Source: a virus. Taken from it: a stretch of DNA of 64,000 bases. A program made the position numbers and the translations under genes. The notes under the pieces are model-generated. The model made no database searches, was not told where the DNA came from, and saw nothing but the letters and a program-made list of their open reading frames with translations. The DNA lies in IMG/VR virus record IMGVR_UViG_3300013939_000001, positions 1 to 64,000 of that record. The stretch is one strand, 5' to 3'. Positions 1 through 64,000 of this stretch are shown here, in pieces; within the stretch, counting starts at the first letter, position 1; each line of letters begins with the position of its first letter.

Positions 1-205
1 CGGCGCCGTAGACGCCTTCGATATAGCCCAGAGCCAGCTCCTGGCGTTCCTCGTCGATGTAGCGGATGTGGCGGGGGTTGTCGGCGGCGGTGATGCGGAT
101 GTTCAGTCCCGGCAGAACTTCCAGGGTCAGACCATCCAGACGATCCAGCGGGAACACCTTGGGGGTCGGCGCGGACGGTTGACCTTCATCGATGAATTCG
201 GACAC
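1..205 (-). CDS. hypothetical protein, N-terminal part only (gene continues beyond left edge)
   Basis: GTG at 205-203 preceded by GGAGTTAACTC junction (SD GGAG 216-213); frame open to position 1 (MSEFIDEGQPSAPTPKVFPLDRLDG...). Confidence 0.5.
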   Translation of the reverse strand, partial: MSEFIDEGQPSAPTPKVFPLDRLDGLTLEVLPGLNIRITAADNPRHIRYIDEERQELALGYIEGVYGA

Positions 206-217
206 GAGTTAACTCCC

Positions 218-865
218 TTAATTGATGGTTTTGTTGGTGGGTTCGGTTTTGGTAGCAGCTTCGATCATGCGCTGACGATCCATCATGCGCAGCGCGGCAG
301 CATGGTTGTAGTGGACGATGAGATACATGCCATCGATGAATCCACGTGCGAAGAACATGCTACCGTCAGGGTTGGCCGCTACACGCATCTCCACGCCAGT
401 CAGCAGCTGGATGTAGCACGCCCAATGCAGCCACATCACGTAGCGATTGGTGACTGTCTGGATACCCACCGATTCGGGCAGCTCTTTCCAGACAGTGGCG
501 TCCATGGCGGTATCGGGATCAGGCTGAAGTGGGACGCCGACGAACTTGGCACTCTCCAACTCCTGCCCAGTCACCGATCCGGGTTCGAGAAGCAGGATGC
601 CGAAGAGCGCCCAGTCCATTCCGTCACGCGTTTCCATACCCACGTTGGCCATGCGGGTCATGAAACCCTTCTCGCCGTCGGGGTATGTCTGGAAGGCCAG
701 ATGCAGGGGACTGCTGTCGGTGATGCCCATCAGCCGTTCCTGCGCTTCTTCGGTCTTGACGCTGGCGGCCAGGAGGGACTCGATCAGGTAATCGGGCCAA
801 CGCTGTTTGCTCAGCACCTCCCACAGATCGTTGCTGCGGGAGAGATGGATGTCTTTTTCAGTCAT
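218..865 (-). CDS. hypothetical protein (215 aa)
   Basis: ORF track; ATG 865 preceded by AGAGTAAACTC cassette; GC3-rich codons; no domain recognised. Confidence 0.7.
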   Translation of the reverse strand: MTEKDIHLSRSNDLWEVLSKQRWPDYLIESLLAASVKTEEAQERLMGITDSSPLHLAFQTYPDGEKGFMTRMANVGMETRDGMDWALFGILLLEPGSVTGQELESAKFVGVPLQPDPDTAMDATVWKELPESVGIQTVTNRYVMWLHWACYIQLLTGVEMRVAANPDGSMFFARGFIDGMYLIVHYNHAAALRMMDRQRMIEAATKTEPTNKTIN

Positions 866-950
866 GAGTTTACTCTACATGTCGAGTGAGGTGCATTTGT
901 AAGATGGGGCGGGGCTGTATAGGAACAGCCCCTTCCAGGGACTTTTTACG

Positions 951-1274
951 TCAGTAATTCTCAGGATCGCGATCGCTCAGGATCGTCAAGATGACGTTTC
1001 CTTCCAAATCACGAGCGGCTTGACGGGAGAGCGCCACTTCCATCTTCGCACCATTGGCGCGATAGAAGACCAGCTCTTCGCGCTTGGACTTGACGACCAT
1101 GATCGGACCGTTCGAATAGGAGTTGAGCGGATGGTTGTTTTTCTCGTCGAAAACTCCGCTCCCGTAAACACGGACCTCCACGCCGGGTTTATTGCGAATC
1201 AGCTCGGCCAGAGCGGTGTAGAACAGGACAGGCGGAACATCGCCTTGGCGAGGATAATTGTAATCGTGCGACAC
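951..1274 (-). CDS. hypothetical protein (107 aa)
   Basis: Frame of ORF 951..1415; start placed at GTG 1274, 5 nt after TAA of upstream gene inside junction GGAGTAAACTCGTG. Confidence 0.6.
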   Translation of the reverse strand: MSHDYNYPRQGDVPPVLFYTALAELIRNKPGVEVRVYGSGVFDEKNNHPLNSYSNGPIMVVKSKREELVFYRANGAKMEVALSRQAARDLEGNVILTILSDRDPENY

Positions 1275-1278
1275 GAGT

Positions 1279-2274
1279 TTACTCCTGGTTGGTATTTTCG
1301 GAATCGCGAGCAGGTTCGTACCCGCTCGATTTGACGAGACCCGACTGATCGTCCTGAAGCAACGCAGCGGTCTCGCCAGACACCCAGATCGTGTGTCCGT
1401 CGAACATACGGTCACGAGAGACCTTCGACGTCAGTCCCATCTCGACCATGACCACTCCATCGACCCGGACGATGACCATGTGCTCAAAGAGCATGCAGAG
1501 CACCACGTCATGACCTGCAGCTCGCAAGGTACGAATCAGTGGCGCCATGAGCTCCAGACCTTCAGTGTCGGTGAGCTCTTTCTCCAACATCAGCGGTTCG
1601 CCTTCGCTGAAGGATCTCGGCTGCACGTACTCCCGTGGCGGGATGACTACCGGCTCCTGCTGGAACAGCTGGGCGTAGTGCAGATGGAATACACCCATCA
1701 CGCCATCGCGGTTGATGAACACCGAGATACGCTCGGAATGATGGGTCGCCGTAACCAGCAGCTGACGCTCGACGGCCAACTTGATCAAGCGCTCGAAGAC
1801 CAGTGCCGGCACGGCGGTGAACTTGGCCGGCGTACGCAGATCCTTGGCGTATTTGGAGATGGCCTTCATGACCTGATTGTTATCGTGCGGACTGATCTGG
1901 CCGTACAGGCCGCAGATGATGTCCGTCCAGGTCTGCCGGGTTTCCAGGTACATCGTCTCGTAACTGATGACCCGCTGGCAGGTTTCGAAATCCAACGCTA
2001 CCGCACTGATGACGCTTTCGACGGGCGGCTCTTCATCACGCACCACGAACTTGGAAGTGACGCTGTCGATCGAATCGACCATGAAGCTCGGCTTCTGCGT
2101 GGTTTCCAGATTGTGGATCTGTGCGGTGGTGATACTCTCCAGATGAGCGCAGCGCAGCAGCTCCAGATCGTTGGGATCGAAGCCGGCCTCGAGATATGCC
2201 TTTTTCTGGGAGTCGTAGTGGAGCATCAGATGGCGGCGAGCGAAAGCGTCACTAACTTTGTTATTGTCTTGCAC
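1279..2274 (-). CDS. hypothetical protein (331 aa)
   Basis: ORF track; GTG start 2274 preceded by GGAGTAAACTC; no domain recognised. Confidence 0.75.
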   Translation of the reverse strand: MQDNNKVSDAFARRHLMLHYDSQKKAYLEAGFDPNDLELLRCAHLESITTAQIHNLETTQKPSFMVDSIDSVTSKFVVRDEEPPVESVISAVALDFETCQRVISYETMYLETRQTWTDIICGLYGQISPHDNNQVMKAISKYAKDLRTPAKFTAVPALVFERLIKLAVERQLLVTATHHSERISVFINRDGVMGVFHLHYAQLFQQEPVVIPPREYVQPRSFSEGEPLMLEKELTDTEGLELMAPLIRTLRAAGHDVVLCMLFEHMVIVRVDGVVMVEMGLTSKVSRDRMFDGHTIWVSGETAALLQDDQSGLVKSSGYEPARDSENTNQE

Positions 2275-2294
2275 GAGTTTACTCCGGGGATTCG

Positions 2295-2924
2295 TCAGGG
2301 GGCGGTTTTTCGTATAGCGCGATTGAGGTGCATCAATCCTAGGTAGGAATAGATCCAGTTTACGACATATGTACCGCGAGCATAGCTGATTTGAAACTGC
2401 TGCTTCTCGGGATCGTGAGACACATGCAGTTTCTTATTGCTAATTACTTGTAACATGCGTTCAAAGATAACCAGGCTGTCGGGCACGACAATCTGCCCGT
2501 CAAACTCGGTGTGGGCGATTTCCATCACCGTTTCCAGGATCGAGTACTGATTCTCTCCCTCCATGTAAGGAAGGGTCTCGCCCACTTTTTCTGCAATTTC
2601 CGCCATCACTTCGAGCGCTTTCTGGCGATCACCGACCCAATACAAACGGTAAAAGATGGTGGGCGCCCCGTGTTCGACAAACTGAAGTTGCGTGGTACAT
2701 TCAACCTGCAGATCCGATGCAGTGTCTTGCACTTTGAGTGGAGAACGAGTGGAGTCAAATAGCAAGGTCCCTCGGTCCGAGTTGTTGAGGATGTCGGCCA
2801 TCGATTCGTGGGATCGAGCGAACAAATCAAAGTCCGCCGCAAGCATCCCTGACGACAACGCGCCACCGCGCTGCGTCGCATATGCGCGACGCAGCTGAAT
2901 CCTGGAAAAATTCGATGTGTTCAT
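2295..2924 (-). CDS. hypothetical protein (209 aa)
   Basis: ORF track; co-directional, tightly spaced; no domain recognised. Confidence 0.7.
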   Translation of the reverse strand: MNTSNFSRIQLRRAYATQRGGALSSGMLAADFDLFARSHESMADILNNSDRGTLLFDSTRSPLKVQDTASDLQVECTTQLQFVEHGAPTIFYRLYWVGDRQKALEVMAEIAEKVGETLPYMEGENQYSILETVMEIAHTEFDGQIVVPDSLVIFERMLQVISNKKLHVSHDPEKQQFQISYARGTYVVNWIYSYLGLMHLNRAIRKTAP

Positions 2925-2943
2925 GTATCGGTCTCGGCATAAA

Positions 2944-2973
2944 CTCCCCTCCTGACGTGAGTCAGGAGGGGAG
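2944..2973 (-). terminator. intrinsic-terminator-like hairpin followed by TTTATGCCG
   Basis: 13-bp perfect stem CTCCCCTCCTGAC/GTCAGGAGGGGAG, loop GTGA, 6 nt after stop of 2980..3597; minus-strand tail TTTATGCCGAG (2935-2943). Confidence 0.65.
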
Positions 2974-2979
2974 GGAAAG

Positions 2980-3597
2980 CTACAGTGAGGCAGCGTAGAA
3001 GCTATGGCCGTCGATGGTGATCGTTCGAGTCATGGCGCGCGGCGCCCTCAAACGTGCTTGACGGAACTGGATGCTGTCGCCTACCGGGTTTTCGACCCGG
3101 CCTTCCATGATGTCGATGGCGACCTTACGCGATGCTTCGTACATGGCCGGGTAGCGGATCTTTGCAGCCGCTTTGCCACAGGCCCAGGAGAATTGACAGC
3201 CGTGCTTGCGATCGTACGCAACGCCACAGGCGGTCTTGGGGTATTGAGGATGACCCATGCGATTGAGGACTACATAGCCCACACCAATCTGGCCAATCTC
3301 ACGTTCGGAACGACTTTCGTGGTAGATCACATCGGTCAGACACCTGATCTCGGCAGCGGTCATGACGATGTTGGCTCTCTGATAGAGCGCAGGGTTCAAG
3401 GGAATGGTTCGCTCACGGACGGTCAGTTCCGGAGTCTTGATCGCCACTTCCTGTTGTGCGATGTGCGGGTACTGGATTTCCGGCTGGACGAACTCGGTCT
3501 TAGCTGTCGGCAGGAAATGAGGTTTGACGGTGGAGCAGGCGCTGGAGGTCAGGGTGAAGAGGGTAATGACCAGCAGCTTGGTGAAAAGAGACTTCAT
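2980..3597 (-). CDS. SleB/CwlJ-family cell wall hydrolase, predicted lipoprotein (205 aa)
   Basis: Signal/lipobox MKSLFTKLLVITLFTLTSSAC; C-terminal half has Hydrolase_2-type motifs IRCLTDVIYHESRSE, GQIGVGYVVLNRM, CGVAYDRKHGCQFSWACG. Confidence 0.75.
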   Translation of the reverse strand: MKSLFTKLLVITLFTLTSSACSTVKPHFLPTAKTEFVQPEIQYPHIAQQEVAIKTPELTVRERTIPLNPALYQRANIVMTAAEIRCLTDVIYHESRSEREIGQIGVGYVVLNRMGHPQYPKTACGVAYDRKHGCQFSWACGKAAAKIRYPAMYEASRKVAIDIMEGRVENPVGDSIQFRQARLRAPRAMTRTITIDGHSFYAASL

Positions 3598-3743
3598 ACG
3601 GGGATGACTCTAAAAGGGCTAGGCCCTACAGGAACGTCGTACTCGGCATCTCAGCTTGGCACTGACCTGAAGGGAGCGTTAAGGTAAACGCTAGTGACTC
3701 CAGTGGAAAGAGGGTGGAATTGTCGTATAACATAGCGGACGCA

Positions 3744-4181
3744 TTAAGCGTCCGCCATATCCCATGCCAGGATCTCCATCATCCCATCGGGACGACGGAC
3801 CAGACGCGGAACCAGCTTGAATTCGGCGTCTTTGATGACGGCCTTGGCGATGTTCTGCTTCGGTCCGTACAGCAACACGTCGGCCGACAGGTGTACGCCG
3901 TCGGGGCAGCGATCCTTGTAGCGGCGACGGATCTCGATGGCGAAACCGACCTGGGTATCATCGACGGTGTTCAGTCGAAGCTGCCAGGCCGAATCGGACA
4001 TGTCCTTCGGACGGTACGGCTCATCGACCTCGCCGTAGATGGTGCGATCGACCTTGGTGTGACGCTCGATCAGGTTGAACAGCTCTTCACGGCGAATCAT
4101 CACGCCGCGTGCTGCCAGGTCCTTGGTGGTGACGTCGAACGAAAGACGCGTGCGCGTCGGGCTGAGCTTTTCAGTCCTCAT
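3744..4181 (-). CDS. hypothetical protein (145 aa)
   Basis: Frame of ORF 3744..4286; start placed at ATG 4181 (MRTEKLSP...), 11-nt overlap with upstream stop; longer N-terminus would overlap gene 4171..4602. Confidence 0.6.
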   Translation of the reverse strand: MRTEKLSPTRTRLSFDVTTKDLAARGVMIRREELFNLIERHTKVDRTIYGEVDEPYRPKDMSDSAWQLRLNTVDDTQVGFAIEIRRRYKDRCPDGVHLSADVLLYGPKQNIAKAVIKDAEFKLVPRLVRRPDGMMEILAWDMADA

Positions 4182-4602
4182 GCGGTGCAGTTCCCAGGTA
4201 AGTGACCTCAACGGGCATGACTCCGTCGGGGCGAATGAACAACCTCGTAGTGAGCGTAGCGTATTCCCGCAGGCCGGTTCGATCAAACTTGAAACCGTGG
4301 CCCGAAGGAGCAGCCACGCAGTCAGGTTCGACGCACAGTCGATAGAGGTGACGGCCCGCCATCAGCTCGAAATTGAACTTCCCCAGATAGGAGGGCAGTT
4401 CGATATAGGTCGGATGGTCGGACGGATGTGCAATGATCGGGCAATAGAACTGTTCGATGTTCTGGCGAGTGATCAGTTCCTCTTCCTGAGTCCAGAAGTA
4501 ACAGAGCTGTTCGCTCTTACTGTCCAGGTTGAGATGCCCCCTGGGCCAGATCGTCAAATCTGGCCGCAGGTACTGGATGTTGCGCCCCGTCAGGCGAAAC
4601 AC
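4171..4602 (-). CDS. hypothetical protein (143 aa)
   Basis: ORF track; GTG 4602 with GGGAG 7 nt upstream. Confidence 0.65.
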   Translation of the reverse strand: MFRLTGRNIQYLRPDLTIWPRGHLNLDSKSEQLCYFWTQEEELITRQNIEQFYCPIIAHPSDHPTYIELPSYLGKFNFELMAGRHLYRLCVEPDCVAAPSGHGFKFDRTGLREYATLTTRLFIRPDGVMPVEVTYLGTAPHED

Positions 4603-4910
4603 GGCGCCACTCCCAACATGTCCAGCCGCTCGTTGAGCTTGCGGAACTGATCGGGGAACTGCGTGTACGCGTCACCGCGTTCACGACGGGCCGTCACGAT
4701 GCCCAGGCCGCCATCGGGCGACCACTTACGGCGCATCAGCTTGTTGCGGTAGTGCTTGATCTCCTTCGCCTCGGCAGTGCCACGGATGGTGGCCAGGCGA
4801 CGGTTGAAACGAGCACGTGCCTGCTCTTCGGTTTCCTGACGCGCGGCCGGCTTGGTCGGTGCTGCGGCGCGCAGACTGGCGAAGGCATTGCGGATCTTGT
4901 TCGATGCCAT
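4590..4910 (-). CDS. hypothetical basic protein (106 aa)
   Basis: ORF track; Arg/Lys-rich; 13-nt overlap with downstream gene. Confidence 0.6.
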   Translation of the reverse strand: MASNKIRNAFASLRAAAPTKPAARQETEEQARARFNRRLATIRGTAEAKEIKHYRNKLMRRKWSPDGGLGIVTARRERGDAYTQFPDQFRKLNERLDMLGVAPCFA

Positions 4911-4975
4911 GTTGAATACCTCTAAAGGTCATAAGAAATGGATGGGTGTAAGAAAACACCCACCCTAGGGAGGGT

Positions 4976-5677
4976 TTACTCGGGGCCAGCCAGGCGGCCG
5001 GTGTCGGGACGGAACTTGCCGTAGCGGCCGTTGATCGGGTAGTACTTGTTGGCCAGATCGGTCAGTCGGGCGGCGGGAATGCCGTAGTCCGAGCTGACGC
5101 CGATCTTGGTGTACATCTGGGAGTTGTGGGTGTAGCAGTTGACCTCACCATCGCGGTAGGTCACCAGGACGATGTCGGAGCGAACCCAGCGTTTCTCGAC
5201 GTGGGCGATGTCCCTGGCATGCTCGTTGGTCAACAACGCCGCCACGAAGGCGATGTTCGATGCCGGCTTGTGGGGACCGAGGCTGTCGTACATCTTGACG
5301 ACATCACCGACCTGCGGAACGTAGTGGCTCGACAGACGATCGTCGATGTACTCGTTGAAGGCCGGCATGGCCGCTTCGATGCAGCGCTTCTGGAACATAC
5401 CGAAAGCGCGGTCGATCTCGTTCAGTGCCGGCAGGACGTAGTCGTTCAGCCGTTCCTTGTCCAGCTCACCCGGCAAGGCCAGGCCGTCGGCATCCACCAG
5501 ACGCAGGGTGTAGTGCTTCAGGCAGGCCGAGGTCTTGCAGCGATCGTCGTGGGTGGCAGCCACCTTATGCTGGATGCGCCCGTCCGACTTCAGGTGAAGC
5601 TTGACTTCCTCCCCGAACACGCCGGCGAGAATGGTGACCGCCATCAGCGAGTCGGTGATATCTTTCTCAAGTGCCAT
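4976..5677 (-). CDS. hypothetical protein (233 aa)
   Basis: ORF track; no domain recognised. Confidence 0.7.
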   Translation of the reverse strand: MALEKDITDSLMAVTILAGVFGEEVKLHLKSDGRIQHKVAATHDDRCKTSACLKHYTLRLVDADGLALPGELDKERLNDYVLPALNEIDRAFGMFQKRCIEAAMPAFNEYIDDRLSSHYVPQVGDVVKMYDSLGPHKPASNIAFVAALLTNEHARDIAHVEKRWVRSDIVLVTYRDGEVNCYTHNSQMYTKIGVSSDYGIPAARLTDLANKYYPINGRYGKFRPDTGRLAGPE

Positions 5678-5689
5678 GCGTTGTTACTC

Positions 5690-6328
5690 CTAGAGTTCGC
5701 GGAAATGGACAGGGGTTTCGGTTTCGTACTGGGCGATGTCATCCGGCCAGGGCGCGGTAGCGTGGAGCAGGATGTCGTGACCCAGCTCGGCGCTGGGCAG
5801 ACCCTGGACCACCGTGAAGTCGGCACTGATACGGTCGTCAGTGGCCTTGGAGACGGCACGCAGGATCTCCATGGGGGTCAGATCGAAGACGCTGTCCAGG
5901 AGCTCTGCGGTGGCCGCTCCGCCGCCCCAGAACAGGCGACGCTCGCCGTACTCGTGGATGACGACCTTGCCAGACAGGAACTGCAGCTCGTGGATGCGCT
6001 TGTCGGTGAACACCAGGGCCTTACTGTGCTTCTGACCCTTACTGTTGCCGGCCAGGTAGTCGGAGAAGTGCTCGATGACTCCTTCCGGCGTGAGGCCCTT
6101 GTGTTCCATCATCCAGTGGGCATGGCCGAAGTTGTGCAGCCCACCGGTGCCGGAGGTGACCAGGATCTTTTCGCGCTTGCCGGTATCTTCGGCCTTGAAC
6201 TTGATGCGGTCGCGCTTCTTGGGCACGATCAGCTTGTTCACGCGTTCGGGCTTGGATTCGCCGACGCGATGGCGGTGACGGTCGGCATACAGCCGGTTGG
6301 TTTGGTGATCGTAAATGATGAGGGTCAT
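5690..6328 (-). CDS. HslV/proteasome-beta-like Ntn hydrolase, paralogue 1 (212 aa)
   Basis: Start placed at ATG 6328, which gives Met-Thr N-terminus MTLIIYDHQTNRLYADR. Later VNKL, LVTSGTGG and FWGGGAATAEL are colinear with HslV Thr1 / GDG / Lys33 / GFAGG / GSGG. The longer ORF-track start lies inside the terminator tail. Confidence 0.5.
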   Translation of the reverse strand: MTLIIYDHQTNRLYADRHRHRVGESKPERVNKLIVPKKRDRIKFKAEDTGKREKILVTSGTGGLHNFGHAHWMMEHKGLTPEGVIEHFSDYLAGNSKGQKHSKALVFTDKRIHELQFLSGKVVIHEYGERRLFWGGGAATAELLDSVFDLTPMEILRAVSKATDDRISADFTVVQGLPSAELGHDILLHATAPWPDDIAQYETETPVHFREL

Positions 6329-6356
6329 CGGAAGATTCCGGAGTGAGGGCATAAAA

Positions 6357-6379
6357 CCCAGTCCGATACGCGGACTGGG
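6357..6379 (-). terminator. intrinsic-terminator-like hairpin + TTTTATGCCC
   Basis: Stem CCCAGTCCG/CGGACTGGG, loop 5 nt, 8 nt after stop of 6387..6746; minus-strand tail TTTTATGCCC (6347-6356). Confidence 0.7.
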
Positions 6380-6386
6380 CTAGGAA

Positions 6387-6746
6387 TTAGCGAAGCAGTT
6401 CCTGGAGCATGCAGATGCGTTCGAAGTCGGCGATGGTGCGAACCAGGCCACGGCGGATGGTTGCGTCATCGGTAGTCTTCATTTCCTGCTGAAGCGCTCT
6501 GATCTTCAGACGCGCTTGGACCGGGTTGAGCTGCTGAACTTCGACACCGTACTTGACGGAGTAATAGCCGAAGATCAGGAATTGAGCTCTCACGCGGGCG
6601 CAGGGACGCAGATCGGTTGTCGGGTAAATCGATGTTTCTTCCAGCGGGTCAGCTGCTTGTTTCATGACGATCGGTGTACGTGGTGAGCTCATATTATCGC
6701 TCAACGAAACCGAGACGGACAGGGAACAGGCGGTAGCAGCAGTCAT
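6387..6746 (-). CDS. hypothetical protein (119 aa)
   Basis: Frame of ORF 6387..6791; start placed at ATG 6746 preceded by GGGAGTTAACTCTG cassette. Confidence 0.55.
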   Translation of the reverse strand: MTAATACSLSVSVSLSDNMSSPRTPIVMKQAADPLEETSIYPTTDLRPCARVRAQFLIFGYYSVKYGVEVQQLNPVQARLKIRALQQEMKTTDDATIRRGLVRTIADFERICMLQELLR

Positions 6747-6789
6747 CAGAGTTAACTCCCGTTTTGATGATGGAGTAACGGAGGGTTCC

Positions 6790-6818
6790 ATTACAAAAGC
6801 ATGTTATGTGTCTGTAAA
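6790..6818 (-). promoter_or_regulatory. sigma70-like promoter TTTACA-17-TGTAAT
   Basis: Minus strand TTTACAgacacataacatgctttTGTAAT, about 40 nt upstream of ATG 6746 and just downstream of terminator 6829..6859; overlaps the 30-nt intergenic motif. Confidence 0.5.
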
Positions 6819-6828
6819 TCGGTTGAAT

Positions 6829-6859
6829 AACAAAAAAAAAACGAGCCCCGAAGGGCTCG
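6829..6859 (-). terminator. rho-independent terminator
   Basis: Stem CGAGCCC/GGGCTCG with loop CGAA, followed on the minus strand by a run of 12 T; 10 nt after stop of 6870..7745. Confidence 0.85.
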
Positions 6860-6869
6860 TCTTATACCG

Positions 6870-7745
6870 TTAGGCCTTCAACGCCCAACCGCCGATGTTC
6901 AGCGGGTCGGGGGTCGTTTCCGTGACCGTGCCGAGTTCGGCACAGTAGGCGATCCACTGACGGCGCAGATCCGATTGGGTCTCGTCGTTGCTGGCGTCTT
7001 TGACCGCCGGATCGAACGCCCGGAAGAAATGTTCCAGCCAGCGACCTTCGTCTTCAGCGCTCCAGTTGGGCATGCAGCAGCTGCGGAAGAAGTTGATCAC
7101 GAAGCTGTAGTTGTCCCGGAGGTTGTTGACGAACGGGTAGGACAGCTCTTCCTGATTGAAGCCGGACACAACAGCCTTGGTCCGCAGGAATTGCATCAGC
7201 AACGTGGTGCGACGGTTGTACAGCAGGGCCGTTTCCGATCCCCACCTGTCGCTCTTGGCGCGACTCGCCTTGTCGGTCAGCTCACCCAGGCCGACGATCA
7301 GTTCCTTGCGGTAGATCGGAATGAGTTCACGGTCCAGATGGTACAGCCTGCGCGGAGCGTCGGACTCGACCAGCTTCCATTCCAGCTTGTTGGTGATCGC
7401 CCCCAGGTAGGGACGATAGGCCTTGTCATAAGGCTGCTCTTCCACGAAGCGATGCGTGTAGCCACGCTCGTTGATGATGTCCGGGTAGCAGATGTAGGAC
7501 AGGAACGGATTGTGACCGTTCTGGACGAAGAGCTGCACGCGCAGACAGCTTCCCTTAGGACGATAGTCGATCAGCAGACACACCGGCGGTTGTGGCTTCT
7601 GGGTGCGCAGGAAGATCATCTCGGACTGCACTTCTTCCGGCTTGGTGAACAGGGAACGGCACAGTTCGAACGTGGTCAGGACCCAGGCGAGATCGATTTC
7701 CTGATGGGCTTGCGGCACACGCTTGTGAAGTTCGATGTGGAGCAT
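6870..7745 (-). CDS. hypothetical protein (291 aa)
   Basis: ORF track; no domain recognised. Confidence 0.75.
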   Translation of the reverse strand: MLHIELHKRVPQAHQEIDLAWVLTTFELCRSLFTKPEEVQSEMIFLRTQKPQPPVCLLIDYRPKGSCLRVQLFVQNGHNPFLSYICYPDIINERGYTHRFVEEQPYDKAYRPYLGAITNKLEWKLVESDAPRRLYHLDRELIPIYRKELIVGLGELTDKASRAKSDRWGSETALLYNRRTTLLMQFLRTKAVVSGFNQEELSYPFVNNLRDNYSFVINFFRSCCMPNWSAEDEGRWLEHFFRAFDPAVKDASNDETQSDLRRQWIAYCAELGTVTETTPDPLNIGGWALKA

Positions 7746-7809
7746 GGTGTTTCCTTGGGTTGGGCACTACGGGGTCTAGGGGGCGTTACGGCATCCGTGC
7801 GGTATAAAA

Positions 7810-7832
7810 CCGCCTCCCATGAAGGGAGGCGG
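7810..7832 (-). terminator. intrinsic-terminator-like hairpin + TTTTATACCG
   Basis: Stem CCGCCTCCC/GGGAGGCGG, loop 5 nt, after stop of 7847..8782; minus-strand tail TTTTATACCG (7800-7809). Confidence 0.7.
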
Positions 7833-7846
7833 TTTACTTCACTCAC

Positions 7847-8782
7847 TTATTCGCCAACAGGTTCATCGTCCGTAAGATGCTTCAGGAGCATCGAACGGTA
7901 GATATCGGCCTTTCCGGTTTCGATCATGATCCTGTTGATGAAGCGCTGGAAATGCTCCAGCGGGACTGTGGTTGCGCGGAGCAGCGTAGCCAAAGCCGTG
8001 ACGAATTCCAGATCGTAATCATCTTTGGGCTCACCGACTTCCGGCCCATCGGAAGAACGCATGGCCAGATCACGCAGCTTCTGGAAAGCGAACAAAGCCG
8101 ACACGGTGGCTTCGTGGTCGGCGTAACAGACACTTTCCTGTTGCGTGAACTGACGCGTGATCAGATCGCGCAGGCCCTGAAGCATGGGATGGATCGAGGC
8201 AACTGCCGGATAGGGATGTCGATTCCCGCGACTGTCGTCCCAGAGGCGGTCGCCGAAGAGCTTCATGAGCTGACCGACAGCCACAACGGGGTCGACCGGC
8301 AGCGCATATACCGCGCGGTGCGTCCTTTTGGTCTCTGTGACCGTATCCCAGTAGTGTGCCACCCCACCTTCCGGAGCGCCATTGGTGGAAAGGACCCGGA
8401 TGAAACGCCCCGTGTAAGGACGCTGACCCTCCACTTCCATGACGATGGTGTTTTCCGACACGACGATGGTCGTGGAACGATTCTCCAAGTGCATGTACCA
8501 CTGCCGGGGATCGCGCGGATTGAGCCACATCCGTCCCATCCAAAGATGGTTGTAGCTGACGTTGTCGTCCGGAGCGGTGTTGCTGTACACGACACCGAAC
8601 TCGACCTGAGTCAGGCTGTCGTATCCGGGGAGGTCCTTGAGATAGCGTTTGCCGATATCCCGGACCATTTCAAAAATCTCGTCGTAGACGCGATTGAAAT
8701 TCTGACTGAGACTCGGGTCGAAGTCGGCTGTGAAATGGGCGACGTTTTCGACCACGGACATTTGCATTGCGATGTTGCTCAT
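7847..8782 (-). CDS. hypothetical protein, member 1 of a three-member paralogue family (311 aa)
   Basis: Start placed at ATG 8782 (MSNIAMQ...) with GGAGGG 5 nt upstream; shares layout with 9199..10194 and 10292..11374 (e.g. VVAVGQLMKLFG / TAYTQLMLYVLKRG / VAAVQQLMRLLRR). Confidence 0.7.
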   Translation of the reverse strand: MSNIAMQMSVVENVAHFTADFDPSLSQNFNRVYDEIFEMVRDIGKRYLKDLPGYDSLTQVEFGVVYSNTAPDDNVSYNHLWMGRMWLNPRDPRQWYMHLENRSTTIVVSENTIVMEVEGQRPYTGRFIRVLSTNGAPEGGVAHYWDTVTETKRTHRAVYALPVDPVVAVGQLMKLFGDRLWDDSRGNRHPYPAVASIHPMLQGLRDLITRQFTQQESVCYADHEATVSALFAFQKLRDLAMRSSDGPEVGEPKDDYDLEFVTALATLLRATTVPLEHFQRFINRIMIETGKADIYRSMLLKHLTDDEPVGE

Positions 8783-8854
8783 ATTGCCCTCCATTGGGCG
8801 TTTGGTGTATTGAGTGAGAGCCACAGGGCGGCGTGGATCACGCGGGTGAATCGA

Positions 8855-9157
8855 TCAGCCCTTGCGGGGACGGATCGCTTTTACAGCAGCGGCCGAAGAT
8901 TCCTTGGCCATCTCCAGATCGTACTGCGTCTGAAGGTTCATCCAGAATTGGGCGGTGGTGTTGAAATAACGACCCAGGCGCAGGGCTGTATCGGCAGTGA
9001 CCGAACGCTTCTTACCCAGGATCTCCGAGATCCTTGCCGGAGTGACGAACAGGGCAAATGCCAATGCTCGGCCCGTCATGTTGAAAGGTGTCAGAAATTC
9101 TTCCTGGAGGATTTCGCCGGGATGTACCGGCTTGAGCTTATACTTCGGCATGTTCAC
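8855..9157 (-). CDS. higA: HigA/VapI-type antitoxin-like XRE HTH protein (100 aa), no cognate toxin gene
   Basis: Family hallmarks KPVHPGEILQEEFL...LAFALFVTPARISEILGKKRSVTADTALRLGRYFNTTAQFWMNLQTQYDL; SD AGAGG 5 nt before ATG. Confidence 0.75.
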   Translation of the reverse strand: MNMPKYKLKPVHPGEILQEEFLTPFNMTGRALAFALFVTPARISEILGKKRSVTADTALRLGRYFNTTAQFWMNLQTQYDLEMAKESSAAAVKAIRPRKG

Positions 9158-9166
9158 CTCTAAGAA

Positions 9167-9191
9167 GCGCCCTCCTCAAAAAGGAGGGCGC
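9167..9191 (-). terminator. hairpin between paralogue gene and higA-like gene (weak T tract)
   Basis: Stem GCGCCCTCCT/AGGAGGGCGC, loop 5 nt; minus-strand tail TTCTTAGAGG. Confidence 0.4.
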
Positions 9192-9198
9192 GAAGGAA

Positions 9199-10194
9199 TC
9201 AGTCTACGAACTGCTTGTAGACCTTCGGGATTTCATCCCGGATCAGTTCGAACAGGTACATGTCCGACTGATACAGATCGATCGTCAGCCCATGGTTCCG
9301 GGCATGGAAGGCTCCGGACGCCAGCGCATTGGTGAAGATCGTGTCGATACCGAACCAGACCATCATCGTTGCGAACTGACTGACGATCAGATCGTCGTAG
9401 TCGCGATAGTCGGCCACACCGAGATGGCTGTAGCCACCCACGAGTCCGAAAATGCCGGCTTCGGCACACAGCACGCGATAGGCAGCGGCGGCGGCATTGA
9501 GCAGGCGCTTGCTGGGATGTGGATCAGGAGACTTCAGTCCCTGGTAACGATTCTTCTCACACAGCTGCATGATGTTGGACATCACGCGGAACGCCGGCGT
9601 TTCGGCTGGCGTAAGATCGTTACGATCGGTACCGCGTTTCAGGACGTACAGCATCAGTTGAGTGTAAGCCGTTCGTGCGCCTGCGGGAAGCATTGTGGTT
9701 GCGAAGGACTCGAAGCGACGGACTCGCGTCAAGCTCCACATACCTACCGCACCTTCTGAAGTGTATTTCCAGCTACGGCTGAAGTGAGCTTCCAGGTTCG
9801 GGGTCTCGATCGCCACTCGCTGATGATCGATCTTGATGGTGCGACCACGACTGCTCAGATGCAGTGTCGCCGTACTGGCCCGGTTCGGACTCGATGCGCT
9901 CATGAGCGTACCGACCCAAAGTTCATGGAAAGTGGGCGGAATGAAACTCACCGTCGCACCACCGCGCTTGGCCTTACGTTTCCGACGACCGCTACTGGTA
10001 CTGGCGTAGACAACCGCCAGCTCCACCGTCTGATCCATCGGGTCGATCGAAGGACTCTCGAGAACTTTCCGATAGGCTTCGACAGCCGGCAGGAAGACCT
10101 CCTGATAGATCCGATCAACCGAATCGTGATTGTCATCGGCCGGGTTGGCGGTACCTTCCGTGCGGAAGACCAGGTCGTTGATTTCGTTACTCAT
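9199..10194 (-). CDS. hypothetical protein, paralogue family member 2 (331 aa)
   Basis: ORF track; N-terminus RIYQEVFLPAVEAYRKVL...VELAVVYAS parallels RVYDEIFEMVRDIGKRYL...VEFGVVYSN of 7847..8782. Confidence 0.75.
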   Translation of the reverse strand: MSNEINDLVFRTEGTANPADDNHDSVDRIYQEVFLPAVEAYRKVLESPSIDPMDQTVELAVVYASTSSGRRKRKAKRGGATVSFIPPTFHELWVGTLMSASSPNRASTATLHLSSRGRTIKIDHQRVAIETPNLEAHFSRSWKYTSEGAVGMWSLTRVRRFESFATTMLPAGARTAYTQLMLYVLKRGTDRNDLTPAETPAFRVMSNIMQLCEKNRYQGLKSPDPHPSKRLLNAAAAAYRVLCAEAGIFGLVGGYSHLGVADYRDYDDLIVSQFATMMVWFGIDTIFTNALASGAFHARNHGLTIDLYQSDMYLFELIRDEIPKVYKQFVD

Positions 10195-10259
10195 TGCAGT
10201 GCCTCCTTGGGCATCATTTACAGCGATGGCGAGAGCCTCTTTGGGATCGCCGGGTGGAT

Positions 10260-10281
10260 CCTCCTCCCCGAAGGGAGGAGG
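10260..10281 (-). other. GC-rich hairpin without T tract
   Basis: Stem CCTCCTCCC/GGGAGGAGG, loop CGAA, 10 nt after stop of 10292..11374. Confidence 0.35.
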
Positions 10282-10291
10282 GGTGAAACTG

Positions 10292-11374
10292 TTACTGCTT
10301 GCAGCCCAACAGTTCGATCAGCCGCATCCTGTCAGCCTCGTAACCTTCAGCGGTGTACTCCTCATCATCCGCCAGCCGCTCGGAGAAGCACTGCAGGGCC
10401 AGAGCGTAGTTGCGTGCAAACTCCACGCCAAAGGTCGGCTTCAGGGATTCGACCACGGTCACGCCGAAACGTTCGAAGAACGGGACGGACAGGGTCTGCC
10501 GCCAAAGATTGTTGAGGACATGCGAGCTGCAGATCGTCGGCAACGTGGCGTGTGCGAACTGCGCCAAACGCGCCAGCGTCCGGTAGTAGCGTTCGGCACT
10601 GTCACCGACGTCGGCGATCGAATCGATCAGGCCGTCGTACATCCCCACGTCCTCCGCAACCATCGGCGACACCGTCTCCTTGTCAAATCGACCATTCGAA
10701 CGGAGACCATTCACGGTGAACAGACGGATGTCAGCGATATAACGATGGTTGCGGTTTTCCCAGGCATAGGGAGTTCTGCGCAGCAGCCTCATCAACTGCT
10801 GGACGGCCGCCACCTTGGTGACGGGCCGATACGCGGACATGTTAACCGCCACTCCATGTGCCGGATGCAGGGACTCAGTGAGGAACAGGCCGGTGGTCGG
10901 ATCGTATTTTCGGGTGACCCTCGACGTGGCCTTGGTCAACCGCCATACCGGATCCTTCGTCAGGCTTTCACGAACGCGCTCATATTCGAACTTACTGGGG
11001 TGTTCGAGCATCGTATCGACATCGCGGGTACCGTCGAACTCCATCACCGTCATCTTTGAAGGCGTCACCTCGGCAACACCGCCGTTGAAATTGACACGGA
11101 TACTGAGACCGTCGTAACGATCGTAGCGGTGCGTACGAGCCAGGGCGGCGTAGGGAAGCCCTTTGTGGTGATAGCAGAAACCGATCTGGATGAAGTGATG
11201 TTCCCTGCCCTGGGCAACCTCATTGGCGATCTGCGTCGCCAGGTCCTGGAACGCGCCGCTGGGCATGCCAGCTTCGTCGATCCATTCCGAGGGGGTCTCG
11301 AGGTAGGTGTAGAGCATGGTCTTACCGTCTTCACGGTAGGTGCCCTGGACAGATGCGGTGTTTTCGGTATTCAT
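10292..11374 (-). CDS. hypothetical protein, paralogue family member 3 (360 aa)
   Basis: ORF track; shared central block with the two genes downstream. Confidence 0.75.
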   Translation of the reverse strand: MNTENTASVQGTYREDGKTMLYTYLETPSEWIDEAGMPSGAFQDLATQIANEVAQGREHHFIQIGFCYHHKGLPYAALARTHRYDRYDGLSIRVNFNGGVAEVTPSKMTVMEFDGTRDVDTMLEHPSKFEYERVRESLTKDPVWRLTKATSRVTRKYDPTTGLFLTESLHPAHGVAVNMSAYRPVTKVAAVQQLMRLLRRTPYAWENRNHRYIADIRLFTVNGLRSNGRFDKETVSPMVAEDVGMYDGLIDSIADVGDSAERYYRTLARLAQFAHATLPTICSSHVLNNLWRQTLSVPFFERFGVTVVESLKPTFGVEFARNYALALQCFSERLADDEEYTAEGYEADRMRLIELLGCKQ

Positions 11375-11489
11375 TTGACGCTGTCTCTTGATTGAGAAGG
11401 AAAGTGAAACGGCGGGGAGATCCCTAAGTGGAGTCCACGCATATGGGTAGTATGTGTCTGTAATCGATTAGCTTAATCGCGGACAAAAA

Positions 11490-11510
11490 GAGGAGGGCAT
11501 CGCCCTCCTC
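11490..11510 (-). terminator. rho-independent terminator
   Basis: Stem GAGGAGGGC/GCCCTCCTC, loop 3 nt, then TTTTT on the minus strand; after stop of 11528..11869. Confidence 0.75.
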
Positions 11511-11527
11511 GTAATGTGCCGTTTGGT

Positions 11528-11869
11528 TCATCGGGTCGATGTCAGCCAGAGCCTGGTCATGCTATCGAGCTGTTCCGGGTCGGTAACATCAACGACCTGG
11601 TCGAGCTGGACATCGATATCGGGATGGGGAGCGTAGCTGACATCCACCCGACAGAATTCGATACCGTCAGCCAGACTGACGACGGTGATCTCGTCACGAC
11701 CATCAGCGCGATTGCGCAGGTTGGTCATGATCGTGCTGAACTGCCGCGGATAGGGCAGCTTCGGTTCGGGCAATTCGCCGGAGACGTCTTCGTCATCCAG
11801 GTACATCGGTTTTGCGGAGGAGGGCGGTTCTTTCTTGGACATGTGGGTAGGTTGTGGCGTTGGGCTCAT
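11528..11869 (-). CDS. hypothetical acidic protein (113 aa)
   Basis: ORF track. Confidence 0.6.
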   Translation of the reverse strand: MSPTPQPTHMSKKEPPSSAKPMYLDDEDVSGELPEPKLPYPRQFSTIMTNLRNRADGRDEITVVSLADGIEFCRVDVSYAPHPDIDVQLDQVVDVTDPEQLDSMTRLWLTSTR

Positions 11870-11912
11870 TGGGTAGGGGACCCCGATACGGAAGTAGAAA
11901 GCGACATAGAAA

Positions 11913-11936
11913 ACTCCCCACCCGAAGGTGGGGAGT
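11913..11936 (-). terminator. rho-independent terminator + TTTCTATGTC
   Basis: Stem ACTCCCCACC/GGTGGGGAGT, loop CGAA, minus-strand tail TTTTCTATGTC; 5 nt after stop of 11942..12190. Confidence 0.75.
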
Positions 11937-11941
11937 ATGGA

Positions 11942-12190
11942 TCAGTCGATTTCTTTTTGCCAGCCGGCAGCACGCAACTCACGACGTGACAATGCGGCAG
12001 CTGCGTTACCGTAATGGCGACGCGGATTACCACACCCACTGCATGAGCAGAGCGTACGCGTATTTACTCGCACGCGCGACCACTTAAGAATCCACTCCTT
12101 ATCCACATAGGGGGAGTATTCCTGACGGACGCACTTAGCGAAGATACGATTATGATGATGCCGGCGATCGGCGCGAGAGAATTTCGACAT
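11942..12190 (-). CDS. small Cys-rich basic protein (82 aa), CSCSGCGNPRR motif
   Basis: Frame of ORF 11942..12220; start placed at ATG 12190 (MSKFSRADRRHHHN...) with GAGGA upstream. Confidence 0.55.
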   Translation of the reverse strand: MSKFSRADRRHHHNRIFAKCVRQEYSPYVDKEWILKWSRVRVNTRTLCSCSGCGNPRRHYGNAAAALSRRELRAAGWQKEID

Positions 12191-12274
12191 GAGATGGTCC
12201 TCGATGTAAGCCCCCTGCACGTCGCGCGCAGGGGCTGCTTATGTGAGCACCCATCAGTTGGTAGTACATCCGAT

Positions 12275-13102
12275 TTACTCCTTTTCGGAGAGAGGCTTCG
12301 GCGGCCAGCTACGGCCGGCCTTGTGTGCCTTCCCACGTTCACGGTAGGCGATCAGCATGTCGCGTACGATACCGCTTCGGATCACGTCTTCTTCGGTGAA
12401 CGTAGCCACGCCCATCCCCGGAACGCCACGTGCCAGATCCAGCGCGTCCACCATGCCCGACTGGCCGGGGATATCGACCTGGTCGATGTCGCCGTTGAGG
12501 ACCAGCTTGGAGTTCTCGCCCAGGCGAGTCAAGATGGTCTTCATTTCCTTCGGGGTGGTGTTCTGCGCTTCGTCCAGAATCACGAAGCAATCGTCGAACG
12601 TGCGGCCACGTACATGCTGCAGCGCGAGGAAACGGATCGACGGATGCGCGCCATTGAACTTGGCTTGCATTGCCGCTTCGCCGTAGTGCTCGCGGAGAAC
12701 CTTCAGGAACGGTTCGGCCCACGGAGCCATCTTCTCATGCAGCTCGCCCGGCAGGGCGCCCAGAGACTTGCCCATTTCCACCAGAGGACGCAGGATCACA
12801 AGGCCTTTGTACTGGCCCTTGTCAATCTGCTCGCAGGCGTATTTGACCGAGACATGGGTCTTGCCCGTACCAGCCGGGCCAACGCCGAACGAGATCACGT
12901 GATCCTTGATGCACTTGAGGTAACCCTTCTGCGCATCATTACGGCAGACCAGAGGAGCATTGGTTTGGCGCGTCCAGGCTTCATCAGCCTTGTGACGTGC
13001 AGACCTCGGCTTGCCTCGGGGCTGGACAGACGGTTCCCCACCGTTCTGATCCAGCTGCTTGTCATTCCGCCGCTTCTGGTTCTTCGACTGCGTCTTTGCC
13101 AT
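12275..13102 (-). CDS. phoH: PhoH-like ATPase (275 aa)
   Basis: Walker A GVGPAGTGKTH; PhoH-specific block FVILDEAQNTTPKEMKTILTRLGENSKLVLNGDIDQVDIP. Confidence 0.9.
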   Translation of the reverse strand: MAKTQSKNQKRRNDKQLDQNGGEPSVQPRGKPRSARHKADEAWTRQTNAPLVCRNDAQKGYLKCIKDHVISFGVGPAGTGKTHVSVKYACEQIDKGQYKGLVILRPLVEMGKSLGALPGELHEKMAPWAEPFLKVLREHYGEAAMQAKFNGAHPSIRFLALQHVRGRTFDDCFVILDEAQNTTPKEMKTILTRLGENSKLVLNGDIDQVDIPGQSGMVDALDLARGVPGMGVATFTEEDVIRSGIVRDMLIAYRERGKAHKAGRSWPPKPLSEKE

Positions 13103-13195
13103 GGGAATAATCCCCTAGTGCGTGAGTGACCCTCGGTTGGTTCGAGGGAGTAGATCGGTACTGCATATGATCATGGCTCACGAACGAAAAAAAAA

Positions 13196-13217
13196 ACTCC
13201 CCACCTAAATGGGGAGT
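13196..13217 (-). terminator. rho-independent terminator (A10 / T4 flanks, potentially bidirectional)
   Basis: Stem ACTCCCCA/TGGGGAGT, then T10 on the minus strand; 5 nt after stop of 13223..13504. Confidence 0.8.
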
Positions 13218-13222
13218 TTTCT

Positions 13223-13504
13223 TCAGGCCTTACCAGGGACCTCGGCATTGACCGGCCACTGACCGAAACGAATCAATGCCATCAGGTCCAGTACGAAGAT
13301 CCCATAGAAGTGGGCAACCTTCTGGAGAGTTGAATCTCGACCGTCCGTCCAACGCTCCTCAATTGCTTCGAGGGACGTCGAGGCAATGCCCATTCCAGCG
13401 GCAGCCTGTCCTCTGGTCAAGCCACGTTGCTCGCGAAGACGGATCAACTCCTTGGATGCGAATTGATCCGTTTCCGTCAACTCCCTACGGGTGTATCCCC
13501 TCAT
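13223..13504 (-). CDS. XRE-family HTH protein (93 aa)
   Basis: LIRLREQRGLTRGQAAAGMGIASTSLEAIEERW fits the Cro/C1-type helix-turn-helix pattern. Confidence 0.65.
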   Translation of the reverse strand: MRGYTRRELTETDQFASKELIRLREQRGLTRGQAAAGMGIASTSLEAIEERWTDGRDSTLQKVAHFYGIFVLDLMALIRFGQWPVNAEVPGKA

Positions 13505-13953
13505 TCCTTCTCGACCTGATGCGCATGGCCGCCCATGAGCTGGTCACGTTCGGCCGATCCACCCATCGTCATCTTGACGCCGGCCACAGCCAAGGACCTC
13601 TGGACCAAGTCCAGTGTCCGTCCGCGGGGAGACGTCGACTTTTCCCGTGGAGCGAAACGCTTGGTCTTCAGGATCGACGCGACCTTGCCCTGGCCTGGGC
13701 GAAGGTGCAGCATTTTGTCACTGACGGCGATCAGCGCATCGATCTGCTTCTGCCGTTCGACCTGGTGGGTGTTGCGGATCGGAAGCAGGGGATGTTGGCG
13801 TTTTACCTTGCCCTTGAAGCGATGGACGAAGCGGCCGCGCAGGCGCGGGGCGTTGATGGCCGCGATCTGCTCAGGGGTCGGACCGTGCAGGCGCACTTCG
13901 CTTTCGCTCATCATGCGGATGGGGTTACTACGGCCGGGGATCTGATTGTACAT
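13501..13953 (-). CDS. hypothetical basic protein (150 aa), paralogue of 13968..14291
   Basis: Start placed at ATG 13953 after GGAGTGAACTTC; shares RLRGRFVHRFKGKVKRQHPLLPIRNTHQVERQKQIDALIAV with neighbour (RLRGAYVLRHKGKPLRRHPLKPVRHTHQMEQQLAIKALIAI). Confidence 0.65.
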   Translation of the reverse strand: MYNQIPGRSNPIRMMSESEVRLHGPTPEQIAAINAPRLRGRFVHRFKGKVKRQHPLLPIRNTHQVERQKQIDALIAVSDKMLHLRPGQGKVASILKTKRFAPREKSTSPRGRTLDLVQRSLAVAGVKMTMGGSAERDQLMGGHAHQVEKE

Positions 13954-13967
13954 GAAGTTCACTCCAG

Positions 13968-14291
13968 TTAGAGGGTAGGGGGGATTTCGGTCAAACGGGC
14001 GGAACGGAGACGCACCACGCGCTCGCCGATTGCAATCAGTGCTTTGATCGCAAGTTGCTGTTCCATCTGATGGGTATGTCGGACAGGCTTGAGCGGATGA
14101 CGGCGCAACGGTTTACCTTTGTGGCGAAGCACGTACGCGCCACGCAGACGAATGACACCCTCCTTACGGAGTTCTTCATTCGGCTTTCCATCGAAGGGCC
14201 AGCCGAAGCTGGCCTCAACGCCGTTGGTCTGGTTTGTGACGATCACCGGTGGCGGCTCCATCGGCATTTCCGCAATGATGGTTTTGCCCAT
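13968..14291 (-). CDS. hypothetical basic protein (107 aa), paralogue of 13501..13953
   Basis: Start placed at ATG 14291 after GGAGTGAGCTCT; see paralogue block. Confidence 0.65.
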   Translation of the reverse strand: MGKTIIAEMPMEPPPVIVTNQTNGVEASFGWPFDGKPNEELRKEGVIRLRGAYVLRHKGKPLRRHPLKPVRHTHQMEQQLAIKALIAIGERVVRLRSARLTEIPPTL

Positions 14292-14296
14292 AGAGC

Positions 14297-15967
14297 TCAC
14301 TCCAGGGTATTGAGGTCATCCAGCGCCTGCTGTGCATGTTCGCGGGCGGTGGCGTTATCGCAGAAACGGCCGAAGCTCAGAGCGTAGATCTGCTTCCAGA
14401 ACTCGGCATCGACGGTACGGGGAATGGTAGGAGGGGTAATGGGTCCTTGGGAAATGACGGGATGTGGCGGGGTGTGCGGTTCGAAGTCCAGTGCGCCCTG
14501 ACCATCGTCTTCGTCAGCAACAGTCTGCGCCGACGTTTCGGTCGTCTGGGTCGTTTCCGGATCAGCTTCAGCTGCGACTTCGGTTTTGGTTGTGGAGGCG
14601 CCGAGTTCCTGCATGCTCTGGTTCATGCGCATGTGGCCATGGGCGATCATCGTCTTGAGCAGATTCAGATCGGTGACCTGCACGATGTTGCGGTGCCGTT
14701 CCCTGACGTACGGGACGTGGGTGACGAAGTAGAAGATGTTCTCCCCGATGGCGTGTGCCTCGATGACATACCCGCACTTGGGCGAATAGGTCTCGACCGG
14801 GTAACGCATCTTCAGAACCGCATCGGTGATCGCCGAGTTGTGGGTACGCAGGATCGGACGCACGAACTTGTCACCCGGCAGCGCTTGGATCATCGGGCCG
14901 TACTTGAAGCGCCCACCGGCCTGTTCCAGAACAGTCGCCTCGCTCTCGAGAGACATGTAGATCTGATCCTGCGGGGTGACCGAAGCAAACCAATCCTTGC
15001 TCCAGATGATTTCCAGGTCCTCGGAGGGTTTGGGTTCGTGTTGGGGATCGGTTCCCGAGAGCGGGGAATCGGGCACTTCGATGTCATCGTCAACGGCCAC
15101 GACCACTCCTTCGAACTCTCCCTGATGGGAGGCCAGGCGGTGCTGAGTATCGTCTTCGTTGTCGAACGCGGACTTGACCTTTTCCCACGCTTCCATCGCT
15201 GCACGCACCTGCACAACGTCACGCAGGTACACGATTCCACGTTCCGTTCCAGTCACCCGAACCTTCGTCTGGGTGATGTAGTAGTCGGTGAAGTCACGAT
15301 GGATGTGCGCTTCGAGCATGTAGCCGATGCGCTCAGGCCAGAACTTGACCACGTTCGCCGCACGGTCTTCAGCCCAGACGAGATTCTCGTTGGAGCTGCG
15401 CATGTAACGCACCACACTGCCCGGATGGGCGGCCTTCAGGTAGCCGTAGTCCTCACGCATGCCATGGACGTAGGGGATGGTCTTGTGGACGACTCCTTCG
15501 TTGGGATAGCGAGCCTGGATCACCCGCTCGGCCAGAACCGAAGACCGCCATGTTTCCGGCAGACCCAACGGATCAGTCGGTTCTTCAACCTTCACCACCG
15601 GCTGGTTGTAGCGACGTTCGATCTTCTCCAGGAACTCCGGCGTCTCATCCGACTCACCACGCTTGAGGATACCGTACTTCTTCTCCAGGATCCCTTCCAG
15701 CCCCTTCGGACCGATGTTGTTGCCCAGGCTGTACAGATTCTGGCGCGGCAGCGTATGGAGCGTGGACGTGGACAGATTGCGCGTGATCGCAAACACGGCA
15801 ATCTTGTCGGCGCAGAAATGACGGACCTTTTCCATCTCCGCCAGATTGCCCTCGTAGAACTCCACCTCCATTTCCGCTTCAGGACTCATCCCGTACGTGT
15901 GTTTCGGGAACGCCGCGATCTCATCCAGCTTCAGACCAACGACACCAACGGTTTTTGCACTCGACAT
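14297..15967 (-). CDS. hypothetical protein (556 aa) with apparent internal duplication and acidic low-complexity C-terminal region
   Basis: ORF track; two segments share GYMLEAHIHRDF..IVYLRDV / GYVIEAHAIGEN..IVQVTDL. Confidence 0.8.
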   Translation of the reverse strand: MSSAKTVGVVGLKLDEIAAFPKHTYGMSPEAEMEVEFYEGNLAEMEKVRHFCADKIAVFAITRNLSTSTLHTLPRQNLYSLGNNIGPKGLEGILEKKYGILKRGESDETPEFLEKIERRYNQPVVKVEEPTDPLGLPETWRSSVLAERVIQARYPNEGVVHKTIPYVHGMREDYGYLKAAHPGSVVRYMRSSNENLVWAEDRAANVVKFWPERIGYMLEAHIHRDFTDYYITQTKVRVTGTERGIVYLRDVVQVRAAMEAWEKVKSAFDNEDDTQHRLASHQGEFEGVVVAVDDDIEVPDSPLSGTDPQHEPKPSEDLEIIWSKDWFASVTPQDQIYMSLESEATVLEQAGGRFKYGPMIQALPGDKFVRPILRTHNSAITDAVLKMRYPVETYSPKCGYVIEAHAIGENIFYFVTHVPYVRERHRNIVQVTDLNLLKTMIAHGHMRMNQSMQELGASTTKTEVAAEADPETTQTTETSAQTVADEDDGQGALDFEPHTPPHPVISQGPITPPTIPRTVDAEFWKQIYALSFGRFCDNATAREHAQQALDDLNTLE

Positions 15968-16035
15968 GATCGTCCAGTTTCCTTTTGATTGAAGTGGAAC
16001 AGCCTGACAGGATAGAGCCAGGCTGTATGGATTGC

Positions 16036-16836
16036 TTAGAAGTTGGGCAGACTGCCCAACGAAATGGTGCGATTGCGAATCAACGTGATGAAAGCGTCCA
16101 GTGCCGCTTCGGTGGCTTCACGCAGATGGGCGGCGCTGTCTTCATAGTTGCCGCTGACGGTGATGGTGTAGCCCCCCATTGGATGCATCGACACACCGGC
16201 CATCCCACGCGTTTCGCCGATCATGTACTCGAAGGACAGTCGACTGTCGAGATGATCGCCCAAACGCCAGCTGTTGGAGCGGGTCGACCACAGACGATCC
16301 AGGTATTCGTCGTACTGCTGCGGTACATCGATAGTCGTGTTGAAGGCATGGATGAGCGGATGGACGCGCAGTTCACGGATGTACTTGAGCAGCTCCGCCA
16401 GTGCGGTGGCCTCATCCCAGAGCTCGGCCGGGTTCTTCACGTCGTACGGCTGCAGCACCGTGATCGCTTCGTAATTCGGATGGCCGATCACGAAAACCGG
16501 TCCTTCAGACAGCGTATTCGGAACGGCTACCATGCAGGAGCCCCAACCTTCGAGCGTTTCGAGGTTACGGCAGCAGGACATGAAGAAGCCATGCTGGTTG
16601 ATGTCGTCCATCATCTGTCGGGTCCTCGACAGGCCGACGAACTGTCGGTTTTCCGGTCCTGGTCCCGAGGGGTAGATGTGTTCCGGCAGCCAGGAGTTGG
16701 TGCTGGAACAATAACGGATCTTGTTCATCAGCCCGCCCAGTCGACCCAGCTCCTCGTGGGTGACTTTTGGGACGATGTGTAGAGCGAGTGAGAAAACACC
16801 GGCGACATGGAAGGTGTGGTGTTTTTGGTCGGACAT
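16036..16836 (-). CDS. hypothetical protein (266 aa)
   Basis: Frame of ORF 16036..16860; start placed at ATG 16836 (MSDQKHH...) with TGAGG upstream. Confidence 0.7.
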   Translation of the reverse strand: MSDQKHHTFHVAGVFSLALHIVPKVTHEELGRLGGLMNKIRYCSSTNSWLPEHIYPSGPGPENRQFVGLSRTRQMMDDINQHGFFMSCCRNLETLEGWGSCMVAVPNTLSEGPVFVIGHPNYEAITVLQPYDVKNPAELWDEATALAELLKYIRELRVHPLIHAFNTTIDVPQQYDEYLDRLWSTRSNSWRLGDHLDSRLSFEYMIGETRGMAGVSMHPMGGYTITVSGNYEDSAAHLREATEAALDAFITLIRNRTISLGSLPNF

Positions 16837-16864
16837 TAGGATTACCTCAGTTGCGGACATAAAG

Positions 16865-16891
16865 CCCTACCCGAGTTAGACTCAGGTAGGG
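16865..16891 (-). terminator. hairpin + CTTTATGTCC
   Basis: Stem CCCTACC/GGTAGGG with extension; after stop of thioredoxin gene; minus-strand tail CTTTATGTCCGC (16853-16864). Confidence 0.55.
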
Positions 16892-16902
16892 AAGGGGACT
16901 AC

Positions 16903-17247
16903 TTATGCGGGGAGCACTTCGTCGAGGCGGTTGAGCCACACGGAGAGCTGGTTGGCAGCCATCGCGCCGGTGAAGGCGGTCTTCTGACCACCCTGACGGA
17001 CGGCGAACACGGTCGGGACGCTGGTAACGCCCAGCGCCTTGACTTCGGCCAGCAGATCATCGGCCTTGACCGAGTAGTACTTGGCTTTGGGCTGGCCAGC
17101 GGCCAGTTCTTCCATGCGCGGAGCCTGCTGCTTGCACGGGCCACACCAGGTCGCCCAGAACTTGATGACCACCGGACCATCGACAGCCTTGACGGCATCT
17201 TCGATCTCGGCGACGGTGTTCAGGGGGACGTACTTGCTCTCACTCAT
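16903..17247 (-). CDS. trx: thioredoxin (114 aa)
   Basis: Active site FWATWCGPCK plus typical downstream VPTVF block. Confidence 0.9.
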   Translation of the reverse strand: MSESKYVPLNTVAEIEDAVKAVDGPVVIKFWATWCGPCKQQAPRMEELAAGQPKAKYYSVKADDLLAEVKALGVTSVPTVFAVRQGGQKTAFTGAMAANQLSVWLNRLDEVLPA

Positions 17248-17317
17248 GGGGTTTTCCTTGTTCGGGTTTGGAGGATGATCTCATCGATCGCATAAGATCA
17301 CCTTCCGGTATTTCTTT

Positions 17318-17626
17318 TCAGACGGCTACTTTGGCCGCCTTGTGGAATCGCTTGGGCAGATCCTTGACATCGGGCGAGTTGATGTACATCACCGTCTCAC
17401 ACTTGCGGAAAGCCAGGAACTCAGCAATGGCTTTCCAGAACGCGGGCGTCTCTTTGCTCGTGTCGACTTCATGCCAGCTACGGCCACCGCCACGAACGTA
17501 CGCACGAAGTTCCGTACCCGATATCAGTTCCACTTTGAAGTGGGCGTTGGGCTCGACCTTACTATGCAGTGGCAGCTTTCCCAACTTGTGATTCATGACG
17601 ATGGTCTTGTCTCGGCTTCCGAACAT
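17318..17626 (-). CDS. hypothetical protein (102 aa)
   Basis: Frame of ORF 17318..17737; start placed at ATG 17626 (MFGSRDKTIVMNHK...), downstream of terminator 17652..17669. Confidence 0.5.
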   Translation of the reverse strand: MFGSRDKTIVMNHKLGKLPLHSKVEPNAHFKVELISGTELRAYVRGGGRSWHEVDTSKETPAFWKAIAEFLAFRKCETVMYINSPDVKDLPKRFHKAAKVAV

Positions 17627-17651
17627 TCGATACCCCGTGGTCAAAAATAAA

Positions 17652-17669
17652 GGGGACCCGTAGGTCCCC
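17652..17669 (-). terminator. rho-independent terminator
   Basis: Stem GGGGACC/GGTCCCC, loop CGTA, minus-strand tail TTTATTTTTG; 3 nt after stop of 17673..17996. Confidence 0.8.
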
Positions 17670-17672
17670 GTC

Positions 17673-17996
17673 TTATGCCGTCTTCGGCAGCGAATAGTGG
17701 ATGTTGGTGTCGGCAGGACAGTGCCGCAAACGAACATCCTTTCCAGCGCCGTAGCAGTTCCAGTCCGCGACGATCTCGTTCCGGGTAGGGCGTATCACAC
17801 GACCGTACTTGTTGACGTGGTCATGTGCCTCCTGAGGCAGGCGAGAGCAATTGTAACCCAGACGCCAACCCTCAGGAGGTGGGAACCGCCACCAGAACCG
17901 CTTATACCAAACCTCATACACCAGAGCGAATTGCTGTTCCTTAGTCAGCTCTTCGCAAGAGAGCCAACGGAGAAGGTGTTTGAGGAGGTCGATCAT
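17673..17996 (-). CDS. hypothetical Trp/Cys-rich protein (107 aa)
   Basis: ORF track. Confidence 0.65.
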   Translation of the reverse strand: MIDLLKHLLRWLSCEELTKEQQFALVYEVWYKRFWWRFPPPEGWRLGYNCSRLPQEAHDHVNKYGRVIRPTRNEIVADWNCYGAGKDVRLRHCPADTNIHYSLPKTA

Positions 17997-18520
17997 GCGC
18001 GTCGCACCATGCGGCGTGCGAGGTCTTCACGCATCTCGATGTCGCGGGTATGGTCGGCCACCCGCATACGCCCCGCCAGATCGCGCAGGAAGCTCGTCAG
18101 GCGACTTTCTTCACGCACCGGTACCGACACATCCATCAGCTTACGTTCGACCACAGCACACGTGTCAGTGTACCAGTACGCAGCGATCACCGGCCAGCCA
18201 GCTTCCAGAGCGTGGGAGTACATCTTGAACAGGAATGCCTGTCCCGGATTACGACCGCCGCGCACCATCCAGCGGTTGGCCACACGGAAGTTTATCTTGG
18301 TGATCAGATGCTCACCGTCAACGACTTCACGAACGGTGATGTACCCGTCAGCGTATTCATCTTCGATCTCGGCCCAGGTGATCAGGCCGGTCTTACCGTG
18401 GTAGAACAGGATGTCCATGTACCACTGACTGAGGGACTCAGCGTGTTCGTGGAGTTTCTGCGCCCCGTAAGACAGGGCGATGAGTGCAGACATCACTTGC
18501 TTGTAGAGAAAGTTGAACAT
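17993..18520 (-). CDS. hypothetical protein (175 aa)
   Basis: ORF track; ATGA overlap with downstream gene. Confidence 0.7.
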   Translation of the reverse strand: MFNFLYKQVMSALIALSYGAQKLHEHAESLSQWYMDILFYHGKTGLITWAEIEDEYADGYITVREVVDGEHLITKINFRVANRWMVRGGRNPGQAFLFKMYSHALEAGWPVIAAYWYTDTCAVVERKLMDVSVPVREESRLTSFLRDLAGRMRVADHTRDIEMREDLARRMVRRA

Positions 18521-18597
18521 TGCAGTTGCTCCTGGTTAACCAGAGGGATTGGTATCACCGGGGTATTAAGGGTTTGAAATTATTTCGGTTGGGACCT

Positions 18598-19068
18598 TTA
18601 CGACAGACCGTAGAAACCGCCCCGCAGACGATCCAAAAGGTCCTTTTCCATCCTTGCGTAGAACTCGGACATGGTCTGAGACATACCCAATTTCATTGCT
18701 CGAGGATCGGAGAATTGGACGGGCATCTTTCCCTCTTTCAGGGCGGTGGTAGCGTTAGGACCAAATGTAGATATTGCATCGCGGATCTGGTCCTCACTGT
18801 AATCGTACCCGGTAACGATATCGACACTCTCTACTTCCGGATCCTTCAGACTGTCCTCGACAATCCGTTCAGTCACCTTCAGACCGTTAACGTGGCTAAC
18901 ATTGACCTGAGCCACCTCCGTGCACGTGGTACGGTAGACGTTACGCATCGTCGGCCAGACAGTGGCCGTCTTCTCCGAAGTGTCCAGCTTCGCCGATACG
19001 AACTCGGTATCGGCCTGTATCTTCGGACGACCACAATCGTCGTCGTCCACACTCATTTTACCTGACAT
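18598..19068 (-). CDS. hypothetical protein (156 aa)
   Basis: ORF track. Confidence 0.65.
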   Translation of the reverse strand: MSGKMSVDDDDCGRPKIQADTEFVSAKLDTSEKTATVWPTMRNVYRTTCTEVAQVNVSHVNGLKVTERIVEDSLKDPEVESVDIVTGYDYSEDQIRDAISTFGPNATTALKEGKMPVQFSDPRAMKLGMSQTMSEFYARMEKDLLDRLRGGFYGLS

Positions 19069-19079
19069 GTCGGTTCCAG

Positions 19080-19592
19080 TTACGGTTGGGGACGGAGCTT
19101 ACGGACGAGCGGCTCGTGGGGAGGTCCGTCGCGCCAGAGCTTCTCACGCATCGGGGTGCGGTGTCGACTCACCTTCGCCTCGGTGATCTTCGATTCCCTA
19201 TGCTTCTCCAGTTCCTGACTCAGCAACATCTTGAACTTAACCGATTCAGGAGAGCTCGGATCGATATAGAAATCGATGATCGAGCCTTCGTTGCGCATCA
19301 TGATGTCCATATCGAAGAAATTGCGCCTGGCGATAGCGCCCATCACACGCTCAGTGATGTTTTCCAACCTTTTGGCTTGGTCGGCATCTCCAGCCATATG
19401 CGGTTTTAGACGGACCGTTTCATAGACCGTCTCCCAAAACAGCTTGATGAGATCCGGATCTTCCCCGCTTTCGATCTCACGAGATAGCACGAATAGCTCG
19501 TTCGGGTTCAGACCGATGACACGACCATACATCCGAAGACGGTCGTATCGGCAACCGTTAAAGGGGGGTTCGGACTCTAGCTTTGGTGACAT
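19080..19592 (-). CDS. hypothetical protein (170 aa)
   Basis: ORF track; ATG 19592 has GGAGG 5 nt upstream and overlaps the recJ 3' end by 35 nt. Confidence 0.65.
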   Translation of the reverse strand: MSPKLESEPPFNGCRYDRLRMYGRVIGLNPNELFVLSREIESGEDPDLIKLFWETVYETVRLKPHMAGDADQAKRLENITERVMGAIARRNFFDMDIMMRNEGSIIDFYIDPSSPESVKFKMLLSQELEKHRESKITEAKVSRHRTPMREKLWRDGPPHEPLVRKLRPQP

Positions 19593-21312
19593 CGCGTTCC
19601 TCCAAATGTCTCACCATCAGCTGGGCAGTGAAGCAGCCAGCCGGGTATTCGTTGATGCTCAACTCGTAGGTCACGCGGACTTGGATCGGCGGATCCTCAC
19701 CCTTGTAGCCGTTGAAGAAGATCGCAGGATGGTATTGTCCCGAACGAGGATCGTAAAGATCCATCTTCAGGTGCTTTTCTTTCAGCACACGGAATTGGAT
19801 CACCTCGAAATCGTTCTGGAACATCGGGGCTGGGAATGCCTGTCCCCACGGACCCCACGAGTTGAGGTAGCGCACGAAGTCCACCGACAGCTCAGCCGGT
19901 TCCAGACCACCATCGGTCAGGATCACCGCTTCGAGCAGGTCATCGGTCAGCCACTCATTGGCCACCTCAGCAAACGCCTGGGTGAACTTCTCCACCTTGG
20001 ACTTGTCCAGCGACAGACCAGCTGCCATAGCGTGTCCACCGAACTTCTTCATCAGTCCGGGATTACGACTGTCGACCAACGCCAACGCATCACGCAGGTG
20101 GAAGCCTGGGATCGAACGACACGAGCCACGCAGCTCTGTGGAGCCTTCCGAGCCAGGAGCCAAGGCAACCACCGGTCGATACAGGTTCTCCTTCAGACGC
20201 GACGCTACGAGGCCCACAACGCCGGAGTGCCAGTTCTCCTTGTAGACGACCACGCCCTTGGACGAACCGACCTCGGTTTCCTCTACGATCTGCTCGGCTT
20301 CTTTGATCATCTCGCCCTGCAGATCCTTACGCGCCGTGTTGATCTCCTTCAGGCGATCGGCATAGAACGTGGACAGGATCGGATCATCGGTGGTCAGACA
20401 CAGCACACCTTCACGCATGTCTTCCAGTCGGCCGGCCGCGTTGATACTCGGAGCGATACTGAAAGCAATGTCAGTGGAAGTCAGCTGCTCCGGATCGATC
20501 TTGGCATTGGCCATCATGGCCAGCAGACCCTTGGAACACTGCTTGCGACGGATACGAGCCAGACCTGCCGAAACGATCAGGCGGTTGTTCGCATCCAGCG
20601 GCACCAGATCGGCGATGGTGCCCACCGCAACCAGATCCAGCAGACTGGCCAGTGACGGTTCCGGACGGGCCTCAGTGAACCACCCAGCGAGCCTGAGGTG
20701 CTTGGCCGTAGCCATCAGCACGTAGAACATCACGCCCACGCCAGCGAGCATCTTGGAGGGGAACGGATCGCCCACCAGATTCGGATTGACGATGGCGTCT
20801 GCCGGAGGCAGGACTTCCGGCGGAAGGTGGTGATCGGTGATGACCACCGTGATGCCCAGGTCTTTGGCCGCTTTCACGCCATCGACCGAAGCCACGCCCG
20901 AATCGACCGTGACGATCAGGTCGGGCTTGGGGTTCATATCGGCGATCAGCTCCGGCGAGACACCATAGCCGTGCTTGAACCGATTGGGGATGGAGAAGTC
21001 CAACTTCTGGCAGCCCAGCATCTTCAGACCACGGAACGCTACCGATGTGCCGGTAGCGCCGTCACAGTCGTAATCGCCAGCGATGATGATCGACTTGTCA
21101 TTCATGATCGCTTGGGCCAGCAACGAAGCGGCATTGTCGATACCGCCCAGCTGCCCGTAGGGGATGAGCTGGGCGAGTTTGGTTTCGATGTCTGCCAGTG
21201 CCATCACTCCACGCGCTGCGTAGATACGTGCGATGACGTCAGGGATATTCGGCCAGTTCGCAGAATCGTAGGCGGGGACAACGCGGGGACGGACAGCAAC
21301 TTTGTTGGACAT
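19558..21312 (-). CDS. recJ: RecJ-like single-strand-specific 5'-3' exonuclease (584 aa)
   Basis: DHH-family motifs IIAGDYDCDGATG, VVITDHH, and DHHA1 motif FGGHAMAAG; length and order as in bacterial RecJ. Confidence 0.85.
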   Translation of the reverse strand: MSNKVAVRPRVVPAYDSANWPNIPDVIARIYAARGVMALADIETKLAQLIPYGQLGGIDNAASLLAQAIMNDKSIIIAGDYDCDGATGTSVAFRGLKMLGCQKLDFSIPNRFKHGYGVSPELIADMNPKPDLIVTVDSGVASVDGVKAAKDLGITVVITDHHLPPEVLPPADAIVNPNLVGDPFPSKMLAGVGVMFYVLMATAKHLRLAGWFTEARPEPSLASLLDLVAVGTIADLVPLDANNRLIVSAGLARIRRKQCSKGLLAMMANAKIDPEQLTSTDIAFSIAPSINAAGRLEDMREGVLCLTTDDPILSTFYADRLKEINTARKDLQGEMIKEAEQIVEETEVGSSKGVVVYKENWHSGVVGLVASRLKENLYRPVVALAPGSEGSTELRGSCRSIPGFHLRDALALVDSRNPGLMKKFGGHAMAAGLSLDKSKVEKFTQAFAEVANEWLTDDLLEAVILTDGGLEPAELSVDFVRYLNSWGPWGQAFPAPMFQNDFEVIQFRVLKEKHLKMDLYDPRSGQYHPAIFFNGYKGEDPPIQVRVTYELSINEYPAGCFTAQLMVRHLEERDVTKARVRTPL

Positions 21313-21343
21313 GATTACTTCTCGTAGGAATCGAAGTTCGATC

Positions 21344-21949
21344 TCACCTGTACGGGCTGTACGGGATTTCGATCAGGTGGTTGGAGATCTCACCCGTGCG
21401 GACATTGCGTGACAGCAGACGAACACCCCAACCAGATTTTTGCTGCAGGTACTCGACGGCCAGCAGATGGATCTGGAAGTGGGTGCCCTGCGGAGATTCG
21501 TATCGTGCACCCCAGTTGAATCCGAAGGCATCGCGCAGGGCGCGAACGACCGAAGGGTGGCCCGGCTGATCCGCACCATTGAGCCTGAGGCCGGCGTCAG
21601 CCAGCGCCTTCCGAGCGTAGTCCTCGAAAATGCTCGGAGCAGGACTGGTGAACGACGGATAACAGTACACCCGGAACGAGCCATCCAGACGGTTGGTGAG
21701 ATGGATCAGGAAATCGTCACCCGCCGCAGTCATGTCTTCATCAGACGGCCAATCGAAATCGACATCTTCGAAGGGATAGCTGTGCTTCTGGATCATCTCC
21801 AGACGAATCGAGCGAGGGTCGGGATTGGCCCTGGACGACGGGCGTTTGACGAACAGCACTGGCGTGGTCATCGCATCGAAGATGTGATGGAAACGATTGG
21901 TGGCGATGATCGCCTTGCCCTTGGTGAAAGAGGTCATATAACTGTCCAT
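21344..21949 (-). CDS. hypothetical protein (201 aa)
   Basis: ORF track. Confidence 0.7.
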   Translation of the reverse strand: MDSYMTSFTKGKAIIATNRFHHIFDAMTTPVLFVKRPSSRANPDPRSIRLEMIQKHSYPFEDVDFDWPSDEDMTAAGDDFLIHLTNRLDGSFRVYCYPSFTSPAPSIFEDYARKALADAGLRLNGADQPGHPSVVRALRDAFGFNWGARYESPQGTHFQIHLLAVEYLQQKSGWGVRLLSRNVRTGEISNHLIEIPYSPYR

Positions 21950-21981
21950 GAGGGTAAAAAATCTAAGTGTGCTGGCACAAA

Positions 21982-22007
21982 CCCCACTCCCCTAATGGAG
22001 AGTGGGG
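21982..22007 (-). terminator. hairpin + TTTGTGCC
   Basis: Stem CCCCACTC/GAGTGGGG; after stop of 22022..22351; minus-strand tail TTTGTGCCAGC, then T6 about 20 nt later. Confidence 0.45.
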
Positions 22008-22021
22008 CTCGTATGCCGACG

Positions 22022-22351
22022 TCAGCTGAAGATCGTCTTGAGGATGTCCTTGGCACGGGTATGCCAGGGTTTCATCCGCCAGGTCGCCAGCCCGATTCCC
22101 GTGGATATCAGGAACAACGCTACCGGCGTCCACCACGGAGCGGCCATCTCCCCGCTCCGCAAATAAACCCAGGCCATGAAGAACGAACCGACCAGCGAGT
22201 AGACGGTAGCGGACAGGCAGAGGAAGAGCAGAGTGCCCCAGAGAAGTGTCGTGATCAGCCAGAACCACGCGACCAGGAACTCCACCAGGGACTTGAGGCG
22301 GGGATACGGTTGTTTGTACGCGTACATGGGGGTCTCTTTGGATTCGGACAT
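22022..22351 (-). CDS. membrane protein (109 aa, 3 predicted TM helices)
   Basis: Frame of ORF 22022..22393; start placed at ATG 22351 (MSESKETP...); hydrophobic stretches LVAWFWLITTLLWGTLLFLCL, FFMAWVYL, VALFLISTGIGLA. Confidence 0.6.
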   Translation of the reverse strand: MSESKETPMYAYKQPYPRLKSLVEFLVAWFWLITTLLWGTLLFLCLSATVYSLVGSFFMAWVYLRSGEMAAPWWTPVALFLISTGIGLATWRMKPWHTRAKDILKTIFS

Positions 22352-22392
22352 CTTCCATCCTAGAACCCGCCCGTTTAACGGGCGGACATTCA

Positions 22393-22767
22393 TTACGTGT
22401 GGATGTGGTACCGACGTTCCACGACGTCCAGGCTACCATCGGGCTGCTGGTCGATACGGTAAACGTCTTCAGCGCGATGCGACCCGCTGAACTTGTTGAC
22501 ATGGATCACCAACGTCACCGGATACTCCGCCCCAGCCAGCAGTTCGGCCAGGATCTTCCGATCCAGGTCGACTTGCGGATTGGACGGATTGCCCTTGGCG
22601 ATGTCACCGGCCAAGTGCTTGATGAACCAACCCTTCAGTTCCGGATTGGAATCGAGCTGTCCAGCTGCATGTAGATCACGACATTGCTTGCAGAGGATTA
22701 CCTCACCCTCCCGACGCACTCGTTCGGCACTGGTGGGTTCGGGAGGTCTTCCGTCATAGCAGGGCAT
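22393..22767 (-). CDS. hypothetical protein (124 aa)
   Basis: ORF track; 1-nt overlaps on both sides. Confidence 0.65.
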   Translation of the reverse strand: MPCYDGRPPEPTSAERVRREGEVILCKQCRDLHAAGQLDSNPELKGWFIKHLAGDIAKGNPSNPQVDLDRKILAELLAGAEYPVTLVIHVNKFSGSHRAEDVYRIDQQPDGSLDVVERRYHIHT

Positions 22768-24320
22768 CAGCTATTTCCCCTCTGGTAAATGAGCTCCGGG
22801 GTCAGACCGACCTCGAAGGATTTCTTGTTCACGCCGATGCGGGAGGTGGTGAAGTAGACCTTACCTTCCTCCATGCGCTGTACGAACGTCATGTCGGCAT
22901 GCGCCGCCATTGCGGAGTCGAGCATGTCATTGGCCACTACGTGCTCCAACCACTCGATGTCGCGACCGTACCAATCGCCCGATCGGAAGGAACGGTTGGT
23001 ATTGTCCGGCAACGCAGCACCGACCGCCAGGTGGAAGTCGTACCTGTTGCGGACGATATTGAACTCGCTCAGGTTGCGCTCACCCGTCTTGGCCATGTTC
23101 CCGAGGCCGTCGATGCTGTCCACCACAACCAGCTTCAGGTTCGTGAGATCACGATCATTGACCTGGTTGAGGATGTCGGCCAATACATTACCGTCGACAT
23201 GGCCCGGATTGGGTGCCAACAACGACATCTGCCACCCCAGGCTCTTGAGCGTGTCCATGATGAACTGGCGCATCGCCGTTGCTTCCACCGTGATCGGATC
23301 GGCAACCTGGCCGGTCTTGTGGAGGAACAGACGCTGGTAGATCATGGCTGCGATCGGCTCGATGTCCATATGGCTGACCATCATGCAGACCCTGTAGTAC
23401 ACGCCGGTCGGCGGACGATTGTTGATCACCGCATCGACCATCATGTTCACCAGATGGCCCTGACCGAAGTTCTTCGGCGGCGCGAACCACAGCGAGGTCT
23501 TGCTCATCTCCAGGCCACCGTCCAGGGCGTCATCGAGCGGCTCGATGCCGGTCACCATACGACGGCTGTCACGGAACTGGCGCAGCGAGAAATTGCGGCC
23601 GGCCAGCGTGGCAGACCATTGCTGCTTGCCGTATTCGATTCCATCGGCACGGAGAATGGTGGCGCGCTCCATCATCTTTTCGAAGTCGCGTTTACCGTTC
23701 AACAGCTCCGGCGATTCGCTGAAGTAGTTGTACTGTCTGTGGGGATCATCGTCTCGCGACGTGTAGAAGCCCACAAAACCTTCTTCCTTCGAAACCAGCT
23801 CTTCGATGAACCCAGCGGCATGAACCTTGTCGCCGATCAGGAAAAGCTCGTGCAGGCTGTTGCTGTGCTCGAAGCAGGACTGGGCGATGAGGATCGGCTC
23901 CTCAGAACCTTCGTTGTCCAGGTACGGCACCAGCCAGTGGATGAAGTTCTCCAGTTGATCGGACGTGTGTCGGCCGGCGCTGGCCCAGACCAGGTCGTAG
24001 CGGCCATCTACGCGCTGGGTCAGCGAATACAGCTCGTTCTTCTCGGCCTTTCTTTCCTGACCGTAGGGAAAGTAGACGGACTCGCCGCGGATCAACAACG
24101 AAGCCCAGTCCTCGCTGGTGAAGTAGGCGGTGTTCGGCTCGTCCTGGATGGACACCAACAGGTTTTCGAGATGGTTCTCGAAGCCCGGCAGGAACTTGCC
24201 ATCGTAGTCGCTACGACTACCGTCCTGGAACAACATGTACTTCAGGACAGCCAGGTAGCTCTCCGGCAGATCGGCGCTGAGGACGAGCTTGCCCTTGAAA
24301 CCGGTGTAGTGACCCATCAT
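22767..24320 (-). CDS. DnaB/RadA/KaiC-type RecA-fold protein with degenerate Walker A, fused to an unknown ~250-aa N-domain (517 aa)
   Basis: RMVTGIEPLDDALDGGLEMSKTSLWFAPPKNFGQGHLVNMMV parallels R..TGI..LD..L.GGL..G.L....P.(M/I)GK(T/S), but GK(T/S) is replaced by GQG; Walker-B-like LKLVVVDSIDGL. Confidence 0.5.
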   Translation of the reverse strand: MMGHYTGFKGKLVLSADLPESYLAVLKYMLFQDGSRSDYDGKFLPGFENHLENLLVSIQDEPNTAYFTSEDWASLLIRGESVYFPYGQERKAEKNELYSLTQRVDGRYDLVWASAGRHTSDQLENFIHWLVPYLDNEGSEEPILIAQSCFEHSNSLHELFLIGDKVHAAGFIEELVSKEEGFVGFYTSRDDDPHRQYNYFSESPELLNGKRDFEKMMERATILRADGIEYGKQQWSATLAGRNFSLRQFRDSRRMVTGIEPLDDALDGGLEMSKTSLWFAPPKNFGQGHLVNMMVDAVINNRPPTGVYYRVCMMVSHMDIEPIAAMIYQRLFLHKTGQVADPITVEATAMRQFIMDTLKSLGWQMSLLAPNPGHVDGNVLADILNQVNDRDLTNLKLVVVDSIDGLGNMAKTGERNLSEFNIVRNRYDFHLAVGAALPDNTNRSFRSGDWYGRDIEWLEHVVANDMLDSAMAAHADMTFVQRMEEGKVYFTTSRIGVNKKSFEVGLTPELIYQRGNS

Positions 24321-24673
24321 TCTGCTCCGTAGATGCGACGAGCTTCTTCCAGCCCGAACGAGAACGTGACCTGGTGCGAGCGATCCAGATAAACCTCATC
24401 GGCCGGCTTATCGGGGAACTGGCCCAGGTTCACCAGGACCGACCCGCTGTCGATGTCGATGCCAAAGACGGTGTCTTCGGGGAATTCACCCTTGAGCAGC
24501 GCCTGGCCGTCTTCGAGCTGCTTGCGGGTCACGATGACTTCGTGACTGCCGGTGTCGGCGAAGGCCTGGTGTTGATCTTCGATGTTGTTGAAGCTGGTGC
24601 CCTCCAGTTCCAGCGGACCATCCACATCGGAGGTCGGGAACAGACGGAAGAGGGTATTGGGATCGTTGGACAT
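24317..24673 (-). CDS. hypothetical acidic protein (118 aa)
   Basis: Frame of ORF 24317..24691; start placed at ATG 24673 with AAGGA 7 nt upstream. Confidence 0.6.
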   Translation of the reverse strand: MSNDPNTLFRLFPTSDVDGPLELEGTSFNNIEDQHQAFADTGSHEVIVTRKQLEDGQALLKGEFPEDTVFGIDIDSGSVLVNLGQFPDKPADEVYLDRSHQVTFSFGLEEARRIYGAE

Positions 24674-24707
24674 GGTGGTTCCTTGATGCAAGAGAGGGGA
24701 TGGTGAA

Positions 24708-25133
24708 TCAGACGGTCAGTTCACTGACCTTGGCGAGTGCTTCTTTTCCGGTGAGCTTGAGATGGCCATACGCGATGGCCGCCGGAATGACCGTACCGAA
24801 GACGATACGTTCCACTCGAGCGCCCAGCTGTTCAAACAGGCTGAGCGAGCTCTGCGTGAACAGGAAGTCCTTCAGGTTCGAACCTGGCGCTTCCAGATAG
24901 CTGAGTTGGATCTCGTGCCCACGAGTAACCACGCCGCCTTCGGAGCTTTCGATATTTCCGATGTGGAGACCGTAGCCACACGCGACGGCTGCCTTGGGCA
25001 TGTTGTGGCAGAACTTCTCCCACGTCACGCCCTTCAGGGCAGGCACGAGTTTGGCGCAGCGAGCGTACTCACTGCGCAGACCTTCGTTGAGCGCTGCGTG
25101 GATCTTCTTGGTTTCTTCGGAGGAAAGTGCCAC
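24708..25133 (-). CDS. hypothetical protein (141 aa)
   Basis: Frame of ORF 24708..25373; start placed at GTG 25133 after TAGGAGCCCTGAA (stop of upstream gene + SD); upstream part of ORF overlaps 25144..26136. Confidence 0.55.
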   Translation of the reverse strand: MALSSEETKKIHAALNEGLRSEYARCAKLVPALKGVTWEKFCHNMPKAAVACGYGLHIGNIESSEGGVVTRGHEIQLSYLEAPGSNLKDFLFTQSSLSLFEQLGARVERIVFGTVIPAAIAYGHLKLTGKEALAKVSELTV

Positions 25134-25143
25134 TTCAGGGCTC

Positions 25144-26136
25144 CTAGTTGACAGGGAAAATGCGGACAGGCAGGCCGGCGTAGGTTCGCTTCTCGAGATC
25201 CCAATGCTTTCGCTGAGTTTCGGACAGCGAGTGGACGTAGCGTTCCAGTGCCTGCACCTGGTCGTGACCTTCGATGATGACCGAGCCCCCGCTGAAGCCT
25301 TCGACTTCGAGCTGGTACTTCTCATCGCCTGGGATCTCACCGTAGACGCGAGTAACGGTGAACGGCTGACCACAGTACGTCTGGGCAGACAGCTCCCAGA
25401 GCTTGTGCTGATCTTCAGGCAGGTCCTGGACGTGGGCGATCATGGCCGCTGGGCGTGAGGTGCCGAAGACGCGGAACGTGGAGTTCGGCATGCCGTCGAT
25501 CACGACCTCGTAGGTCTTGCGAGTCCAGAACTTTTCGTGTCCTGCCACCGGGTTTTCTGCCGGCTCAGGCTGGAATTCGACAGGGAGCGGCAGTACGTTG
25601 GCACCAGCGTACTTACCGGCCAGCAGATCACGAACGTGCTTGACGTAGACCTTCGCCCAGCCATCCTCATGGATGAGTGGGACGTTGTAGGGTACGGACA
25701 CCTCATTCAGTCTCCCGAACGACTCCTCCACCAGGCTCTCGAACATGGCCAGGATTTCGAGGTCGGACGGGCTTTCCGGAACGACTTCCGTCTTGGACAT
25801 CACCATTTGGCTCAGGGCGCTGAAGAAGATGTTGCCGAACTCGAGTTTCTGGACGAAGGCCCCGTGGTCAGTCAACACCTTCAGTTCCGATTTGGCGCGC
25901 TCGGTCCAGACGAACTTACCTTCGCCATTACGCAGCGCCGGTACCTTGATGAATCCGGAGTCGGAAAGACCGGGCACGTAGGTGCCGCGATCGAAGCGCA
26001 CCATGACGAAGATCGGATTTGAAATGTGTTCAGCAATGTCGTCCCATTCCGGGCCGAGCTGGTGGCCGTAGCGGTCACGCCATTGAGCATATTCCTTGAT
26101 CAGGAGGTCGTTCAGGAACATCGGGTCAAGTATCAT
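25144..26136 (-). CDS. hypothetical protein (330 aa)
   Basis: ORF track. Confidence 0.75.
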   Translation of the reverse strand: MILDPMFLNDLLIKEYAQWRDRYGHQLGPEWDDIAEHISNPIFVMVRFDRGTYVPGLSDSGFIKVPALRNGEGKFVWTERAKSELKVLTDHGAFVQKLEFGNIFFSALSQMVMSKTEVVPESPSDLEILAMFESLVEESFGRLNEVSVPYNVPLIHEDGWAKVYVKHVRDLLAGKYAGANVLPLPVEFQPEPAENPVAGHEKFWTRKTYEVVIDGMPNSTFRVFGTSRPAAMIAHVQDLPEDQHKLWELSAQTYCGQPFTVTRVYGEIPGDEKYQLEVEGFSGGSVIIEGHDQVQALERYVHSLSETQRKHWDLEKRTYAGLPVRIFPVN

Positions 26137-26144
26137 AACTTCCC

Positions 26145-26924
26145 TTAGTTGCGGTTGTGGAGCCGGTCGATCTCTTTGTCAGCTTCGACCAGATCACTGG
26201 CGGTGGGATTCCACGGGGAGGTCAGCAACAACTGACCCAGGTCCCGCAGCGAGGTCGACTCGACCTGACCGTCGTGGTTGACCACGTACAGCTTTTCGGT
26301 CGATTCGGTCGGATCGGACATGTTGACCACCTGGATGATGATCGACACACGCTGACCTTCAGCCAGCAGACTGCCGAACAGAACGCCCAGCGAGTCCTTC
26401 GTACCGGCCACGTAGCCGGAACTGACGGTGAACTCGGTCGGGTCGTCAGGATTGTACTGGACGTTCTGGAACACCCCGCCCAGGGCCGCATGTGCGGTCT
26501 CGTGATCAGCCACACGGAACGGCAGGGTGTAGGTCACCCCGAACTCCGCGCGTTCTTCCTCGGCTTCCAGACCCGCCGACAGGCCGAAGGCGATCAGCGC
26601 CTGTTCCTGGAAGAACAGCGTGGCGAACTGACCTTGCTCGAAGGCGATGCTGGTGGCCTTGTAGCCGTCCAGGGTCTTGTCGTGGTGCAGGTCACCCGTA
26701 CGACGATCGATCAAGACCAACTCGCCGTCTTCTGCGGACATACCCCAGACGTTGAGCATGTCCGGGTGGGCTTCCAGGACAGCCTGGTTCTGGCGGAACT
26801 GTTCCGGGTCCACCAGCAGCACCGTGGCGAACTGACGGTCCTGCATGTCCTCGGAGGACACTTCGCGGGTGGTCGGTGCCAGGCGGCCGTCGAGGTCGAT
26901 GACGTAATAGATATCAGCGTTCAT
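26145..26924 (-). CDS. hypothetical acidic protein (259 aa)
   Basis: ORF track. Confidence 0.75.
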   Translation of the reverse strand: MNADIYYVIDLDGRLAPTTREVSSEDMQDRQFATVLLVDPEQFRQNQAVLEAHPDMLNVWGMSAEDGELVLIDRRTGDLHHDKTLDGYKATSIAFEQGQFATLFFQEQALIAFGLSAGLEAEEERAEFGVTYTLPFRVADHETAHAALGGVFQNVQYNPDDPTEFTVSSGYVAGTKDSLGVLFGSLLAEGQRVSIIIQVVNMSDPTESTEKLYVVNHDGQVESTSLRDLGQLLLTSPWNPTASDLVEADKEIDRLHNRN

Positions 26925-27627
26925 GGTGGAGGTTGTCGAAGATGTTGAGGAGGGTGGAGATGAGGACCATTACCGGCAGATCCGGCCATGCGATCTTGGC
27001 ATCGGTCAGCAGACCGTTGACGCCGTTGACGTCGTCTTCACCCCAGGCGTTGACCCGGAGGAACCTTTCACGCATCTTCACCGGAGTGTAGTCGCCACGA
27101 CCGACATGCCAGGCCAGACGGCTCATGACCGTAACAGCCATTTCGTTGTTCTTGGCGATCTTGAACAGACCGTTGATCTGCGTGGCCACATCGGGCTGAC
27201 CACCGATCACGTGCTCCACGTGCAGATCGGTCAGTTCCGTACGCAGCAGGCCGCCACGGGTGAAGTTGTAGGCCAGGCGATAGGTCTTGTCACGGGACCT
27301 GCCGTAGCCGAAGATGACATCCGGGACACCCACGGAGCGACGATAGAGCGTCAAGTCCTTCAGAACCGTTTCGGCCGGTCGAGGATCTTCGCGCAGTACC
27401 GTCGACAGCAGCGCACTGCCGGCATCTTCTTCGGGAGCCACGTACATCACCGAGAGGATCTTGCCGTCGAAGGAGACGACCGAGCTGGCTTCGCCCTGCT
27501 TTTCGACGATGCTGATCGGTAGCGGGTTCTTCATCTTGGAGAAGGTCACCGGCTCACCGTTACGCGTCAGTTCCTGCGTGCTCGGGTTGAAGATGAACAG
27601 CTCAACTGCAGGCTTTCTTTTGAACAT
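26914..27627 (-). CDS. hypothetical protein (237 aa)
   Basis: ORF track. Confidence 0.75.
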   Translation of the reverse strand: MFKRKPAVELFIFNPSTQELTRNGEPVTFSKMKNPLPISIVEKQGEASSVVSFDGKILSVMYVAPEEDAGSALLSTVLREDPRPAETVLKDLTLYRRSVGVPDVIFGYGRSRDKTYRLAYNFTRGGLLRTELTDLHVEHVIGGQPDVATQINGLFKIAKNNEMAVTVMSRLAWHVGRGDYTPVKMRERFLRVNAWGEDDVNGVNGLLTDAKIAWPDLPVMVLISTLLNIFDNLHHER

Positions 27628-27640
27628 GGTCAGTCCTTGA

Positions 27641-27826
27641 TTACTTGGCGGAAGGTTTGTGTGGCGTTTGTCCTACACTGCACTGTGGTACCTGCTGCCC
27701 CGAACCGTAATACTTGAGGTAGAAGTAGGGGCCCACAGTCACTGCAGCCAGAATGCCGAGGCCGAGCGCGACGAGCAAGATGAACACCACTTCGATGGGG
27801 GTCAGGCCCTTGTTGCTACGAAGCAT
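27641..27826 (-). CDS. small membrane protein with prepilin-type N-terminus (61 aa)
   Basis: Start placed at ATG 27826 (GGGAG 5 nt upstream): MLRSNKG/LTPIEVVFILLVALGLGILAAV = short basic leader, Gly-1, Glu+5, hydrophobic helix. Confidence 0.45.
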   Translation of the reverse strand: MLRSNKGLTPIEVVFILLVALGLGILAAVTVGPYFYLKYYGSGQQVPQCSVGQTPHKPSAK

Positions 27827-27836
27827 GGGATCTCCC

Positions 27837-28130
27837 TTAACGCCAGGTGTGTACGCCGCCATCGCAGACGTATTCGTTTTGGATCTGCAGTTCCTGCGTG
27901 GGTGTGTGTACGGTCTTCCCGTCAGACGACCATCCCGTGCGTACGACGGTCTTGGTCGTCATCTGCTGCTTGCCGGTGGCCGTGCAGTGGTTCTGGGCGA
28001 ACCACACATCCAGTTCCTTGTTGCGCTTGTGATTCTGCCAGGCCGGAATGAGGATCATGGCCAGAATCGCGATGATGGCGATCGCGATGATCAGTTCGAC
28101 CAGGGTGAAGCCTTTGCTACGGTAACGCAT
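27837..28130 (-). CDS. type IV pilin / pseudopilin-like protein (97 aa)
   Basis: Start placed at ATG 28130 (GAGGGGG upstream): MRYRSKG/FTLVELIIAIAIIAILAMILIPAWQNH is a canonical class III signal (G-1, F+1, E+5) plus alpha1 helix; two Cys in the C-terminal part. Confidence 0.7.
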   Translation of the reverse strand: MRYRSKGFTLVELIIAIAIIAILAMILIPAWQNHKRNKELDVWFAQNHCTATGKQQMTTKTVVRTGWSSDGKTVHTPTQELQIQNEYVCDGGVHTWR

Positions 28131-28150
28131 GTGTCCCCCTCGGACAGAAA

Positions 28151-28174
28151 GCAGGGAGGCCGTAGCCTCCCTGC
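28151..28174 (-). terminator. hairpin between HTH gene and pilin-like gene
   Basis: Stem GCAGGGAGGC/GCCTCCCTGC, loop CGTA, minus-strand tail TTTCTGTCCG. Confidence 0.5.
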
Positions 28175-28182
28175 GCGATGGA

Positions 28183-28476
28183 TCAGAAGCTCGCGCTCGG
28201 ACCGTAGGAGCCACCCGGCTGCTTCTTCGGAGCCTCGACCTTCGGAGCGTCAACCGGCTTGGCCACGTCCGCCCACGCCGCGCGGCGAGCTTCGGCCTGG
28301 TCCAGACCCAGCACGGCGGCGAGCTTGTCCACTTCTTCCAGCGTCGCCTTTGCTTCGCCCTTGCTGATCTGCGTCAGGCGCTTGGCCGTGATGTTCAGGA
28401 AGCTTGCTGCTGCCTTCAGATCCTTTCCTTCGAGCGCTTCGGCCACCATTGCGGGGAACTGCAGTTGCTTCGACAT
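28183..28476 (-). CDS. XRE/Cro-like HTH protein (97 aa)
   Basis: LKAAASFLNITAKRLTQISKGEAKATLEEVDKLAAVLGL fits the HTH_3 pattern; lies entirely inside the 3' extension of the upstream ORF in another frame. Confidence 0.6.
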   Translation of the reverse strand: MSKQLQFPAMVAEALEGKDLKAAASFLNITAKRLTQISKGEAKATLEEVDKLAAVLGLDQAEARRAAWADVAKPVDAPKVEAPKKQPGGSYGPSASF

Positions 28477-29281
28477 TGCGCACCTTCTTTTTGGAGTTGA
28501 TTTTCTGGAACGGGGGTGGGTCGGGATAGATGATCGGATCGTACGGGAGATTGCCCCCGTCGTTCCAAGAATCCAACGGCACGAACTCCGTCAGATCTAT
28601 TGCCAGGAGCCGGTCTTCGTCCAGGGCGACACGATGCCCATAGAGAACCAGTTCGGCAGAGCCCTTCCCGTCGGGCACCACCCTCCACAGGCGCAGATAA
28701 CCGCCGCTGTCGGTATCGCGTGCTGCACACGCAGCAGCCACAGCCATCGGGTTGAATCGATAGCCCGACTTACGGAACTTGGCAACGTTGGTTTCCTGCT
28801 TGAAGGTCATCGCGATATCGATGACCGTCTCCAGCCATGCTGAGCCGGAACCGACTACCGTCAGCGAGGGAGCATTTTCCCCTTCAACGTAGTTGCCATG
28901 TTTGCCGTATTTCATCCGACATTCGAACATGTTGCATTCGACTTCGAAGAGACCGTGTACGCAGATCAGGATGACCGTGAAGCTGAAATCGATACGCAGC
29001 AGTCCCAAGCCGCGCAGCTCCTCGAAATAGTCCAGGGCGTTGTCCAGCTGGGAGCCCTTGTAGAGCATGTTCATGAACAGGTCGACTTCGTTGCGGTGAC
29101 CTGAGAAAGCGTATCCCAGACAGACGTCCTGATGCTCCCCACGTTCGGAAACTACCGGCAACTTCTCGGTCAGCATATGGACCTTGTTCATATCGGCCAT
29201 GTCGTTCACATCGAGGTTACCTCGCGAACGCACAGCCGAATCGGCGACGATGTAGCCGTTGTGGACGACGATGCACGTCAT
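28250..29281 (-). CDS. HslV/proteasome-beta-like Ntn hydrolase, paralogue 2 (343 aa including a ~75-aa out-of-frame-overlapping tail)
   Basis: Start placed at ATG 29281 (ATGA overlap with upstream stop), giving MTCIVVHNGYIVADSAV...MNKV...GYAFSGH...VVGSGSAWLETVIDIA, colinear with HslV TTIVSVRRNGHVVIAGDG...KKV...GFAGG...IGSGG. Confidence 0.55.
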   Translation of the reverse strand: MTCIVVHNGYIVADSAVRSRGNLDVNDMADMNKVHMLTEKLPVVSERGEHQDVCLGYAFSGHRNEVDLFMNMLYKGSQLDNALDYFEELRGLGLLRIDFSFTVILICVHGLFEVECNMFECRMKYGKHGNYVEGENAPSLTVVGSGSAWLETVIDIAMTFKQETNVAKFRKSGYRFNPMAVAAACAARDTDSGGYLRLWRVVPDGKGSAELVLYGHRVALDEDRLLAIDLTEFVPLDSWNDGGNLPYDPIIYPDPPPFQKINSKKKVRNVEATAVPRNGGRSARRKGSEGSSKLPEHHGQAPDADQQGRSKGDAGRSGQARRRAGSGPGRSSPRGVGGRGQAG

Positions 29282-30018
29282 GGGGTCTTGCTCCAGTCGG
29301 TGAACTTGGACAGGTTCAGCCACACGCGGTTGGTGTACTGCGCGTCGACCTTCGTGTCCTTGGTCATGAGCAGATCACCCAGACGCGACACGCCCACGAC
29401 CTGCCAACGCTGACCATCGTAGGTCACGAACAACTGCTCATTGCCGATGACCTTTCTGCGATACAGCTGGAACTCGTAATGGCCCAGCCGGCACAGATTC
29501 AGGTAGTAGTGCGGGTAGACCAGGTCGTCGTGGCCGATGAGGTGGTAGGTCGAGTTCAGGAACTCATTGACGTCCAACCCACCGACGTCACTGGCCATCG
29601 CCAGCGGCGAGACCATCACGTCGCAGTAGATGTGCTCCAGGTAGGCCGCTGCCAACGAACGGTCGGCGAAGGATTCCTCGATGTACAGCTTCTTGAGCTC
29701 GGCCAGGAAAGCGCGCAGTCGATCGCTGCCGCACAACTGCTGTTCTTCGGCCTGGATAAGTACATCACGCACGCTCGAATGGGCGATCGCCTTCAGAGCC
29801 AGTCGGATACCCGACAGCGTAGCCTCGAAGTTCTCCAACGCATCGCCCAGCTCCAGACCCGAACGAACGTGGCGCCAGAGTTCCTTACCGGAGAAGAAGT
29901 TGAAGTAATGGACGTTGCTCTTCTCATCGGAGAGCAACTCCCGCAGAGGCTCGATATGTGCATCGATCAGGTTCTGGGCGAACTCGTCGTATTTGGCTGC
30001 AACTGCTTTGGGGATCAT
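29278..30018 (-). CDS. hypothetical protein (246 aa)
   Basis: ORF track; first gene after AT-richer intergenic region 30019-30167. Confidence 0.75.
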   Translation of the reverse strand: MIPKAVAAKYDEFAQNLIDAHIEPLRELLSDEKSNVHYFNFFSGKELWRHVRSGLELGDALENFEATLSGIRLALKAIAHSSVRDVLIQAEEQQLCGSDRLRAFLAELKKLYIEESFADRSLAAAYLEHIYCDVMVSPLAMASDVGGLDVNEFLNSTYHLIGHDDLVYPHYYLNLCRLGHYEFQLYRRKVIGNEQLFVTYDGQRWQVVGVSRLGDLLMTKDTKVDAQYTNRVWLNLSKFTDWSKTP

Positions 30019-30134
30019 GATTCAGTCCTTGGGGTGGTGAGCTCTCTAATAAGCTCAGGGGTATACATTCGGATATTATGGGTTTGAGAATCCTTTCACT
30101 GCGATCTAGTGAAAAATGAAAAGGCGGTATATAG

Positions 30135-30158
30135 CCCTCCCCACCGAAGTGGGGAGGG
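30135..30158 (-). terminator. hairpin + CTATATACCGCC
   Basis: Stem CCCTCCCCA/TGGGGAGGG, loop 6 nt, 9 nt after stop of 30168..30593. Confidence 0.5.
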
Positions 30159-30167
30159 TACTATGTC

Positions 30168-30593
30168 TTACAGGGCGCCGGGAACCGGCTCTGCGAACGG
30201 GTTGAACCTGCACATCGAGTTGACCACGTAGTCGTAGATTGTCTGGCAGGACTTCGGCAGCTGGTCTTCGGACTTGATACCCGGCAGGGCTTCCTGGATG
30301 CGTGCCCAGTTCATCACCGGGAATACAGCCACCAGCGGACTGTTGGCCAGGTCCGGGAACTCCTCGCCGATCAACTTGACCGCCTCACCGATCGAACCGG
30401 CACGGCAAGCACGCCAGGCCGAGATCTTGTCCTCGTCCAGGTACTTGCGCATGTCCACGACCATGTAGTCCTGGACGCGACCGGGCGTGGTCATCAGGCG
30501 CCATTCCTGCATCAGACGAAGAGAAGACTCGTCGATGATGAGCTGGCTGTCCAGGTCGGGTTTGAACACCGGGGGTGTGAAGACCTCGTCCAT
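30168..30593 (-). CDS. hypothetical protein (141 aa)
   Basis: ORF track. Confidence 0.7.
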   Translation of the reverse strand: MDEVFTPPVFKPDLDSQLIIDESSLRLMQEWRLMTTPGRVQDYMVVDMRKYLDEDKISAWRACRAGSIGEAVKLIGEEFPDLANSPLVAVFPVMNWARIQEALPGIKSEDQLPKSCQTIYDYVVNSMCRFNPFAEPVPGAL

Positions 30594-30946
30594 CAGTAGA
30601 CGGTCTCCACCGGCAGCATCACGGTCAGTTCACGGAACACTGACCTGCGGTCGTAACCCACCGTGACCGCCCAGTAGTGCTTGGGCTTGCTGGCCTTGAC
30701 CGACGCCACGGTGTAGTGGACGTCCACCGTCAGCGAGCGGCGGTCGTTGAGTTCGACGTCGGCCTTGATGGCGACCTTCAGGGCGGCCTTGAACTTCATC
30801 ACCGCCAGGCGCTGCTTGCCTTTGCGGTCGTTGAGCGACAGGGTCGGCAGGTATTCGCCGATCAGGCGCTTGATGCTCTTGTTGATGCGGCGGAAATCGG
30901 CGGGTTCGGGAGCGCTCGGGAAAGGCTTGTACAGGGACATGGTCAT
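30593..30946 (-). CDS. hypothetical basic protein (117 aa)
   Basis: ORF track; 1-nt overlap with downstream gene. Confidence 0.7.
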   Translation of the reverse strand: MTMSLYKPFPSAPEPADFRRINKSIKRLIGEYLPTLSLNDRKGKQRLAVMKFKAALKVAIKADVELNDRRSLTVDVHYTVASVKASKPKHYWAVTVGYDRRSVFRELTVMLPVETVY

Positions 30947-31203
30947 TCCTTGGGTAGGGCAGTTTTGAGGACCTCAGAAATCAACTGCTCGTAGGTTTCC
31001 ACGGCGGCGTCTTCGCCGACGAGATAGACCTCGCAGTTGTAATCCTGAGAATGTACGACGAACTCCAGCTTGTAACCCTGGTCCTGCATTCGTTTGGCCA
31101 GAGCTACAACCATTGGACAGTCCCATCCCGGAGGGGATAGGTGGAGTGTCGTCGTGGGAACCTCCGGCGGGGGAGCCGGAGGCGTGTAGGTGGGGATGAA
31201 CAT
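30943..31203 (-). CDS. hypothetical protein (86 aa)
   Basis: Frame of ORF 30943..31254; start placed at ATG 31203 (TGATG overlap with upstream stop): MFIPTYTPPAPPPEV... Confidence 0.6.
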   Translation of the reverse strand: MFIPTYTPPAPPPEVPTTTLHLSPPGWDCPMVVALAKRMQDQGYKLEFVVHSQDYNCEVYLVGEDAAVETYEQLISEVLKTALPKE

Positions 31204-32051
31204 CAATAGACAGGATCGATGTGCAACACTTCCACCAGGTACTCGAACACGCAAACGCCCTGGACTGGCGTACGCGGGGTCAGACGCAGCGTGGCGCGAC
31301 GGTTGTCACGTTCATCGGTATCACCCAGATACAGCTCGACGATGAAATGGCCGGCTTCTTCGCGGCATTCGGCCAGGTCGTTGAACAGCTCCTGGTACGA
31401 ACGGGCCTGATCCTGCGGGACATACTGACGGGTCCAGGCCAGCGGAACGTTGTGTTGGGCGTTGGTTTCGCCCAAGATCAGATCCCGCACCTGCGCCGGC
31501 AGATCGCTCACGTCGAACTGGAAACCGCCGATCATTCGACGGAAGTGATGCCGCAGCTCGGTGCCGATATCGCGATCTTCGTTGGACATTCCCTTGATGC
31601 TGACCACCCGCATGTTGAGCTTGGGGTAGTCCGCCTCGACGCTGTCGTCAGTCGGCTGGTCGTCGTAGCGCTTCCAGGTGATGACGTTCCAGCTGACCGG
31701 GCCGATATGGATCCGGTTGCTCTCGAAGCGGACCGAGCCGTCGCTCTTGAGTCGGATGGACAGTGAGCGATTGGAGGGGTCGGTCAGTTGGGTGTCCAGC
31801 TCGACCGTATCGACACCCGAATTGGCGATGAGCTTTTCCATCACGTCCTTATCGAGCTTACCGGAAGCCTCCGGACCACGGAATTTTTGGATCTTCAGTG
31901 GGGTGGAGGTCATCGGCACGCCGTCCTGGTAACGGTCCCAGGCCCTGCGAGCCAGTTCCTCCAGGATCTTGCTGGCGTAGAGTTCACACAAGCTGGTGAC
32001 GGCCTCCTGCTGTTCAGCGGGAAGGTTGGTGAGATCGAGCGGGGTGTCCAT
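31203..32051 (-). CDS. hypothetical protein (282 aa)
   Basis: ORF track. Confidence 0.75.
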   Translation of the reverse strand: MDTPLDLTNLPAEQQEAVTSLCELYASKILEELARRAWDRYQDGVPMTSTPLKIQKFRGPEASGKLDKDVMEKLIANSGVDTVELDTQLTDPSNRSLSIRLKSDGSVRFESNRIHIGPVSWNVITWKRYDDQPTDDSVEADYPKLNMRVVSIKGMSNEDRDIGTELRHHFRRMIGGFQFDVSDLPAQVRDLILGETNAQHNVPLAWTRQYVPQDQARSYQELFNDLAECREEAGHFIVELYLGDTDERDNRRATLRLTPRTPVQGVCVFEYLVEVLHIDPVY

Positions 32052-32054
32052 GAC

Positions 32055-32414
32055 TCAGTCCTTGATGTAGAAGTTGGTGGCGTGACGCAGACGGATTTTC
32101 CGCAAGCGGGACAGTTCGGGATTGTTTTCGACGATGGTCCTCACGTGCTCGGCGGCACGCTCCACACGCTCATGCGAGCCAGGTCCGATCTGCAACCGGG
32201 CGAGATCTTCCATCCGCTGGGCGCGGCGCAGTCCACGGACGGCGAAGCGCTTCTTGCGACCGGTCCAGAGGACCGTTGGCAGCGGCGGATAGTTCTTGCG
32301 TCCCTTGACCTTCTTACCCTTGTGACGGAAGATGAACTGACCAATGATCAGCATCGACTCTTCCTTTTGGGAGAAGGTCTTGAACGTGGGGCGGTAGTGG
32401 TAGTCATACTCCAT
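32055..32414 (-). CDS. hypothetical basic protein (119 aa)
   Basis: ORF track; FIFRHKGKKVKGRKNYPPLP is loosely reminiscent of the 13501/13968 paralogues. Confidence 0.65.
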   Translation of the reverse strand: MEYDYHYRPTFKTFSQKEESMLIIGQFIFRHKGKKVKGRKNYPPLPTVLWTGRKKRFAVRGLRRAQRMEDLARLQIGPGSHERVERAAEHVRTIVENNPELSRLRKIRLRHATNFYIKD

Positions 32415-32425
32415 CTGGATTACCT

Positions 32426-33016
32426 TCAGCTGTAAGTGAGGACGAGGTAGCGGCAGTAATCCTTCTTACCATCCTCCTCGCGGTACTGGATGGCGTAGAC
32501 GGAATCGTCAACGGAGATATCACGGTAAACGTTGATCGCCGATTCCGATGCTGCGAACAGATGGTCGGCATGGAAGATCGCTGCCAGGAAATCGCCACGT
32601 TTGCGCGTGAGGACGTGGCTGAGCTGATCCACCTCCGCACGCAACATTGCGATGGCGCTTCCGTCAGACCACGAACGTGTCCATGCGCCGGCATAGAGCG
32701 CAGGCATGTGCTGGGCCGTCAAGAACACCTTGCCCTCGTGGGTGAAATTCCACAGCTTTAGATCGTCATCGTACTTGGCAGTGACCGCACTCGGCAGTTC
32801 TTCGCTGTCTTCCGGATGGCTCAGCGCTGCCGAGCTGATGACCACGCTCATCCACGCAAAGCGATTGGCCAGGATGTCGGACATCCCTAACGCCATGAAC
32901 TTGGCACGCTGCCAGTCGACAGCGAGTGGGTAGCGGTCGATCACCGCAGTGCGCATGTCTTCGGGACTGAGCACATCGCCCTTCAAGGACGCAAGCAACA
33001 ACGTAGTTATGTCCAT
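32426..33016 (-). CDS. hypothetical protein (196 aa)
   Basis: ORF track. Confidence 0.7.
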   Translation of the reverse strand: MDITTLLLASLKGDVLSPEDMRTAVIDRYPLAVDWQRAKFMALGMSDILANRFAWMSVVISSAALSHPEDSEELPSAVTAKYDDDLKLWNFTHEGKVFLTAQHMPALYAGAWTRSWSDGSAIAMLRAEVDQLSHVLTRKRGDFLAAIFHADHLFAASESAINVYRDISVDDSVYAIQYREEDGKKDYCRYLVLTYS

Positions 33017-33456
33017 TCCGGATTCCAGATCGGATGTTTACGGCGATGACTGCGCTTGTGCATGTGCACAAAACGCCCCCGCAACGGTTGGTGGGAAGGC
33101 ACGTACCCCAGCTGGTTTGTCACCAGCGTCTGATACTCGGTCAGATGAGCCTGCTGTTCGGTCAAGTGCTTGACCGCAGCCAGCATCGCATCGTGCATTG
33201 CCCGCTGCCCCGTCTCACGACGAGGAAGCAAGGCCAGACCCACATCCGGACCCGCCGACAGCAGGTTCGCATGCAGCTCAGCGATGTTGAGCTGGACAGC
33301 TACGCCGGTGTGGGGCTCAACATAAACGAGCGGGTGATCGAAACCGATGTTCTCCAGGACTTTTCGGTAGAATTCGACCGGATCGTTTTGCATCATCTCC
33401 AGAGACTTCAACGCCTCTTCAGGATCGCGCGGCTTTTCAAAGCTTGGGATCGTCAC
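33007..33456 (-). CDS. hypothetical protein (149 aa)
   Basis: ORF track. Confidence 0.7.
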   Translation of the reverse strand: MTIPSFEKPRDPEEALKSLEMMQNDPVEFYRKVLENIGFDHPLVYVEPHTGVAVQLNIAELHANLLSAGPDVGLALLPRRETGQRAMHDAMLAAVKHLTEQQAHLTEYQTLVTNQLGYVPSHQPLRGRFVHMHKRSHRRKHPIWNPEWT

Positions 33457-33757
33457 GACACCAGACCTCCAGATGGGCTTCCAGGATTCTCCCCGCCTGC
33501 CTGGATATGAGGACGTTGAGAACTGGCGGTATCCACAACACCACCAGCAGGAACGCGTACAGGATCATCAGCGGCAAGCATGGCGGCCAGGACGCCACAA
33601 GCCATGCAGTGGCCGCCACGACCATCGCCAGGATTACCCCGAGGATGCCGAGGGATGACGTGAAGAACAGGCGATTGAAGAAGATGCTGTAATCCTTCCA
33701 AATCGCTTGCGGTACGGTGTACCGCTTACCTCGGAACATGATGTTGACATCAACCAT
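33437..33757 (-). CDS. membrane protein (106 aa, 2 TM)
   Basis: Hydrophobic segments LGILGVILAMVVAATAWLVA and LMILYAFLLVVLWIPPVL. Confidence 0.65.
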   Translation of the reverse strand: MVDVNIMFRGKRYTVPQAIWKDYSIFFNRLFFTSSLGILGVILAMVVAATAWLVASWPPCLPLMILYAFLLVVLWIPPVLNVLISRQAGRILEAHLEVWCRDDPKL

Positions 33758-33848
33758 GAGGTTTCCTTCCCTTGTAGATGCGAATTGCCATATAGCCGTC
33801 GACCACCAGGATCAACAGCCCGCCTAAAGTAACAAACACGTAAGGCAT
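33750..33848 (-). CDS. very small membrane protein (32 aa), not in ORF track
   Basis: GGGGGAG SD 8 nt before ATG 33848; MPYVFVTLGGLLILVVDGYMAIRIYKGRKPHG; stop overlaps start of 33437..33757. Confidence 0.4.
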   Translation of the reverse strand: MPYVFVTLGGLLILVVDGYMAIRIYKGRKPHG

Positions 33849-33884
33849 TTGAAACTCTCCCCCAATCAGGCAATATGGTGCGGT

Positions 33885-34490
33885 TTAGTGCAACGCAGAC
33901 TCCACGTGTCGGCGATCGGTTTTGTCGGCGATCACGTCGCGATGTAGGATAAGGACGATGTCCTGCTCATCGCAAAGCGGCAGGCCGCGGGCGAACACAG
34001 TCAGATCGCCATCGGGTTTCCAGAACAACGCATACTCGACCGCGTTTTCGATAGTCGCAGACAGGAAATCGCGCTGGACCCATTCCAACAGCGGAATGTT
34101 GGCCGGTTGTTCATCCCCGAAGATCGATTTACGCCACTCAGCGTAGGCTGTGCGCATCGGGCCTGTCGGCGAGAGGTCTCCCGGACTCTGGTGCCACGTC
34201 GCCCCCTCAATACCTTCCCACGAAGAATTCGGCGAGTCCGGAGCGACGCTCACCAGGTGCTTGCCGCTTGCCGCAAATATCCAACGTTCGACTTCGAGGT
34301 TACGGCCGGGTTCAGAGACGCTGGCGCTGATCAACTGCATCGACAGGTCATTGTCCACTCGGGCATCTATGGGAAGCTCTTGGTTGACGCGGTTGGTGGT
34401 TACCTTCAGGACATGGACGTAGAACTCAGGCATCCCCGTTCCAAGCAGAGCCGCGCAGATCACCTCGTTGGTGATTTCACTTTCGTTCAT
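33885..34490 (-). CDS. hypothetical protein (201 aa)
   Basis: ORF track. Confidence 0.7.
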   Translation of the reverse strand: MNESEITNEVICAALLGTGMPEFYVHVLKVTTNRVNQELPIDARVDNDLSMQLISASVSEPGRNLEVERWIFAASGKHLVSVAPDSPNSSWEGIEGATWHQSPGDLSPTGPMRTAYAEWRKSIFGDEQPANIPLLEWVQRDFLSATIENAVEYALFWKPDGDLTVFARGLPLCDEQDIVLILHRDVIADKTDRRHVESALH

Positions 34491-34497
34491 GATGACC

Positions 34498-35085
34498 TCA
34501 GTTCAACTGTGGCTTGATGAGTTTGGCCGTACGATCGATGTACGGGTTGGGCTCGATGATGAGCAGCGAGTAGTCACCGTCGATCTCGCACACGAGATGG
34601 AGCTGGATGTCCTGCTCGGTCTCGGTGGAGCAGTCGACGACTTCGGCATACATCGCATCGCTGAGTTCGAGCATGTAGCCCAGCAGCGCCATCGTTCCGA
34701 CGTGCTGGAGGGGTACGATCTTCTGGTCGAGGGCGTCCAGGCTCAGGCGCCACTGGTCGAACTGATCGGACAGCTCATCGGCTGACGGCTTTTCCTTGGG
34801 GATCTTGGCGACCTTGGGATCGCGACGATCCAGCTCGAGCAGCTGCCAGCACGGAATGGTGTCGTTGAGGTTCTGGCTCTTGATCCACGCGTTCGTGGCG
34901 ACAGCTGCCATCACCCTGCGGTGACCGGATTCGTCGTTTCCGGAATACCAGTTGAAGACCGCGTAGGGATGGGGCAGGTCGGGGTTGCGCGGGCCGTCAT
35001 CGACGATACACTGGCAGCTGTGGCGAAACGCTGCTGCGATCTTGGGGGCGATACCCATACCTTCAGCAAACTTGGTGTAATGCAC
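34498..35085 (-). CDS. hypothetical protein (195 aa)
   Basis: ORF track. Confidence 0.7.
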   Translation of the reverse strand: MHYTKFAEGMGIAPKIAAAFRHSCQCIVDDGPRNPDLPHPYAVFNWYSGNDESGHRRVMAAVATNAWIKSQNLNDTIPCWQLLELDRRDPKVAKIPKEKPSADELSDQFDQWRLSLDALDQKIVPLQHVGTMALLGYMLELSDAMYAEVVDCSTETEQDIQLHLVCEIDGDYSLLIIEPNPYIDRTAKLIKPQLN

Positions 35086-35136
35086 AAGAGGTCTCCTGCT
35101 AGGGCCGGTCCCTTACGGAACCGGCCGGGTGGGGGA

Positions 35137-35415
35137 TTACAGCTTTTCGAAGAACTCGTCGACTTCGGCCTTCGTGTCGACGTCGGCAACCCACTGCCAC
35201 TGGCCGGCTTCCGGCACGTGCTTGTAGATGCCGTAGAACTGCGGCTCCTGACCTTCGGCCGGGGCGACGACGCTCTTGTGCTCGATACCGGTTTCTTCGC
35301 CAGCTTCGAAGATCTCCACACGGGGACCGTAGGTGTAGTAGACACCATCGGCCTTGGAGTACAGGGTGTCGCTCGGGGGAATCGGCGGCAGCGAATCGGT
35401 GTTGATCAGGGACAT
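35137..35415 (-). CDS. hypothetical acidic protein (92 aa)
   Basis: Frame of ORF 35137..35457; start placed at ATG 35415 (MSLINTDSLPP...). Confidence 0.55.
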   Translation of the reverse strand: MSLINTDSLPPIPPSDTLYSKADGVYYTYGPRVEIFEAGEETGIEHKSVVAPAEGQEPQFYGIYKHVPEAGQWQWVADVDTKAEVDEFFEKL

Positions 35416-35462
35416 GGGCGTCTCTCGGTTGTGCCTTTCGGCGGAAGATGACTGCATAATAA

Positions 35463-35485
35463 CGGTGGGGCATAAAGCCCCACCG
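35463..35485 (-). terminator. hairpin + TTATTATGCAG
   Basis: Stem CGGTGGGGC/GCCCCACCG, loop TTTAT (minus strand); between 35525..36166 and 35137..35415. Confidence 0.5.
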
Positions 35486-35524
35486 ATTTATGGCGTGATT
35501 TGACTACCTGGCGTCGGAGGACAC

Positions 35525-36166
35525 TCAGTTTTCCTCCGACGGTTTTTCGAAGATCATGCGCATGGCTTCGGAGTCCAGCAGCGTGGGAAGGTTGTCGGCG
35601 GTATACGTGACGATGTAGGACGACTTTTCAGTGTCTTCATCGAAGAACAACGCAACGAACTTTCCGTTCTCGATCCCGTGACTGATATAGCGCACCTTCG
35701 GGCTTTCCACGATCTTGGACAGAACGTGAATCATGAACGAGAACAGCCCGGCGTCCCTCAACTCAGGGAACTGCCCAGTCACGTAAGTAGCCAGCTCCTG
35801 GAGCAGGTTGTTGGGAACTGCCGCAGCGTCGATCGGTACGGCAGCGACCGGCTCCATCACGACCGACCCGAACTCCGTGTGTGCCTGGACGGCAAACTCG
35901 GGGATCAGGTTCGGCCGCAGGTCCGTACGGATCCGGAACTCAGACTTCCCATCCGGGGACCACTGCAGATCGAAACCCAGGTCTTTCCAGGTCGCCTGAG
36001 TTACCGGCGCACCGACCTTGTACAGGTTGTACAGGACGTTCATGAAAGCGCAGGTCGGCTCGTTACCGTCGCCGATGTTGGTGAAGAGTTCGATCCAGGT
36101 CGCCGCGATGTTCTCGCGGCTCGTGATCACCGGATTGATCTTGGGGAATTGGATGACGTTGCTCAT
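35525..36166 (-). CDS. hypothetical protein (213 aa)
   Basis: ORF track. Confidence 0.7.
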   Translation of the reverse strand: MSNVIQFPKINPVITSRENIAATWIELFTNIGDGNEPTCAFMNVLYNLYKVGAPVTQATWKDLGFDLQWSPDGKSEFRIRTDLRPNLIPEFAVQAHTEFGSVVMEPVAAVPIDAAAVPNNLLQELATYVTGQFPELRDAGLFSFMIHVLSKIVESPKVRYISHGIENGKFVALFFDEDTEKSSYIVTYTADNLPTLLDSEAMRMIFEKPSEEN

Positions 36167-36519
36167 TCGGCCAGTTCCGGCTCGTAACGGCCGGTGGAGA
36201 ACGGCAGGCGCTCCATCAGGTCCAGCCGCTGATCTTCAGGGATCTGGTCGATCACGCCCATGAGCAGCTGGCAGTAGACCTTGGTCGTCGGGTTGGCATA
36301 CTCGGCGATCAGCTTCAGGCTCGTGCCATGGACGATCAGAGCGTGGCGCCAGAACGGGGCCACGTCATTCGGGAGCGGTTCGACTGTCGCTTCGTCATCG
36401 GACAGCATACGGCTGTCCAGGCCGGCGATGAGGATGCGCTTCTTGGAGAACGCGACGATGTGGTCCATCGTCAGCAGTTCGTCCAGGACCTTGTAGTTGG
36501 ATTGTTGGGTGAATCGCAT
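36163..36519 (-). CDS. hypothetical protein (118 aa)
   Basis: Frame of ORF 36163..36591; start placed at ATG 36519 with GAGG 5 nt upstream (MRFTQQSNYK...). Confidence 0.6.
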   Translation of the reverse strand: MRFTQQSNYKVLDELLTMDHIVAFSKKRILIAGLDSRMLSDDEATVEPLPNDVAPFWRHALIVHGTSLKLIAEYANPTTKVYCQLLMGVIDQIPEDQRLDLMERLPFSTGRYEPELAE

Positions 36520-36526
36520 GTTGACC

Positions 36527-36766
36527 TCAGTAACCGTAGCAGGTGGGTTGGATCGGACCGATGTAGCCGAACTCGTAGGTGCAGCGAGCACCGAGCGCGA
36601 TCTCCGGTCGGAAGGTGATGAACTTGCGCACCTTACCGTCCGGTTCGGTGATGATCACCACTACCGTCTCGGGACGATACTCGGACTGCGACGATGCGGT
36701 CTTGGCCTGTTGGGGGCAACCCACCAGAGCGGCAGCCGTCACCACGGCCAGAATCAGATTGCGCAT
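36527..36766 (-). CDS. small lipoprotein (79 aa)
   Basis: MRNLILAVVTAAALVGC: signal peptide plus lipobox LVGC. Confidence 0.65.
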   Translation of the reverse strand: MRNLILAVVTAAALVGCPQQAKTASSQSEYRPETVVVIITEPDGKVRKFITFRPEIALGARCTYEFGYIGPIQPTCYGY

Positions 36767-36984
36767 TATCTCAGTTTCTCTTTCTCAATGAAGCGGCTGA
36801 TGTGACGCCAGAGCTTCTCCCCGTAATGTAGCGGGAGGAAGTATGGCCAGAAGAGGATGATGAGCAGTCCCCAGATCGGGTTCCGGAAGAACGCTGGCCG
36901 ATTATTGTACGACATGGCCCAGACGAACATCATCATCACGCCGTAGACATAACCGGCGAGAAGAACTATGAGGGTATCAGGCAT
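36766..36984 (-). CDS. small membrane protein (72 aa, 2 TM)
   Basis: LIVLLAGYVYGVMMMFVWAM and IWGLLIILFWPYFLPL hydrophobic helices. Confidence 0.6.
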   Translation of the reverse strand: MPDTLIVLLAGYVYGVMMMFVWAMSYNNRPAFFRNPIWGLLIILFWPYFLPLHYGEKLWRHISRFIEKEKLR

Positions 36985-36986
36985 AC

Positions 36987-37505
36987 CTACCTCTGCGATG
37001 TCGGTTTGGTATACGTGCCCGTAAGCGGATCGATGAGTCGAAGTTGCAAATCAGTGACGAATCCGAATCGATCGCAGTAGTGAACGTCTTCTTTGCGGAT
37101 CAGGATTCCGCCGCAACGCTGGGCAATCAGAGCGACATCGGTGGTCGCTTTGGCCCAGAAGACCGGAGCGATCGAGAAGTCCAACGGCGCGTTGAGTGTT
37201 GAACTGATCCACAAGCGGCCGCGAGCAGGACGACCACCCAACGAAGACAACTCGCGGACGATATACTCCGGACCACGGAAGCCGAATTCGGAGGTGATCT
37301 CCTGGAGGATACCGGCGACTTCCGGCTGGACCCACCAGATGTAGAAGGGCAGCTCACTGTTCCGCTGTTTGATGAGCAAATCGGCTGCGGACACCGCGTC
37401 TGAAAGGACTTCCTCGAGCAGATCCGACTTATTCGGAAGTTTGGTGTTCCAGGACTCTTCAGACTTCTGAAGCTGCGGACGGTTGGGGAGACGGGGATCG
37501 GACAT
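36987..37505 (-). CDS. hypothetical protein (172 aa)
   Basis: Frame of ORF 36987..37604; start placed at ATG 37505 with AAGGAGG 5 nt upstream. Confidence 0.65.
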   Translation of the reverse strand: MSDPRLPNRPQLQKSEESWNTKLPNKSDLLEEVLSDAVSAADLLIKQRNSELPFYIWWVQPEVAGILQEITSEFGFRGPEYIVRELSSLGGRPARGRLWISSTLNAPLDFSIAPVFWAKATTDVALIAQRCGGILIRKEDVHYCDRFGFVTDLQLRLIDPLTGTYTKPTSQR

Positions 37506-37515
37506 GGCTACCTCC

Positions 37516-37887
37516 TTAGCGACGGCGCGGGAACGAACCGACGATACGACCGGTGGAGTCGTAGCAGACGCGATCGCAAGCCAGGCGACCATGATCGACG
37601 TCATTCACGTCCCCCTCCGGCAGCCAACGACGGACTTCATCGATGGAACCGATTTCCTTACCGTTGGTGTCGATGCACTTGTTGTGACGGTGGTTACAGG
37701 CAACAGCCTGCGGCACGTAGCCACCTTCCGGGGTACGGTTGGCAGCACGCGGGATGAAGTTCGGAACCGGAGCTTCTTCCGGATCCACGACGGTCAGACT
37801 GACCTTGAACGAAACGGACTCCGGAGGACCAGCCAGGACAGTGGCGGGGACCAGAGCGAGAGCGGCGAGCAGGAAGATCTTGTACAT
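37516..37887 (-). CDS. secreted Cys-containing protein (123 aa)
   Basis: Signal peptide MYKIFLLAALALVPATVLAG; ATG preceded by GGAGTTAACTCTC cassette. Confidence 0.65.
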   Translation of the reverse strand: MYKIFLLAALALVPATVLAGPPESVSFKVSLTVVDPEEAPVPNFIPRAANRTPEGGYVPQAVACNHRHNKCIDTNGKEIGSIDEVRRWLPEGDVNDVDHGRLACDRVCYDSTGRIVGSFPRRR

Positions 37888-37911
37888 GAGAGTTAACTCC
37901 TTGGTGGTTGG

Positions 37912-37960
37912 GGGACTATCCCACGGATGTTATGTTTATCAAATCCGATGGGATAGTCCC
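37912..37960 (-). repeat. long inverted repeat (about 17-bp stem) whose loop carries the 30-nt intergenic motif
   Basis: GGGACTATCCCACGGAT ... ATCCGATGGGATAGTCCC (12 perfect bp, 1-nt bulge, then 5 bp); loop GTTATGTTTATCAA; lies between 37969..38532 and 37516..37887. Confidence 0.8.
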
Positions 37961-37968
37961 TCCATCAC

Positions 37969-38532
37969 TTAGACTACCAGCGGCCCGTGAGCGTAGAACA
38001 ACGTCCCGTCCGGAACTTCCCACGTCTCACCATCGACCAGGGGGTGGTACACCCGCAACACCTCCCCCAGGACACTGTGTCGACGCAGGTAGATCTCGCC
38101 TGAGTCCACGCTTTCCAAAATGGCGTAATCGGACACCATGATTTCCATGTCGGGACCGTCTTCCCACGAAGCTCCAAGTGGAACCCAGCGACCCGGCTTA
38201 TTATCGCGACCGTTCAACCACTGGATCACGTTCTCGTGGGCATCGAAGCCATAGTACGTGCACTTGCGGTTGAAGTTGTAATCCTCACCAGTCCATTCTT
38301 TCAGAACCGTCAGGATCTTCTCGAGCACCTTACCCAGTGCCGCAGGTGGGACGTGATGGCTCAACTTGGCGCTGTAGTTGATCAGCTCCATGGAGTAACC
38401 ATTGGCCAGCTCGGTGCGCAACTTCCAGTGCAACTGGTGTCGTGCAGCGATCTCGACCACTTTCTTCAGGAGGATCGTGTTTCGTCTGGAACCGAACTGC
38501 ACGTACTCTTCGGTTTCATCCACGTAGCGCAT
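37969..38532 (-). CDS. hypothetical protein (187 aa)
   Basis: Frame of ORF 37969..38556; start placed at ATG 38532 (AAGGA SD, TGATATG junction with upstream stop). Confidence 0.65.
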   Translation of the reverse strand: MRYVDETEEYVQFGSRRNTILLKKVVEIAARHQLHWKLRTELANGYSMELINYSAKLSHHVPPAALGKVLEKILTVLKEWTGEDYNFNRKCTYYGFDAHENVIQWLNGRDNKPGRWVPLGASWEDGPDMEIMVSDYAILESVDSGEIYLRRHSVLGEVLRVYHPLVDGETWEVPDGTLFYAHGPLVV

Positions 38533-38533
38533 A

Positions 38534-38953
38534 TCAATCCTTGAGTTTGCCGACATACGGCACGAGAGGAAGTGGGATCAGTCCAGTCAGATCGATGTAG
38601 ATCACTCTTGGTTCGAAAGCGAAGTTGAGGATGTGGTGATGGCGATAACAGAAGAGTCGGTGACGACCATCCACGAGGTGACCATCGACACACACCAGCG
38701 GCGGAAGATCACCGATCGCCGATTTCATCCGCTCCAAGTAGGCGTCATCGCGACTGTCGGAAGGGTGATTGTTGATCACCACCTCCGGGAAGTTGCTGAG
38801 GAACGTACTCTTCAATGGCAGTGTCCGCCCCAGAGGAGTGAGCTCGTTGTCCACCATCAACAACTCCCGCTTACCGGCATCTTCGAACATGTCCAAGATG
38901 AGCGTCATCTGATCTTCGGGAAGTTCCGAAAGTGACATCGTGTACGACAACAT
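38534..38953 (-). CDS. ParB/Srx-fold (ParB N-terminal nuclease-like) domain protein (139 aa)
   Basis: PPLVCVDGHLVDGRHRLFCY matches the ParB-N/sulfiredoxin signature (..V....L.DG.HR..A). Confidence 0.45.
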   Translation of the reverse strand: MLSYTMSLSELPEDQMTLILDMFEDAGKRELLMVDNELTPLGRTLPLKSTFLSNFPEVVINNHPSDSRDDAYLERMKSAIGDLPPLVCVDGHLVDGRHRLFCYRHHHILNFAFEPRVIYIDLTGLIPLPLVPYVGKLKD

Positions 38954-38964
38954 GGTGATCTCCC

Positions 38965-39408
38965 TCAGGACGAGATGGTGGATTCGAAAGGAACGCTCTT
39001 GAAGTACTTGAGGTCCTCGTCTTCCGGGATGTTGATCTCCACCTGGCTCGGATCGATCAGTCGAGCCGCCTTACGGGCGACGTATTTGATCATGTCGGCC
39101 ATATGGATCAAATCTTCGGCATCGGTCAGGCTGAGATCTTGCAGCATGTTGCTGCAGGTCCTGCCGTCGTAACGCATGAACATCACGTAGACTGGAACGT
39201 TGGTAAGGGAGTTCGGATCGAACCCGCCCACCATACGACCTTCCGTGTCCTCACGCTCGGCCTCCGTCACCCGCCACACAATCGCATGCAGACGATGCGA
39301 CAGCTCGGCAGACGGAGTCCACGCCCACTGGATGACGAAACCAAAACCGTCCGTGTCGCGGCACAGCGCCAGTTCCGTCTCGAACACTTCTTTCTTTTTG
39401 TCCGACAT
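38965..39408 (-). CDS. hypothetical protein (147 aa)
   Basis: Frame of ORF 38965..39534; start placed at ATG 39408 (AAGGAGAGTGTG upstream), 10 nt after dcd stop. Confidence 0.65.
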   Translation of the reverse strand: MSDKKKEVFETELALCRDTDGFGFVIQWAWTPSAELSHRLHAIVWRVTEAEREDTEGRMVGGFDPNSLTNVPVYVMFMRYDGRTCSNMLQDLSLTDAEDLIHMADMIKYVARKAARLIDPSQVEINIPEDEDLKYFKSVPFESTISS

Positions 39409-39418
39409 CACACTCTCC

Positions 39419-40327
39419 TTAGGTGCGCGGCAGTACCACACCGGTCTGCTGCATGTACTTGCCGTCGCGATCCTTGTAGGAGGTCTCGCACTGTTCGTTG
39501 CCCTGGAAGAACAGCATCTGGGCAACACCCTCACCGGCGTAGATCTTGGCCGGCAGGTTGGTGGTATTGGAGAACTCCAACGTCACCTCGCCTTCCCATT
39601 CCGGCTCCAGCGGGGTAATCCCCACCACGATGCCGCAACGAGCATACGTCGACTTGCCCAGGCAGACCACCAGCGTGTCACGCGGGATACGGAAGTATTC
39701 CATCGTCCGTGCCAGAACGAACGAGTTCGGCGGGATGATGCAGTAGTCGCCTTCCACATCGACGAAGCTCTTCTCATCGAAGTTCTTCGGATCGACGATG
39801 GTGGAGTGGATGTTCGTGAAGACCTTGAACTGCCGGCCACAGCGAACATCATAGCCGTAGCTGGACGTACCGTAGGAGATGATCTTCTCCGGTTCCGGCA
39901 TGCCTTCCTCGACCATCCGCTCATAGACCAGCTTGGCGGTGGAGCGTGCGGTTTCGCGTTGTTCCTCGATGAGGTCGAACGCGATGTGGTCGGGCAGATT
40001 CGGATAGTCGTCCGGACTGAGCTTGTTCACTTCACGCAGGCGTTCTTCGGTGATCGACTCGAGCGTGATCTGGCGGTAACGCACCTGACCGGGCTCGAAC
40101 GGTTCAATCATCGGCGCAGGCCACTCGGCCAGACGACGCTCGGCCTCGGCCAGTGCCATCTTGGCGCGTTCGGAGTTGGGCTCGCCGACCTGATAGTAGA
40201 GATGGCTGCGCCAATCACGATCGTTGTTGAGCGAATCGGCGATGGCCTTCAGGCTCGGAGTCTGACACAGCTTGCGGATCTGGCGATCGGAAAGCAGGCC
40301 GCCACGGGGAATGATGCGATTGTTCAT
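39419..40327 (-). CDS. dcd: dCTP deaminase (dUTPase-fold Dcd) with two N-terminal insertions (302 aa)
   Basis: C-terminal ~175 aa [14 protein letters not shown]...[21 protein letters not shown]...[43 protein letters not shown]...[10 protein letters not shown] is colinear with the short proteobacterial Dcd. Confidence 0.85.
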
Positions 40328-40352
40328 GGGTAAAAAACCTTTGAGATAGAAA

Positions 40353-40376
40353 GCCCCTCCCCTTTCGGGGAGGGGC
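40353..40376 (-). terminator. rho-independent-like terminator
   Basis: Stem GCCCCTCCCC/GGGGAGGGGC, loop 4 nt, minus-strand tail TTTCTATCTCAAAGGTTTTTT; after stop of AAA gene 40391..41623. Confidence 0.65.
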
Positions 40377-40390
40377 GTGACTGTGCCTAG

Positions 40391-41623
40391 TTAGGCGCGC
40401 AGACGGTCACCGGTGACGTCGACACCAACGGTGTCTTCACCCTCACCACTCTCGAGGTTGGCAGCGTTGGCGGCCTTGGCCCGCTGATCCATGATCTCCG
40501 AGTAGTGGTTGTCGAACTTGTACTCGCCGGTGTAGCTGGCGCCGAGCTTCGGGGTGAAGTTGTTGATGATCTTGAACTTGTAGGTGATCTCGTACTCACC
40601 GAAGGTCTCGGTGAAGCCGGCATCGCCGCCGTTCTCGTGGTTCTTGTAGTAGTCGACGGTTTCGACCAACGGCAGTTCGATGTCGAACAGGTTGTCGATG
40701 TCGCCCTTCAAGCAGCCACGTGCCGTGAGCGTGGTGGTATCCCAGCGGACGGTTTCCGGACGGATGAAGACCGGGGTGCCGTCCTTGTAGATCGTCAGGA
40801 CCTGGGGTTCCACACGACCCCAACGCGGCACGTTCATGATCTCCAGGAAGTCGTAGATCTCCTTGTCGGACTTGCACGGACGGATCATCTTGGCCACGCT
40901 GCACAGCATGTCCCACGAGATGTTGTGGGTGCTGACGTAGCGGGTCAGGCCGGCAATCTGTGCCGGGGTCAGCTGGAAGTGCTCACCCACTTCCAAGGCC
41001 GCATCGGTACGCAGATCCGAGAAGGTCAGACGGTAGCGGAAGCGACCCGGACGGTCGTAGATCATGTCCGGGAATTCCTTCTTCTCGTTGCCGGTCACGA
41101 CGAACAGGACGCCGGTCAGGGTGCTGTCGGAGAACAGCGGCAGCAGGCGAGCACGTTCACCCTCGTCGTAGAACTTGCCGAACTCGTCGAAGTACACCAT
41201 GCACGGGCCGGTGGCGGCGATGATGTGGCGCAGCATGTCCGGACCCAGCGGCTGGGAGATCATGATCACCGGCAGCCCACCGCCGATCATCCAGTTGCCC
41301 AGATCTTCAGCGAACATCGACTTGCCCGAGCCCTTCAGGCCGGCCAGCAGCACGCCCAGGGACGGATTGTGACGATCGTAGTCGTCCTTGATGCGTTCCA
41401 TGTGGCGGTTGTGGTGGCCGAAGCGCTTTTCCGGCACGGTGAAGGTCGCACTGACCTTGTTCCAGCGGATCTCGATGCCGGTGATCGGGTTGGACTCGAC
41501 GACGATCTCGTAGACCGCTGCCGGCAGGTGATCCACCGGCGGGGTCGAAGCGTCGTGGAGACGGAAGTTGTAGTGGCCGCCGCGATCCATGAACTGCTTT
41601 TCGAACTTGGAGTTGCTGGACAT
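40391..41623 (-). CDS. classic-clade AAA+ ATPase, paralogue 1 (410 aa)
   Basis: Walker A LLAGLKGSGKS, Walker B MVYFDEFGK, sensor-1 VVTGN, SRH/Arg fingers YDRPGRFRYRLTF; about 170-aa C-terminal domain with NVPRWG. Confidence 0.85.
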   Translation of the reverse strand: MSSNSKFEKQFMDRGGHYNFRLHDASTPPVDHLPAAVYEIVVESNPITGIEIRWNKVSATFTVPEKRFGHHNRHMERIKDDYDRHNPSLGVLLAGLKGSGKSMFAEDLGNWMIGGGLPVIMISQPLGPDMLRHIIAATGPCMVYFDEFGKFYDEGERARLLPLFSDSTLTGVLFVVTGNEKKEFPDMIYDRPGRFRYRLTFSDLRTDAALEVGEHFQLTPAQIAGLTRYVSTHNISWDMLCSVAKMIRPCKSDKEIYDFLEIMNVPRWGRVEPQVLTIYKDGTPVFIRPETVRWDTTTLTARGCLKGDIDNLFDIELPLVETVDYYKNHENGGDAGFTETFGEYEITYKFKIINNFTPKLGASYTGEYKFDNHYSEIMDQRAKAANAANLESGEGEDTVGVDVTGDRLRA

Positions 41624-41685
41624 CGTGTAATCCTTTTGTTTTTCTGAGAGTGAGGAGTGTTGCTAGGTACTACAGGGGGAAAGTG

Positions 41686-43002
41686 TTAGCCGACACCGGC
41701 AGCTGCGGCCTGGGCGATCGCTCCGAACAGGGACGCCATTTCCTGACGATCCTCTTCATCCATATCTTCCATTTCATCGCGGATGCCTGCATGGAAGTCC
41801 GGGCTGTTGGCCGACGTGTAGCCACGGCCCGCCGACAGATCGAACGGGGTATCGCCCGTTTCTTTCTTACCGACGCTGCGGGGACGGTTTTCGAAGTGCA
41901 CGAACGCACGGTCTTCCGGATCGCGGATACGCGAGTTGGACATCACCGCGAACACGCGGGAACTGCCGCCGCCGGTGGGTGCCACGCGGAAGGTCAGCTT
42001 GAAATCGCCAACTGAGATGGTGATGTCCGCTTCGGCCTTGCGATACCAGTCGCGGGATTCCTGCAGCGGGATCTGGACGATACGCTCGATGTCGAACTTC
42101 TCGCCCTCCAGGCAGGTGACCGTCAGGTGCTGACCATCGTAGGCGGCCTTGTCGAAGCGCAGACGCTTGCCGTTCTCCACGAGCTTGACCACGTTCACGC
42201 CCGACCAACCCCAACGCGGTACGTTGATGATTTCCAGACGATCGCGGATCTCGTCTTCGGTCTTGGCGCCCTTGATGTGTTCAGCCACCGAGGCCAGCGT
42301 GTCGTAGCCGATGCGATCAGTGCGCACGTAGCGCATCAGGCCAACAGTCTGCCATTCTTCCAGGCCGTGTGCGGCAGCCACTTCAGCCACGTCTTCAGCC
42401 GACAGGCCGGCGAAGTGCAGGCGGTAGCGGAAACGACCGGGACGATCGACCATCGGGTCGGAGAACTCGTTGTAGTCGTTGGCCGTGACAACGAACATCA
42501 CACCGCGCATGTCCGAATCGGAGAACAGCGCGATCATCTTGTCGCGCAGGCTTGTCTTTTCGTAGGTCTTGCCGAATTCATCGAAGTAGATGATGCACGG
42601 CCCGACTGCCTGCACGACCTTGCGGATGAACGGTGCGGGGATGGACGACATGACCATCAGCACCGGAACGCCCTGGGCGCGAATGCCCCAATTGCCGAGG
42701 TCTTCGGCAAACAGGGACTTACCGGCACCCTTGATGCCGACGAGCATCACACCCATCGACGGACTTTCGTGGTGGTAGTTCTCCTGGATCAGGCTCAGGT
42801 ACTTCTCGTGAGCGCCGTAGCGGGCGCCGCCCTGTTCGAAGTGGGTGCCGCGCTTGGACAGGCGCAGTTGGACACCCTGCTGGGTTTCGATCATCTCGAT
42901 CTCGTACACCGCCGGGTCCAACTTGGTGGTGGTACGGGACGGATCGAAATGTTCGAACGTCTTGAACGTTCCGTGATCATGGAACTGACTCTGCATGTGC
43001 AT
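41686..43002 (-). CDS. classic-clade AAA+ ATPase, paralogue 2 (438 aa)
   Basis: Start placed at ATG 43002; Walker A MLVGIKGAGKS, Walker B IIYFDEFGK, VVTAN, VDRPGRFRYRLHF, NVPRWG; acidic C-terminal tail DEMEDMDEEDRQEM. Confidence 0.85.
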   Translation of the reverse strand: MHMQSQFHDHGTFKTFEHFDPSRTTTKLDPAVYEIEMIETQQGVQLRLSKRGTHFEQGGARYGAHEKYLSLIQENYHHESPSMGVMLVGIKGAGKSLFAEDLGNWGIRAQGVPVLMVMSSIPAPFIRKVVQAVGPCIIYFDEFGKTYEKTSLRDKMIALFSDSDMRGVMFVVTANDYNEFSDPMVDRPGRFRYRLHFAGLSAEDVAEVAAAHGLEEWQTVGLMRYVRTDRIGYDTLASVAEHIKGAKTEDEIRDRLEIINVPRWGWSGVNVVKLVENGKRLRFDKAAYDGQHLTVTCLEGEKFDIERIVQIPLQESRDWYRKAEADITISVGDFKLTFRVAPTGGGSSRVFAVMSNSRIRDPEDRAFVHFENRPRSVGKKETGDTPFDLSAGRGYTSANSPDFHAGIRDEMEDMDEEDRQEMASLFGAIAQAAAAGVG

Positions 43003-43006
43003 GAGG

Positions 43007-43171
43007 CTACTCTTTGGGCTTAACAGGAGCTTTGCTTTTCGGGAGCAAAGCACGGAGCTCGCGACGGCGGACGCGCTCTTCAGGAGTCACGTCACGCCCT
43101 TTGCGAACGAGTGCAACAAACTCAGCGTAGTCACGTTTACGCTGAGCTTTCGCGATGGGACCTTCGGACAT
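43007..43171 (-). CDS. small basic protein (54 aa), not in ORF track
   Basis: ATG 43171 overlaps upstream stop (TGATG); MSEGPIAKAQRKRDYAEFVALVRKGRDVTPEERVRRRELRALLPKSKAPVKPKE; its stop TAG is 4 nt before the AAA-2 start. Confidence 0.5.
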   Translation of the reverse strand: MSEGPIAKAQRKRDYAEFVALVRKGRDVTPEERVRRRELRALLPKSKAPVKPKE

Positions 43172-43755
43172 CAGATGTGTTTGACGCCGTTGAACGGGTC
43201 GCGCTTGGCCGGAATCTCGAAGTCGATATCCACGGGGATATCCTTGTACCAGCAGACCATCGTGACGTGACCGCGGATACGTGTGACCTGACGGTAGCGG
43301 ATGTTGGTGAAGAGCAGTTCGGGGTTCTTCGCCACCAGTTCGCGGATGACGAACTCGTTGGCCTCCAACGGATCGTAGAACTTGTCGTCAGCGCGCTGCT
43401 TGCGCAACAGCTTAGCACGGGCGGCCCAGAACTGCTGGCGGATGTCGTCCGGAACGATCTTGTTGCGCAGATGGTGCGGGACAATGCGCACGATGTGCAG
43501 CAGCATGTCGCAGGGACGATGACCGACAAGCCTGGCCTTCCAGACCGCAGACTTCAGGCCGACCGTGAAGTTGTTGCGGGCTGGCCAATCCCTCAGGCCG
43601 GCACCGCCGTTGAAATCGGAAGGACTCAGAAAGACCTGGAACTGCCTGTCGAGCGATTGGGCCAGGAACTTGAACAGGTCGGCCCTGGTGAACTTCATGC
43701 TCGGATCGTAGCGCATCTGCAGATGGATCGGCGGACCCTTGATTTTGCGTCCCAT
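43171..43755 (-). CDS. hypothetical protein (194 aa)
   Basis: ORF track. Confidence 0.7.
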   Translation of the reverse strand: MGRKIKGPPIHLQMRYDPSMKFTRADLFKFLAQSLDRQFQVFLSPSDFNGGAGLRDWPARNNFTVGLKSAVWKARLVGHRPCDMLLHIVRIVPHHLRNKIVPDDIRQQFWAARAKLLRKQRADDKFYDPLEANEFVIRELVAKNPELLFTNIRYRQVTRIRGHVTMVCWYKDIPVDIDFEIPAKRDPFNGVKHI

Positions 43756-43757
43756 GG

Positions 43758-44270
43758 TCAGTCCTTCTTTTTGTTGTTCTTGCCGAAGTCGCGATGGATG
43801 ACATTACCCACGGTCTGTTCGACCGGAGCTTCCTGATCTTCCTGGTTGGACGGCTCGTCCTGCACGGCACCGATCTGACCCGGACGGATCAGCGGACGGC
43901 GTTCGGTCGTCGGACGACCCTTGACGACCGGACGGTTCGGATCACCCACCACACGGCCCACGCCGGTGTTGTGGTCGAACACGGCGATGATGTCAGCCGT
44001 GGGGAAGGTCAGGTGCGACGAGCGGCCAGAGAAGCGGCAGGTCATCGAGGCGGTCCCATCATGCAGCGAGAGGTTGGCCAGGGCCTTCGCACCCACGTTC
44101 AGGACGATCAGTCCTTCTTCGAGGTAGTTCGGCGGGATGAACCCGCTGATGTTTTCCGTACGGACCTGCAGGTACGGCAGACCATCGGCGGCGATGATCG
44201 CATTGATCATGGCCTGCGCCAGGTACGTTTCGAAGTCGTAGTGAACCGGGGTGCTATTCGTATCGTCCAT
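43758..44270 (-). CDS. SspB-like (ClpXP adaptor-like) protein (170 aa)
   Basis: Start at ATG 44270 (AAGGA SD). Core GLIVLNVGAKALANLSLHDGTASMTCRFSGRSSHLTFPTADIIAVFDHNTGVG is colinear with E. coli SspB GQIVLNIAPRAVGNLELANDEVRFNARFGGIPRQVSVPLAAVLAIYARENGAG (recalled). It is followed by a Pro/Gln/Glu-rich linker and a basic tail. Confidence 0.55.
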   Translation of the reverse strand: MDDTNSTPVHYDFETYLAQAMINAIIAADGLPYLQVRTENISGFIPPNYLEEGLIVLNVGAKALANLSLHDGTASMTCRFSGRSSHLTFPTADIIAVFDHNTGVGRVVGDPNRPVVKGRPTTERRPLIRPGQIGAVQDEPSNQEDQEAPVEQTVGNVIHRDFGKNNKKKD

Positions 44271-44277
44271 CGTTTCC

Positions 44278-44796
44278 TTACCCGTTGTTGTTTCGTGCAA
44301 TCGATTCGCGGACCCACTCGTTGAAGCGGGTGTCGTAGCTCAGACCCAACAGCGTGCCGTAACCGTGCGGGTCACGTGCGCTGAAGGAGTAATCAATCTC
44401 ACCGCCACGGCGCTGCATCTCACCAATGAACCGGCTAACCGACTCGAGGTAGGGACGCATTTCTTCCAGCGCTGGCTCCTGCATCGTGCGCGCCACCATC
44501 AGGCGATGTTCGCCCGCCGGAGGACGTGCCATGCACTGGACCAGATAGATCAGGCGGTTGGCGTCTTCACGCGTCTTGGCGCCCCAGGGAATCAGGACGG
44601 CTGCCGGTTCGCGAATGGGCGCATCTGCCCACCACGAAACGGCCATTGGCGATGGGCAGTCAATCAGTCCGTTGTTGAGCAGAAAATGCGTGTACATCAC
44701 GGACGATCTTTTCGGCAGCATCGAATCAATGACCGGTGCTGGGGACTGTACCAACTCACGAGATGGCGATCTCAGGGTAAACAGATAGGCGTTCAT
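44278..44796 (-). CDS. hypothetical protein (172 aa)
   Basis: ORF track; GGAG SD after terminator tail. Confidence 0.7.
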   Translation of the reverse strand: MNAYLFTLRSPSRELVQSPAPVIDSMLPKRSSVMYTHFLLNNGLIDCPSPMAVSWWADAPIREPAAVLIPWGAKTREDANRLIYLVQCMARPPAGEHRLMVARTMQEPALEEMRPYLESVSRFIGEMQRRGGEIDYSFSARDPHGYGTLLGLSYDTRFNEWVRESIARNNNG

Positions 44797-44810
44797 AGGA
44801 CTCCAGAAAA

Positions 44811-44838
44811 GCGGCGACCTCCCGAAGGAAGTCGCCGC
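44811..44838 (-). terminator. rho-independent terminator
   Basis: Stem GCGGCGAC..CC/GG..GTCGCCGC, minus-strand tail TTTTCTGGAG; 5 nt after stop of 44844..45359. Confidence 0.7.
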
Positions 44839-44843
44839 ATTGG

Positions 44844-45359
44844 TTACAACACGTCGATGTGGCTTTTCTTCAGCAGGGTTTCAGCGAACTCAGCGATATC
44901 CCGATTCAGGATACCTTGCTCCATGTACGGCTTCAGCGTGACGGTGATATGTGCCGCCATCACCCGCTTGACCGCTCTGGGCGCTTTGGAGTGCAACTTT
45001 TCGTACTGCCGACGACACTGATCCGATTCGATCTTGAAACGGCGATCGCCGGTGTCCAAGAGACGATAATCGTAGATCAGCATCCGATGGAACTTCTCCA
45101 CCATCTCCCAGAGCAACTCCATGCGCTCGATTCGCTTTTCCTTGAACCATTCGCGCAGGCGGAAAAGGAACAACGACCCGAAAGCCAACAGAGCGGCAGG
45201 CGCCACGATCTGAAGCCACAGCGGATCCTGACCTTGCTCGGTGGATGCTATCGCCACAATGGTCAAAGTCGCGCACAACAAACCGAACAGGAGATAACAG
45301 AGAACCTCCTCCTTTTTGTTCAGTCGGTTGCCCAGTGAACGGATGTCGAATTCGTGCAT
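44844..45359 (-). CDS. membrane protein (171 aa, 2 N-terminal TM)
   Basis: VLCYLLFGLLCATLTIVAIA and IVAPAALLAFGSLFLF hydrophobic helices. Confidence 0.7.
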   Translation of the reverse strand: MHEFDIRSLGNRLNKKEEVLCYLLFGLLCATLTIVAIASTEQGQDPLWLQIVAPAALLAFGSLFLFRLREWFKEKRIERMELLWEMVEKFHRMLIYDYRLLDTGDRRFKIESDQCRRQYEKLHSKAPRAVKRVMAAHITVTLKPYMEQGILNRDIAEFAETLLKKSHIDVL

Positions 45360-45371
45360 GGAGTTTTCCGG

Positions 45372-46217
45372 TTAGTAGTCGGTGAAGATGGTGCTCGGCA
45401 GTTTCGGTTCAGCGAACAGGATGGACTTCAGGAACTTGCCCTTGACGAAGTTCTTGGACTTGCCGTTGATCACAACGGTGCAGTCTTCGGCGACCTTGAT
45501 GACGTGGTATTCCACGCCGTCGACTTCGTTGGGGTACACGGCCGCCTTGACGCCGTTGTCCAGGTACTTCTGCAGGCCCTGCTCGGCGATGATCGGATCG
45601 GTGTCGAACTTGGACATGTTCGATGCGAAGATCGCTTCCTGGTCAGCGATGACGTCCACACCGACGATGCGCGAGATGCGATCGGTCAGCAGCACGATGC
45701 TCTCGGCCAGGCGCTGGATCAGCGGCAGATCCAGATCACCGGTGTGCTGGGCGGTGCGCACCAGATCCATGGTCAGCGAGTGGGACGGCAGCAACTGAGT
45801 GCGGAACAGCAGCGAGGCGAACTCGAGGCGTTCCTCACGGGACGCGCTGGTGACGTCGTCGATGGTGATCGAGTCGAAATCGATCGACGGGATGTTGAAC
45901 TCCAGACCCAGACGAGCGAACAGGCCGTCGTAGGTCACGATCGTGTCACCCAGACCGTCACGCAGGAGCTTGTACATCTCCTGACTGAAGCCATCCTTCT
46001 CGAAGCGGGAGAACTCGGTGTGAGCCTCCATCACTTCTTCGTGGATGATGTCCATCTGCTGCTTGGCGATGCCCAGGAACTCCGGCGTATTCAGCACGGA
46101 GTAGTTGCCGGGGACGGCATTGACCTGCTTGTTCATGGCCAGGTGGTACTCCAGATCCTCGATGCGGGAGAACGAGAACATGCTCGGAGACGAAACGATG
46201 GTGCGGGTGGCGTGCAT
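45372..46217 (-). CDS. MazG-like all-alpha NTP pyrophosphohydrolase domain protein (281 aa)
   Basis: IIHEEVMEAHTEF (E..E) followed about 25 aa later by LRDGLGDTIVT (D..D), and a second helical region ending IFASNMSKFDTD; motif-level call only. Confidence 0.4.
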   Translation of the reverse strand: MHATRTIVSSPSMFSFSRIEDLEYHLAMNKQVNAVPGNYSVLNTPEFLGIAKQQMDIIHEEVMEAHTEFSRFEKDGFSQEMYKLLRDGLGDTIVTYDGLFARLGLEFNIPSIDFDSITIDDVTSASREERLEFASLLFRTQLLPSHSLTMDLVRTAQHTGDLDLPLIQRLAESIVLLTDRISRIVGVDVIADQEAIFASNMSKFDTDPIIAEQGLQKYLDNGVKAAVYPNEVDGVEYHVIKVAEDCTVVINGKSKNFVKGKFLKSILFAEPKLPSTIFTDY

Positions 46218-46290
46218 GAGATGCCTTCATGGCAGTGGATGACATCTCATTACGTCCCCCTATATCCACCGTCCACTGGCCGGGAACTTT

Positions 46291-46842
46291 TTACGGTTTC
46301 TGGCTCAGGTTGAACTTCAGGGCGCTCACTCGCTGTATCGCGTACATCATCGGTACATCGAAATGGGCGGCCACTTTCACCCACGCCACGCGCTCCACAC
46401 ACGGCAAGAACGTCTTGAGGAATTCACGCAGTTCTTTGTCGGGGATCAACAACTCCCCGGTGAAACGCTGCGAGAAGATTTCGTGGGGATCGTTGTGGGT
46501 GGTGCCCAGGTCATTGTCGGTGACCTTCCACGACGGACCCGGCTGCTCGGACAGGAACAGACCAAACACACGGGACACGAACACCCGGCGATTGGCACTG
46601 GACATTGCATACTTCCTGCCTGTGCTGATGCGCATGACCATTCCGTCACCGCTTTCCGTCAACTCAGCGCCGTTGTAGGGCTGGCCAATGTAGTTGACGA
46701 CCTTGATACCGGCCTTGGTAAGCATGGCCTCCACGTCAACCGGGAAGCCAGGTACAGCGTATTCCCGTCGGAACGTTGCAAGCGGGATGTGATGATCTCT
46801 CACGTGGACACCTCGATCAGGCTTTTGTTTGCGATAAGTCAT
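46291..46842 (-). CDS. ImmA/IrrE (M78)-like protein lacking the HEXXH motif (183 aa)
   Basis: PVDVEAMLTKAGIKVV..., then RRVFVSRVFGLFLSEQ where family members have R.T.AHELGH..LH, then HEIFSQRFTGELLIPDKELREFL (family E..AN.FA..LLMP) and VAAHFDVPMMYAIQRV. Confidence 0.45.
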   Translation of the reverse strand: MTYRKQKPDRGVHVRDHHIPLATFRREYAVPGFPVDVEAMLTKAGIKVVNYIGQPYNGAELTESGDGMVMRISTGRKYAMSSANRRVFVSRVFGLFLSEQPGPSWKVTDNDLGTTHNDPHEIFSQRFTGELLIPDKELREFLKTFLPCVERVAWVKVAAHFDVPMMYAIQRVSALKFNLSQKP

Positions 46843-46904
46843 GGTGAAAGGGATTGGTTAGTTCATTGGGATAGTATGTGGCTGAAAACCGTTGGGATGA
46901 TGGC

Positions 46905-47270
46905 GGCATAAATAGGAGAGCCGACGCCCGAAGACGCCGGCTCTCCCACCCCTCGGTGCAACGCAAGGTTTCAAACACTTCCCTCAGGAATCTGACCGCA
47001 CCCTCCACCCTTTGGGGGCTTCGACGGCGCTGCACCCGTGAGCTGCAGCTATGCCACTCGGCTACGCGGTACGATACGGGCGTGCACTCCCGTACAGATT
47101 ACTGAAGGCTGCGTTCGTCACCGGGTCGTCATCAAATGTACCTGCCGTGGCATCTAGCACCGGCATTAACACAGGACGCCTTCCCGTAACACAACTTGGC
47201 CATCGTGGTGTGATAGCCCGTACGAATGTAGACATGGATGGAAATCCGATGCAACGCCACCACGCGCCCA
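46905..47270 (-). ncRNA. candidate ~360-nt non-coding (or leaderless small-ORF) transcript
   Basis: Bounded by promoter TTGACA-17-GATATT (47277-47305) and hairpin 46915..46946; lower GC; the only ORFs inside (47062..47271 minus, 47051..47350 plus) use many A/T-ending codons, unlike every other gene here. Confidence 0.3.
46915..46946 (-). terminator. terminator-like hairpin + TATTTATGCCGCC with no protein gene upstream of it
   Basis: Stem GGAGAGCCGACGCC/GACGCCGGCTCTCC (two mismatches), loop CGAA; minus-strand tail TATTTATGCCGCC (46903-46914). Confidence 0.6.
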
Positions 47271-47276
47271 TCGTGA

Positions 47277-47305
47277 AATATCCAAATCAATCTGTATACT
47301 GTCAA
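47277..47305 (-). promoter_or_regulatory. sigma70-like promoter TTGACA-17-GATATT
   Basis: Perfect -35 TTGACA (47305-47300), 17-nt spacer, GATATT (47282-47277); overlaps the 10-bp palindrome CTGTATACAG (47292-47301). Confidence 0.5.
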
Positions 47306-47493
47306 GCAGTTCGTGAGAGCCTGACAGGCGAGGAGGCGCTGCCCCTCTAAACTATTGGGTTAACGACATCGACCCACTACATCATGTGACCACCAGGTAA
47401 AATTTTCCAACCTGAGTGATTCCTTACCCCGCCCCATCATATGGTTTTCGAACCACCTTTCAACTAACAGATGGGCAAACAGGGGCAAGTGGG

Positions 47494-47769
47494 ATGGACG
47501 AAGTATCGCGCGCAACAGCGCTCAAAGCACGGTTGGCATTTGTGAAGATCACTGTCGTCGAGGGCAGTTCTCTTCCTTACCGTGTGGAGCGCAAGCGTAA
47601 CGGTACCATGGACGGAGGCCCGTTCCTGACGAGGGAGCAGGCCGAGGAGTGCATCCTCAAATTGGACTTGGAAAAGATCTCTCAGAAGGCGACGCGTAAG
47701 ACGGGCGGCGTCGGTCCGAAACCTGGCCGGAGTTCCTACAAGGAACCTCGCTACGCGGAATACCGCTGA
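47494..47769 (+). CDS. hypothetical basic protein (91 aa), the only plus-strand gene within the 52-kb minus-strand array
   Basis: Frame of ORF 47416..47769; start placed at ATG 47494; YRVERKRNGTMDGGPFLTREQAEECILKL is weakly reminiscent of AP2-type DNA-binding domains. Confidence 0.55.
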   Translation: MDEVSRATALKARLAFVKITVVEGSSLPYRVERKRNGTMDGGPFLTREQAEECILKLDLEKISQKATRKTGGVGPKPGRSSYKEPRYAEYR

Positions 47770-47780
47770 GACAAAAAAAA

Positions 47781-47803
47781 AGCCACCCCGGTTAGGGGTG
47801 GCT
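47781..47803. terminator. bidirectional rho-independent terminator
   Basis: Stem AGCCACCCC/GGGGTGGCT flanked by A9 (left) and TTTTATGCCGCC (right); sits between convergent genes 47494..47769(+) and 47817..48296(-). Confidence 0.85.
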
Positions 47804-47816
47804 TTTTATGCCGCCG

Positions 47817-48296
47817 TTACAGCTTGGCGATGGAGCCCATCTCGGTGACTACGAAATCGGCTGGCTTGAAGCCGTAGATTCCGAAGACCATATCCGAACG
47901 TAAGCGACGCTCCGTATCGACCAGTCGGTGGCCGCCCACATCATCCCTTTCTACTGGCACGTGGATATTGACGAGGTCGTAAACTTCGTTGTCGAACATC
48001 CATGCGATCTGCGCGGACGGGATCAGCCCAGCGCCGATGATCTTGACCACATGGTCGCGGATGGCCGACATGGCCATGAACAGCGTATTGCACACCAGCG
48101 CAGGATTGGCACCTGCCGGGGTACGCAGGTCAGTGACCATCAGCAGCAATTCGCCGAAACTCATCGACGGATCCAGCCAGTCGACCATCACCTGTACGGG
48201 GGTGTTGTTTCCGTCGAAGATGGTGAAGACGATACGGCCGGGGATCAGGTTCTTCGGGTTGCGAATGCAGGTTGCTGCAATGTAGATCTTTGACAT
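47817..48296 (-). CDS. hypothetical protein (159 aa)
   Basis: ORF track; ATG preceded by GGAGTTTAACTCGAC. Confidence 0.7.
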   Translation of the reverse strand: MSKIYIAATCIRNPKNLIPGRIVFTIFDGNNTPVQVMVDWLDPSMSFGELLLMVTDLRTPAGANPALVCNTLFMAMSAIRDHVVKIIGAGLIPSAQIAWMFDNEVYDLVNIHVPVERDDVGGHRLVDTERRLRSDMVFGIYGFKPADFVVTEMGSIAKL

Positions 48297-48354
48297 GTCG
48301 AGTTAAACTCCTTGATTGTCACTGCGAGAGGTGTGGGGGAGATGAAAGGATGGA

Positions 48355-48702
48355 TCAGCGCGGGTCGTCTGTCAAGCCTTCGATGAAACGGGCATTGATG
48401 ACCATCTGAGATCGGGGAAGTAGGGTCAACGGAGGCAGCGTGTTGGGCTCGTAGACTTTCTCCCAAGTATTGGTCTCATCGAAGACGATGACCACATCAT
48501 CGGGGCCGCCGATGTCTTGCAGGGAGTAGTCCACGCAGATCAGGTCGATAGATCCATCAGCTGGGGTGGAGTCGTTGTTGACCCATCCCATCCGATACCC
48601 ATGGTAGCTGATCGTTCCACGGGGGTAGATCTTGGCGAAGTCATCCATGATAGCCTTCACACGCTTTCTGTCTTGGAAGACCCATGGTTCTTTGTCGGCC
48701 AT
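48355..48702 (-). CDS. hypothetical protein (115 aa)
   Basis: ORF track. Confidence 0.65.
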   Translation of the reverse strand: MADKEPWVFQDRKRVKAIMDDFAKIYPRGTISYHGYRMGWVNNDSTPADGSIDLICVDYSLQDIGGPDDVVIVFDETNTWEKVYEPNTLPPLTLLPRSQMVINARFIEGLTDDPR

Positions 48703-48704
48703 GA

Positions 48705-49031
48705 CTACTCCTTCGGCACCGGCAGCTTCTCGGGCGGCTGCCCGTCACGATCGACGCGTGGCGCGTTGTACGGCTCCAGGCCGGGCTTCCACAGCCAGAC
48801 GTTGGTGCTGGGGTTGTAGGACATGCAACGCAGGTCCTGAGCGCACTCACGCGTTTTCACACTGGCGAGGTCAGTGCCCTTGTACTTGGCCAGCTGCGCC
48901 TCCAGGTCACCCACCTTATCCGCCTGACGGAAACTCAGGATGGAAAAGGCGATGACGCTCACCAGGACCAGAATCTGCAGTGCGCGAACATGCCACTTCG
49001 AATCGTGATTGTTGTTGGAGTTGTAGGACAT
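48705..49031 (-). CDS. N-terminally anchored membrane protein (108 aa)
   Basis: Single TM ALQILVLVSVIAFSILSF followed by a short coiled-coil-like segment and a Pro-rich C-terminus. Confidence 0.65.
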   Translation of the reverse strand: MSYNSNNNHDSKWHVRALQILVLVSVIAFSILSFRQADKVGDLEAQLAKYKGTDLASVKTRECAQDLRCMSYNPSTNVWLWKPGLEPYNAPRVDRDGQPPEKLPVPKE

Positions 49032-49041
49032 GTGGCTCTCC

Positions 49042-49344
49042 TTAGCGGGCCGGGTAGAAATGGGTGGCGGTGACGACCATGGCGATGTTCACCATGACCC
49101 ACACCAGACAGATACCGAAGACAGCCTGGGCAGCGTGCGGCAGGCCAGTCAGATGGAAGGCCAGCGCGCTGGTGCCCATCACAACCACACCGACGGCGAG
49201 CAGCCACACCGGCATGATCAGGCTGCGGTTCCAACGGGTCGGACGACCCATGATCGAGGTGACGATGCCCACCACGTACAGAGCAGCGATCGGGGCAAAG
49301 CACAGCAGGAACATGGAAGCGAAGAGGGTGTCGATCTTGTTCAT
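49042..49344 (-). CDS. membrane protein (100 aa, 3 TM; holin-like size and topology)
   Basis: FASMFLLCFAPIAALYVVGIV, MPVWLLAVGVVVMGTSALAF, VFGICLVWVMVNIAMVV; ATG preceded by AGAGTAAACTC. Confidence 0.65.
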   Translation of the reverse strand: MNKIDTLFASMFLLCFAPIAALYVVGIVTSIMGRPTRWNRSLIMPVWLLAVGVVVMGTSALAFHLTGLPHAAQAVFGICLVWVMVNIAMVVTATHFYPAR

Positions 49345-49393
49345 GAGTTTACTCTTGAATGTAGGAAGGAGGTTGGAGCGTGGGGAGGGTGGA

Positions 49394-49675
49394 TCAGATG
49401 TAACTATTGGTCATGTTCTTTTCTTTGAGGACGCAGTTGGCAATGCACTTCTTCGCCTGTGACTTGGAGATGACGTCGCACGATCGCACGAGCTCATCCC
49501 AGTCGTTGTACTTGACGGCGGTCGGTCCGACCGGCACACGTTCCAGGCACTGGTTGAACAGCTCGACGCGCTTTTCCTGGTCGACACCGTATACTTCAGT
49601 GTAGGTAGGATCGCGTCGGATACAGCCAGTCAGTACGACGCCGGCGAGTAGTGCGAAGATGAGTTTCTTGATCAT
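49394..49675 (-). CDS. small lipoprotein (93 aa)
   Basis: Frame of ORF 49394..49909; start placed at ATG 49675: MIKKLIFALLAGVVLTGC (lipobox LTGC); upstream part of ORF overlaps 49684..49917. Confidence 0.6.
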   Translation of the reverse strand: MIKKLIFALLAGVVLTGCIRRDPTYTEVYGVDQEKRVELFNQCLERVPVGPTAVKYNDWDELVRSCDVISKSQAKKCIANCVLKEKNMTNSYI

Positions 49676-49683
49676 CGGGATTC

Positions 49684-49917
49684 CTAGTCGTAGGGAGGGA
49701 AGTTGAAGCGTCTGCCCCACTTTTCCATGCCTTTGAAGATGAAGGGAGTGGTGATGGCCATGAAGGCCAGAATGCCCATGCCGATGACCACTTCGGAAGT
49801 GGACAGACTGTAATGTCCAACCCCCAATGCGAACCCGCCAAAGGCAGCTCCGAGTCCCCAGATGAACGCGAGACCGGACAGGAGCATATAGACGCTCAGA
49901 TGGAGCCAACGGAACAT
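49684..49917 (-). CDS. small membrane protein (77 aa, 2-3 TM)
   Basis: LSVYMLLSGLAFIWGLGAAFGGFALGV and VVIGMGILAFMAITTPFIF. Confidence 0.6.
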   Translation of the reverse strand: MFRWLHLSVYMLLSGLAFIWGLGAAFGGFALGVGHYSLSTSEVVIGMGILAFMAITTPFIFKGMEKWGRRFNFPPYD

Positions 49918-49929
49918 GAGAGATTCTCC

Positions 49930-50295
49930 TTATTCGGTTGCACGCATCCGCTCACGGTCAGCTTCTGCGCGTGAGATACGGAAGTTGATGAACGCCTGCT
50001 CATTCGCGTTGGCGATCTCCGCACGGGAGAATGCATCCTGCGAACGCTTCAGGCACTTCTCGATCTCGGCCACGTACTGGACGAGATAGAAGGCGATCAG
50101 GCGCTGGGCTTCAGCGAACCGCAGGCCGGCGGCATTGATCTTCGCACACAGACGTTCGGCGTGCTTCTTCGGGAGGTTGTCCTCGAGGATCTTGCCGTCC
50201 ATCATGATACGGAAGTAGAGGAATTCTTCGTCGACTTGTCCGTTCTCGAAGTTCGGGCAGAGGTGTAGTGTGGCACGTTCGGTGGCCATGGTCAA
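49930..50295 (-). CDS. hypothetical protein (121 aa)
   Basis: ORF track. Confidence 0.65.
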   Translation of the reverse strand: MTMATERATLHLCPNFENGQVDEEFLYFRIMMDGKILEDNLPKKHAERLCAKINAAGLRFAEAQRLIAFYLVQYVAEIEKCLKRSQDAFSRAEIANANEQAFINFRISRAEADRERMRATE

Positions 50296-50317
50296 TCCTT
50301 GAAATGCTAAACAAGAA

Positions 50318-50337
50318 GGGGCTCCCGAAGGAGCCCC
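50318..50337 (-). terminator. hairpin with T-rich tail
   Basis: Stem GGGGCTCC/GGAGCCCC, loop CGAA, minus-strand tail TTCTTGTTTAGCATTTC; 7 nt after stop of 50345..50779. Confidence 0.55.
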
Positions 50338-50344
50338 CGTTGGG

Positions 50345-50779
50345 TCAGACGCGGTAGCTGTGCTCGACCAGCTTACGCAGCAGGCTGGCGCCTGCGGTAT
50401 CCAGCGAGAACTTCCGACGCAGCCAGTAGATGCGCGGGTTGCCCGGCTTGATGTCCATCAGCTCGTCCATCCAGTTGGTGCTGGGGACTTCGCCCAGATG
50501 GCCGCCCTCGACCATCTTCTTGGACATCCGGTTGAACGAAGCCGGATCGCCACTGCGAACCACCTTGAACTCGTTCAGTCGGGTGTAGTCCATCATGATC
50601 TTCTCGTACTGCTCCGGGACATTGTCCTTGACAGCAGCGTTGAAGAGGATGGCGAACTCACTGATGTCCGCACGAGCCTGATCGCAGAAGCGTTCCAGAC
50701 CGTCTTCATATTCCCGCATACGCGGGGTCCACTGATCTTCCGGATAGCCCATCGTGGAAATGCGAACGGGACCGCCCAT
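50345..50779 (-). CDS. hypothetical protein (144 aa)
   Basis: Frame of ORF 50345..50824; start placed at ATG 50779 with AAGGAG 7 nt upstream. Confidence 0.65.
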   Translation of the reverse strand: MGGPVRISTMGYPEDQWTPRMREYEDGLERFCDQARADISEFAILFNAAVKDNVPEQYEKIMMDYTRLNEFKVVRSGDPASFNRMSKKMVEGGHLGEVPSTNWMDELMDIKPGNPRIYWLRRKFSLDTAGASLLRKLVEHSYRV

Positions 50780-50815
50780 GGTGTTGCTCCTTAGTTGACT
50801 GAGGAAAGTGAGCAC

Positions 50816-50843
50816 AGTATACATCAGTTAACGCTCGCGTCAA
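50816..50843 (-). promoter_or_regulatory. sigma70-like promoter TTGACG-16-TATACT
   Basis: Minus strand TTGACGcgagcgttaactgatgTATACT, about 35 nt upstream of ATG 50779 and downstream of terminator 50918..50939. Confidence 0.55.
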
Positions 50844-50917
50844 GCTTTTCTACTGCTACTCGTGGAAGTGTTATGTATATCAAATTCATTGGGATCGCCC
50901 TAAACGCGGCATAAGCC

Positions 50918-50939
50918 GAGGGCCTCCTGAGAGGCCCTC
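50918..50939 (-). terminator. hairpin + GGCTTATGCCGCG
   Basis: Stem GAGGGCCTC/GAGGCCCTC, loop 4 nt, 5 nt after stop of 50945..51214. Confidence 0.55.
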
Positions 50940-50944
50940 AGAGC

Positions 50945-51214
50945 TCACTGGCCGAGTATCTCGTACTCACGGGCCGCACGACGGTACAAGACCGCCATAC
51001 GGCTGTGACGGTGCCTATCCTCCGGGGTGCAGAGAGGATTGCGCATCGCTGCAGCATGAGCCTCAGCGATTGCTGACGCCGACGACGAATTCAGGTACAG
51101 TACTTGCAGTCCGATATCATCGGCGAGATACTTGAGCATCCCACGCGCCGTAGCGGTATCCTGCAGGTGCTGGACGGCCGGGTCATTTCCCGGCGTTGGC
51201 TGATTTTCGGGCAT
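50945..51214 (-). CDS. hypothetical protein (89 aa)
   Basis: ORF track; AGGAG 7 nt before ATG 51214; overlaps the Rz-like 3' end by 32 nt. Confidence 0.6.
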   Translation of the reverse strand: MPENQPTPGNDPAVQHLQDTATARGMLKYLADDIGLQVLYLNSSSASAIAEAHAAAMRNPLCTPEDRHRHSRMAVLYRRAAREYEILGQ

Positions 51215-51869
51215 CTTCGATCTCCTGGAGCTTACGATCGTGCTCTTTGAACAGGGCGCTATTCTTAGCGTCCCACCGGCGCCAGCTTTGCAGGCTTACC
51301 CCTCTTGACACGGCCTCAGCGTTGTTCCGGAGGCCTGCTTCGAGGAGGTCAAACAGAGTAGCTTCGGTGGCGGAGTTGTCATCTCCGACGGTGCTTCCGG
51401 CCAGGGCAGTCCCGAGTTCACCGGCACCAGCACCTCTTCCTTCGAGGGACTCGTTCCACAGGCGGACAACAGAGCCAGGCAGACGCAGGCCACCAAGGTC
51501 TTGAGAGACAATCGAACGTAGCGCATTGATGTTGCCCTCCTTACGGGCCAAAGACGCTTGCGCATCGGCAAGGTCCTTTTGGGTCTGGTTGATGATCTGT
51601 TGCTGAGCCAGAAGCGCGGCCGCACGATCCTTCTCAGCTTTCTCGGTAGCTTCCTTCGCCGCCTGCTTGTGGGCGGCGAGTTTGTCTTCCGATTCTTTTT
51701 TGGCCTTCTCAGCTGCAGCGATGATGGGCGCATCGATGTCCAGCTGAGCGGACTTGCCAGATTCCACGCCATGGCTATGGATCTTGCAACCGCCGAACAC
51801 GAGCAGGCCGAGCAAGGCGAGATACGCCAAGTTTCGGGGTTTGATCAGGAAAGCAAGGATAGCAGCCAT
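51183..51869 (-). CDS. Rz: i-spanin (Rz-like) (228 aa)
   Basis: N-terminal TM LAYLALLGLLVFGG, long Ala/Lys/Glu/Gln coiled-coil periplasmic domain, and an embedded lipoprotein gene in the +1 frame. Confidence 0.65.
   Translation of the reverse strand: MAAILAFLIKPRNLAYLALLGLLVFGGCKIHSHGVESGKSAQLDIDAPIIAAAEKAKKESEDKLAAHKQAAKEATEKAEKDRAAALLAQQQIINQTQKDLADAQASLARKEGNINALRSIVSQDLGGLRLPGSVVRLWNESLEGRGAGAGELGTALAGSTVGDDNSATEATLFDLLEAGLRNNAEAVSRGVSLQSWRRWDAKNSALFKEHDRKLQEIEDARKSANAGK
51296..51526 (-). CDS. Rz1: o-spanin (Rz1-like) lipoprotein embedded in +1 frame of the i-spanin gene (76 aa)
   Basis: AAGGAGG 9 nt before ATG 51526; MRYVRLSLKTLVACVCLALLSAC (lipobox LLSAC); mature part short and Pro-rich (GTSPSKEEVLVPVNSGLPWPEAPSEMTTPPPK...). 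Confidence 0.75.
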   Translation of the reverse strand: MRYVRLSLKTLVACVCLALLSACGTSPSKEEVLVPVNSGLPWPEAPSEMTTPPPKLLCLTSSKQASGTTLRPCQEG

Positions 51870-51956
51870 AGTGGGTCTCGGTAATGGGTTGTCCCAAATA
51901 ATGGGGTACGGAAGTTTTTACACACATTCTATGACTTCACAGTGGTGCTAACCCCC

Positions 51957-52460
51957 ATGATCGATCTTACTCAACCGCCGCGTCAGGTACTGGCCGACCT
52001 GATCAACGCGTCGAACGATGAGAAGCTGCAAGTCAGCGATGTCGATTTTGGCGTTCCGACTGCCAATACCGACCATTCCCGAAATACCAAGATCGTTGTC
52101 ACGGCCAAAGCGACTTCTCCGTGGGATACCTACCAGGTGTTCTACTACAATCGCATGGACATCGGCGCCAACATCTTCTCCACGCTCAACACCGACTTCA
52201 CCTACGTCCCAGGCATGACCAAAGCGGATCTGATCGGAATGATCAATACCCGCTGGAGTATCAACCTGACCGACGATGACTACACGATGTCGGATCTGCC
52301 CGAAGGCAACGGAACTGTCACGGTCACCGCAAAGCCGGGCTCGCTCAACTACATCGGTTCTGGCGATGTCCGACTGATCGCCGACAAGATTCCGTTGGCT
52401 GACGCATTCCCGAACAACGTGTTGAACGGTCTCACGTACACGCCGCCGGTCGGCCCGTAA
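51957..52460 (+). CDS. virion-module protein, N-domain family member 1 (167 aa)
   Basis: Start placed at ATG 51957 so that MIDLTQPPRQVLADLINASN aligns with MSDLTKPFKTLLVEMINEVN of 61667..62188; both end ..NNVLNGLTYTPP / NNNLNGLTYEP. Confidence 0.7.
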   Translation: MIDLTQPPRQVLADLINASNDEKLQVSDVDFGVPTANTDHSRNTKIVVTAKATSPWDTYQVFYYNRMDIGANIFSTLNTDFTYVPGMTKADLIGMINTRWSINLTDDDYTMSDLPEGNGTVTVTAKPGSLNYIGSGDVRLIADKIPLADAFPNNVLNGLTYTPPVGP

Positions 52461-52471
52461 GCGCACAGAAA

Positions 52472-52499
52472 GCTCCTCCCTGCTTGCGCAGGGAGGAGC
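52472..52499. terminator. bidirectional terminator between convergent genes
   Basis: 12-bp stem GCTCCTCCCTGC/GCAGGGAGGAGC; plus-strand tail GATCTATGCCG, minus-strand tail TTTCTGTGCGC. Confidence 0.7.
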
Positions 52500-52510
52500 G
52501 ATCTATGCCG

Positions 52511-53623
52511 TCAGTTGATGACGCCCACTGCAAACGATGTCAGCACGCGCGGAACCACGGTGTTGGTACGACGGGCGAACACGCGGAACTTGTACTGACC
52601 CAGAGGAGCGCCAGCACCGTTACGCAAGACCGTACCCAGAACCGAGGAGATGTCGCCCACACTGATCGGACCTTGGACCAGACCCGGTGAGATTTCCGAC
52701 AGCGTACGGCGTGCCGGAAGACCCATGCCGACCAGAGCAATGCTCGTTTCATCGCGCAAGATCTCGAACGTCGCTTCCGTACCATCCGGCCCGGTCACTC
52801 CCAACCACACTCGGTACTTGAGCAGGAAGTCCACAGCGGGAGTTTCCTTCGACCCCAGTGCGATCATGACCTTCCAGTCATTGGCGCCGGCCAGTGCGAG
52901 ATTGTAGTTGTAGCCGGACGAATCCGGTGCAACTGCGACATCACCGTTACCCACACGCGGGGAAGCGGCCACTTCGATTTCCGAGTTGGTGGAAACCACG
53001 AAGTTGGTAGCCGGGTAAGCGCCATTGCCAGGCTGATACAGATTGCCCGAGCTCAGGAAACTCGGCGACTGATTCGTCGCTACGGTGGGGGCATCCAGAC
53101 CTGCACCACCCGTACCGGGAACCGGCAGTCCGTCCAGAGCGAACGAGCTGAAGGTGTCCTTGTACAGCGGGCGATCTGGGGTCAGTTCGATCTTGACGGT
53201 ACCAATCCATGCCAGGCTCGCCGGATTGGCTGCGATGTTGACCGTCACCGGCAACGTCGTCGAATCCACCGGGCCGTCCACAATGTCTTCGGCTGCCAAC
53301 TTCAGGCTGAACATCTGGTTCAATCGCGGGATGATGTCCAACTTCGACTCGGGGCCGTCGTTGGGAACCATCAGCTCGGTCGCACCACCTTCGGTCGGAG
53401 GCATGGCAGTGCCCATGTCCAAACGAGTGTAACGCAACGTACGACGACCACGGAAGCCCGAGGACATCACACCGACTGCGACGATGTTGGTATTGCGAGC
53501 GGGAACGCCGCTGGGTACGGGAGTCTCGAAGTCGAGGTTCTCCGTACTCAGGAAGAGCTCCTGTCCAGCTTCGTTGATCAGATCAACGATGAGCTCTTTG
53601 CTGGGCTTGTTCAGATGACCCAT
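52511..53623 (-). CDS. virion-module protein, N-domain family member 2 with long beta-rich C-terminal extension (370 aa)
   Basis: N-terminus KPSKELIVDLINEAGQ..LDFETPVP...RNTNIVAVG...RYTRLDMG matches the family; the rest is Gly/Thr/Asn/Val-rich. Confidence 0.8.
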   Translation of the reverse strand: MGHLNKPSKELIVDLINEAGQELFLSTENLDFETPVPSGVPARNTNIVAVGVMSSGFRGRRTLRYTRLDMGTAMPPTEGGATELMVPNDGPESKLDIIPRLNQMFSLKLAAEDIVDGPVDSTTLPVTVNIAANPASLAWIGTVKIELTPDRPLYKDTFSSFALDGLPVPGTGGAGLDAPTVATNQSPSFLSSGNLYQPGNGAYPATNFVVSTNSEIEVAASPRVGNGDVAVAPDSSGYNYNLALAGANDWKVMIALGSKETPAVDFLLKYRVWLGVTGPDGTEATFEILRDETSIALVGMGLPARRTLSEISPGLVQGPISVGDISSVLGTVLRNGAGAPLGQYKFRVFARRTNTVVPRVLTSFAVGVIN

Positions 53624-53638
53624 GGCACGCTCCCTTTA

Positions 53639-54214
53639 TCAGGCGCCGACATCGCCGCCCGGAGGGACGAAGTCGATCAGACCAACGATGGCCACGGCCA
53701 GGCCGGCCGAGGTCCATGCCGGGCTGGTCATGCGCAGGGTCATCATCGTGCCCGGACCGAAAACACTCGGCTGGGTGAGATCCGATGCGGTGACCGAGCC
53801 GGTGTCGGAGTTGGCCGGGAACGTGATGGTGAACTTGGCACCGCCCACATTCAGTTCCAGGATGACCGGCTGACCGCTGGTGGCGGCGAGCTTGAAGTAC
53901 GAACCGGTCAGGTTCGGGTCGAGCGAGATCGGCTGGATGTTCAGCGAACGGAACATGATTTCAGCACCGGCGCTGTAACGGGCCAGGTCTTCACCGGACC
54001 ACATCACCGTATCGATACGGTTGCCGTTGCGCTGACGGATCTCTTCCTGCAGACCACGCATCGACGGGATGATGCCCGACTCGGTCTGTACCGGCTGATC
54101 GGCGGGGTTGTTGATGATTTCGCTGAGCTTGTTGACCTCGACCTTCAGACGGGCGATTTCAGCTGCCTGTTGCTCGAGGATTTCGGTCTGGGTCGGGGGT
54201 GCGGTTTCGGCCAT
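53639..54214 (-). CDS. virion-module protein with N-terminal coiled coil (191 aa)
   Basis: TEILEQQAAEIARLKVEVNKLSEIIN heptad-like segment, then a beta-rich domain. Confidence 0.75.
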   Translation of the reverse strand: MAETAPPTQTEILEQQAAEIARLKVEVNKLSEIINNPADQPVQTESGIIPSMRGLQEEIRQRNGNRIDTVMWSGEDLARYSAGAEIMFRSLNIQPISLDPNLTGSYFKLAATSGQPVILELNVGGAKFTITFPANSDTGSVTASDLTQPSVFGPGTMMTLRMTSPAWTSAGLAVAIVGLIDFVPPGGDVGA

Positions 54215-54229
54215 TGCCGTAGTCCTCTA

Positions 54230-54778
54230 TCAATAGAAAGCGGTGAACGCCAGGGGGATGTCGAACTGAACTACCTGACGCAGCTCGTCGACTTGACTTG
54301 CAACCAGTTCCGGATCATCCAGACGCCAGTTCACGTTGACCGTGAGGTTGGCAGTGCCGTAGTATCCGTAGGAGTCCACTGGGGACTTCACGGGGATCTG
54401 GTAGGACAGCTCGCCACCGGACACATCGAAGTTACCCACGACCTGGATATCGTGCTCATCCAGATAGATACCGTACTTGCGACGGTACATGTCCAAGGCG
54501 ACTTCGAACGTATCGGTGTCTTCGACCGTTACATTGACCGAAGGCGTGATGACCTCGGACAACTGACGGCGATCGTACAAGACGTAGACGCGACCAGCAT
54601 GGGTGAACTCCATGGTGGTGCGTAGCGAGACGCGGGTGTTGCGACCGCTGGCGTCTCCCGTCAGTACTTCGGGTTTGGTGATATCCATGAAGTCGGTGGT
54701 CGTGACGTCCACCGAGCTCTTGGCGTTGAGCATCTCCATCAGGTTTTCCAATGGAGTCTTGCCGAAATCTACACTCAT
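54230..54778 (-). CDS. virion-module protein, N-domain family member 3 (182 aa)
   Basis: TPLENLMEMLNAKSS..TDFMDITKPE...RNTRVSLR...VLYDRRQL matches the family N-domain. Confidence 0.75.
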   Translation of the reverse strand: MSVDFGKTPLENLMEMLNAKSSVDVTTTDFMDITKPEVLTGDASGRNTRVSLRTTMEFTHAGRVYVLYDRRQLSEVITPSVNVTVEDTDTFEVALDMYRRKYGIYLDEHDIQVVGNFDVSGGELSYQIPVKSPVDSYGYYGTANLTVNVNWRLDDPELVASQVDELRQVVQFDIPLAFTAFY

Positions 54779-54790
54779 CGGAAATGTCCT

Positions 54791-55168
54791 TTAGTAGATG
54801 CGCTTTTGTTGCAGGCCGCCTGGAGTCGGTCGGATCTCACGATCCTTCTGACTCTTAAGCACGATCACAGCCAGATCACACATGCGAGTGGATACCCTGA
54901 CGCGATAAATTGCGTGGCTATGAACCTCGGACAGATACAGCGGTTTGGTCATGTCTTTCAGACGTGCCGAACGTGCGTACTGTCCGACCAATTCCGTCAG
55001 GCGCATTGGCGACTTGGAAGCGCGGGCGACTACGAAATTCAGTTCGGACACGCGAAGCGGACTGACAACCTGATGAATCGCCTGATGCCCGATGAACGGG
55101 ATCTGGTAATTCGTGGTCATTCGGTAGATCGCTTGATGGCCAAACTCTGAGGCGCGGTATTCGCTCAT
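54791..55168 (-). CDS. small virion-module protein S1 (125 aa), paralogue of 57625..58002
   Basis: Both start MSEY and share YARSARLKDMTKPLYLS / YLRSARLKDMSKPLYSS and VIVLKSQKDREIRPTPGGLQQKRIY / VIVLKSQKDRVIRPVPGGLMQHRIY. Confidence 0.8.
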   Translation of the reverse strand: MSEYRASEFGHQAIYRMTTNYQIPFIGHQAIHQVVSPLRVSELNFVVARASKSPMRLTELVGQYARSARLKDMTKPLYLSEVHSHAIYRVRVSTRMCDLAVIVLKSQKDREIRPTPGGLQQKRIY

Positions 55169-55180
55169 GACGGTCTCCTA

Positions 55181-56344
55181 TTACGGGACCGTCGCGTTCA
55201 GCCGCACGATCGGGGTACGGATGTCGGCTTCGTCGATGCCCACCAGACGAGACAGGAGGTAGGGGTTGTAGCCGTTTCCTGTGGCGATGTTGGACGGCGG
55301 AGCCAGCGAACCGCTGCCATCGGACTTGCGCAGTTCGGCTGTCAAGATGCGGCCTGCGTCGCGATCACGGCTAGCGCGAATCACTACTTCCGAGGCCAGG
55401 GTCTTGAACGGCGTGTTGACGCCGGCAACCTTCGCACTCATTGCGCCTGCATCGGCCGGCGAGGCGTAGTAGGTCGCATCGTCGAAATCGGTCAACGTGT
55501 CCGACGCAGTGGCGTTGCCTTCCTTCTCCCACGCACCCGGCGTCACCGTTGAGATCTTGCTCGGCAGAATCAACTGCGGACCAATCCCCTTGTCGAACAA
55601 ACCGGCGTTCGCATCGGAGATGATGATGTCCGAATACAATGAGGCGATGGTCACCTGCGCATTCAGGATATTGATGCCGTAGAAGAAACTGATGCCTGTG
55701 GTGTTGAGTCGATTATCGACATTGGTCGCGGTTTCGATCAGATCGCCATCGATATACAGTTCGAAATCGTAGGTACCTGCGGCAGCGCCGAGCCTACGGA
55801 TCGCACGGATTTCGATGTGGTACTCGCGACCAGCCACCAGGTAGGGATACTTCGTGACCGGGATGGCCGGGTTGTTGAAGAATGAGAGCTGGATGGCGGT
55901 GTCCGTTGTTGACGAACGAATCTTCAACATGACAAGGGCAGCGCCAGCATCGCCCGAATAGATCGAGAACAGCGGCACTACGTTGTTGCTGGTATTGATT
56001 CCCGGCAAGACCTTGTAGGTGAATGCCGTGCAGACCATCCCGCCTTCGGCCGGTGCGGTCAGGGGAGTGATGTTTCGCAGGTAGGCGTTCGTGTTTTGGT
56101 TGCCCATGCGCTTGACGACGAACGCATTACGCTCATACACCGAACCAGGGGACATCTTGTGGGCCGCCTGTCCCGACACACCAATCTGATTGTTGAGCGT
56201 GGGGCTAGAAGCAACGGCAGTACTGACGACCCGGAAATCCGGAGCGTAATGGGTCTTTTCGATACCGGCGCCGTTGACGATGTAACCGCCTGCGTCGACG
56301 TTACCGGGGTAGAGATCGAACCCCAACATATATTTCAGAGCCAC
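55181..56344 (-). CDS. beta-rich virion-module paralogue A1 (387 aa), putative fibre/baseplate/receptor-binding component
   Basis: Paralogue of 58015..59163 (MALKYMLGFDLYPGNVDAGG / MTLKLMAGFDMYPGAADANK; REYHIEIRAIRR..ELYIDGDLI / REYHIEVRIYRR..DLYIDGEFV); structural role is inference. Confidence 0.8.
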   Translation of the reverse strand: MALKYMLGFDLYPGNVDAGGYIVNGAGIEKTHYAPDFRVVSTAVASSPTLNNQIGVSGQAAHKMSPGSVYERNAFVVKRMGNQNTNAYLRNITPLTAPAEGGMVCTAFTYKVLPGINTSNNVVPLFSIYSGDAGAALVMLKIRSSTTDTAIQLSFFNNPAIPVTKYPYLVAGREYHIEIRAIRRLGAAAGTYDFELYIDGDLIETATNVDNRLNTTGISFFYGINILNAQVTIASLYSDIIISDANAGLFDKGIGPQLILPSKISTVTPGAWEKEGNATASDTLTDFDDATYYASPADAGAMSAKVAGVNTPFKTLASEVVIRASRDRDAGRILTAELRKSDGSGSLAPPSNIATGNGYNPYLLSRLVGIDEADIRTPIVRLNATVP

Positions 56345-56356
56345 GGGATTATCTCC

Positions 56357-57607
56357 TCAGGAAACTTTGAGCTGGACGGCCAACTTACCACTATCGGCGA
56401 ACTCCAGCGCGGCCGCTCCTGCGACAGTGTTGGGGACGAGGTTCACGATGCGTTGGTAATTCATGACGCCGGTCACCGCGCGGTTGGGATCGTTGGCCAC
56501 GATCGCACCATCGGACATCCTGGTCAGGCTGGTGGACAACTGCATCGGGGCCGAAGCGGGAACGTCACGCCGTACGCGACCATACATCATCACGCCGTTG
56601 ACTTCGGCGCCCACCGGCAATCGCAGATTGTAATTGGCGGTCATCGGTGTCTTGTCCAGCGCCGAGGTGACGTAGGTCGCGTCGTTACCATCGGTAAGGG
56701 CTTGGATCATCGGCACACCGCCGAACGTGTCCCATCCCGATGCGGTCACCGTTTCCAGCGCCGCCGGCAGAATTACCTGCGGACCCAGCGGAGCAGTCCA
56801 GTTACCGTCAGCATCCACACAGCTGCTGATCATCAGATCGGAAAGACCGAAGGAGTTGGTGTAGGTCGCCGCCTGCGTTGCCGTGGCCTGGATCGTGAAC
56901 CGAAGACGACTCTGGGCAATGGTGGTCTGCGACACACTCCATGGCTTGGCTGCGTACAGCAGATCGCCATTGACGTAGAGCTTGACATCCACAACCGCGT
57001 TACCGGTACCGGGATTCTCCCAGCCAATCTCAACTTCGAAATGAGTCGGCTGGCCCTTGATGATGTCCGGACAGAGGTTTGGACTGATACCACTGATAGC
57101 CCAGTACGAACGGCTTCCGGCGACCGCCCTCGTCACAAGTGGCGTTGAGCTCGATCCGAAGAACACATCGACGTTCGACGCCGGCATCGCAATCGGCGCA
57201 GCGGGATTGGGATACTCAGTAAAGTCGGTCAAGTTGAAGCCAAAACGAATGCCGTACTTGGCACCAACGACACCGGGATTGCCACGGTCAGGGATACCTG
57301 CCGTCCAGAAGGTCGTTTTCAGGTTCGTGTTGTTACCACGACCCGCTTGGAAGACGAACGTATTGCGGCGTTCCGCACCGACACCGATCTTGTGTCGCTC
57401 CAGGCCCGTCACACCGGCATTGTTGTAGCCGAAGTTGGCTTCCGACGGCAACGTCCACGGATAACCGTAGGTCAGACTGGTCAGTTCGTCTGCGATCGGG
57501 GTGCCGGCGTGGGCGCCCAGGATCGGGTCGTCCGCATCGACGCCCGATCCACCCTTAGTCCCGGTCCCGAAGATGTCGAAGCCGAGAAAATTCAAAACAC
57601 GTTTCAT
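56357..57607 (-). CDS. beta-rich virion-module paralogue B1 (416 aa)
   Basis: Paralogue of 59174..60418 (NAGVTGLERHKIGVGAERRNTFVF / NAGVTNLEKHRVGTGADRRNTLVM; THFEVEIGWENP..LYVNGDLL / THFEIELICENP..IWINGDLV). Confidence 0.8.
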   Translation of the reverse strand: MKRVLNFLGFDIFGTGTKGGSGVDADDPILGAHAGTPIADELTSLTYGYPWTLPSEANFGYNNAGVTGLERHKIGVGAERRNTFVFQAGRGNNTNLKTTFWTAGIPDRGNPGVVGAKYGIRFGFNLTDFTEYPNPAAPIAMPASNVDVFFGSSSTPLVTRAVAGSRSYWAISGISPNLCPDIIKGQPTHFEVEIGWENPGTGNAVVDVKLYVNGDLLYAAKPWSVSQTTIAQSRLRFTIQATATQAATYTNSFGLSDLMISSCVDADGNWTAPLGPQVILPAALETVTASGWDTFGGVPMIQALTDGNDATYVTSALDKTPMTANYNLRLPVGAEVNGVMMYGRVRRDVPASAPMQLSTSLTRMSDGAIVANDPNRAVTGVMNYQRIVNLVPNTVAGAAALEFADSGKLAVQLKVS

Positions 57608-57624
57608 AGGCTCCTCGTGATGCC

Positions 57625-58002
57625 TTAGTAAATGCGATGTTGCATGAGACCGCCCGGTACCGGACGAATCACGCGATCCTTCTGGCTCTTCAGGACGATA
57701 ACCGCCACTTCGTTCAGTCGCGTCTTGACCTGCACCGACACCACCGTCTGCGCAACGATCTTGGAAGAGTACAAAGGCTTGGACATGTCTTTCAGACGTG
57801 CCGAGCGCAGGTACTGTACTGCCAACATTGTTACGCGAGCAGGAGACGAAACGCCTCGCATGCTTTGAGCGGCGAGCATCATCACTCTCGAATCAGCGAT
57901 GGGGGTGAAGACACTCTGGCCGACCAACAGTGGAACTCGATAACTGGTGGTCAGCCGGTATACGGACTGCAGCGCGATCTTTGTTGCGAAATACTCGCTC
58001 AT
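57625..58002 (-). CDS. small virion-module protein S2 (125 aa)
   Basis: Paralogue of 54791..55168, same length and same position relative to the A/B genes. Confidence 0.8.
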   Translation of the reverse strand: MSEYFATKIALQSVYRLTTSYRVPLLVGQSVFTPIADSRVMMLAAQSMRGVSSPARVTMLAVQYLRSARLKDMSKPLYSSKIVAQTVVSVQVKTRLNEVAVIVLKSQKDRVIRPVPGGLMQHRIY

Positions 58003-58014
58003 GATCGCCTCCTA

Positions 58015-59163
58015 TTACGGCGTGGTGGCGGTCAATCGCACAGTGGGGGCGCGAAGGTCGGCCTCGGATGCGTTGATCACGCGAGGCAGCAGGTAGTTGT
58101 TGTATCCGTTGGCCGTGGCGATGTTCTGCGTCGCAACCAGGTTGTCGCCGGCACTACCCAGCAGGTCCACCGACAGCGTACGGCCCGCATCGCGGTCACG
58201 GCTGGCACGAATCACCACCTCGGTGGCACGGGCCGGATAGCTCACCAGCGGCGCTGCAACTTTGATTGACATCGAACCTGCATCGTTGGGCGATGCGTAG
58301 TAGGTGGTGTCGTCATTGTCGCTGAGGGTATCCACTGGGGTGGCGTTACCTTCCTTCTCCCAGTTGCCCGGAGTCACTGCCGAAACCTTCGTCGGCAACA
58401 CCAGCTGGGGACCGATACCGGCAGCGAACAGAGTGCCACCCGGCTCGGAAATGAGGATGTCGCCCAGCAGCATCGTCATGGTGAGATTGGCGTTGATCGA
58501 CGCATTGCCGAACATGAACTTCACGCCGGCCGTTTCGATGGGGACGTCCGCAAATCCGGGCGAGTTGATGACAAATTCGCCATCGATGTAAAGGTCTGCG
58601 GTGATCCTACCGACCGGATCATTCAACCGGCGATAGATTCGAACCTCTATGTGATACTCTCGACCGACCGTCAGATACGGGTACGTGGTGAGCGGCAATG
58701 CAGCGGTCCTCCAGATGATCTGGAGTGTGGCATCCGATGCAGCCTGAAGACGCAGGAGAATACCGCCACCGACGGTGCCGTTGACCGAAGAGGTCAGAGT
58801 GACGACGTTGTAGGCGTAGCCGGCTGTGTTGACGCCCGGCAGAACCTTCAGGGTGAATGCGCAGGCAACGATGTCGCCTGCGTTCGGAGCCTTGTAGGTT
58901 TCCTTGGTGCGGGCGATCAGCGCCGTACTCTGCGAGCCGGAGCGACGGAAGACCAGTGCGTTGCGCTCGACCGCAGAGCCCAGACCGAGCTTGTGTTCGG
59001 GCAGTCCAGTCACGCCGTAGCTGTTGTTGGCTGCGGGGGTACGGACTTCCTCGAAGAGGTTGGCGTAGTGGGTACCAGCAATGCCCTGACCTTGGATCGG
59101 GAACTTGTTGGCGTCGGCTGCACCCGGATACATGTCAAATCCGGCCATCAGCTTGAGAGTCAT
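58015..59163 (-). CDS. beta-rich virion-module paralogue A2 (382 aa)
   Basis: Frame of ORF 58015..59220; start placed at ATG 59163 (AAGGGG SD), matching the A1 N-terminus. Confidence 0.8.
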   Translation of the reverse strand: MTLKLMAGFDMYPGAADANKFPIQGQGIAGTHYANLFEEVRTPAANNSYGVTGLPEHKLGLGSAVERNALVFRRSGSQSTALIARTKETYKAPNAGDIVACAFTLKVLPGVNTAGYAYNVVTLTSSVNGTVGGGILLRLQAASDATLQIIWRTAALPLTTYPYLTVGREYHIEVRIYRRLNDPVGRITADLYIDGEFVINSPGFADVPIETAGVKFMFGNASINANLTMTMLLGDILISEPGGTLFAAGIGPQLVLPTKVSAVTPGNWEKEGNATPVDTLSDNDDTTYYASPNDAGSMSIKVAAPLVSYPARATEVVIRASRDRDAGRTLSVDLLGSAGDNLVATQNIATANGYNNYLLPRVINASEADLRAPTVRLTATTP

Positions 59164-59173
59164 GATTGTCCCC

Positions 59174-60418
59174 TTAGGCGACGAAGTTGTAGTTGATGCT
59201 GAGCTTGCCGGTGTCGGCAAAGGCCAGTCGGTCGATACCGGCCTGGGTGTTGGGGAGAATCGACATCACCCGCTGGTACTGCGGATTGGCACCCACCGTG
59301 AACGATGCGGCAGTTCCCGGCAGCGCAACGCTATCCAGAGTGCGGGTACCATCCACCTTCACGGAGAAAGGAGCGGACGCTGCGACGCTCCTGGATGTAC
59401 GCATGTAGACGTTGAGACCATTCAGTTCAGCACCCACGGGGAGCTGGAGATCCACGTCGACCTTCATCGGCGTGCGCGGCTGCGGGGACTGGACGTAGGT
59501 TCCATCGTCCGCATCGGTGAGCGCCACTGCGGCACTGCTACCGGTCACCGACCAATTCGCGCCTGTGAACCCCGTCACTTGGGCCGTCTTGACGATCTGC
59601 GGACCCAGCGGTGGGATACGTTCGAGGGCGGCGTTGAATGGATTGGAGACCACCAGGTCAGAGATACCGAACGAATTGAACCAGGTGCCGGCACCGCTGG
59701 GAGGGCAGTTCAGACGCATCCGGTATTCGTAGATCGACGTTTGTCCGATCGACCACGCGATGAGGCCGTTTACCACCAGATCGCCATTGATCCAAATGTT
59801 CAGTCTCAGATCGGCGTTACTGCTGGCCGGGGGATTTTCGCAGATCAGTTCGATTTCGAAATGGGTCGGCACACCCTTGACGATTTCCGGGTACTGCGTA
59901 TTGGGGACCTGGGGGACCTGCCAATAGCTCTTGCCGTTTATCACGGCTCGCTGGACTGCCGTGAATACGTTGGTTGACAACATCAACGTGACGACAGGAT
60001 TGGCAGCCACCGGAGCGGCCGGGTTGAGGAATTCGGTGAAGTCGGTGAGATAGAACGCATACCGGATGCCCGTCTTCACACCTGCCACTCCCGGCGAACG
60101 TCGACCAGCAGCGGTGTAGACATTGACCATCGCCGTCGAATTCGTCGATCGACCGCAATTCATCACCAGCGTGTTACGCCGATCTGCACCGGTACCGACA
60201 CGGTGCTTTTCCAGGTTCGTGACACCGGCATTGTTGACCTGGAAGCTGCCGTCAGTGACGGTGGGCCAAGCCAGCCCGTACACGACCGACAGCTCCTCAC
60301 CGATGGGAGTGTTCCAGGTGTTTACGCCGGTGGGATCGTCTTTGTCCGCGCCTGCGCCACCCTTGACCGCGCCGCCAAACAGATCGAATCCGTTGAACGA
60401 ATAGATGTTGTTATCCAT
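59174..60418 (-). CDS. beta-rich virion-module paralogue B2 (414 aa)
   Basis: See B1. Confidence 0.8.
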   Translation of the reverse strand: MDNNIYSFNGFDLFGGAVKGGAGADKDDPTGVNTWNTPIGEELSVVYGLAWPTVTDGSFQVNNAGVTNLEKHRVGTGADRRNTLVMNCGRSTNSTAMVNVYTAAGRRSPGVAGVKTGIRYAFYLTDFTEFLNPAAPVAANPVVTLMLSTNVFTAVQRAVINGKSYWQVPQVPNTQYPEIVKGVPTHFEIELICENPPASSNADLRLNIWINGDLVVNGLIAWSIGQTSIYEYRMRLNCPPSGAGTWFNSFGISDLVVSNPFNAALERIPPLGPQIVKTAQVTGFTGANWSVTGSSAAVALTDADDGTYVQSPQPRTPMKVDVDLQLPVGAELNGLNVYMRTSRSVAASAPFSVKVDGTRTLDSVALPGTAASFTVGANPQYQRVMSILPNTQAGIDRLAFADTGKLSINYNFVA

Positions 60419-60429
60419 GGGGAGGTTCC

Positions 60430-61590
60430 TTAAACCTTGACCTTGATTTGGAGGTTGTCCAGCGTCGGTCCCTGCAGCACTGCCATGTCCGAGGTGAGGG
60501 ATGGCATGTACTTGGTCAGCAGAGCATCAGCGACAGTCGTACCGAACGAGACGGTACCCGGCTGGATCTCCGAACTGCCCGTAACGATCGTGGTCGCCAT
60601 CGGGCGAGATGCGCCGACGTCACGGGATCCACGTGCGACCACCTGGAGGCCGTTGAGGATTGAACCCTGGTGCAGGTTCAGGTCAAACATTGCGTTGACG
60701 GTGGCTTCACCCAAGGGCGACTGGATGTAGCTGGCATCGCTACCATCGGTCAGAGCCGTGGTCACATCTGCCGCACCGGTCAGATCCCAACTGGCAGCAT
60801 CGGCGGCCACGGCGGTCTTGTACAGAACCGATTGCGGTCCCAGACGGTCATTGTACGGCGGCTCACCTTCGTGGTTGACCACGTAGATGTCGCCGATCGC
60901 CATGTACATCGGGAACGGATTGGAGCCGTGGTCCGGATAACCCACTTCGATGCCAACCGTGGCACCAGACAGCGCCAGACCGCCCAGGGAGCGATCCCAG
61001 GTGTAGATCAGCTGTTCGTCGATGTAGACCCTGGCCGACACCGGGTTGGACGAAGCGGGATTCTCGGGGGCGTCGTAGAACAGCTCGACCTCGATGTAAT
61101 ACTCGCGGTTGCGTTCGACGTCCATCAGCTCCGTACCGATGGCGAGCTTACCGTCATTACGACGGTTGATCAGGCCCATACGGCTGGTGTTACGCCAGGC
61201 CGAGACCATAGCGTAACCCAAGGTAGGCTCCTGCCCGGTCAGATCCTTGTAGGTGAAGCCAGCGATCACACGCCAGCTACGATTGGTGTTGGCATTGAAG
61301 TTCTCCACCAGCATCATACGTGCACCAGCGGTGATGTTCAGCACCGGAGTGTTGCGGAAGATGATGATCGGATTGCGCTTCTCACCAGCCTTACCGATCT
61401 GGTGCTGCGGCAGCCCCGTGACGCCGATGGCGTTCTGCGCCGGGAGCTTGGAATACAGGTAAGTGGTCAGTGCGGCATTGCGGGTACCGACCAGTCCCAC
61501 GCCGTTCGCAGGTGCCGTCGCAGCTACGCCGTCAGCGCCCTGCACGCCCGAGCCAACCCCGTCAAACGAGTAGAAAGCTTGCAGTGACAT
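60430..61590 (-). CDS. beta-rich virion-module paralogue C (386 aa)
   Basis: Shares the family core IGVTGLPQHQIGKAGEKRNPIIIFRN and REYYIEVELFYD..RVYIDEQLIY with the A and B types. Confidence 0.8.
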   Translation of the reverse strand: MSLQAFYSFDGVGSGVQGADGVAATAPANGVGLVGTRNAALTTYLYSKLPAQNAIGVTGLPQHQIGKAGEKRNPIIIFRNTPVLNITAGARMMLVENFNANTNRSWRVIAGFTYKDLTGQEPTLGYAMVSAWRNTSRMGLINRRNDGKLAIGTELMDVERNREYYIEVELFYDAPENPASSNPVSARVYIDEQLIYTWDRSLGGLALSGATVGIEVGYPDHGSNPFPMYMAIGDIYVVNHEGEPPYNDRLGPQSVLYKTAVAADAASWDLTGAADVTTALTDGSDASYIQSPLGEATVNAMFDLNLHQGSILNGLQVVARGSRDVGASRPMATTIVTGSSEIQPGTVSFGTTVADALLTKYMPSLTSDMAVLQGPTLDNLQIKVKV

Positions 61591-61666
61591 GGGGGATTTT
61601 CCTCAGTTATTAGAAAAAGTATCGACATAGTATGGGGGTCTCCCCACCCGTCCCTGGAGCAAGTTA

Positions 61667-62188
61667 ATGAGCGATTTGACCAAACCCTTCAAGACACTTC
61701 TCGTTGAGATGATCAACGAAGTGAACCCGGACGGTACCCAGATCAAGGCCGCAGATTTCACCGTCGGCGCGCCGTCGGCATCGTCCGCCCAGCCCGGCAA
61801 GAACACCGCGCTGGTGGTCACCGGTGAGCAGACCGCTGGCTACACGGGTACCCAAACCATCTACTACAACCGCCTGGATATCGGTTCGGACATCGGCGCC
61901 ACTGGCGACCGCATCTTCGACGCCGAAGGCAAGACCAAGGTCTCCCACGTCATCACCGAGTTCAACGCTCGGTTCAAGACGAACCTGGTCGCCGGCAAGG
62001 ATTACACCGAAGCCGACCTGCCGACCTTCGCCGGCAACCCCGGTGAGCAGCATGACGTCATCGTCACGATGCTGGCCGGCTCGGAGATGTTCATCAACTC
62101 GGTCACCCTGACCGTGAAGATCGCTACCCGCGACATCGCCGAAGTGATCGTGAACAACAACCTGAACGGCCTGACCTACGAGCCGTAA
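61667..62188 (+). CDS. virion-module protein, N-domain family member 4 (173 aa)
   Basis: GGAG 8 nt before ATG; paralogue of 51957..52460; divergent from the minus-strand block. Confidence 0.8.
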   Translation: MSDLTKPFKTLLVEMINEVNPDGTQIKAADFTVGAPSASSAQPGKNTALVVTGEQTAGYTGTQTIYYNRLDIGSDIGATGDRIFDAEGKTKVSHVITEFNARFKTNLVAGKDYTEADLPTFAGNPGEQHDVIVTMLAGSEMFINSVTLTVKIATRDIAEVIVNNNLNGLTYEP

Positions 62189-62196
62189 CGGAACAG

Positions 62197-62230
62197 CTAC
62201 AGCCTCTCTCCTTAGTGGGGGAGGCTGTAG
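62197..62230 (+). terminator. rho-independent terminator + TTTTTATGCCG
   Basis: Stem CTACAGCCTC/GAGGCTGTAG, then TTTTTATGCCG; 9 nt after stop of 61667..62188. Confidence 0.8.
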
Positions 62231-62331
62231 TTTTTATGCCGTATTCTATGATGTAACTCTAGTATTCAAGCCCTGAGTGACTTAGTCACTGAGGTCAATT
62301 CAATTTCGGATAAAGTGTCAAAAGGGACAAA

Positions 62332-63558
62332 ATGAAAGGCATCCAAAACGCGCTGAATCATCTCGATGAAAGCGCCGATCAACAGTCACTGGAGCAGATG
62401 GTCGATGCCGGTTTGGCACTGGCCACCGTTGGTCTGGAGGAGTATCACCAGATCCAGAAGGACGTCTCCCGTGTCATGGAACTGGCTGCCGCGTGCGAAG
62501 CGCTGGAGCAGTCGGGTCAGTTCAACCGTGCCGCTGCTGTGGTGCTGATGTCCAGCCTGGAAGCCCTGGGTCACGACTTCGGCGACGTGGCCGCAATGGA
62601 ATCCCTGGATGACACCGCTCTGGCGAATCTGGGCATGGAAGGTCTGGGCGATGTTCTGCGTAAGGTCGGTAACCGACTGCGCGAATGGTGGCAGCGTCGC
62701 CGCTACGCTACCGAAGAACAGACCGGTAACCTGCGCAAGCTCGGCGAGAAGGCCGCCAAGGAAATCGCCGCCACCCGCAACAAGCTGGAAGAAGTCGGTT
62801 CGGAACGCCGCACCTTCTCGATCAGCTCGATCGCCAATCCGCTGCGCCTGGGCGATGGTCAGCCCGATGCGAACGCCGTGGCGTCCTGGGTGTCCGACCT
62901 GGTTGCCACCACCCGCAAGACCCTGAGCGTCGGTCAGCAGCTGACCAAGGCTGCCGAAAGCCTGGCGCAGACCATCGACCTGTCTTCGGACGCCGCCTAC
63001 GAGAAGACGGCCGTCAAGAAGTTCCCGTCGATCATGAACCTGTGGCTGAAGGCTCCGCCGTCCAAGGGAATGGCCGAAGGCGTTTCCGTGTCCATCGGCA
63101 CGCTCGCCGACGCCGACAAGAAGACCATCCTGGCCGGCGATGGCTACAAAGTCAAGGGTCGCTTCGGTGCGATCGTGTGGGCTCGTGAGGGCAAGAAGCC
63201 GAACAAGGGTCCGGAACAGCACGCCACCAAGGCCGACGCTCTGAAGTGGCTGGACGCTGCCGAGAAGTTCTTCGAAGAACTCAGCAAGGGCAACCTCATC
63301 AAGCTGTCCAACGTGGCCTACGATGAGTACTACAACAGCCAGGTCAACCTGTACCTGATCGAAGCCGGCGAAGGTCGAGAGACCCGTCTGGTCCACAACC
63401 TGGAAAAGCGCAAGCTGCGCGTGGGTGATCTGCAGGCCCTGACCGTGCCGGGCTGGTCCTACTTCGAGGAAGGTGTGTTCTACTCGTGGTGGTCCGGCGC
63501 TGCTGGCGCTCGTGCGCTGATCACTGCCGCTCGCCGCGTTGCGGTGGAAGGCAAGTAA
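62332..63558 (+). CDS. hypothetical alpha-helical Ala/Glu/Lys-rich protein (408 aa), possibly virion-associated
   Basis: ORF track; the antisense 397-aa ORF is a compositional shadow. Confidence 0.75.
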   Translation: MKGIQNALNHLDESADQQSLEQMVDAGLALATVGLEEYHQIQKDVSRVMELAAACEALEQSGQFNRAAAVVLMSSLEALGHDFGDVAAMESLDDTALANLGMEGLGDVLRKVGNRLREWWQRRRYATEEQTGNLRKLGEKAAKEIAATRNKLEEVGSERRTFSISSIANPLRLGDGQPDANAVASWVSDLVATTRKTLSVGQQLTKAAESLAQTIDLSSDAAYEKTAVKKFPSIMNLWLKAPPSKGMAEGVSVSIGTLADADKKTILAGDGYKVKGRFGAIVWAREGKKPNKGPEQHATKADALKWLDAAEKFFEELSKGNLIKLSNVAYDEYYNSQVNLYLIEAGEGRETRLVHNLEKRKLRVGDLQALTVPGWSYFEEGVFYSWWSGAAGARALITAARRVAVEGK

Positions 63559-63565
63559 TACACTG

Positions 63566-63589
63566 GCCCCTGCTCGCAAGAGCAGGGGC
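63566..63589 (+). terminator. rho-independent-like terminator
   Basis: Stem GCCCCTGCTC/GAGCAGGGGC, loop GCAA, tail TTTGTGCTGCC, then CCTATGAT. Confidence 0.7.
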
Positions 63590-63631
63590 TTTGTGCTGCC
63601 ATCCTATGATCTCGCTTACTGTGCCCTGCCC

Positions 63632-64000
63632 ATGAACACTTTTTTGAAACGGACCTTCGGCATTATCTTTGCTGAAGAGACTCAAGGGTACATCACCCTC
63701 AACAGCGTCAATGCCAATGCGTTGCGCGCTGATTTGATGTCGGCCTGGTCTACCAGCCGCATCGAGAACTACATGTTCACGGAGATGAAGTCGAACCGCC
63801 TCAAGTTCGCCTCGTTCTTCGCACCGGATGTTCATTTCATCCTCCAGACCCTGATAGATCGTCAGCGTAAGGTGCATGTCAACAAGCGCCATCTGACCGA
63901 TGCAATCAAGGCGTTGGAAGAGAACACATGGTTGAGCTCGATCAATGCTCCCACGGTGTCCAAGTTCAACCGGGCGCGTTTGCAGAAGTTCTACAAGACG
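63632..64000 (+). CDS. hypothetical protein, N-terminal 123 aa only (runs off right edge)
   Basis: ATG 63632; frame open to the end of the window (MNTFLKRTFGIIFAEETQGYITLNSV...); not in ORF track because no stop lies inside the window. Confidence 0.6.
   Translation, partial: MNTFLKRTFGIIFAEETQGYITLNSVNANALRADLMSAWSTSRIENYMFTEMKSNRLKFASFFAPDVHFILQTLIDRQRKVHVNKRHLTDAIKALEENTWLSSINAPTVSKFNRARLQKFYKT

Follow-up and report, generated by a model that had tools for sequence, protein, structure and literature searches.

Candidate type IV pilin mimics encoded side by side in a jumbo phage related to Xanthomonas phages

Introduction

Type IV pilins begin with a short basic leader, Gly at position -1, a hydrophobic residue (usually Phe) at +1, Glu at +5 and about 20 hydrophobic residues, and their head consists of the alpha1-C helix packed on a four-stranded antiparallel beta sheet. 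They are cleaved and N-methylated by the prepilin peptidase and assembled into fibers, and their genes are associated with those for PilB/C/D/Q or Gsp proteins. Why would a phage encode two such N-termini in adjacent genes? The question is raised by a 64-kb stretch of viral DNA (the window), in which an initial annotation noted two neighboring genes with prepilin-type signal peptides and proposed that they mimic pilins or pseudopilins, with possible effects on host type IV pili or the type II secretion system (T2SS). That observation is confirmed by the present analysis, and its interpretation is partly supported. That pilin look-alikes of phages can shield infected or lysogenic cells from pilus-dependent phages is a recent finding.

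Organization of the locus

The two genes lie on the minus strand, gene A at 28130..27837 (97 aa) and gene B at 27826..27641 (61 aa), separated by a 10-nt gap. Coordinates and mature lengths (90 and 54 aa) match those annotated initially exactly. The locus comprises the following elements:

28151..28174, minus strand: terminator-like GC-rich hairpin, GCAGGGAGGC-TACG-GCCTCCCTGC, followed by TTTCTG
28134..28141, minus strand: Shine-Dalgarno sequence of gene A, GAGGGGGA, from reading of the sequence
27837..28130, minus strand: gene A coding sequence, 97 aa, apparently chimeric prepilin-type protein; ATG at 28130, TAA at 27839-27837
27831..27838, minus strand: Shine-Dalgarno sequence of gene B, AAGGGAGA, overlapping the gene A stop codon
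27641..27826, minus strand: gene B coding sequence, 61 aa, helix-only prepilin-like mini-protein; ATG at 27826, TAA at 27643-27641

The terminator-like hairpin separates gene A from the HTH gene upstream, so close to gene A that no promoter would fit in front of it. Its stem is kept in a relative with 89% identity (L002), where the loop reads TTCG. This relative is without gene B, and the gene-B-type Shine-Dalgarno site there serves the next gene.

The start codons proposed initially are supported by comparison of related contigs. For gene A, close variants differ in amino acids within the in-frame extension 5' of the start, but only synonymously within the 97 codons themselves (3-4 synonymous, 0 nonsynonymous changes), which supports the start and points to purifying selection on the protein. 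For gene B, a 1-nt intergenic indel in contigs L004 and L006 throws an upstream ATG (73-aa form) out of frame, so only the 61-aa form is conserved.

How unusual is the pair? All six frames of the 64 kb were scanned with a permissive prepilin pattern: 4-15 leader residues that begin with Met and include a basic one, followed by G, any hydrophobic residue, xxx, E and 17 uncharged residues. The pattern matches only at genes A and B, against 0.005 expected matches per window (200 Markov shuffles and 200 codon shuffles). That the sole prepilin-motif genes of the window are adjacent, at so low an expectation, counts in favor of pilin mimicry.

The prepilin N-terminus of gene A

Three parts can be distinguished in the gene A protein:

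28110..28130, minus strand: leader MRYRSKG, aa 1-7, where the PF07963 and TIGR02532 alignments begin
28038..28109, minus strand: alpha1-N, aa 8-31, FTLVELIIAIAIIAILAMILIPAW, followed by QNH, delimited by phmmer against the PDB
27840..27992, minus strand: two-Cys beta domain, aa 47-97, of the phrog_8826 type, from homologues, profiles, AF2 and BFVD

The protein starts MRYRSKG/FTLVELIIAIAIIAILAMILIPAWQNH, where the slash marks the predicted prepilin-peptidase cut after Gly7. MRYRSKG/FTLVE is followed by 19 further hydrophobic residues, and the segment contains F+1, E+5 (28095-28097) and P22 (28044-28046). The textbook pilin N-terminus described initially is borne out, as a class III signal with a type IVa alpha1-N, by curated models, with 37.8 bits for PF07963 (cutoff 21.2) and 32.2 bits for TIGR02532 (cutoff 16.3), and by alignment of aa 5-40 with Geobacter PilA, EHEC PpdD and the Neisseria and Pseudomonas pilins (phmmer against the PDB, E ~3e-5). 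Where gene A reads IPAWQN, type IVa pilins such as EHEC PpdD have the very similar IPAYQNY.

This likeness stops near residue 40. None of the NCBIfam equivalog models for pilins and pseudopilins (PpdD, ComGC/GE, PilA, GspG/H/I/J) reaches its cutoff on gene A; the matches span aa 4-41 only and score far below the thresholds (PRK10574, 35.4 vs 138; GspI, 24.3 vs 44.35; GspG, 20.9 vs 88.85). No FimU-type match was found for gene A. Retention of G-1 and E+5 in the L002 relative is weak evidence of constraint, since the window and that relative diverged only recently.

A phage head domain behind the pilin helix

What does the pilin-type helix carry? Gene A matches phrog_8826 over aa 15-96 (E 9.9e-4), and hhalign of gene A with this family gives 98.1% probability and E 6.9e-14. 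Matches to single members include gp32 (tblastn, 5e-6) and gp36 (BLASTP, 1e-5) of Xanthomonas phage Xoo-sp14. The C-terminal motif of the family, HC-x2-T…G…P…Y-x-C-D…W, is common to gene A. Both head cysteines, Cys49 (27984-27986) and Cys89 (27864-27866), are invariant across all aligned family members, which fits a periplasmic location of the head.

AF2, run on a 3-sequence alignment, models gene A with a helix at 10-46 and strands at 50-67, 73-89 and 92-96 (pLDDT 76.9, pTM 0.39), an arrangement that differs from the pilin head of alpha1-C and four-stranded antiparallel sheet. Foldseek places the model next to gp32 in BFVD (TM 0.65) and next to other small phage proteins (E 1e-4 to 6e-4). Against the PDB it returns no pilin and no significant match (best E 0.49), although with a model of moderate confidence a weak similarity is possible.

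The anchors of the family are of another type. Xoo-sp14 gp32 and gp36, Edwardsiella phage pEt-SU gp141 and the Shigella phage ESh21 protein have an ordinary TM anchor, the absence of G/FxxxE in these four being judged by eye, and P0008 (92% identical to gp32) gives no match to the prepilin models. Among the members examined, only gene A and its 89% relative combine a prepilin leader with an alpha1-N anchor. Because the others are ordinarily anchored, gene A reads from these comparisons as a chimera of a prepilin front end and a phrog_8826 head, in which the front end is the derived part. The idea that gene A is simply a small pilin does not hold, as its head is of the phrog_8826 type and its model matches no PDB pilin. 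The core function of the head family is not pilus-specific, since the domain is plain-anchored in Shigella, Escherichia coli and Edwardsiella phages.

Relatives of the head are few. An exhaustive phmmer search with the C-domain in 1.84 billion representatives returned just the 89% relative and one Xoo-sp14-like protein; three more matches were to repetitive proteins and were judged spurious. A profile search added nothing to this result, and neither gene A nor the C-domain profile found relatives in IMG/VR, JGI metagenomes or GTDB genomes. Within the 64-kb window no further two-Cys-domain paralogues were found, and the neighborhood of Xoo-sp14 gp32 has no synteny with the window apart from the gene itself.

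Type IV pili are not prominent in some hosts of phrog_8826 phages. Could the prepilin N-terminus then be nothing but an anchor? In that case gene A would do the periplasmic job of phrog_8826, the prepilin segment would be an exchangeable anchor acquired by recombination, and PilD cleavage would be incidental, with the pilus machinery uninvolved. One conceivable job for the family would be envelope- or injection-related exclusion. We regard this as a real possibility of clearly lower probability, to which the ordinary anchors of the other members, the hosts just mentioned, the colinearity of gene A with gp32 in architecture and length and the model without a pilin-like head all lend weight. However, a mere anchor hardly calls for a full consensus prepilin N-terminus that includes a charged Glu within the anchor, P22 and the QN motif, nor for a second, independent prepilin-like gene 10 nt downstream, given the chance expectation above. 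Short pilin-like proteins also recur in phages, as indicated by PHROG matches and by a recent study (PMC12952977).

Gene B

Gene B divides into two parts:

27728..27826, minus strand: leader MLRSNKG and hydrophobic helix, aa 1-33, the conserved part
27644..27727, minus strand: tail, aa 34-61, predicted disordered (AF2 pLDDT 43-55), with one Cys

Its N-terminus reads MLRSNKG/LTPIEVVF, and the helix has G-1, L+1, P+3, E+5 and a GILAAVTVGP motif. The AF2 model consists of one helix and the disordered tail; a head is absent. The initial annotation saw the same G-1/E+5 logic as in gene A, and this minimal pattern is indeed present. The likeness goes no further in the curated HMMs, as PF07963 and TIGR02532 give no match even at E<=10, and the helix departs from pilin alpha1-N by its non-canonical L+1 and P+3 and by a 3-residue insertion.

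Two alleles of the tail occur (YF/Q/PQ and IL/K/LE; n=2 haplotypes). Between them the helix differs by 4-5 synonymous vs 0-1 nonsynonymous changes and the tail by 0 synonymous vs 6 nonsynonymous codon changes. The helix is conserved and the tail is fast-evolving. A conserved helix joined to a variable exposed part is the pattern seen in pilins. The L002 relative lacks gene B cleanly, so the gene is not required; it is an accessory gene, dispensable in a close relative.

It is possible that gene B is an unrelated orphan encoding a small membrane protein, in which G-1 and E+5 are coincidental, perhaps a young gene that arose when ~199 nt were inserted where the downstream 237-aa gene begins. We hold this to be a minority reading, though not a negligible one. 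Gene B has no Pfam or NCBIfam match and no homologue outside its own 90% cluster, and neither gene B nor the downstream gene finds a tblastn match among phage records. Its clean absence from the relative would suit such an origin, as would first codons that resemble those of the downstream gene; whether gene B arose from a duplicated 5' end of that gene is left ambiguous by the indel junction. The N-termini of A and B are also without significant BLASTP similarity. Against coincidence, the top two of 177,635 PDB sequences are short Geobacter pilins, aligned from the leader through GILAA..P, albeit weakly (E 0.32 and 0.36). Gene B moreover adjoins gene A, and its helix is conserved beside a variable tail. 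Weak matches to phrog_13280 and phrog_10597 were also obtained.

An origin of genes A and B as recent tandem duplicates was rejected, on the same BLASTP result. By eye, their N-terminal DNA is ~77% identical over 30 nt, a stretch too short to count.

Genomic context

Which phage carries the pair, and does it bring a pilus machine of its own? The RecJ encoded in the window is 58% and 55% identical to the RecJ proteins of RTH11 and LucasX, two jumbo phages of Xanthomonas, and genes A and B are also found on metagenomic contigs of ~314 kb. From these sequences, the source is assigned to a ~314-kb jumbo phage related to Xanthomonas phages. Its host may belong to the Xanthomonadaceae. Among 50,697 phage records, none matches 26000-30000 by Megablast, and the window contains no tRNAs.

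The initial annotation reported no pilus-assembly genes in the window, and a partial check agrees. No ORF in the 64 kb has more than three hydrophobic segments, which leaves no PilC- or PilD-like candidate; as to PilB or PilT, the two tandem ATPases belong to the AAA family (PF00004) and match no other Pfam family at E<=0.01. Since no assembly genes were found in the window, prepilin processing would need the prepilin peptidase of the host.

The neighbors of the pair are a regulator, a peptidase-like gene, a DnaB-like helicase and RecJ. There are no virion genes among them, and the only structural-protein match found lies at 52511-53623. Small membrane ORFs resembling holins, lipoproteins and spanins cluster elsewhere, at 48705-49917. 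T4 RI and i-spanins have a topology similar to that of the A and B proteins, and it might be asked whether these small membrane proteins are lysis, spanin or holin components or else parts of the virion. This is very improbable. Both proteins are without a lipobox, gene B is dispensable, a separate cluster of small membrane ORFs exists and the surroundings of the pair are regulatory and replicative; a lysis cassette was rejected on the first three of these points. Given this neighborhood, a virion structural role for A or B is unlikely.

Proposed mechanism

The explanation that we favor, at about an even chance, is that genes A and B are pilin mimics processed by host PilD, with type IV pili or the T2SS as their target. 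An equal degree of belief attaches to their description as non-structural accessory genes encoding bitopic inner-membrane proteins that imitate the N-termini of type IV pilins. In this scheme, the first ~35 residues of gene A would supply a complete type IVa prepilin leader and alpha1-N, and the remainder a small periplasmic beta domain, probably disulfide-bonded. The protein would insert so that its N-terminus stays cytoplasmic and its C-terminus becomes periplasmic, and the host prepilin peptidase (PilD/XpsO) would cleave after Gly7 and methylate Phe8. The type IV pilus machine of the host, or with lower probability its T2SS, could then take up the pilin-type helix with its Glu5, whereupon the phage head would either be incorporated into the fiber or jam its assembly. 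The likely gain would be that pili on the infected cell are altered or removed, so that pilus-dependent phages, competitors or the phage's own progeny, could no longer adsorb. Gene B would be a helix-only, mini-pilin-like partner with a fast-evolving exposed tail, present in some strains only.

It is plausible that the pair acts on pili or the T2SS, for instance in superinfection exclusion, and phage FimU proteins give such a role an experimental precedent. The phage probably tampers with host pili, as has been described before in other phages. A point against a link to pili is that a related jumbo phage is called flagella-dependent in the title of PMC11898562, its relatedness being taken from the LucasX paper.

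Alternatively, A and/or B may be non-productive competitors at the prepilin peptidase or the assembly platform, halting the maturation of all host pilins and pseudopilins, in type IV pili and the T2SS alike, without entering a fiber. This seems improbable. The N-terminal evidence is the same as for the favored mimicry, and nothing separates competition from incorporation. Pro+3 and the 3-residue insertion could make gene B a poor subunit that still binds, and assembly inhibition is raised for truncated PilA by Sztanko et al. (PMC12952977); such competition would, however, require high expression.

A bolder version of the favored mimicry is that one of the phage's own periplasmic effector domains has been fitted with a pilin leader and assembly helix, that the host type IV pilus or T2SS machine displays this domain on a fiber or exports it through one, and that the hypervariable B is a strain-specific companion in an arms race of phage against phage. 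We consider it rather unlikely. If true, the pilin 'address label' would be a viral modular delivery tag for non-pilin cargo.

With this locus, the idea of phage pilin mimicry reaches a group of lytic-type jumbo phages akin to those of Xanthomonas, and the construction is a different one, in which a pilin assembly module appears to be joined to a non-pilin phage domain with ordinarily anchored relatives. Gene A and Xoo-sp14 gp32 form a natural anchor-swap pair for isolating what the pilin N-terminus contributes, and the pair bears on processing, membrane extraction and fiber entry. It also provides a first functional lead for phrog_8826, an uncharacterized family found in Felix-O1-like phages (e.g. 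Shigella phage ESh21) and jumbo phages. If the pili or T2SS of plant-pathogenic Xanthomonadaceae were blocked or remodelled, this would be relevant to the design of phage cocktails and to virulence.

Comparison with known systems

At 85-105 aa, the phrog_8826 proteins of lytic myoviruses match gene A in length, and they share its N-in/C-out layout, but are held by an ordinary TM anchor in place of the prepilin leader and alpha1-N. With the type IVa pilins (PilA, PpdD) and Geobacter PilA-N, gene A has in common the basic leader, G-1, F+1, E+5, P22 and Y/W24-Q-N, and its size is comparable to that of the smallest pilins. Unlike bacterial pilins, it has no detected alpha-beta roll head and no adjoining pil genes, and its predicted disulfide would span the whole head, whereas that of pilins closes a C-terminal D-region loop.

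The archaeal provirus SNJ2 encodes two pilins in tandem that hijack host machinery (PMC12426801). The likeness lies in two adjacent virus-encoded pilin genes and in the dependence, here presumed, on host secretion and assembly machinery. SNJ2 differs in being a temperate archaeal virus whose full pilins form their own filaments, which are a receptor for another virus.

Tip, Aqs1 and Zip are non-pilin phage inhibitors of type IV pili, some of which target the PilB ATPase. The likely outcome would be the same as that proposed for A and B, namely pili lost or altered and pilus-dependent phages excluded, but these inhibitors are not pilin-like and have no class III signals. Sztanko et al. likewise refer to several Pseudomonas prophage proteins that inhibit type IV pili without being pilins (PMC12952977).

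The closest experimental precedent for phage pilus components is P-FimU of F10-like Pseudomonas prophages, as presented in Sztanko et al. (Cell Rep 2026, PMC12952977), where virulent phages are also said to encode PilA-like and ~60-aa truncated PilA proteins. Like the genes for P-FimU and P-PilA, A and B are carried by a phage, encode a pilin-type N-terminus, come without assembly genes and would need the host machine. Blocking the adsorption of pilus-dependent phages is the proposed or demonstrated role of P-FimU and P-PilA, and for A and B it is proposed only. The host group and phage type also differ, as the present phage is a Xanthomonas-related jumbo phage known from its sequence. P-FimU and P-PilA resemble host pilins over their full length (~30-50% identity), whereas gene A has a head that is not related to pilins. 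The ~60-aa truncated PilA has the helix-only form of gene B. In the same study, the diversity of phage pilus components is ascribed to phage-versus-phage competition (PMC12952977), a setting that fits the variable tail of gene B.

Locus organization

Two tandem genes, gene A and gene B, lie on the minus strand only 10 nt apart.

Features of the locus
28174-28151, minus strand: GC-rich hairpin with a 10-bp stem, then a TTTCTG T-run, separating gene A from the gene upstream
28141-28134, minus strand: ribosome-binding site of gene A, GAGGGGGA
28130-27837, minus strand: gene A, 97 aa, ATG at 28130, TAA at 27839-27837
Overlapping the gene A stop codon, minus strand: ribosome-binding site of gene B, AAGGGAGA
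27826-27641, minus strand: gene B, 61 aa, ATG at 27826, TAA at 27643-27641

The hairpin sits immediately 5' of the gene A ribosome-binding site, and its stem is identical in a relative whose gene A is 89% identical (contig L002, 9958-9981), where the loop reads TTCG rather than TACG. Possible roles are termination, RNA stability or attenuation, the last two as a control on gene A. Because the hairpin lies upstream and no sigma-70-like promoter was found near it or gene A, genes A and B are probably co-transcribed with the downstream genes, via read-through or an unrecognised phage promoter. Those downstream neighbours comprise orphans, RecJ and a DnaB-like helicase; on the other side of the locus, an ORF for an HslV-like peptidase overlaps an HTH gene. 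The peptidase ORF (28250-29281, minus strand, 343 aa) matches phrog_1040 (E 9e-8). The 97-aa HTH-type ORF (28183-28476, minus strand) matches phrog_638 (E 1e-5), with Pfam HTH_31 and HTH_3 just under their cutoffs, and overlaps the final ~227 nt of the peptidase ORF in another frame. Counts of synonymous versus nonsynonymous changes speak for the HTH frame (4/1 and 16/17, against 0/3 and 3/19 for the peptidase-frame tail), so in the 343-aa protein as called the Arg/Gly-rich tail is probably unconstrained read-on.

Gene A joins a pilin module to a phage domain

Gene A is a chimera in which a pilin assembly module is joined to a periplasmic domain of phage origin. The class III signal proposed in the initial annotation finds direct support in PF07963 (N_methyl; 37.8 bits, cutoff 21.2) and TIGR02532 (32.2 bits, cutoff 16.3). 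In phmmer searches of PDB sequences, residues 5-40 align with Geobacter PilA, EHEC PpdD and Neisseria and Pseudomonas pilins. With F1, T2, L3, E5, P22, W24, Q25 and N26 (mature numbering), the protein carries a full type IVa alpha1-N. Among orthologue-level models (PpdD, ComG, GspG-J) none came close to its cutoff, and all their matches end near residue 40.

The domain beyond (residues ~44-97) contains two Cys that are invariant across all aligned family members. An exhaustive search returned only two relatives: the 89%-identical protein and gp32 of Xoo-sp14-like phages, a 95-aa protein colinear with gene A whose head is 45% identical. The N-terminus of Xoo-sp14 gp32 is an ordinary TM helix (MSDKTKEVLSIIGFLLFLFAVIAGVVVAAV) without the GFxxxE motif, and P0008, a 92%-identical relative of gp32, matched no prepilin model. 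An HC-x2-T…G…P…Y-x-CD…W motif and ordinary TM anchors are common to three further proteins, and profile-profile comparison places gene A residues 31-96 in the same family, phrog_8826, directly supporting the chimeric make-up (98.1% probability, E 6.9e-14).

Matches to phrog_8826
85-aa protein of the Felix-O1-like Shigella phage ESh21, ordinary TM anchor: E 7.5e-34
gp141 of the Edwardsiella jumbo phage pEt-SU, ordinary TM anchor: E 2.8e-12
gp36, second Xoo-sp14 paralogue, ordinary TM anchor: E 1.3e-4
P0008, relative of gp32: E 4.9e-4
Gene A: E 9.9e-4
Coordinates: Xoo-sp14 (L001) 3878-4165 and 5945-6259; L008 254-541; L009 350-607

Members of phrog_8826, an uncharacterised family, are widespread TM-anchored proteins of 85-105 aa, found in Felix-O1-like and jumbo phages; the two Xoo-sp14 paralogues lie about 2 kb apart. 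Since the plain anchor occurs in several distinct phage lineages, parsimony suggests that it is ancestral and the pilin module derived.

The AlphaFold2 model of gene A, built from three sequences only (pLDDT 76.9, pTM 0.39), has a helix (10-46) followed by a long beta hairpin and a short strand. Foldseek with this model returned no pilin and no other significant match in the PDB; in BFVD it retrieved Xoo-sp14 gp32 at TM 0.65, along with small proteins, also uncharacterised, from other lytic phages.

Coding constraint on gene A is directly supported by 3-4 synonymous and 0 nonsynonymous changes among close variants, which do carry amino-acid changes in its in-frame upstream extension. Against the 89%-identical protein (P0001, on a 315-kb contig) there are 10-12 synonymous changes and 11 nonsynonymous ones, most of them conservative.

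Gene B is a second prepilin-like gene

A relaxed prepilin rule applied to all six frames of the window matches at genes A and B only (expected 0.005). The proposed start of gene B holds: a 1-nt intergenic indel throws the 73-aa alternative out of frame in two variants, and the 61-aa form alone is conserved among the variants compared. Between two allele groups, codons 1-33 show 4-5 synonymous and 0-1 nonsynonymous changes and codons 34-61 show 0 and 6 (Fisher's exact about 0.005-0.015, a hand calculation that is weak given linked sites and only two haplotypes). In the comparison of genes across the 20-kb locus, the highest pN is likewise that of gene B. Gene B is therefore a real accessory gene under coding constraint, whose helix is conserved and whose exposed tail evolves fast. 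AlphaFold2 gives a single helix (10-40) and a disordered tail. From the L002 relative gene B is cleanly missing, via a ~199-nt indel that puts its ribosome-binding site before the next gene.

The earlier reading of gene B as a pilin stands in part. It keeps a weak short-pilin alignment, the top two PDB sequence matches being short Geobacter pilins (E 0.32 and 0.36, not significant; LRSNKGLTPIE…GILAAVTVGPY against LRNRKGFTLIE…GILAAIAIPQF, gene B having three extra residues inserted), and lacks any match in Pfam or NCBIfam. No relatives were found beyond its own 90% cluster. Weak PHROG matches (phrog_13280, E 0.036; phrog_10597, E 0.13) are to 59-67-aa proteins, and both families are matched clearly by gene A. 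Pilin ancestry of gene B is likely but not proven.

Phage context and other features

The window is phage DNA. Its RecJ is 58% identical to that of Xanthomonas jumbo phage RTH11 and 55% to that of LucasX, and the identical gene A sequence occurs in 44 blocks of the public assembly collection, where the contigs carrying it reach about 314 kb. The G+C content, about 58%, is that of Xoo-sp14 (PMC7686423); the gp32 neighbourhood shows no synteny with the window. The putative host belongs to the Xanthomonadaceae or is a similar proteobacterium.

Four small membrane ORFs cluster at 48705-49917 (minus strand), none of the four with a Pfam match, and resemble either an exclusion cluster or a lysis cassette of the holin/spanin type.

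ORFs at 48705-49917, all minus strand
77 aa, two TM segments suggested by sequence
93 aa, lipoprotein-like (MIKKLIFALLAGVVLTGC)
100 aa, 3-TM
108 aa, N-terminally anchored

Elsewhere on the minus strand, five consecutive ORFs of 386-416 aa without PHROG match (55181-61590) may be a paralogue array, and two AAA ATPases, paralogues in tandem (410 and 455 aa), lie at 40391-43053 (phrog_2376, E about 1e-40; PF00004). A 106-aa ORF with two TM segments in a hydrophobicity scan (about 33437-33757, minus strand; equivalent gene in contigs L003, at 4374-4694, and L004) shows, between close variants, the top pN/pS of the locus (0.71, nonsynonymous n=10) and may be another fast-evolving membrane accessory gene.

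Proposed mechanism

Does the pilin module act as anything more than an anchor? The main rival explanation holds that it is a mere anchor; the completeness of the motif speaks against this, as does, above all, the second, independent prepilin-like gene adjoining gene A. In the preferred reading, the module would direct the protein to the host's type IV pilus machine. As noted at the outset of the work, no PilB/C/D/Q-like gene is seen within the 64 kb, which directly supports a window without assembly genes. The protein would insert with its N-terminus inside and C-terminus outside, and the host prepilin peptidase (PilD/XpsO) would cut after Gly7 and then methylate. The alpha1-N helix and Glu5 could then engage the type IV pilus machine; the T2SS is a less likely target, since both the IPAWQN motif and the top model matches are of the type IV pilus type. 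Either the foreign head would enter the fibre or assembly would jam, leaving pili altered or absent and pilus-dependent phages excluded.

Comparison with known systems

Phage- and virus-encoded pilin-like proteins are already known as a kind. Sztanko et al. (Cell Rep 2026, PMC12952977) showed that FimU proteins encoded by prophages become part of the type IV pilus and stop phages that bind its tip. Their survey also lists virulent phages with PilA-like proteins, among them six Pseudomonas phages with a truncated PilA of ~60 residues. In the archaeal provirus SNJ2, a tandem pair of pilins is encoded and the host machinery assembles them (PMC12426801). The present case adds two novelties: its jumbo-phage setting, and a chimeric design that has a natural plain-anchor counterpart.

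Follow-up and report, generated by a model that had tools for sequence, protein, structure and literature searches.

Phage proteins that redirect or block an ATP-dependent protease of the host are an established concept: SPO1 gp53 reportedly acts on ClpCP and T4 PinA on Lon, and neither is known to be a homologue of a host adaptor. The phage protein described here differs from these in being a homologue of the adaptor itself, SspB. Like it, two other SspB-family genes are carried by large phages: gp18 of Pseudomonas phage pf16 is an SspB homologue described as close to the SspB of its host (PMC5587285), and gp039 of Erwinia phage RAY is another (bioRxiv 10.1101/2023.02.24.529968). For both, modulation of host ClpXP is the authors' proposal, and an adjoining pair of AAA genes, as found here, goes unmentioned in either report (PMC5587285; bioRxiv 10.1101/2023.02.24.529968). 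The closest structural match to the AAA pair, YjoB of Bacillus subtilis, has been proposed to work as a chaperone for specific substrates, not as an unfoldase of the threading type, and to have a pore lined by non-canonical loops (PMC9565160).

The locus lies in the window, by which we mean the whole stretch of 64,000 nucleotides that was analyzed. An earlier note had suggested either a hetero-hexameric unfoldase of the phage's own, possibly feeding an HslV-like peptidase, or an SspB mimic that redirects host ClpXP. We favor, with moderate confidence, the reading that the block combines two parts with separate functions: an SspB adaptor that probably works on host ClpXP and an independent, duplicated AAA protein, perhaps a non-threading remodeller of the replication module. 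That SspB and the AAA proteins make up a proteolysis machine of the phage's own is improbable.

Results

Organization of the gene block

The block is a compact run of genes from the early/middle part of a large phage, where DNA-metabolism genes lie, and the whole of 40391–44270 is coded on the minus strand. As the earlier note had described, the genes (order p172-SspB-p194-p54-AAA2-AAA1; Table 1) are tightly coupled, with intergenic gaps of –1 to 7 nt and one of 62 nt between AAA2 and AAA1, and the SspB-like gene is the third upstream of AAA2. Strong hairpins bound the six genes on either side. The dCTP deaminase gene that follows is a conserved neighbor, found 3′ of AAA or SspB genes in lineages L005, L010, L015, and L017.

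Profile searches returned no match for p172 and p194 (Pfam, PHROG, and NCBIfam) or for p54 (Pfam and PHROG). Orthologues of p172 stand directly 5′ of SspB in L005, L009, L015, and L017 (25–74% identity). Those of p194 occur in L005 (63%) and L009 (30%), are absent from L015 and L017, and are confined to lineages with two AAA genes. Conservation in the block is highest for p54, which is also found in L009 and L017 and has 94% identity in L005, compared with 49% for SspB and 71% for the AAA genes.

Table 1. Coordinates of the gene block, its sequence elements, and the HslV-like genes in the window.
Feature	Position	Strand	Remarks
Hairpin, 12 bp + T-run	44811..44838	-	Directly upstream of p172 ribosome-binding site
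p172	44278..44796	-	First gene of block, 5′ of SspB gene
SspB-family adaptor, 170 aa	43758..44270	-	Third gene upstream of AAA2
SspB C-terminal tail GNVIHRDFGKNNKKKD	43761..43808	-	Putative ClpX-tethering motif, non-canonical class; conserved in phage orthologues
p194	43171..43755	-	Between SspB and p54
p54	43007..43171	-	Small basic protein, between p194 and AAA2
AAA2, 438 aa	41686..43002	-	PHROG 2376, paralogue of AAA1
AAA2 residues 118–122 (MSSIP)	42637..42651	-	Five-residue beta2-alpha2 connector; site of pore loop 1 in classic AAA
AAA2 sensor-1 Asn175 to arginine fingers R187-P-G-R190 (SRH)	42433..42480	-	Invariant columns, 41-sequence family alignment
AAA1, 410 aa	40391..41623	-	PHROG 2376, paralogue of AAA2
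Hairpin, 10 bp + T-run	40353..40376	-	Between AAA1 and dCTP deaminase gene
dCTP deaminase	39419..40327	-	Downstream neighbor of block; Pfam DCD E 1e-31; PHROG 1663 E 3e-59
HslV-family Ntn-hydrolase-like protein, 343 aa	28250..29281	-	Long basic low-complexity C-terminus; PHROG 1040 'peptidase HslV family' E 9.3e-8
Second claimed HslV-like gene (candidate)	5690..6328	-	Sole support N-terminal MTLIIY..AD motif

The 170-residue protein is an SspB-family member with a non-canonical tail

Sequence comparison identifies the 170-residue protein as a genuine member of the SspB family. It matches Pfam SspB PF04386 (E 3.8e-12; 46.9 bits, with the gathering score at 27), the NCBIfam models for ClpXP specificity-enhancing factor (E 1e-16, under their equivalog cut-offs), PHROG 8945 (E 2.7e-8), and the SspB structures 1OU8, 1OX8, and 8ET3 (E 3e-8 to 6e-7). 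The match extends over the substrate-binding domain of bacterial SspB (E. coli and H. influenzae; 1OU8, 1OX8/1OX9, 8ET3). Beyond the core (about residues 15–107) come a linker rich in Pro, Gln, and Glu and then a C-terminal tail, a layout shared with the bacterial proteins, in which the linker is likewise long, acidic/Pro-rich, and disordered and the tail short and conserved. Ten of the 11 columns with at least 95% conservation in cellular SspBs are retained; the near-invariant Trp of the first SspB helix is replaced by Ala. Because a tblastn search at E 1e-5 found no match to the protein in 50,697 phage records, we assign it on sequence to a divergent lineage separate from pf16 gp18 and RAY gp039.

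The phage protein further differs from bacterial SspB in that its gene stands in a phage operon rather than beside sspA and its tail is NVIHRDFGKNNKKKD, reading NVIHRDFGK... where LRVVK is usual. The L(R/K)VVK type accounts for 117 of 150 representative SspBs and the NV(I/V)H(V/R)xFG class for about 12. The latter motif also terminates a chromosomal SspB, P0139. Its chromosomal contexts include an SspA-like gene upstream (L019) and the order petA-petB-petC-sspA-sspB (L100, from an uncultured gammaproteobacterial genome assembled from a metagenome), and it is present in phage-like SspB contexts without AAA (L017 and L018). Given that a chromosomal SspB has this ending too, the phage tail most likely tethers the protein to the N-domain of host ClpX. 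Action on host ClpXP, the second suggestion of the earlier note, is the better-supported one, given the conserved core columns, the chromosomal tail motif, and the AAA-free contexts, and we consider it probable from the sequence comparisons.

AAA1 and AAA2 belong to a phage ATPase family with truncated pore loops

The two AAA proteins are indeed tandem paralogues (BLASTP: 40% identity across 349 residues, E 4e-79), and both carry the motifs originally quoted for them, G(L/I)KG(S/A)GKS, YFDEFGK, T(G/A)N, DRPGRFRYRL, and NVPRWG. Walker A, Walker B, sensor 1, and both arginine fingers are retained in each, with all catalytic motifs of AAA1 intact. AAA1 matches PHROG 2376 at E 1.8e-39 and AAA2 at E 1.7e-40 (Pfam AAA, 26.6 bits). 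This is a widespread, uncharacterised phage ATPase family, with at least 380 phage records and with relatives in many phage groups by tblastn, Foldseek, and BFVD. Members such as pPa_SNUABM_DT01 PA10_00288, the phi92 gp190-like proteins, Brochothrix A9 gp41, and the Herelleviridae 'AAA superfamily ATPase' have the same architecture and motifs (E ~1e-40). Most relatives are single-copy and without SspB, whereas the AAA gene of the window is tandemly duplicated and shares a string with an SspB gene.

The AlphaFold2 model of AAA2 (pLDDT 86.7) comprises an N-terminal beta domain (residues ~1–52), the AAA module (~80–260), a beta-sandwich (269–340), a disordered stretch, and a C-terminal helix. The best Foldseek matches are YjoB, p97, FtsH, Rpt, Bcs1, and PAN, with YjoB (PDB 7W42) at the top (E 3.6e-9; 14% identity, TM-score ~0.4). 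Like the phage proteins, YjoB has one classic-type AAA module behind a family-specific N-domain; unlike them, it has a different N-domain and no C-terminal beta-sandwich and is a cellular protein. Walker A/B, sensor 1, and the RPGRF arginine-finger motif are common to the phage proteins and FtsH, PAN, and p97, and hhalign aligns the second region of homology (SRH) of AAA2 with the RPGRFD motif of FtsH. By this arginine-finger region and the predicted fold, the PHROG 2376 proteins group with classic AAA; HslU and ClpX fall in another AAA+ clade. The classic-clade assignment made before thus stands for the SRH and the structural neighbors but not for the segment bearing pore loop 1, which is deleted.

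Relative to FtsH, hhalign shows 12 residues missing at the site of pore loop 1 and 10 at pore loop 2, and DSSP places beta2 of the AAA2 model at 114–117 and alpha2 at 123–133. The spacing between Walker A and Walker B is 43–47 residues in all 117 of 117 family members, compared with 53 in FtsH. We conclude from alignment and model that pore loop 1 is deleted and pore loop 2 shortened across the PHROG 2376 family, which argues against a threading unfoldase. In this the phage proteins differ from the AAA+ protease motors (FtsH, PAN/Rpt, p97, HslU, and ClpX), in that they lack the aromatic-hydrophobic-Gly pore loop 1 and have a shortened pore loop 2. They also lack the HbYX motif, IGF loop, and HslU-type C-terminus of such motors. 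Indeed, the C-termini are unconserved in the family alignment and show no HbYX, HslU-type tail, or other docking motif, in keeping with the earlier remark that neither ...DRLRA (AAA1) nor ...AAGVG (AAA2) is HbYX-type. A (K/R)x(Y/F)G loop directly before the AAA core (AAA2 residues 60–63) is nearly invariant in the same alignment, and the equivalent N-terminal hairpin of YjoB lines the pore (PMC9565160). By analogy, the phage loop could also be pore-lining, so that a substrate could still be engaged even though the canonical pore loops are gone.

SspB and AAA genes adjoin only within one phage group

In five divergent lineages of the window phage's group an SspB gene stands next to, or nearly next to, an AAA gene, and in L015 the two overlap by 4 nt. 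The adjacency, which could reflect function rather than shared ancestry, is limited to this group: SspB lay within 10 kb of AAA at 0 of 80 more distant IMG/VR AAA loci, and the positive controls were found in 12 of 12 cases. At all 80 of these loci the AAA gene is present as one copy. Co-conservation in related phages, which the earlier note had set as a test, thus appears in the immediate group but not beyond it. Within one conserved gene order the number of AAA copies goes from two (window, L005, and L009) through one (L015) to none (L017), and L017 nevertheless keeps SspB. Across 27 lineages, the neighbors of AAA are DNA polymerase, DHH/RecJ, ribonucleotide reductase, and HNH genes, and peptidases do not recur. 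The AAA gene adjoins nrdD and nrdG in the phi92-like phage Paula, lies amid helicase, primase, and RecJ genes in Staphylococcus phage CF9, and adjoins the dCTP deaminase gene in the window.

One alternative would unite the two parts without proteolysis: an SspB-like dimer would recruit a client to a non-threading AAA chaperone/remodeller ring, with the NV..FG tail bound by ClpX in cells but by the AAA N-domain in phages. It would account for the synteny and translational coupling in the phage group, the AAA proteins have a conserved N-terminal domain of their own that could take the tail peptide, and YjoB, their best structural match, is a proposed chaperone. However, the tail motif is not tied to AAA, occurring in the cellular P0139 and in L017 and L018, the AAA family does without SspB nearly everywhere, and the AAA copies vary from 0 to 2 while SspB stays. 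We therefore regard such cooperation as unlikely.

HslV-like genes are distant from the block

Two HslV-like genes had been claimed for this phage, and the claim survives for one. The product of 28250–29281 (N-terminus MTCIVV...) matches its PHROG family, although a Pfam search gave no match, and has a 59%-identical orthologue at the same relative position in L007. The product of 5690–6328 has no match in Pfam, PHROG, NCBIfam, or PDB, and its single-sequence AlphaFold2 model (pLDDT 36) is unusable. ClpP, Lon, and ClpX were looked for in the rest of the window, and none was found.

The AAA family might instead be the ATPase partner of phage HslV-like peptidases, independent of SspB, and gate or allosterically activate them without translocating substrate. 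In both pPa_SNUABM_DT01 and L031 the AAA gene is followed by a small ORF and then an HslV-like gene, and the window phage and its relative L007 both keep an HslV-family gene ~10–11 kb 3′ of the AAA genes, in the same orientation. Yet an HslV-like neighbor occurs in only 1 of the 27 sampled lineages, the pPa_SNUABM_DT01-like clade, and the AAA proteins lack a docking motif. In tblastn, the DT01 HslV-like protein found its own record only and Hsl2 none, compared with 380 records for AAA, a weak test for proteins this divergent. On this evidence we hold such a partnership to be quite improbable. Least probable, and very unlikely in our view, is the self-contained protease of the earlier note, in which the SspB-like adaptor would supply an AAA1/AAA2 hetero-hexameric unfoldase and this one or both HslV-like Ntn peptidases: the shared gene string, the synteny within the phage group (including the overlap in L015), the catalytic motifs kept in both AAA copies, the presence of an HslV-family gene, and the near-adjacency in pPa_SNUABM_DT01 and L031 speak for it, but against it stand the pore loops truncated family-wide, the unconserved C-termini without docking motif, peptidase candidates ~10–11 and 34 kb away (the farther one without profile support), SspB persisting without AAA in L017, the tail motif in a chromosomal sspAB operon, and the scarcity of SspB and of peptidases at AAA loci elsewhere.

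Proposed functions of the two parts

In the reading that we prefer, of two separate functions, the phage SspB would dimerise, bind a peptide degron in its conserved groove, and be tethered by its tail to the ClpX N-domain; it would then either hand selected proteins over to host ClpXP or act as a competitor of the host's own adaptor. AAA1 and AAA2 would form a homo- or hetero-oligomeric ring that hydrolyzes ATP without threading polypeptide. Using the N-terminal beta domain and C-terminal beta-sandwich that it has of its own, the ring may be a chaperone or remodeller, comparable to what has been proposed for YjoB, and serve the replication and nucleotide-metabolism module, a role that we infer solely from the gene neighborhood. 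In most phages it would do so independently of SspB. The phage host is probably Stenotrophomonas; an orthologue of AAA1 is named 'AAA family ATPase [Stenotrophomonas sp. GD03657]'.

Organization of the gene block

The window is transcribed nearly entirely from the minus strand and holds very few recognizable genes: among 84 further ORFs, 10 Pfam families were matched at E 1e-5, including RecJ, a divergent DnaB, PhoH, thioredoxin, a SleB-like cell-wall hydrolase, a pilin-type N-methylation motif, and DUF7941 (twice). ORFs with no known relatives are extremely abundant. DUF7941 is multicopy in two of the retrieved relatives as well (L009 and L017).

Six genes form a tightly packed block containing the SspB-like gene, the adjacent paralogous ATPases AAA1 and AAA2, and three small genes named by their length in residues (p172, p194, and p54). 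The coordinates given in the earlier note for the SspB-AAA stretch (40391-44270) hold. Intergenic gaps run from -1 to 7 nt, the exception being the 62 nt between AAA2 and AAA1. The upstream hairpin ends 15 nt ahead of the p172 start codon and abuts its ribosome-binding site, leaving no room for a promoter there, and a scan for sigma-70 promoters inside the block found none. The block is likely co-transcribed, with read-through from upstream; both flanking hairpins may be partial terminators or RNA-stability elements, not operon boundaries. Searches of the window for tRNA, tmRNA, and Rfam families gave no match, so that no phage ssrA lies nearby. By megablast, the block matched none of 50,697 phage records.

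Features of the window, with the block in order of transcription
Feature	Coordinates	Strand	Remarks
GC-rich hairpin with T-run	44811-44838	-	strong; upstream flank of the block
p172	44278-44796	-	first
SspB-like gene	43758-44270	-	second; 170 aa
p194	43171-43755	-	third
p54	43007-43171	-	fourth
AAA2	41686-43002	-	fifth; 438 aa
AAA1	40391-41623	-	sixth; 410 aa
GC-rich hairpin with T-run	40353-40376	-	strong; downstream flank of the block
dCTP deaminase	39419-40327	-	follows AAA1; 302 aa
Hsl1, proposed HslV-like gene	5690-6328		
Hsl2, HslV-like gene	28250-29281		PHROG 1040 (peptidase HslV family), E 9.3e-8; N-terminus MTCIVV
Peptidase_M78/IrrE-like gene	46291-46842	-	183 aa
Segmental duplication	54794-61590	-	three-gene unit (125, ~390, and ~415 aa), present twice
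Fifth related large gene	60433-61590		~386 aa

An SspB family member with a noncanonical tail

The SspB-like protein exceeds the curated threshold of Pfam PF04386 (46.9 bits against a gathering score of 27; E 3.8e-12) and matches PHROG 8945, the SspB-like family (E 2.7e-8), solved SspB structures in the PDB (E 3e-8 to 6e-7), and the NCBIfam models of ClpXP specificity-enhancing factors (E 1e-16). The assignment, proposed in the earlier note, is statistically sound. The NCBIfam scores fall under the equivalog cut-offs, the best being 60.9 bits against 135. We conclude that, as judged from its sequence, the phage protein is a member of the SspB family and not an equivalog of the "ClpXP protease specificity-enhancing factor." We then aligned 219 SspB sequences, of which 183 have the canonical tail. 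Eleven columns reach at least 95% conservation in the canonical-tail set, and the phage protein matches 10 of them, with Ala in place of a Trp at the remaining one. A recent cryo-EM study locates the conservation of SspB in the interface of the dimer and in the groove that binds ssrA (PMC9963277), so the phage protein has probably retained both.

SspB homologues have been reported before in Pseudomonas phage pf16 (gp18; PMC5587285) and Erwinia phage RAY (gp039; bioRxiv 10.1101/2023.02.24.529968), and the authors of both proposed that they modulate ClpXP. A tblastn search of the phage collection with the window protein gave no match, so that it represents a lineage separate from these earlier phage SspBs.

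The tail of the protein departs from the canonical form. A search of 1.84 billion proteins was reduced to its 150 best representatives; of these, 117 have the canonical L(R/K)(V/I)(V/I)K tail, the kind that binds the ClpX N-domain, and about 12 belong to a class ending in NV(I/V)x(V)xFG or VLQFPKR. The linker of the phage protein ends not in an L(R/K)VVK-type peptide but in NVIHRDFGKNNKKKD, a C-terminal motif common to the phage SspB orthologues. An alternative tail of this kind is also used by a cellular SspB: P0139, a retrieved relative that is chromosomal, ends in NVIHVQFGRDEEDS. The P0139 gene follows an SspA-like gene of the GST fold on its metagenomic contig (E 1e-40), and the locus has the order petA-petB-petC-sspA-sspB in an uncultured gammaproteobacterial metagenome-assembled genome. 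Tails of the noncanonical class are found in addition at L017 and L018, two retrieved loci at which AAA is absent. We had considered the NV..FG tail as a phage-specific handle for the N-domain of the AAA proteins, and we dropped this as the leading reading given the chromosomal P0139 and the tails of L017 and L018.

Since cellular SspBs are tethered at the ClpX N-domain (PMC9963277, in agreement with established knowledge) and the motif ends a chromosomal SspB, the NV..FG tail is most simply read as another kind of peptide for tethering to ClpX, in which case the phage protein would work on host ClpXP. The form NV(I/V)HxxFG, common to the phage lineage and the chromosomal protein, may represent a second, undescribed class of such peptides.

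On the 2.1-kb metagenomic contig L018 (455-1709), the SspB has the tail NVISVNFGKPSSES, and its gene overlaps the next one downstream, for a DNA methyltransferase of the D12 class (Dam-like). It looks like a further SspB of a mobile element that has the noncanonical tail. As background, alphaproteobacterial SspB may end in a motif of similar form.

The AAA pair has intact catalytic motifs and has lost its pore loops

AAA1 and AAA2 are 40% identical over 349 residues (E 4e-79), and their paralogy and every motif quoted for them were borne out. Both match PHROG 2376, a phage family annotated as ATPase (E 1.8e-39 and 1.7e-40), over residues ~20-295, which span the N-domain and the AAA module, while the Pfam AAA match is only marginal. 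By tblastn, AAA proteins of this type occur in 380 phage records, among them Herelleviridae, phi92-, rV5-, and phAPEC8-like coliphages, lactococcal 949-like phages, and several jumbo phages, and are always annotated as "ATPase" or hypothetical; Foldseek added relatives in Atu_ph07, pEa_SNUABM_47, Lpa804, SE131, and crAss-like phages. The family is thus already catalogued, and the pair is of a known kind.

The AlphaFold2 model of AAA2, built from a 41-sequence alignment (pLDDT 86.7), comprises an N-terminal beta domain, the AAA module, a C-terminal beta-sandwich, and a disordered tail. Its closest structure in the PDB is YjoB of Bacillus subtilis, followed by p97, FtsH, Rpt, PAN, and Bcs1, and the top 50 Foldseek matches are all of the classic clade (YjoB, p97, FtsH/i-AAA, Rpt, PAN, Bcs1, Vps4, NVL, and Rix7). 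Walker A, Walker B, the sensor-1 Asn, and the R-P-G-R arginine fingers of the SRH (RPGRF) are invariant in the family alignment, and hhalign aligned the SRH and catalytic columns to FtsH with 97% probability. The hhalign alignment ended before the sensor-2 region, where comparison by eye sets RIGYDTL against GFSGADL of FtsH, with no Arg at the sensor-2 position.

The earlier assignment to the classic clade therefore holds for the catalytic motifs, the SRH, and the fold neighbors, but the pore-loop-1 insert expected between beta2 and alpha2 is missing. In the model, beta2 (114-117) is joined to alpha2 (123-133) through five residues, and the connector contains no conserved aromatic residue in place of the aromatic-hydrophobic-Gly insert. 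In the profile alignment to FtsH, 12 residues are missing exactly where the pore-loop-1 segment lies (...FVEMFVGVGAS...), and another 10 are missing at pore loop 2. Consistent spacing is seen across the family: Walker A and Walker B are 43 to 47 residues apart in all 117 members measured, compared with 53 in FtsH. Neither protein has a peptidase-docking element (HbYX, IGF loop, or HslU C-terminal tail); they end in DRLRA and AAGVG, and beyond residue 345 the sequence lacks conservation and is modeled with low confidence. With the pore loops lost, the connector without a conserved aromatic, and the C-termini without a docking motif, the alignments and model make a canonical threading unfoldase unlikely.

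One loop might take over part of this role. A (K/R)x(Y/F)G loop at residues 60-63 of AAA2, just ahead of the AAA core, is nearly invariant. In YjoB, the pore is lined by an N-terminal hairpin (PMC9565160) at a position comparable to that of this loop, the placement of which in an AAA2 ring is putative.

Linkage of SspB and AAA is confined to one phage group

In close and moderately distant relatives, the gene order p281, p171, p172, SspB, ..., dCTP deaminase is kept and the AAA content varies. The AAA1 orthologue in L007 bears a name that points to a Stenotrophomonas sp. assembly with contigs of up to 310 kb, which suggests Stenotrophomonas as the host genus and a jumbo-sized genome.

Gene content of the SspB neighborhood in the window and retrieved relatives
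Locus	SspB	p194	p54	AAA
Window and L010	yes	yes	yes	two
L005/L007 (AAA 71% identical)	yes	yes	yes	two
L009 (54% identical)	yes	yes	yes	two
6.1-kb contig	yes (P0045)			two (P0003, P0013)
L015	yes	no	no	one, overlapping SspB by 4 nt
L017 (198-kb contig)	yes	no	p54-like present	none within 10 kb

Outside this group the linkage is gone. A scan of IMG/VR gave 463 AAA relatives, from which 80 loci (27 clusters at 60% identity) were kept, and a local SspB HMM that recovered 12 of 12 positive controls found no SspB within 10 kb of the AAA gene at any of the 80. As sampled here, the co-conservation of SspB and AAA stops at the border of the phage group. Among the 101 nearest same-strand neighbors of the AAA gene in the 27 cluster representatives, searched with PHROG profiles, the recurrent families are HNH endonucleases, DNA polymerases, and DHH/RecJ phosphoesterases, with ribonucleotide reductases among those matched once. 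In the phi92-like phage Paula the gene adjoins nrdD and nrdG, and in Staphylococcus phage CF9 its surroundings are helicase, primase, and RecJ genes.

Our preferred reading, which we hold to be slightly more probable than not, is that the phage encodes an SspB adaptor for host ClpXP and, as a separate function, the AAA pair. Four observations support it: the SspB-family protein keeps its core intact and has a linker and a conserved tail; both AAA copies retain their catalytic motifs, although their family has no pore loops; the AAA copy number varies beside a constant SspB; and no SspB was found near the AAA gene outside this phage group. The adaptor would dimerize, bind a degron, and dock on host ClpX, either handing chosen proteins of host or phage over for degradation or competing with the host adaptor. 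The AAA pair might form a ring ATPase that acts, as we suggest with less assurance, as a nonthreading chaperone or remodeler for the replication and nucleotide-metabolism module. The linkage within the group would also fit cooperation of SspB and AAA without proteolysis, which we consider unlikely given the AAA-less L017 and the 80 loci without SspB.

The HslV-like genes and the unlikely reading as a phage protease

The earlier note had counted two HslV-like genes, and one of them has statistical support. Hsl2 matches its PHROG profile and has the Thr after Met of HslV/proteasome-beta Ntn hydrolases; a Pfam search gave no match, and support for membership in the HslV family is for this reason moderate. 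Hsl1 matched nothing in Pfam, PHROG, NCBIfam, or the PDB, its single-sequence AlphaFold2 model has a pLDDT of 36, and its hhalign comparison with a four-sequence alignment of phage HslV-like proteins (E 0.13) had no power, the E. coli HslV control doing no better (E 0.12).

A PHROG 1040 gene neighbors the AAA gene in only one of the 27 lineages (L031, a 277-kb IMG/VR contig) and in the Pseudomonas jumbo phage pPa_SNUABM_DT01, with which L031 belongs; both have the order AAA, small ORF (105 aa in pPa_SNUABM_DT01), HslV-like gene. The peptidase link is therefore a trait of one clade and not of the AAA family. Local phmmer searches of all retrieved loci with the HslV-like proteins gave no match, and tblastn searches of phage records with Hsl2 and the pPa_SNUABM_DT01 protein returned nothing or only the query's own record, the proteins being too divergent for BLAST. 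A tblastn search with E. coli HslV was discarded, as it matched only host-DNA contaminants in "phage" records. Several short GenBank "phage" records, OR845448.1, OR851086.1, and OR849164.1 being examples, contain host hslV, either at 97% identity to E. coli or, in Listeria and Enterococcus records, at about 55%; they seem to be pieces of host DNA submitted under phage names. The gene that comes next after the HslV-like gene in pPa_SNUABM_DT01 (L001, 10005-10586) also starts MTLAVW... and may encode a second Ntn-like protein.

The arrangement in that clade would suit a partnership of the AAA proteins with an HslV-like peptidase in which SspB has no part; its confinement to the clade and the missing docking elements make this quite unlikely. 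That adaptor, AAA motor, and HslV-like peptidase together form a private protease is very unlikely: the parts are all encoded in the window, and the proteolysis-type unfoldase at its center, proposed in the earlier note, was not borne out by the pore loops, the docking elements, or the peptidase linkage. In the most explicit form of such a pathway, the adaptor would attach through its NV..FG tail to the N-domain of a mixed ring of AAA1 and AAA2, and substrates would be gripped by the relocated (K/R)x(Y/F)G loop and passed to the Ntn peptidase, a route to complete ATP-dependent degradation that we regard as highly improbable. If it were true, components of three separate protease systems of cells would have been combined into one adaptor-motor-peptidase system.

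Returning to an adaptor on host ClpXP beside a separate ATPase, the finding adds to known kinds and is no new system, since phage SspBs have been reported and the AAA family is catalogued. What may be new are the tail motif common to phage and chromosomal SspBs, the family-wide loss of pore loops, and the strong conservation of p54. The window lineage offers a clean, testable case of a phage SspB, a kind noticed but never characterized, and if the adaptor retargets host ClpXP, its cargo would reveal which host proteins the phage needs removed. For the AAA family, very common in phages (hundreds of genomes), the combination of classic-type catalytic motifs, loss of both pore loops, and a setting in replication and nucleotide-metabolism modules narrows the possible roles and counsels caution against the labels unfoldase or "Zn metalloprotease."

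Other genes in and near the block

The basic protein p54 (54 aa) has the conserved motif AQ..RDYAEF.ALVRKGR..T.EE..RRRELR and gave no match in a family search. Between the window and L005 it is 94% identical, compared with 49% for SspB, 63% for p194, and 71% for the AAA genes, and a homologue also follows SspB in L017. By these identities, p54 is under the strongest constraint of the block genes.

The dCTP deaminase of the window has a ~150-residue N-terminal extension ahead of its DCD domain (Pfam, residues 153-275) and no intein. In L005 (12663-14549; AAA 71% identical), and likewise in L006-L008, the enzyme encoded downstream of the AAA pair is 628 aa long with an intein, the Pfam Intein_splicing match splitting the DCD domain into two halves. 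L015 and L017 have shorter orthologues, of 208 and 249 aa. The Peptidase_M78/IrrE-like gene, 2 kb upstream of the block, is assigned at a Pfam E of 3.9e-5 (23.9 bits; gathering score 22). In the segmental duplication, the paired genes are 50%, 49%, and 42% identical. None of its large proteins matched PHROG (three tested) or Pfam (five); the five are mutually related at 25-49% identity.
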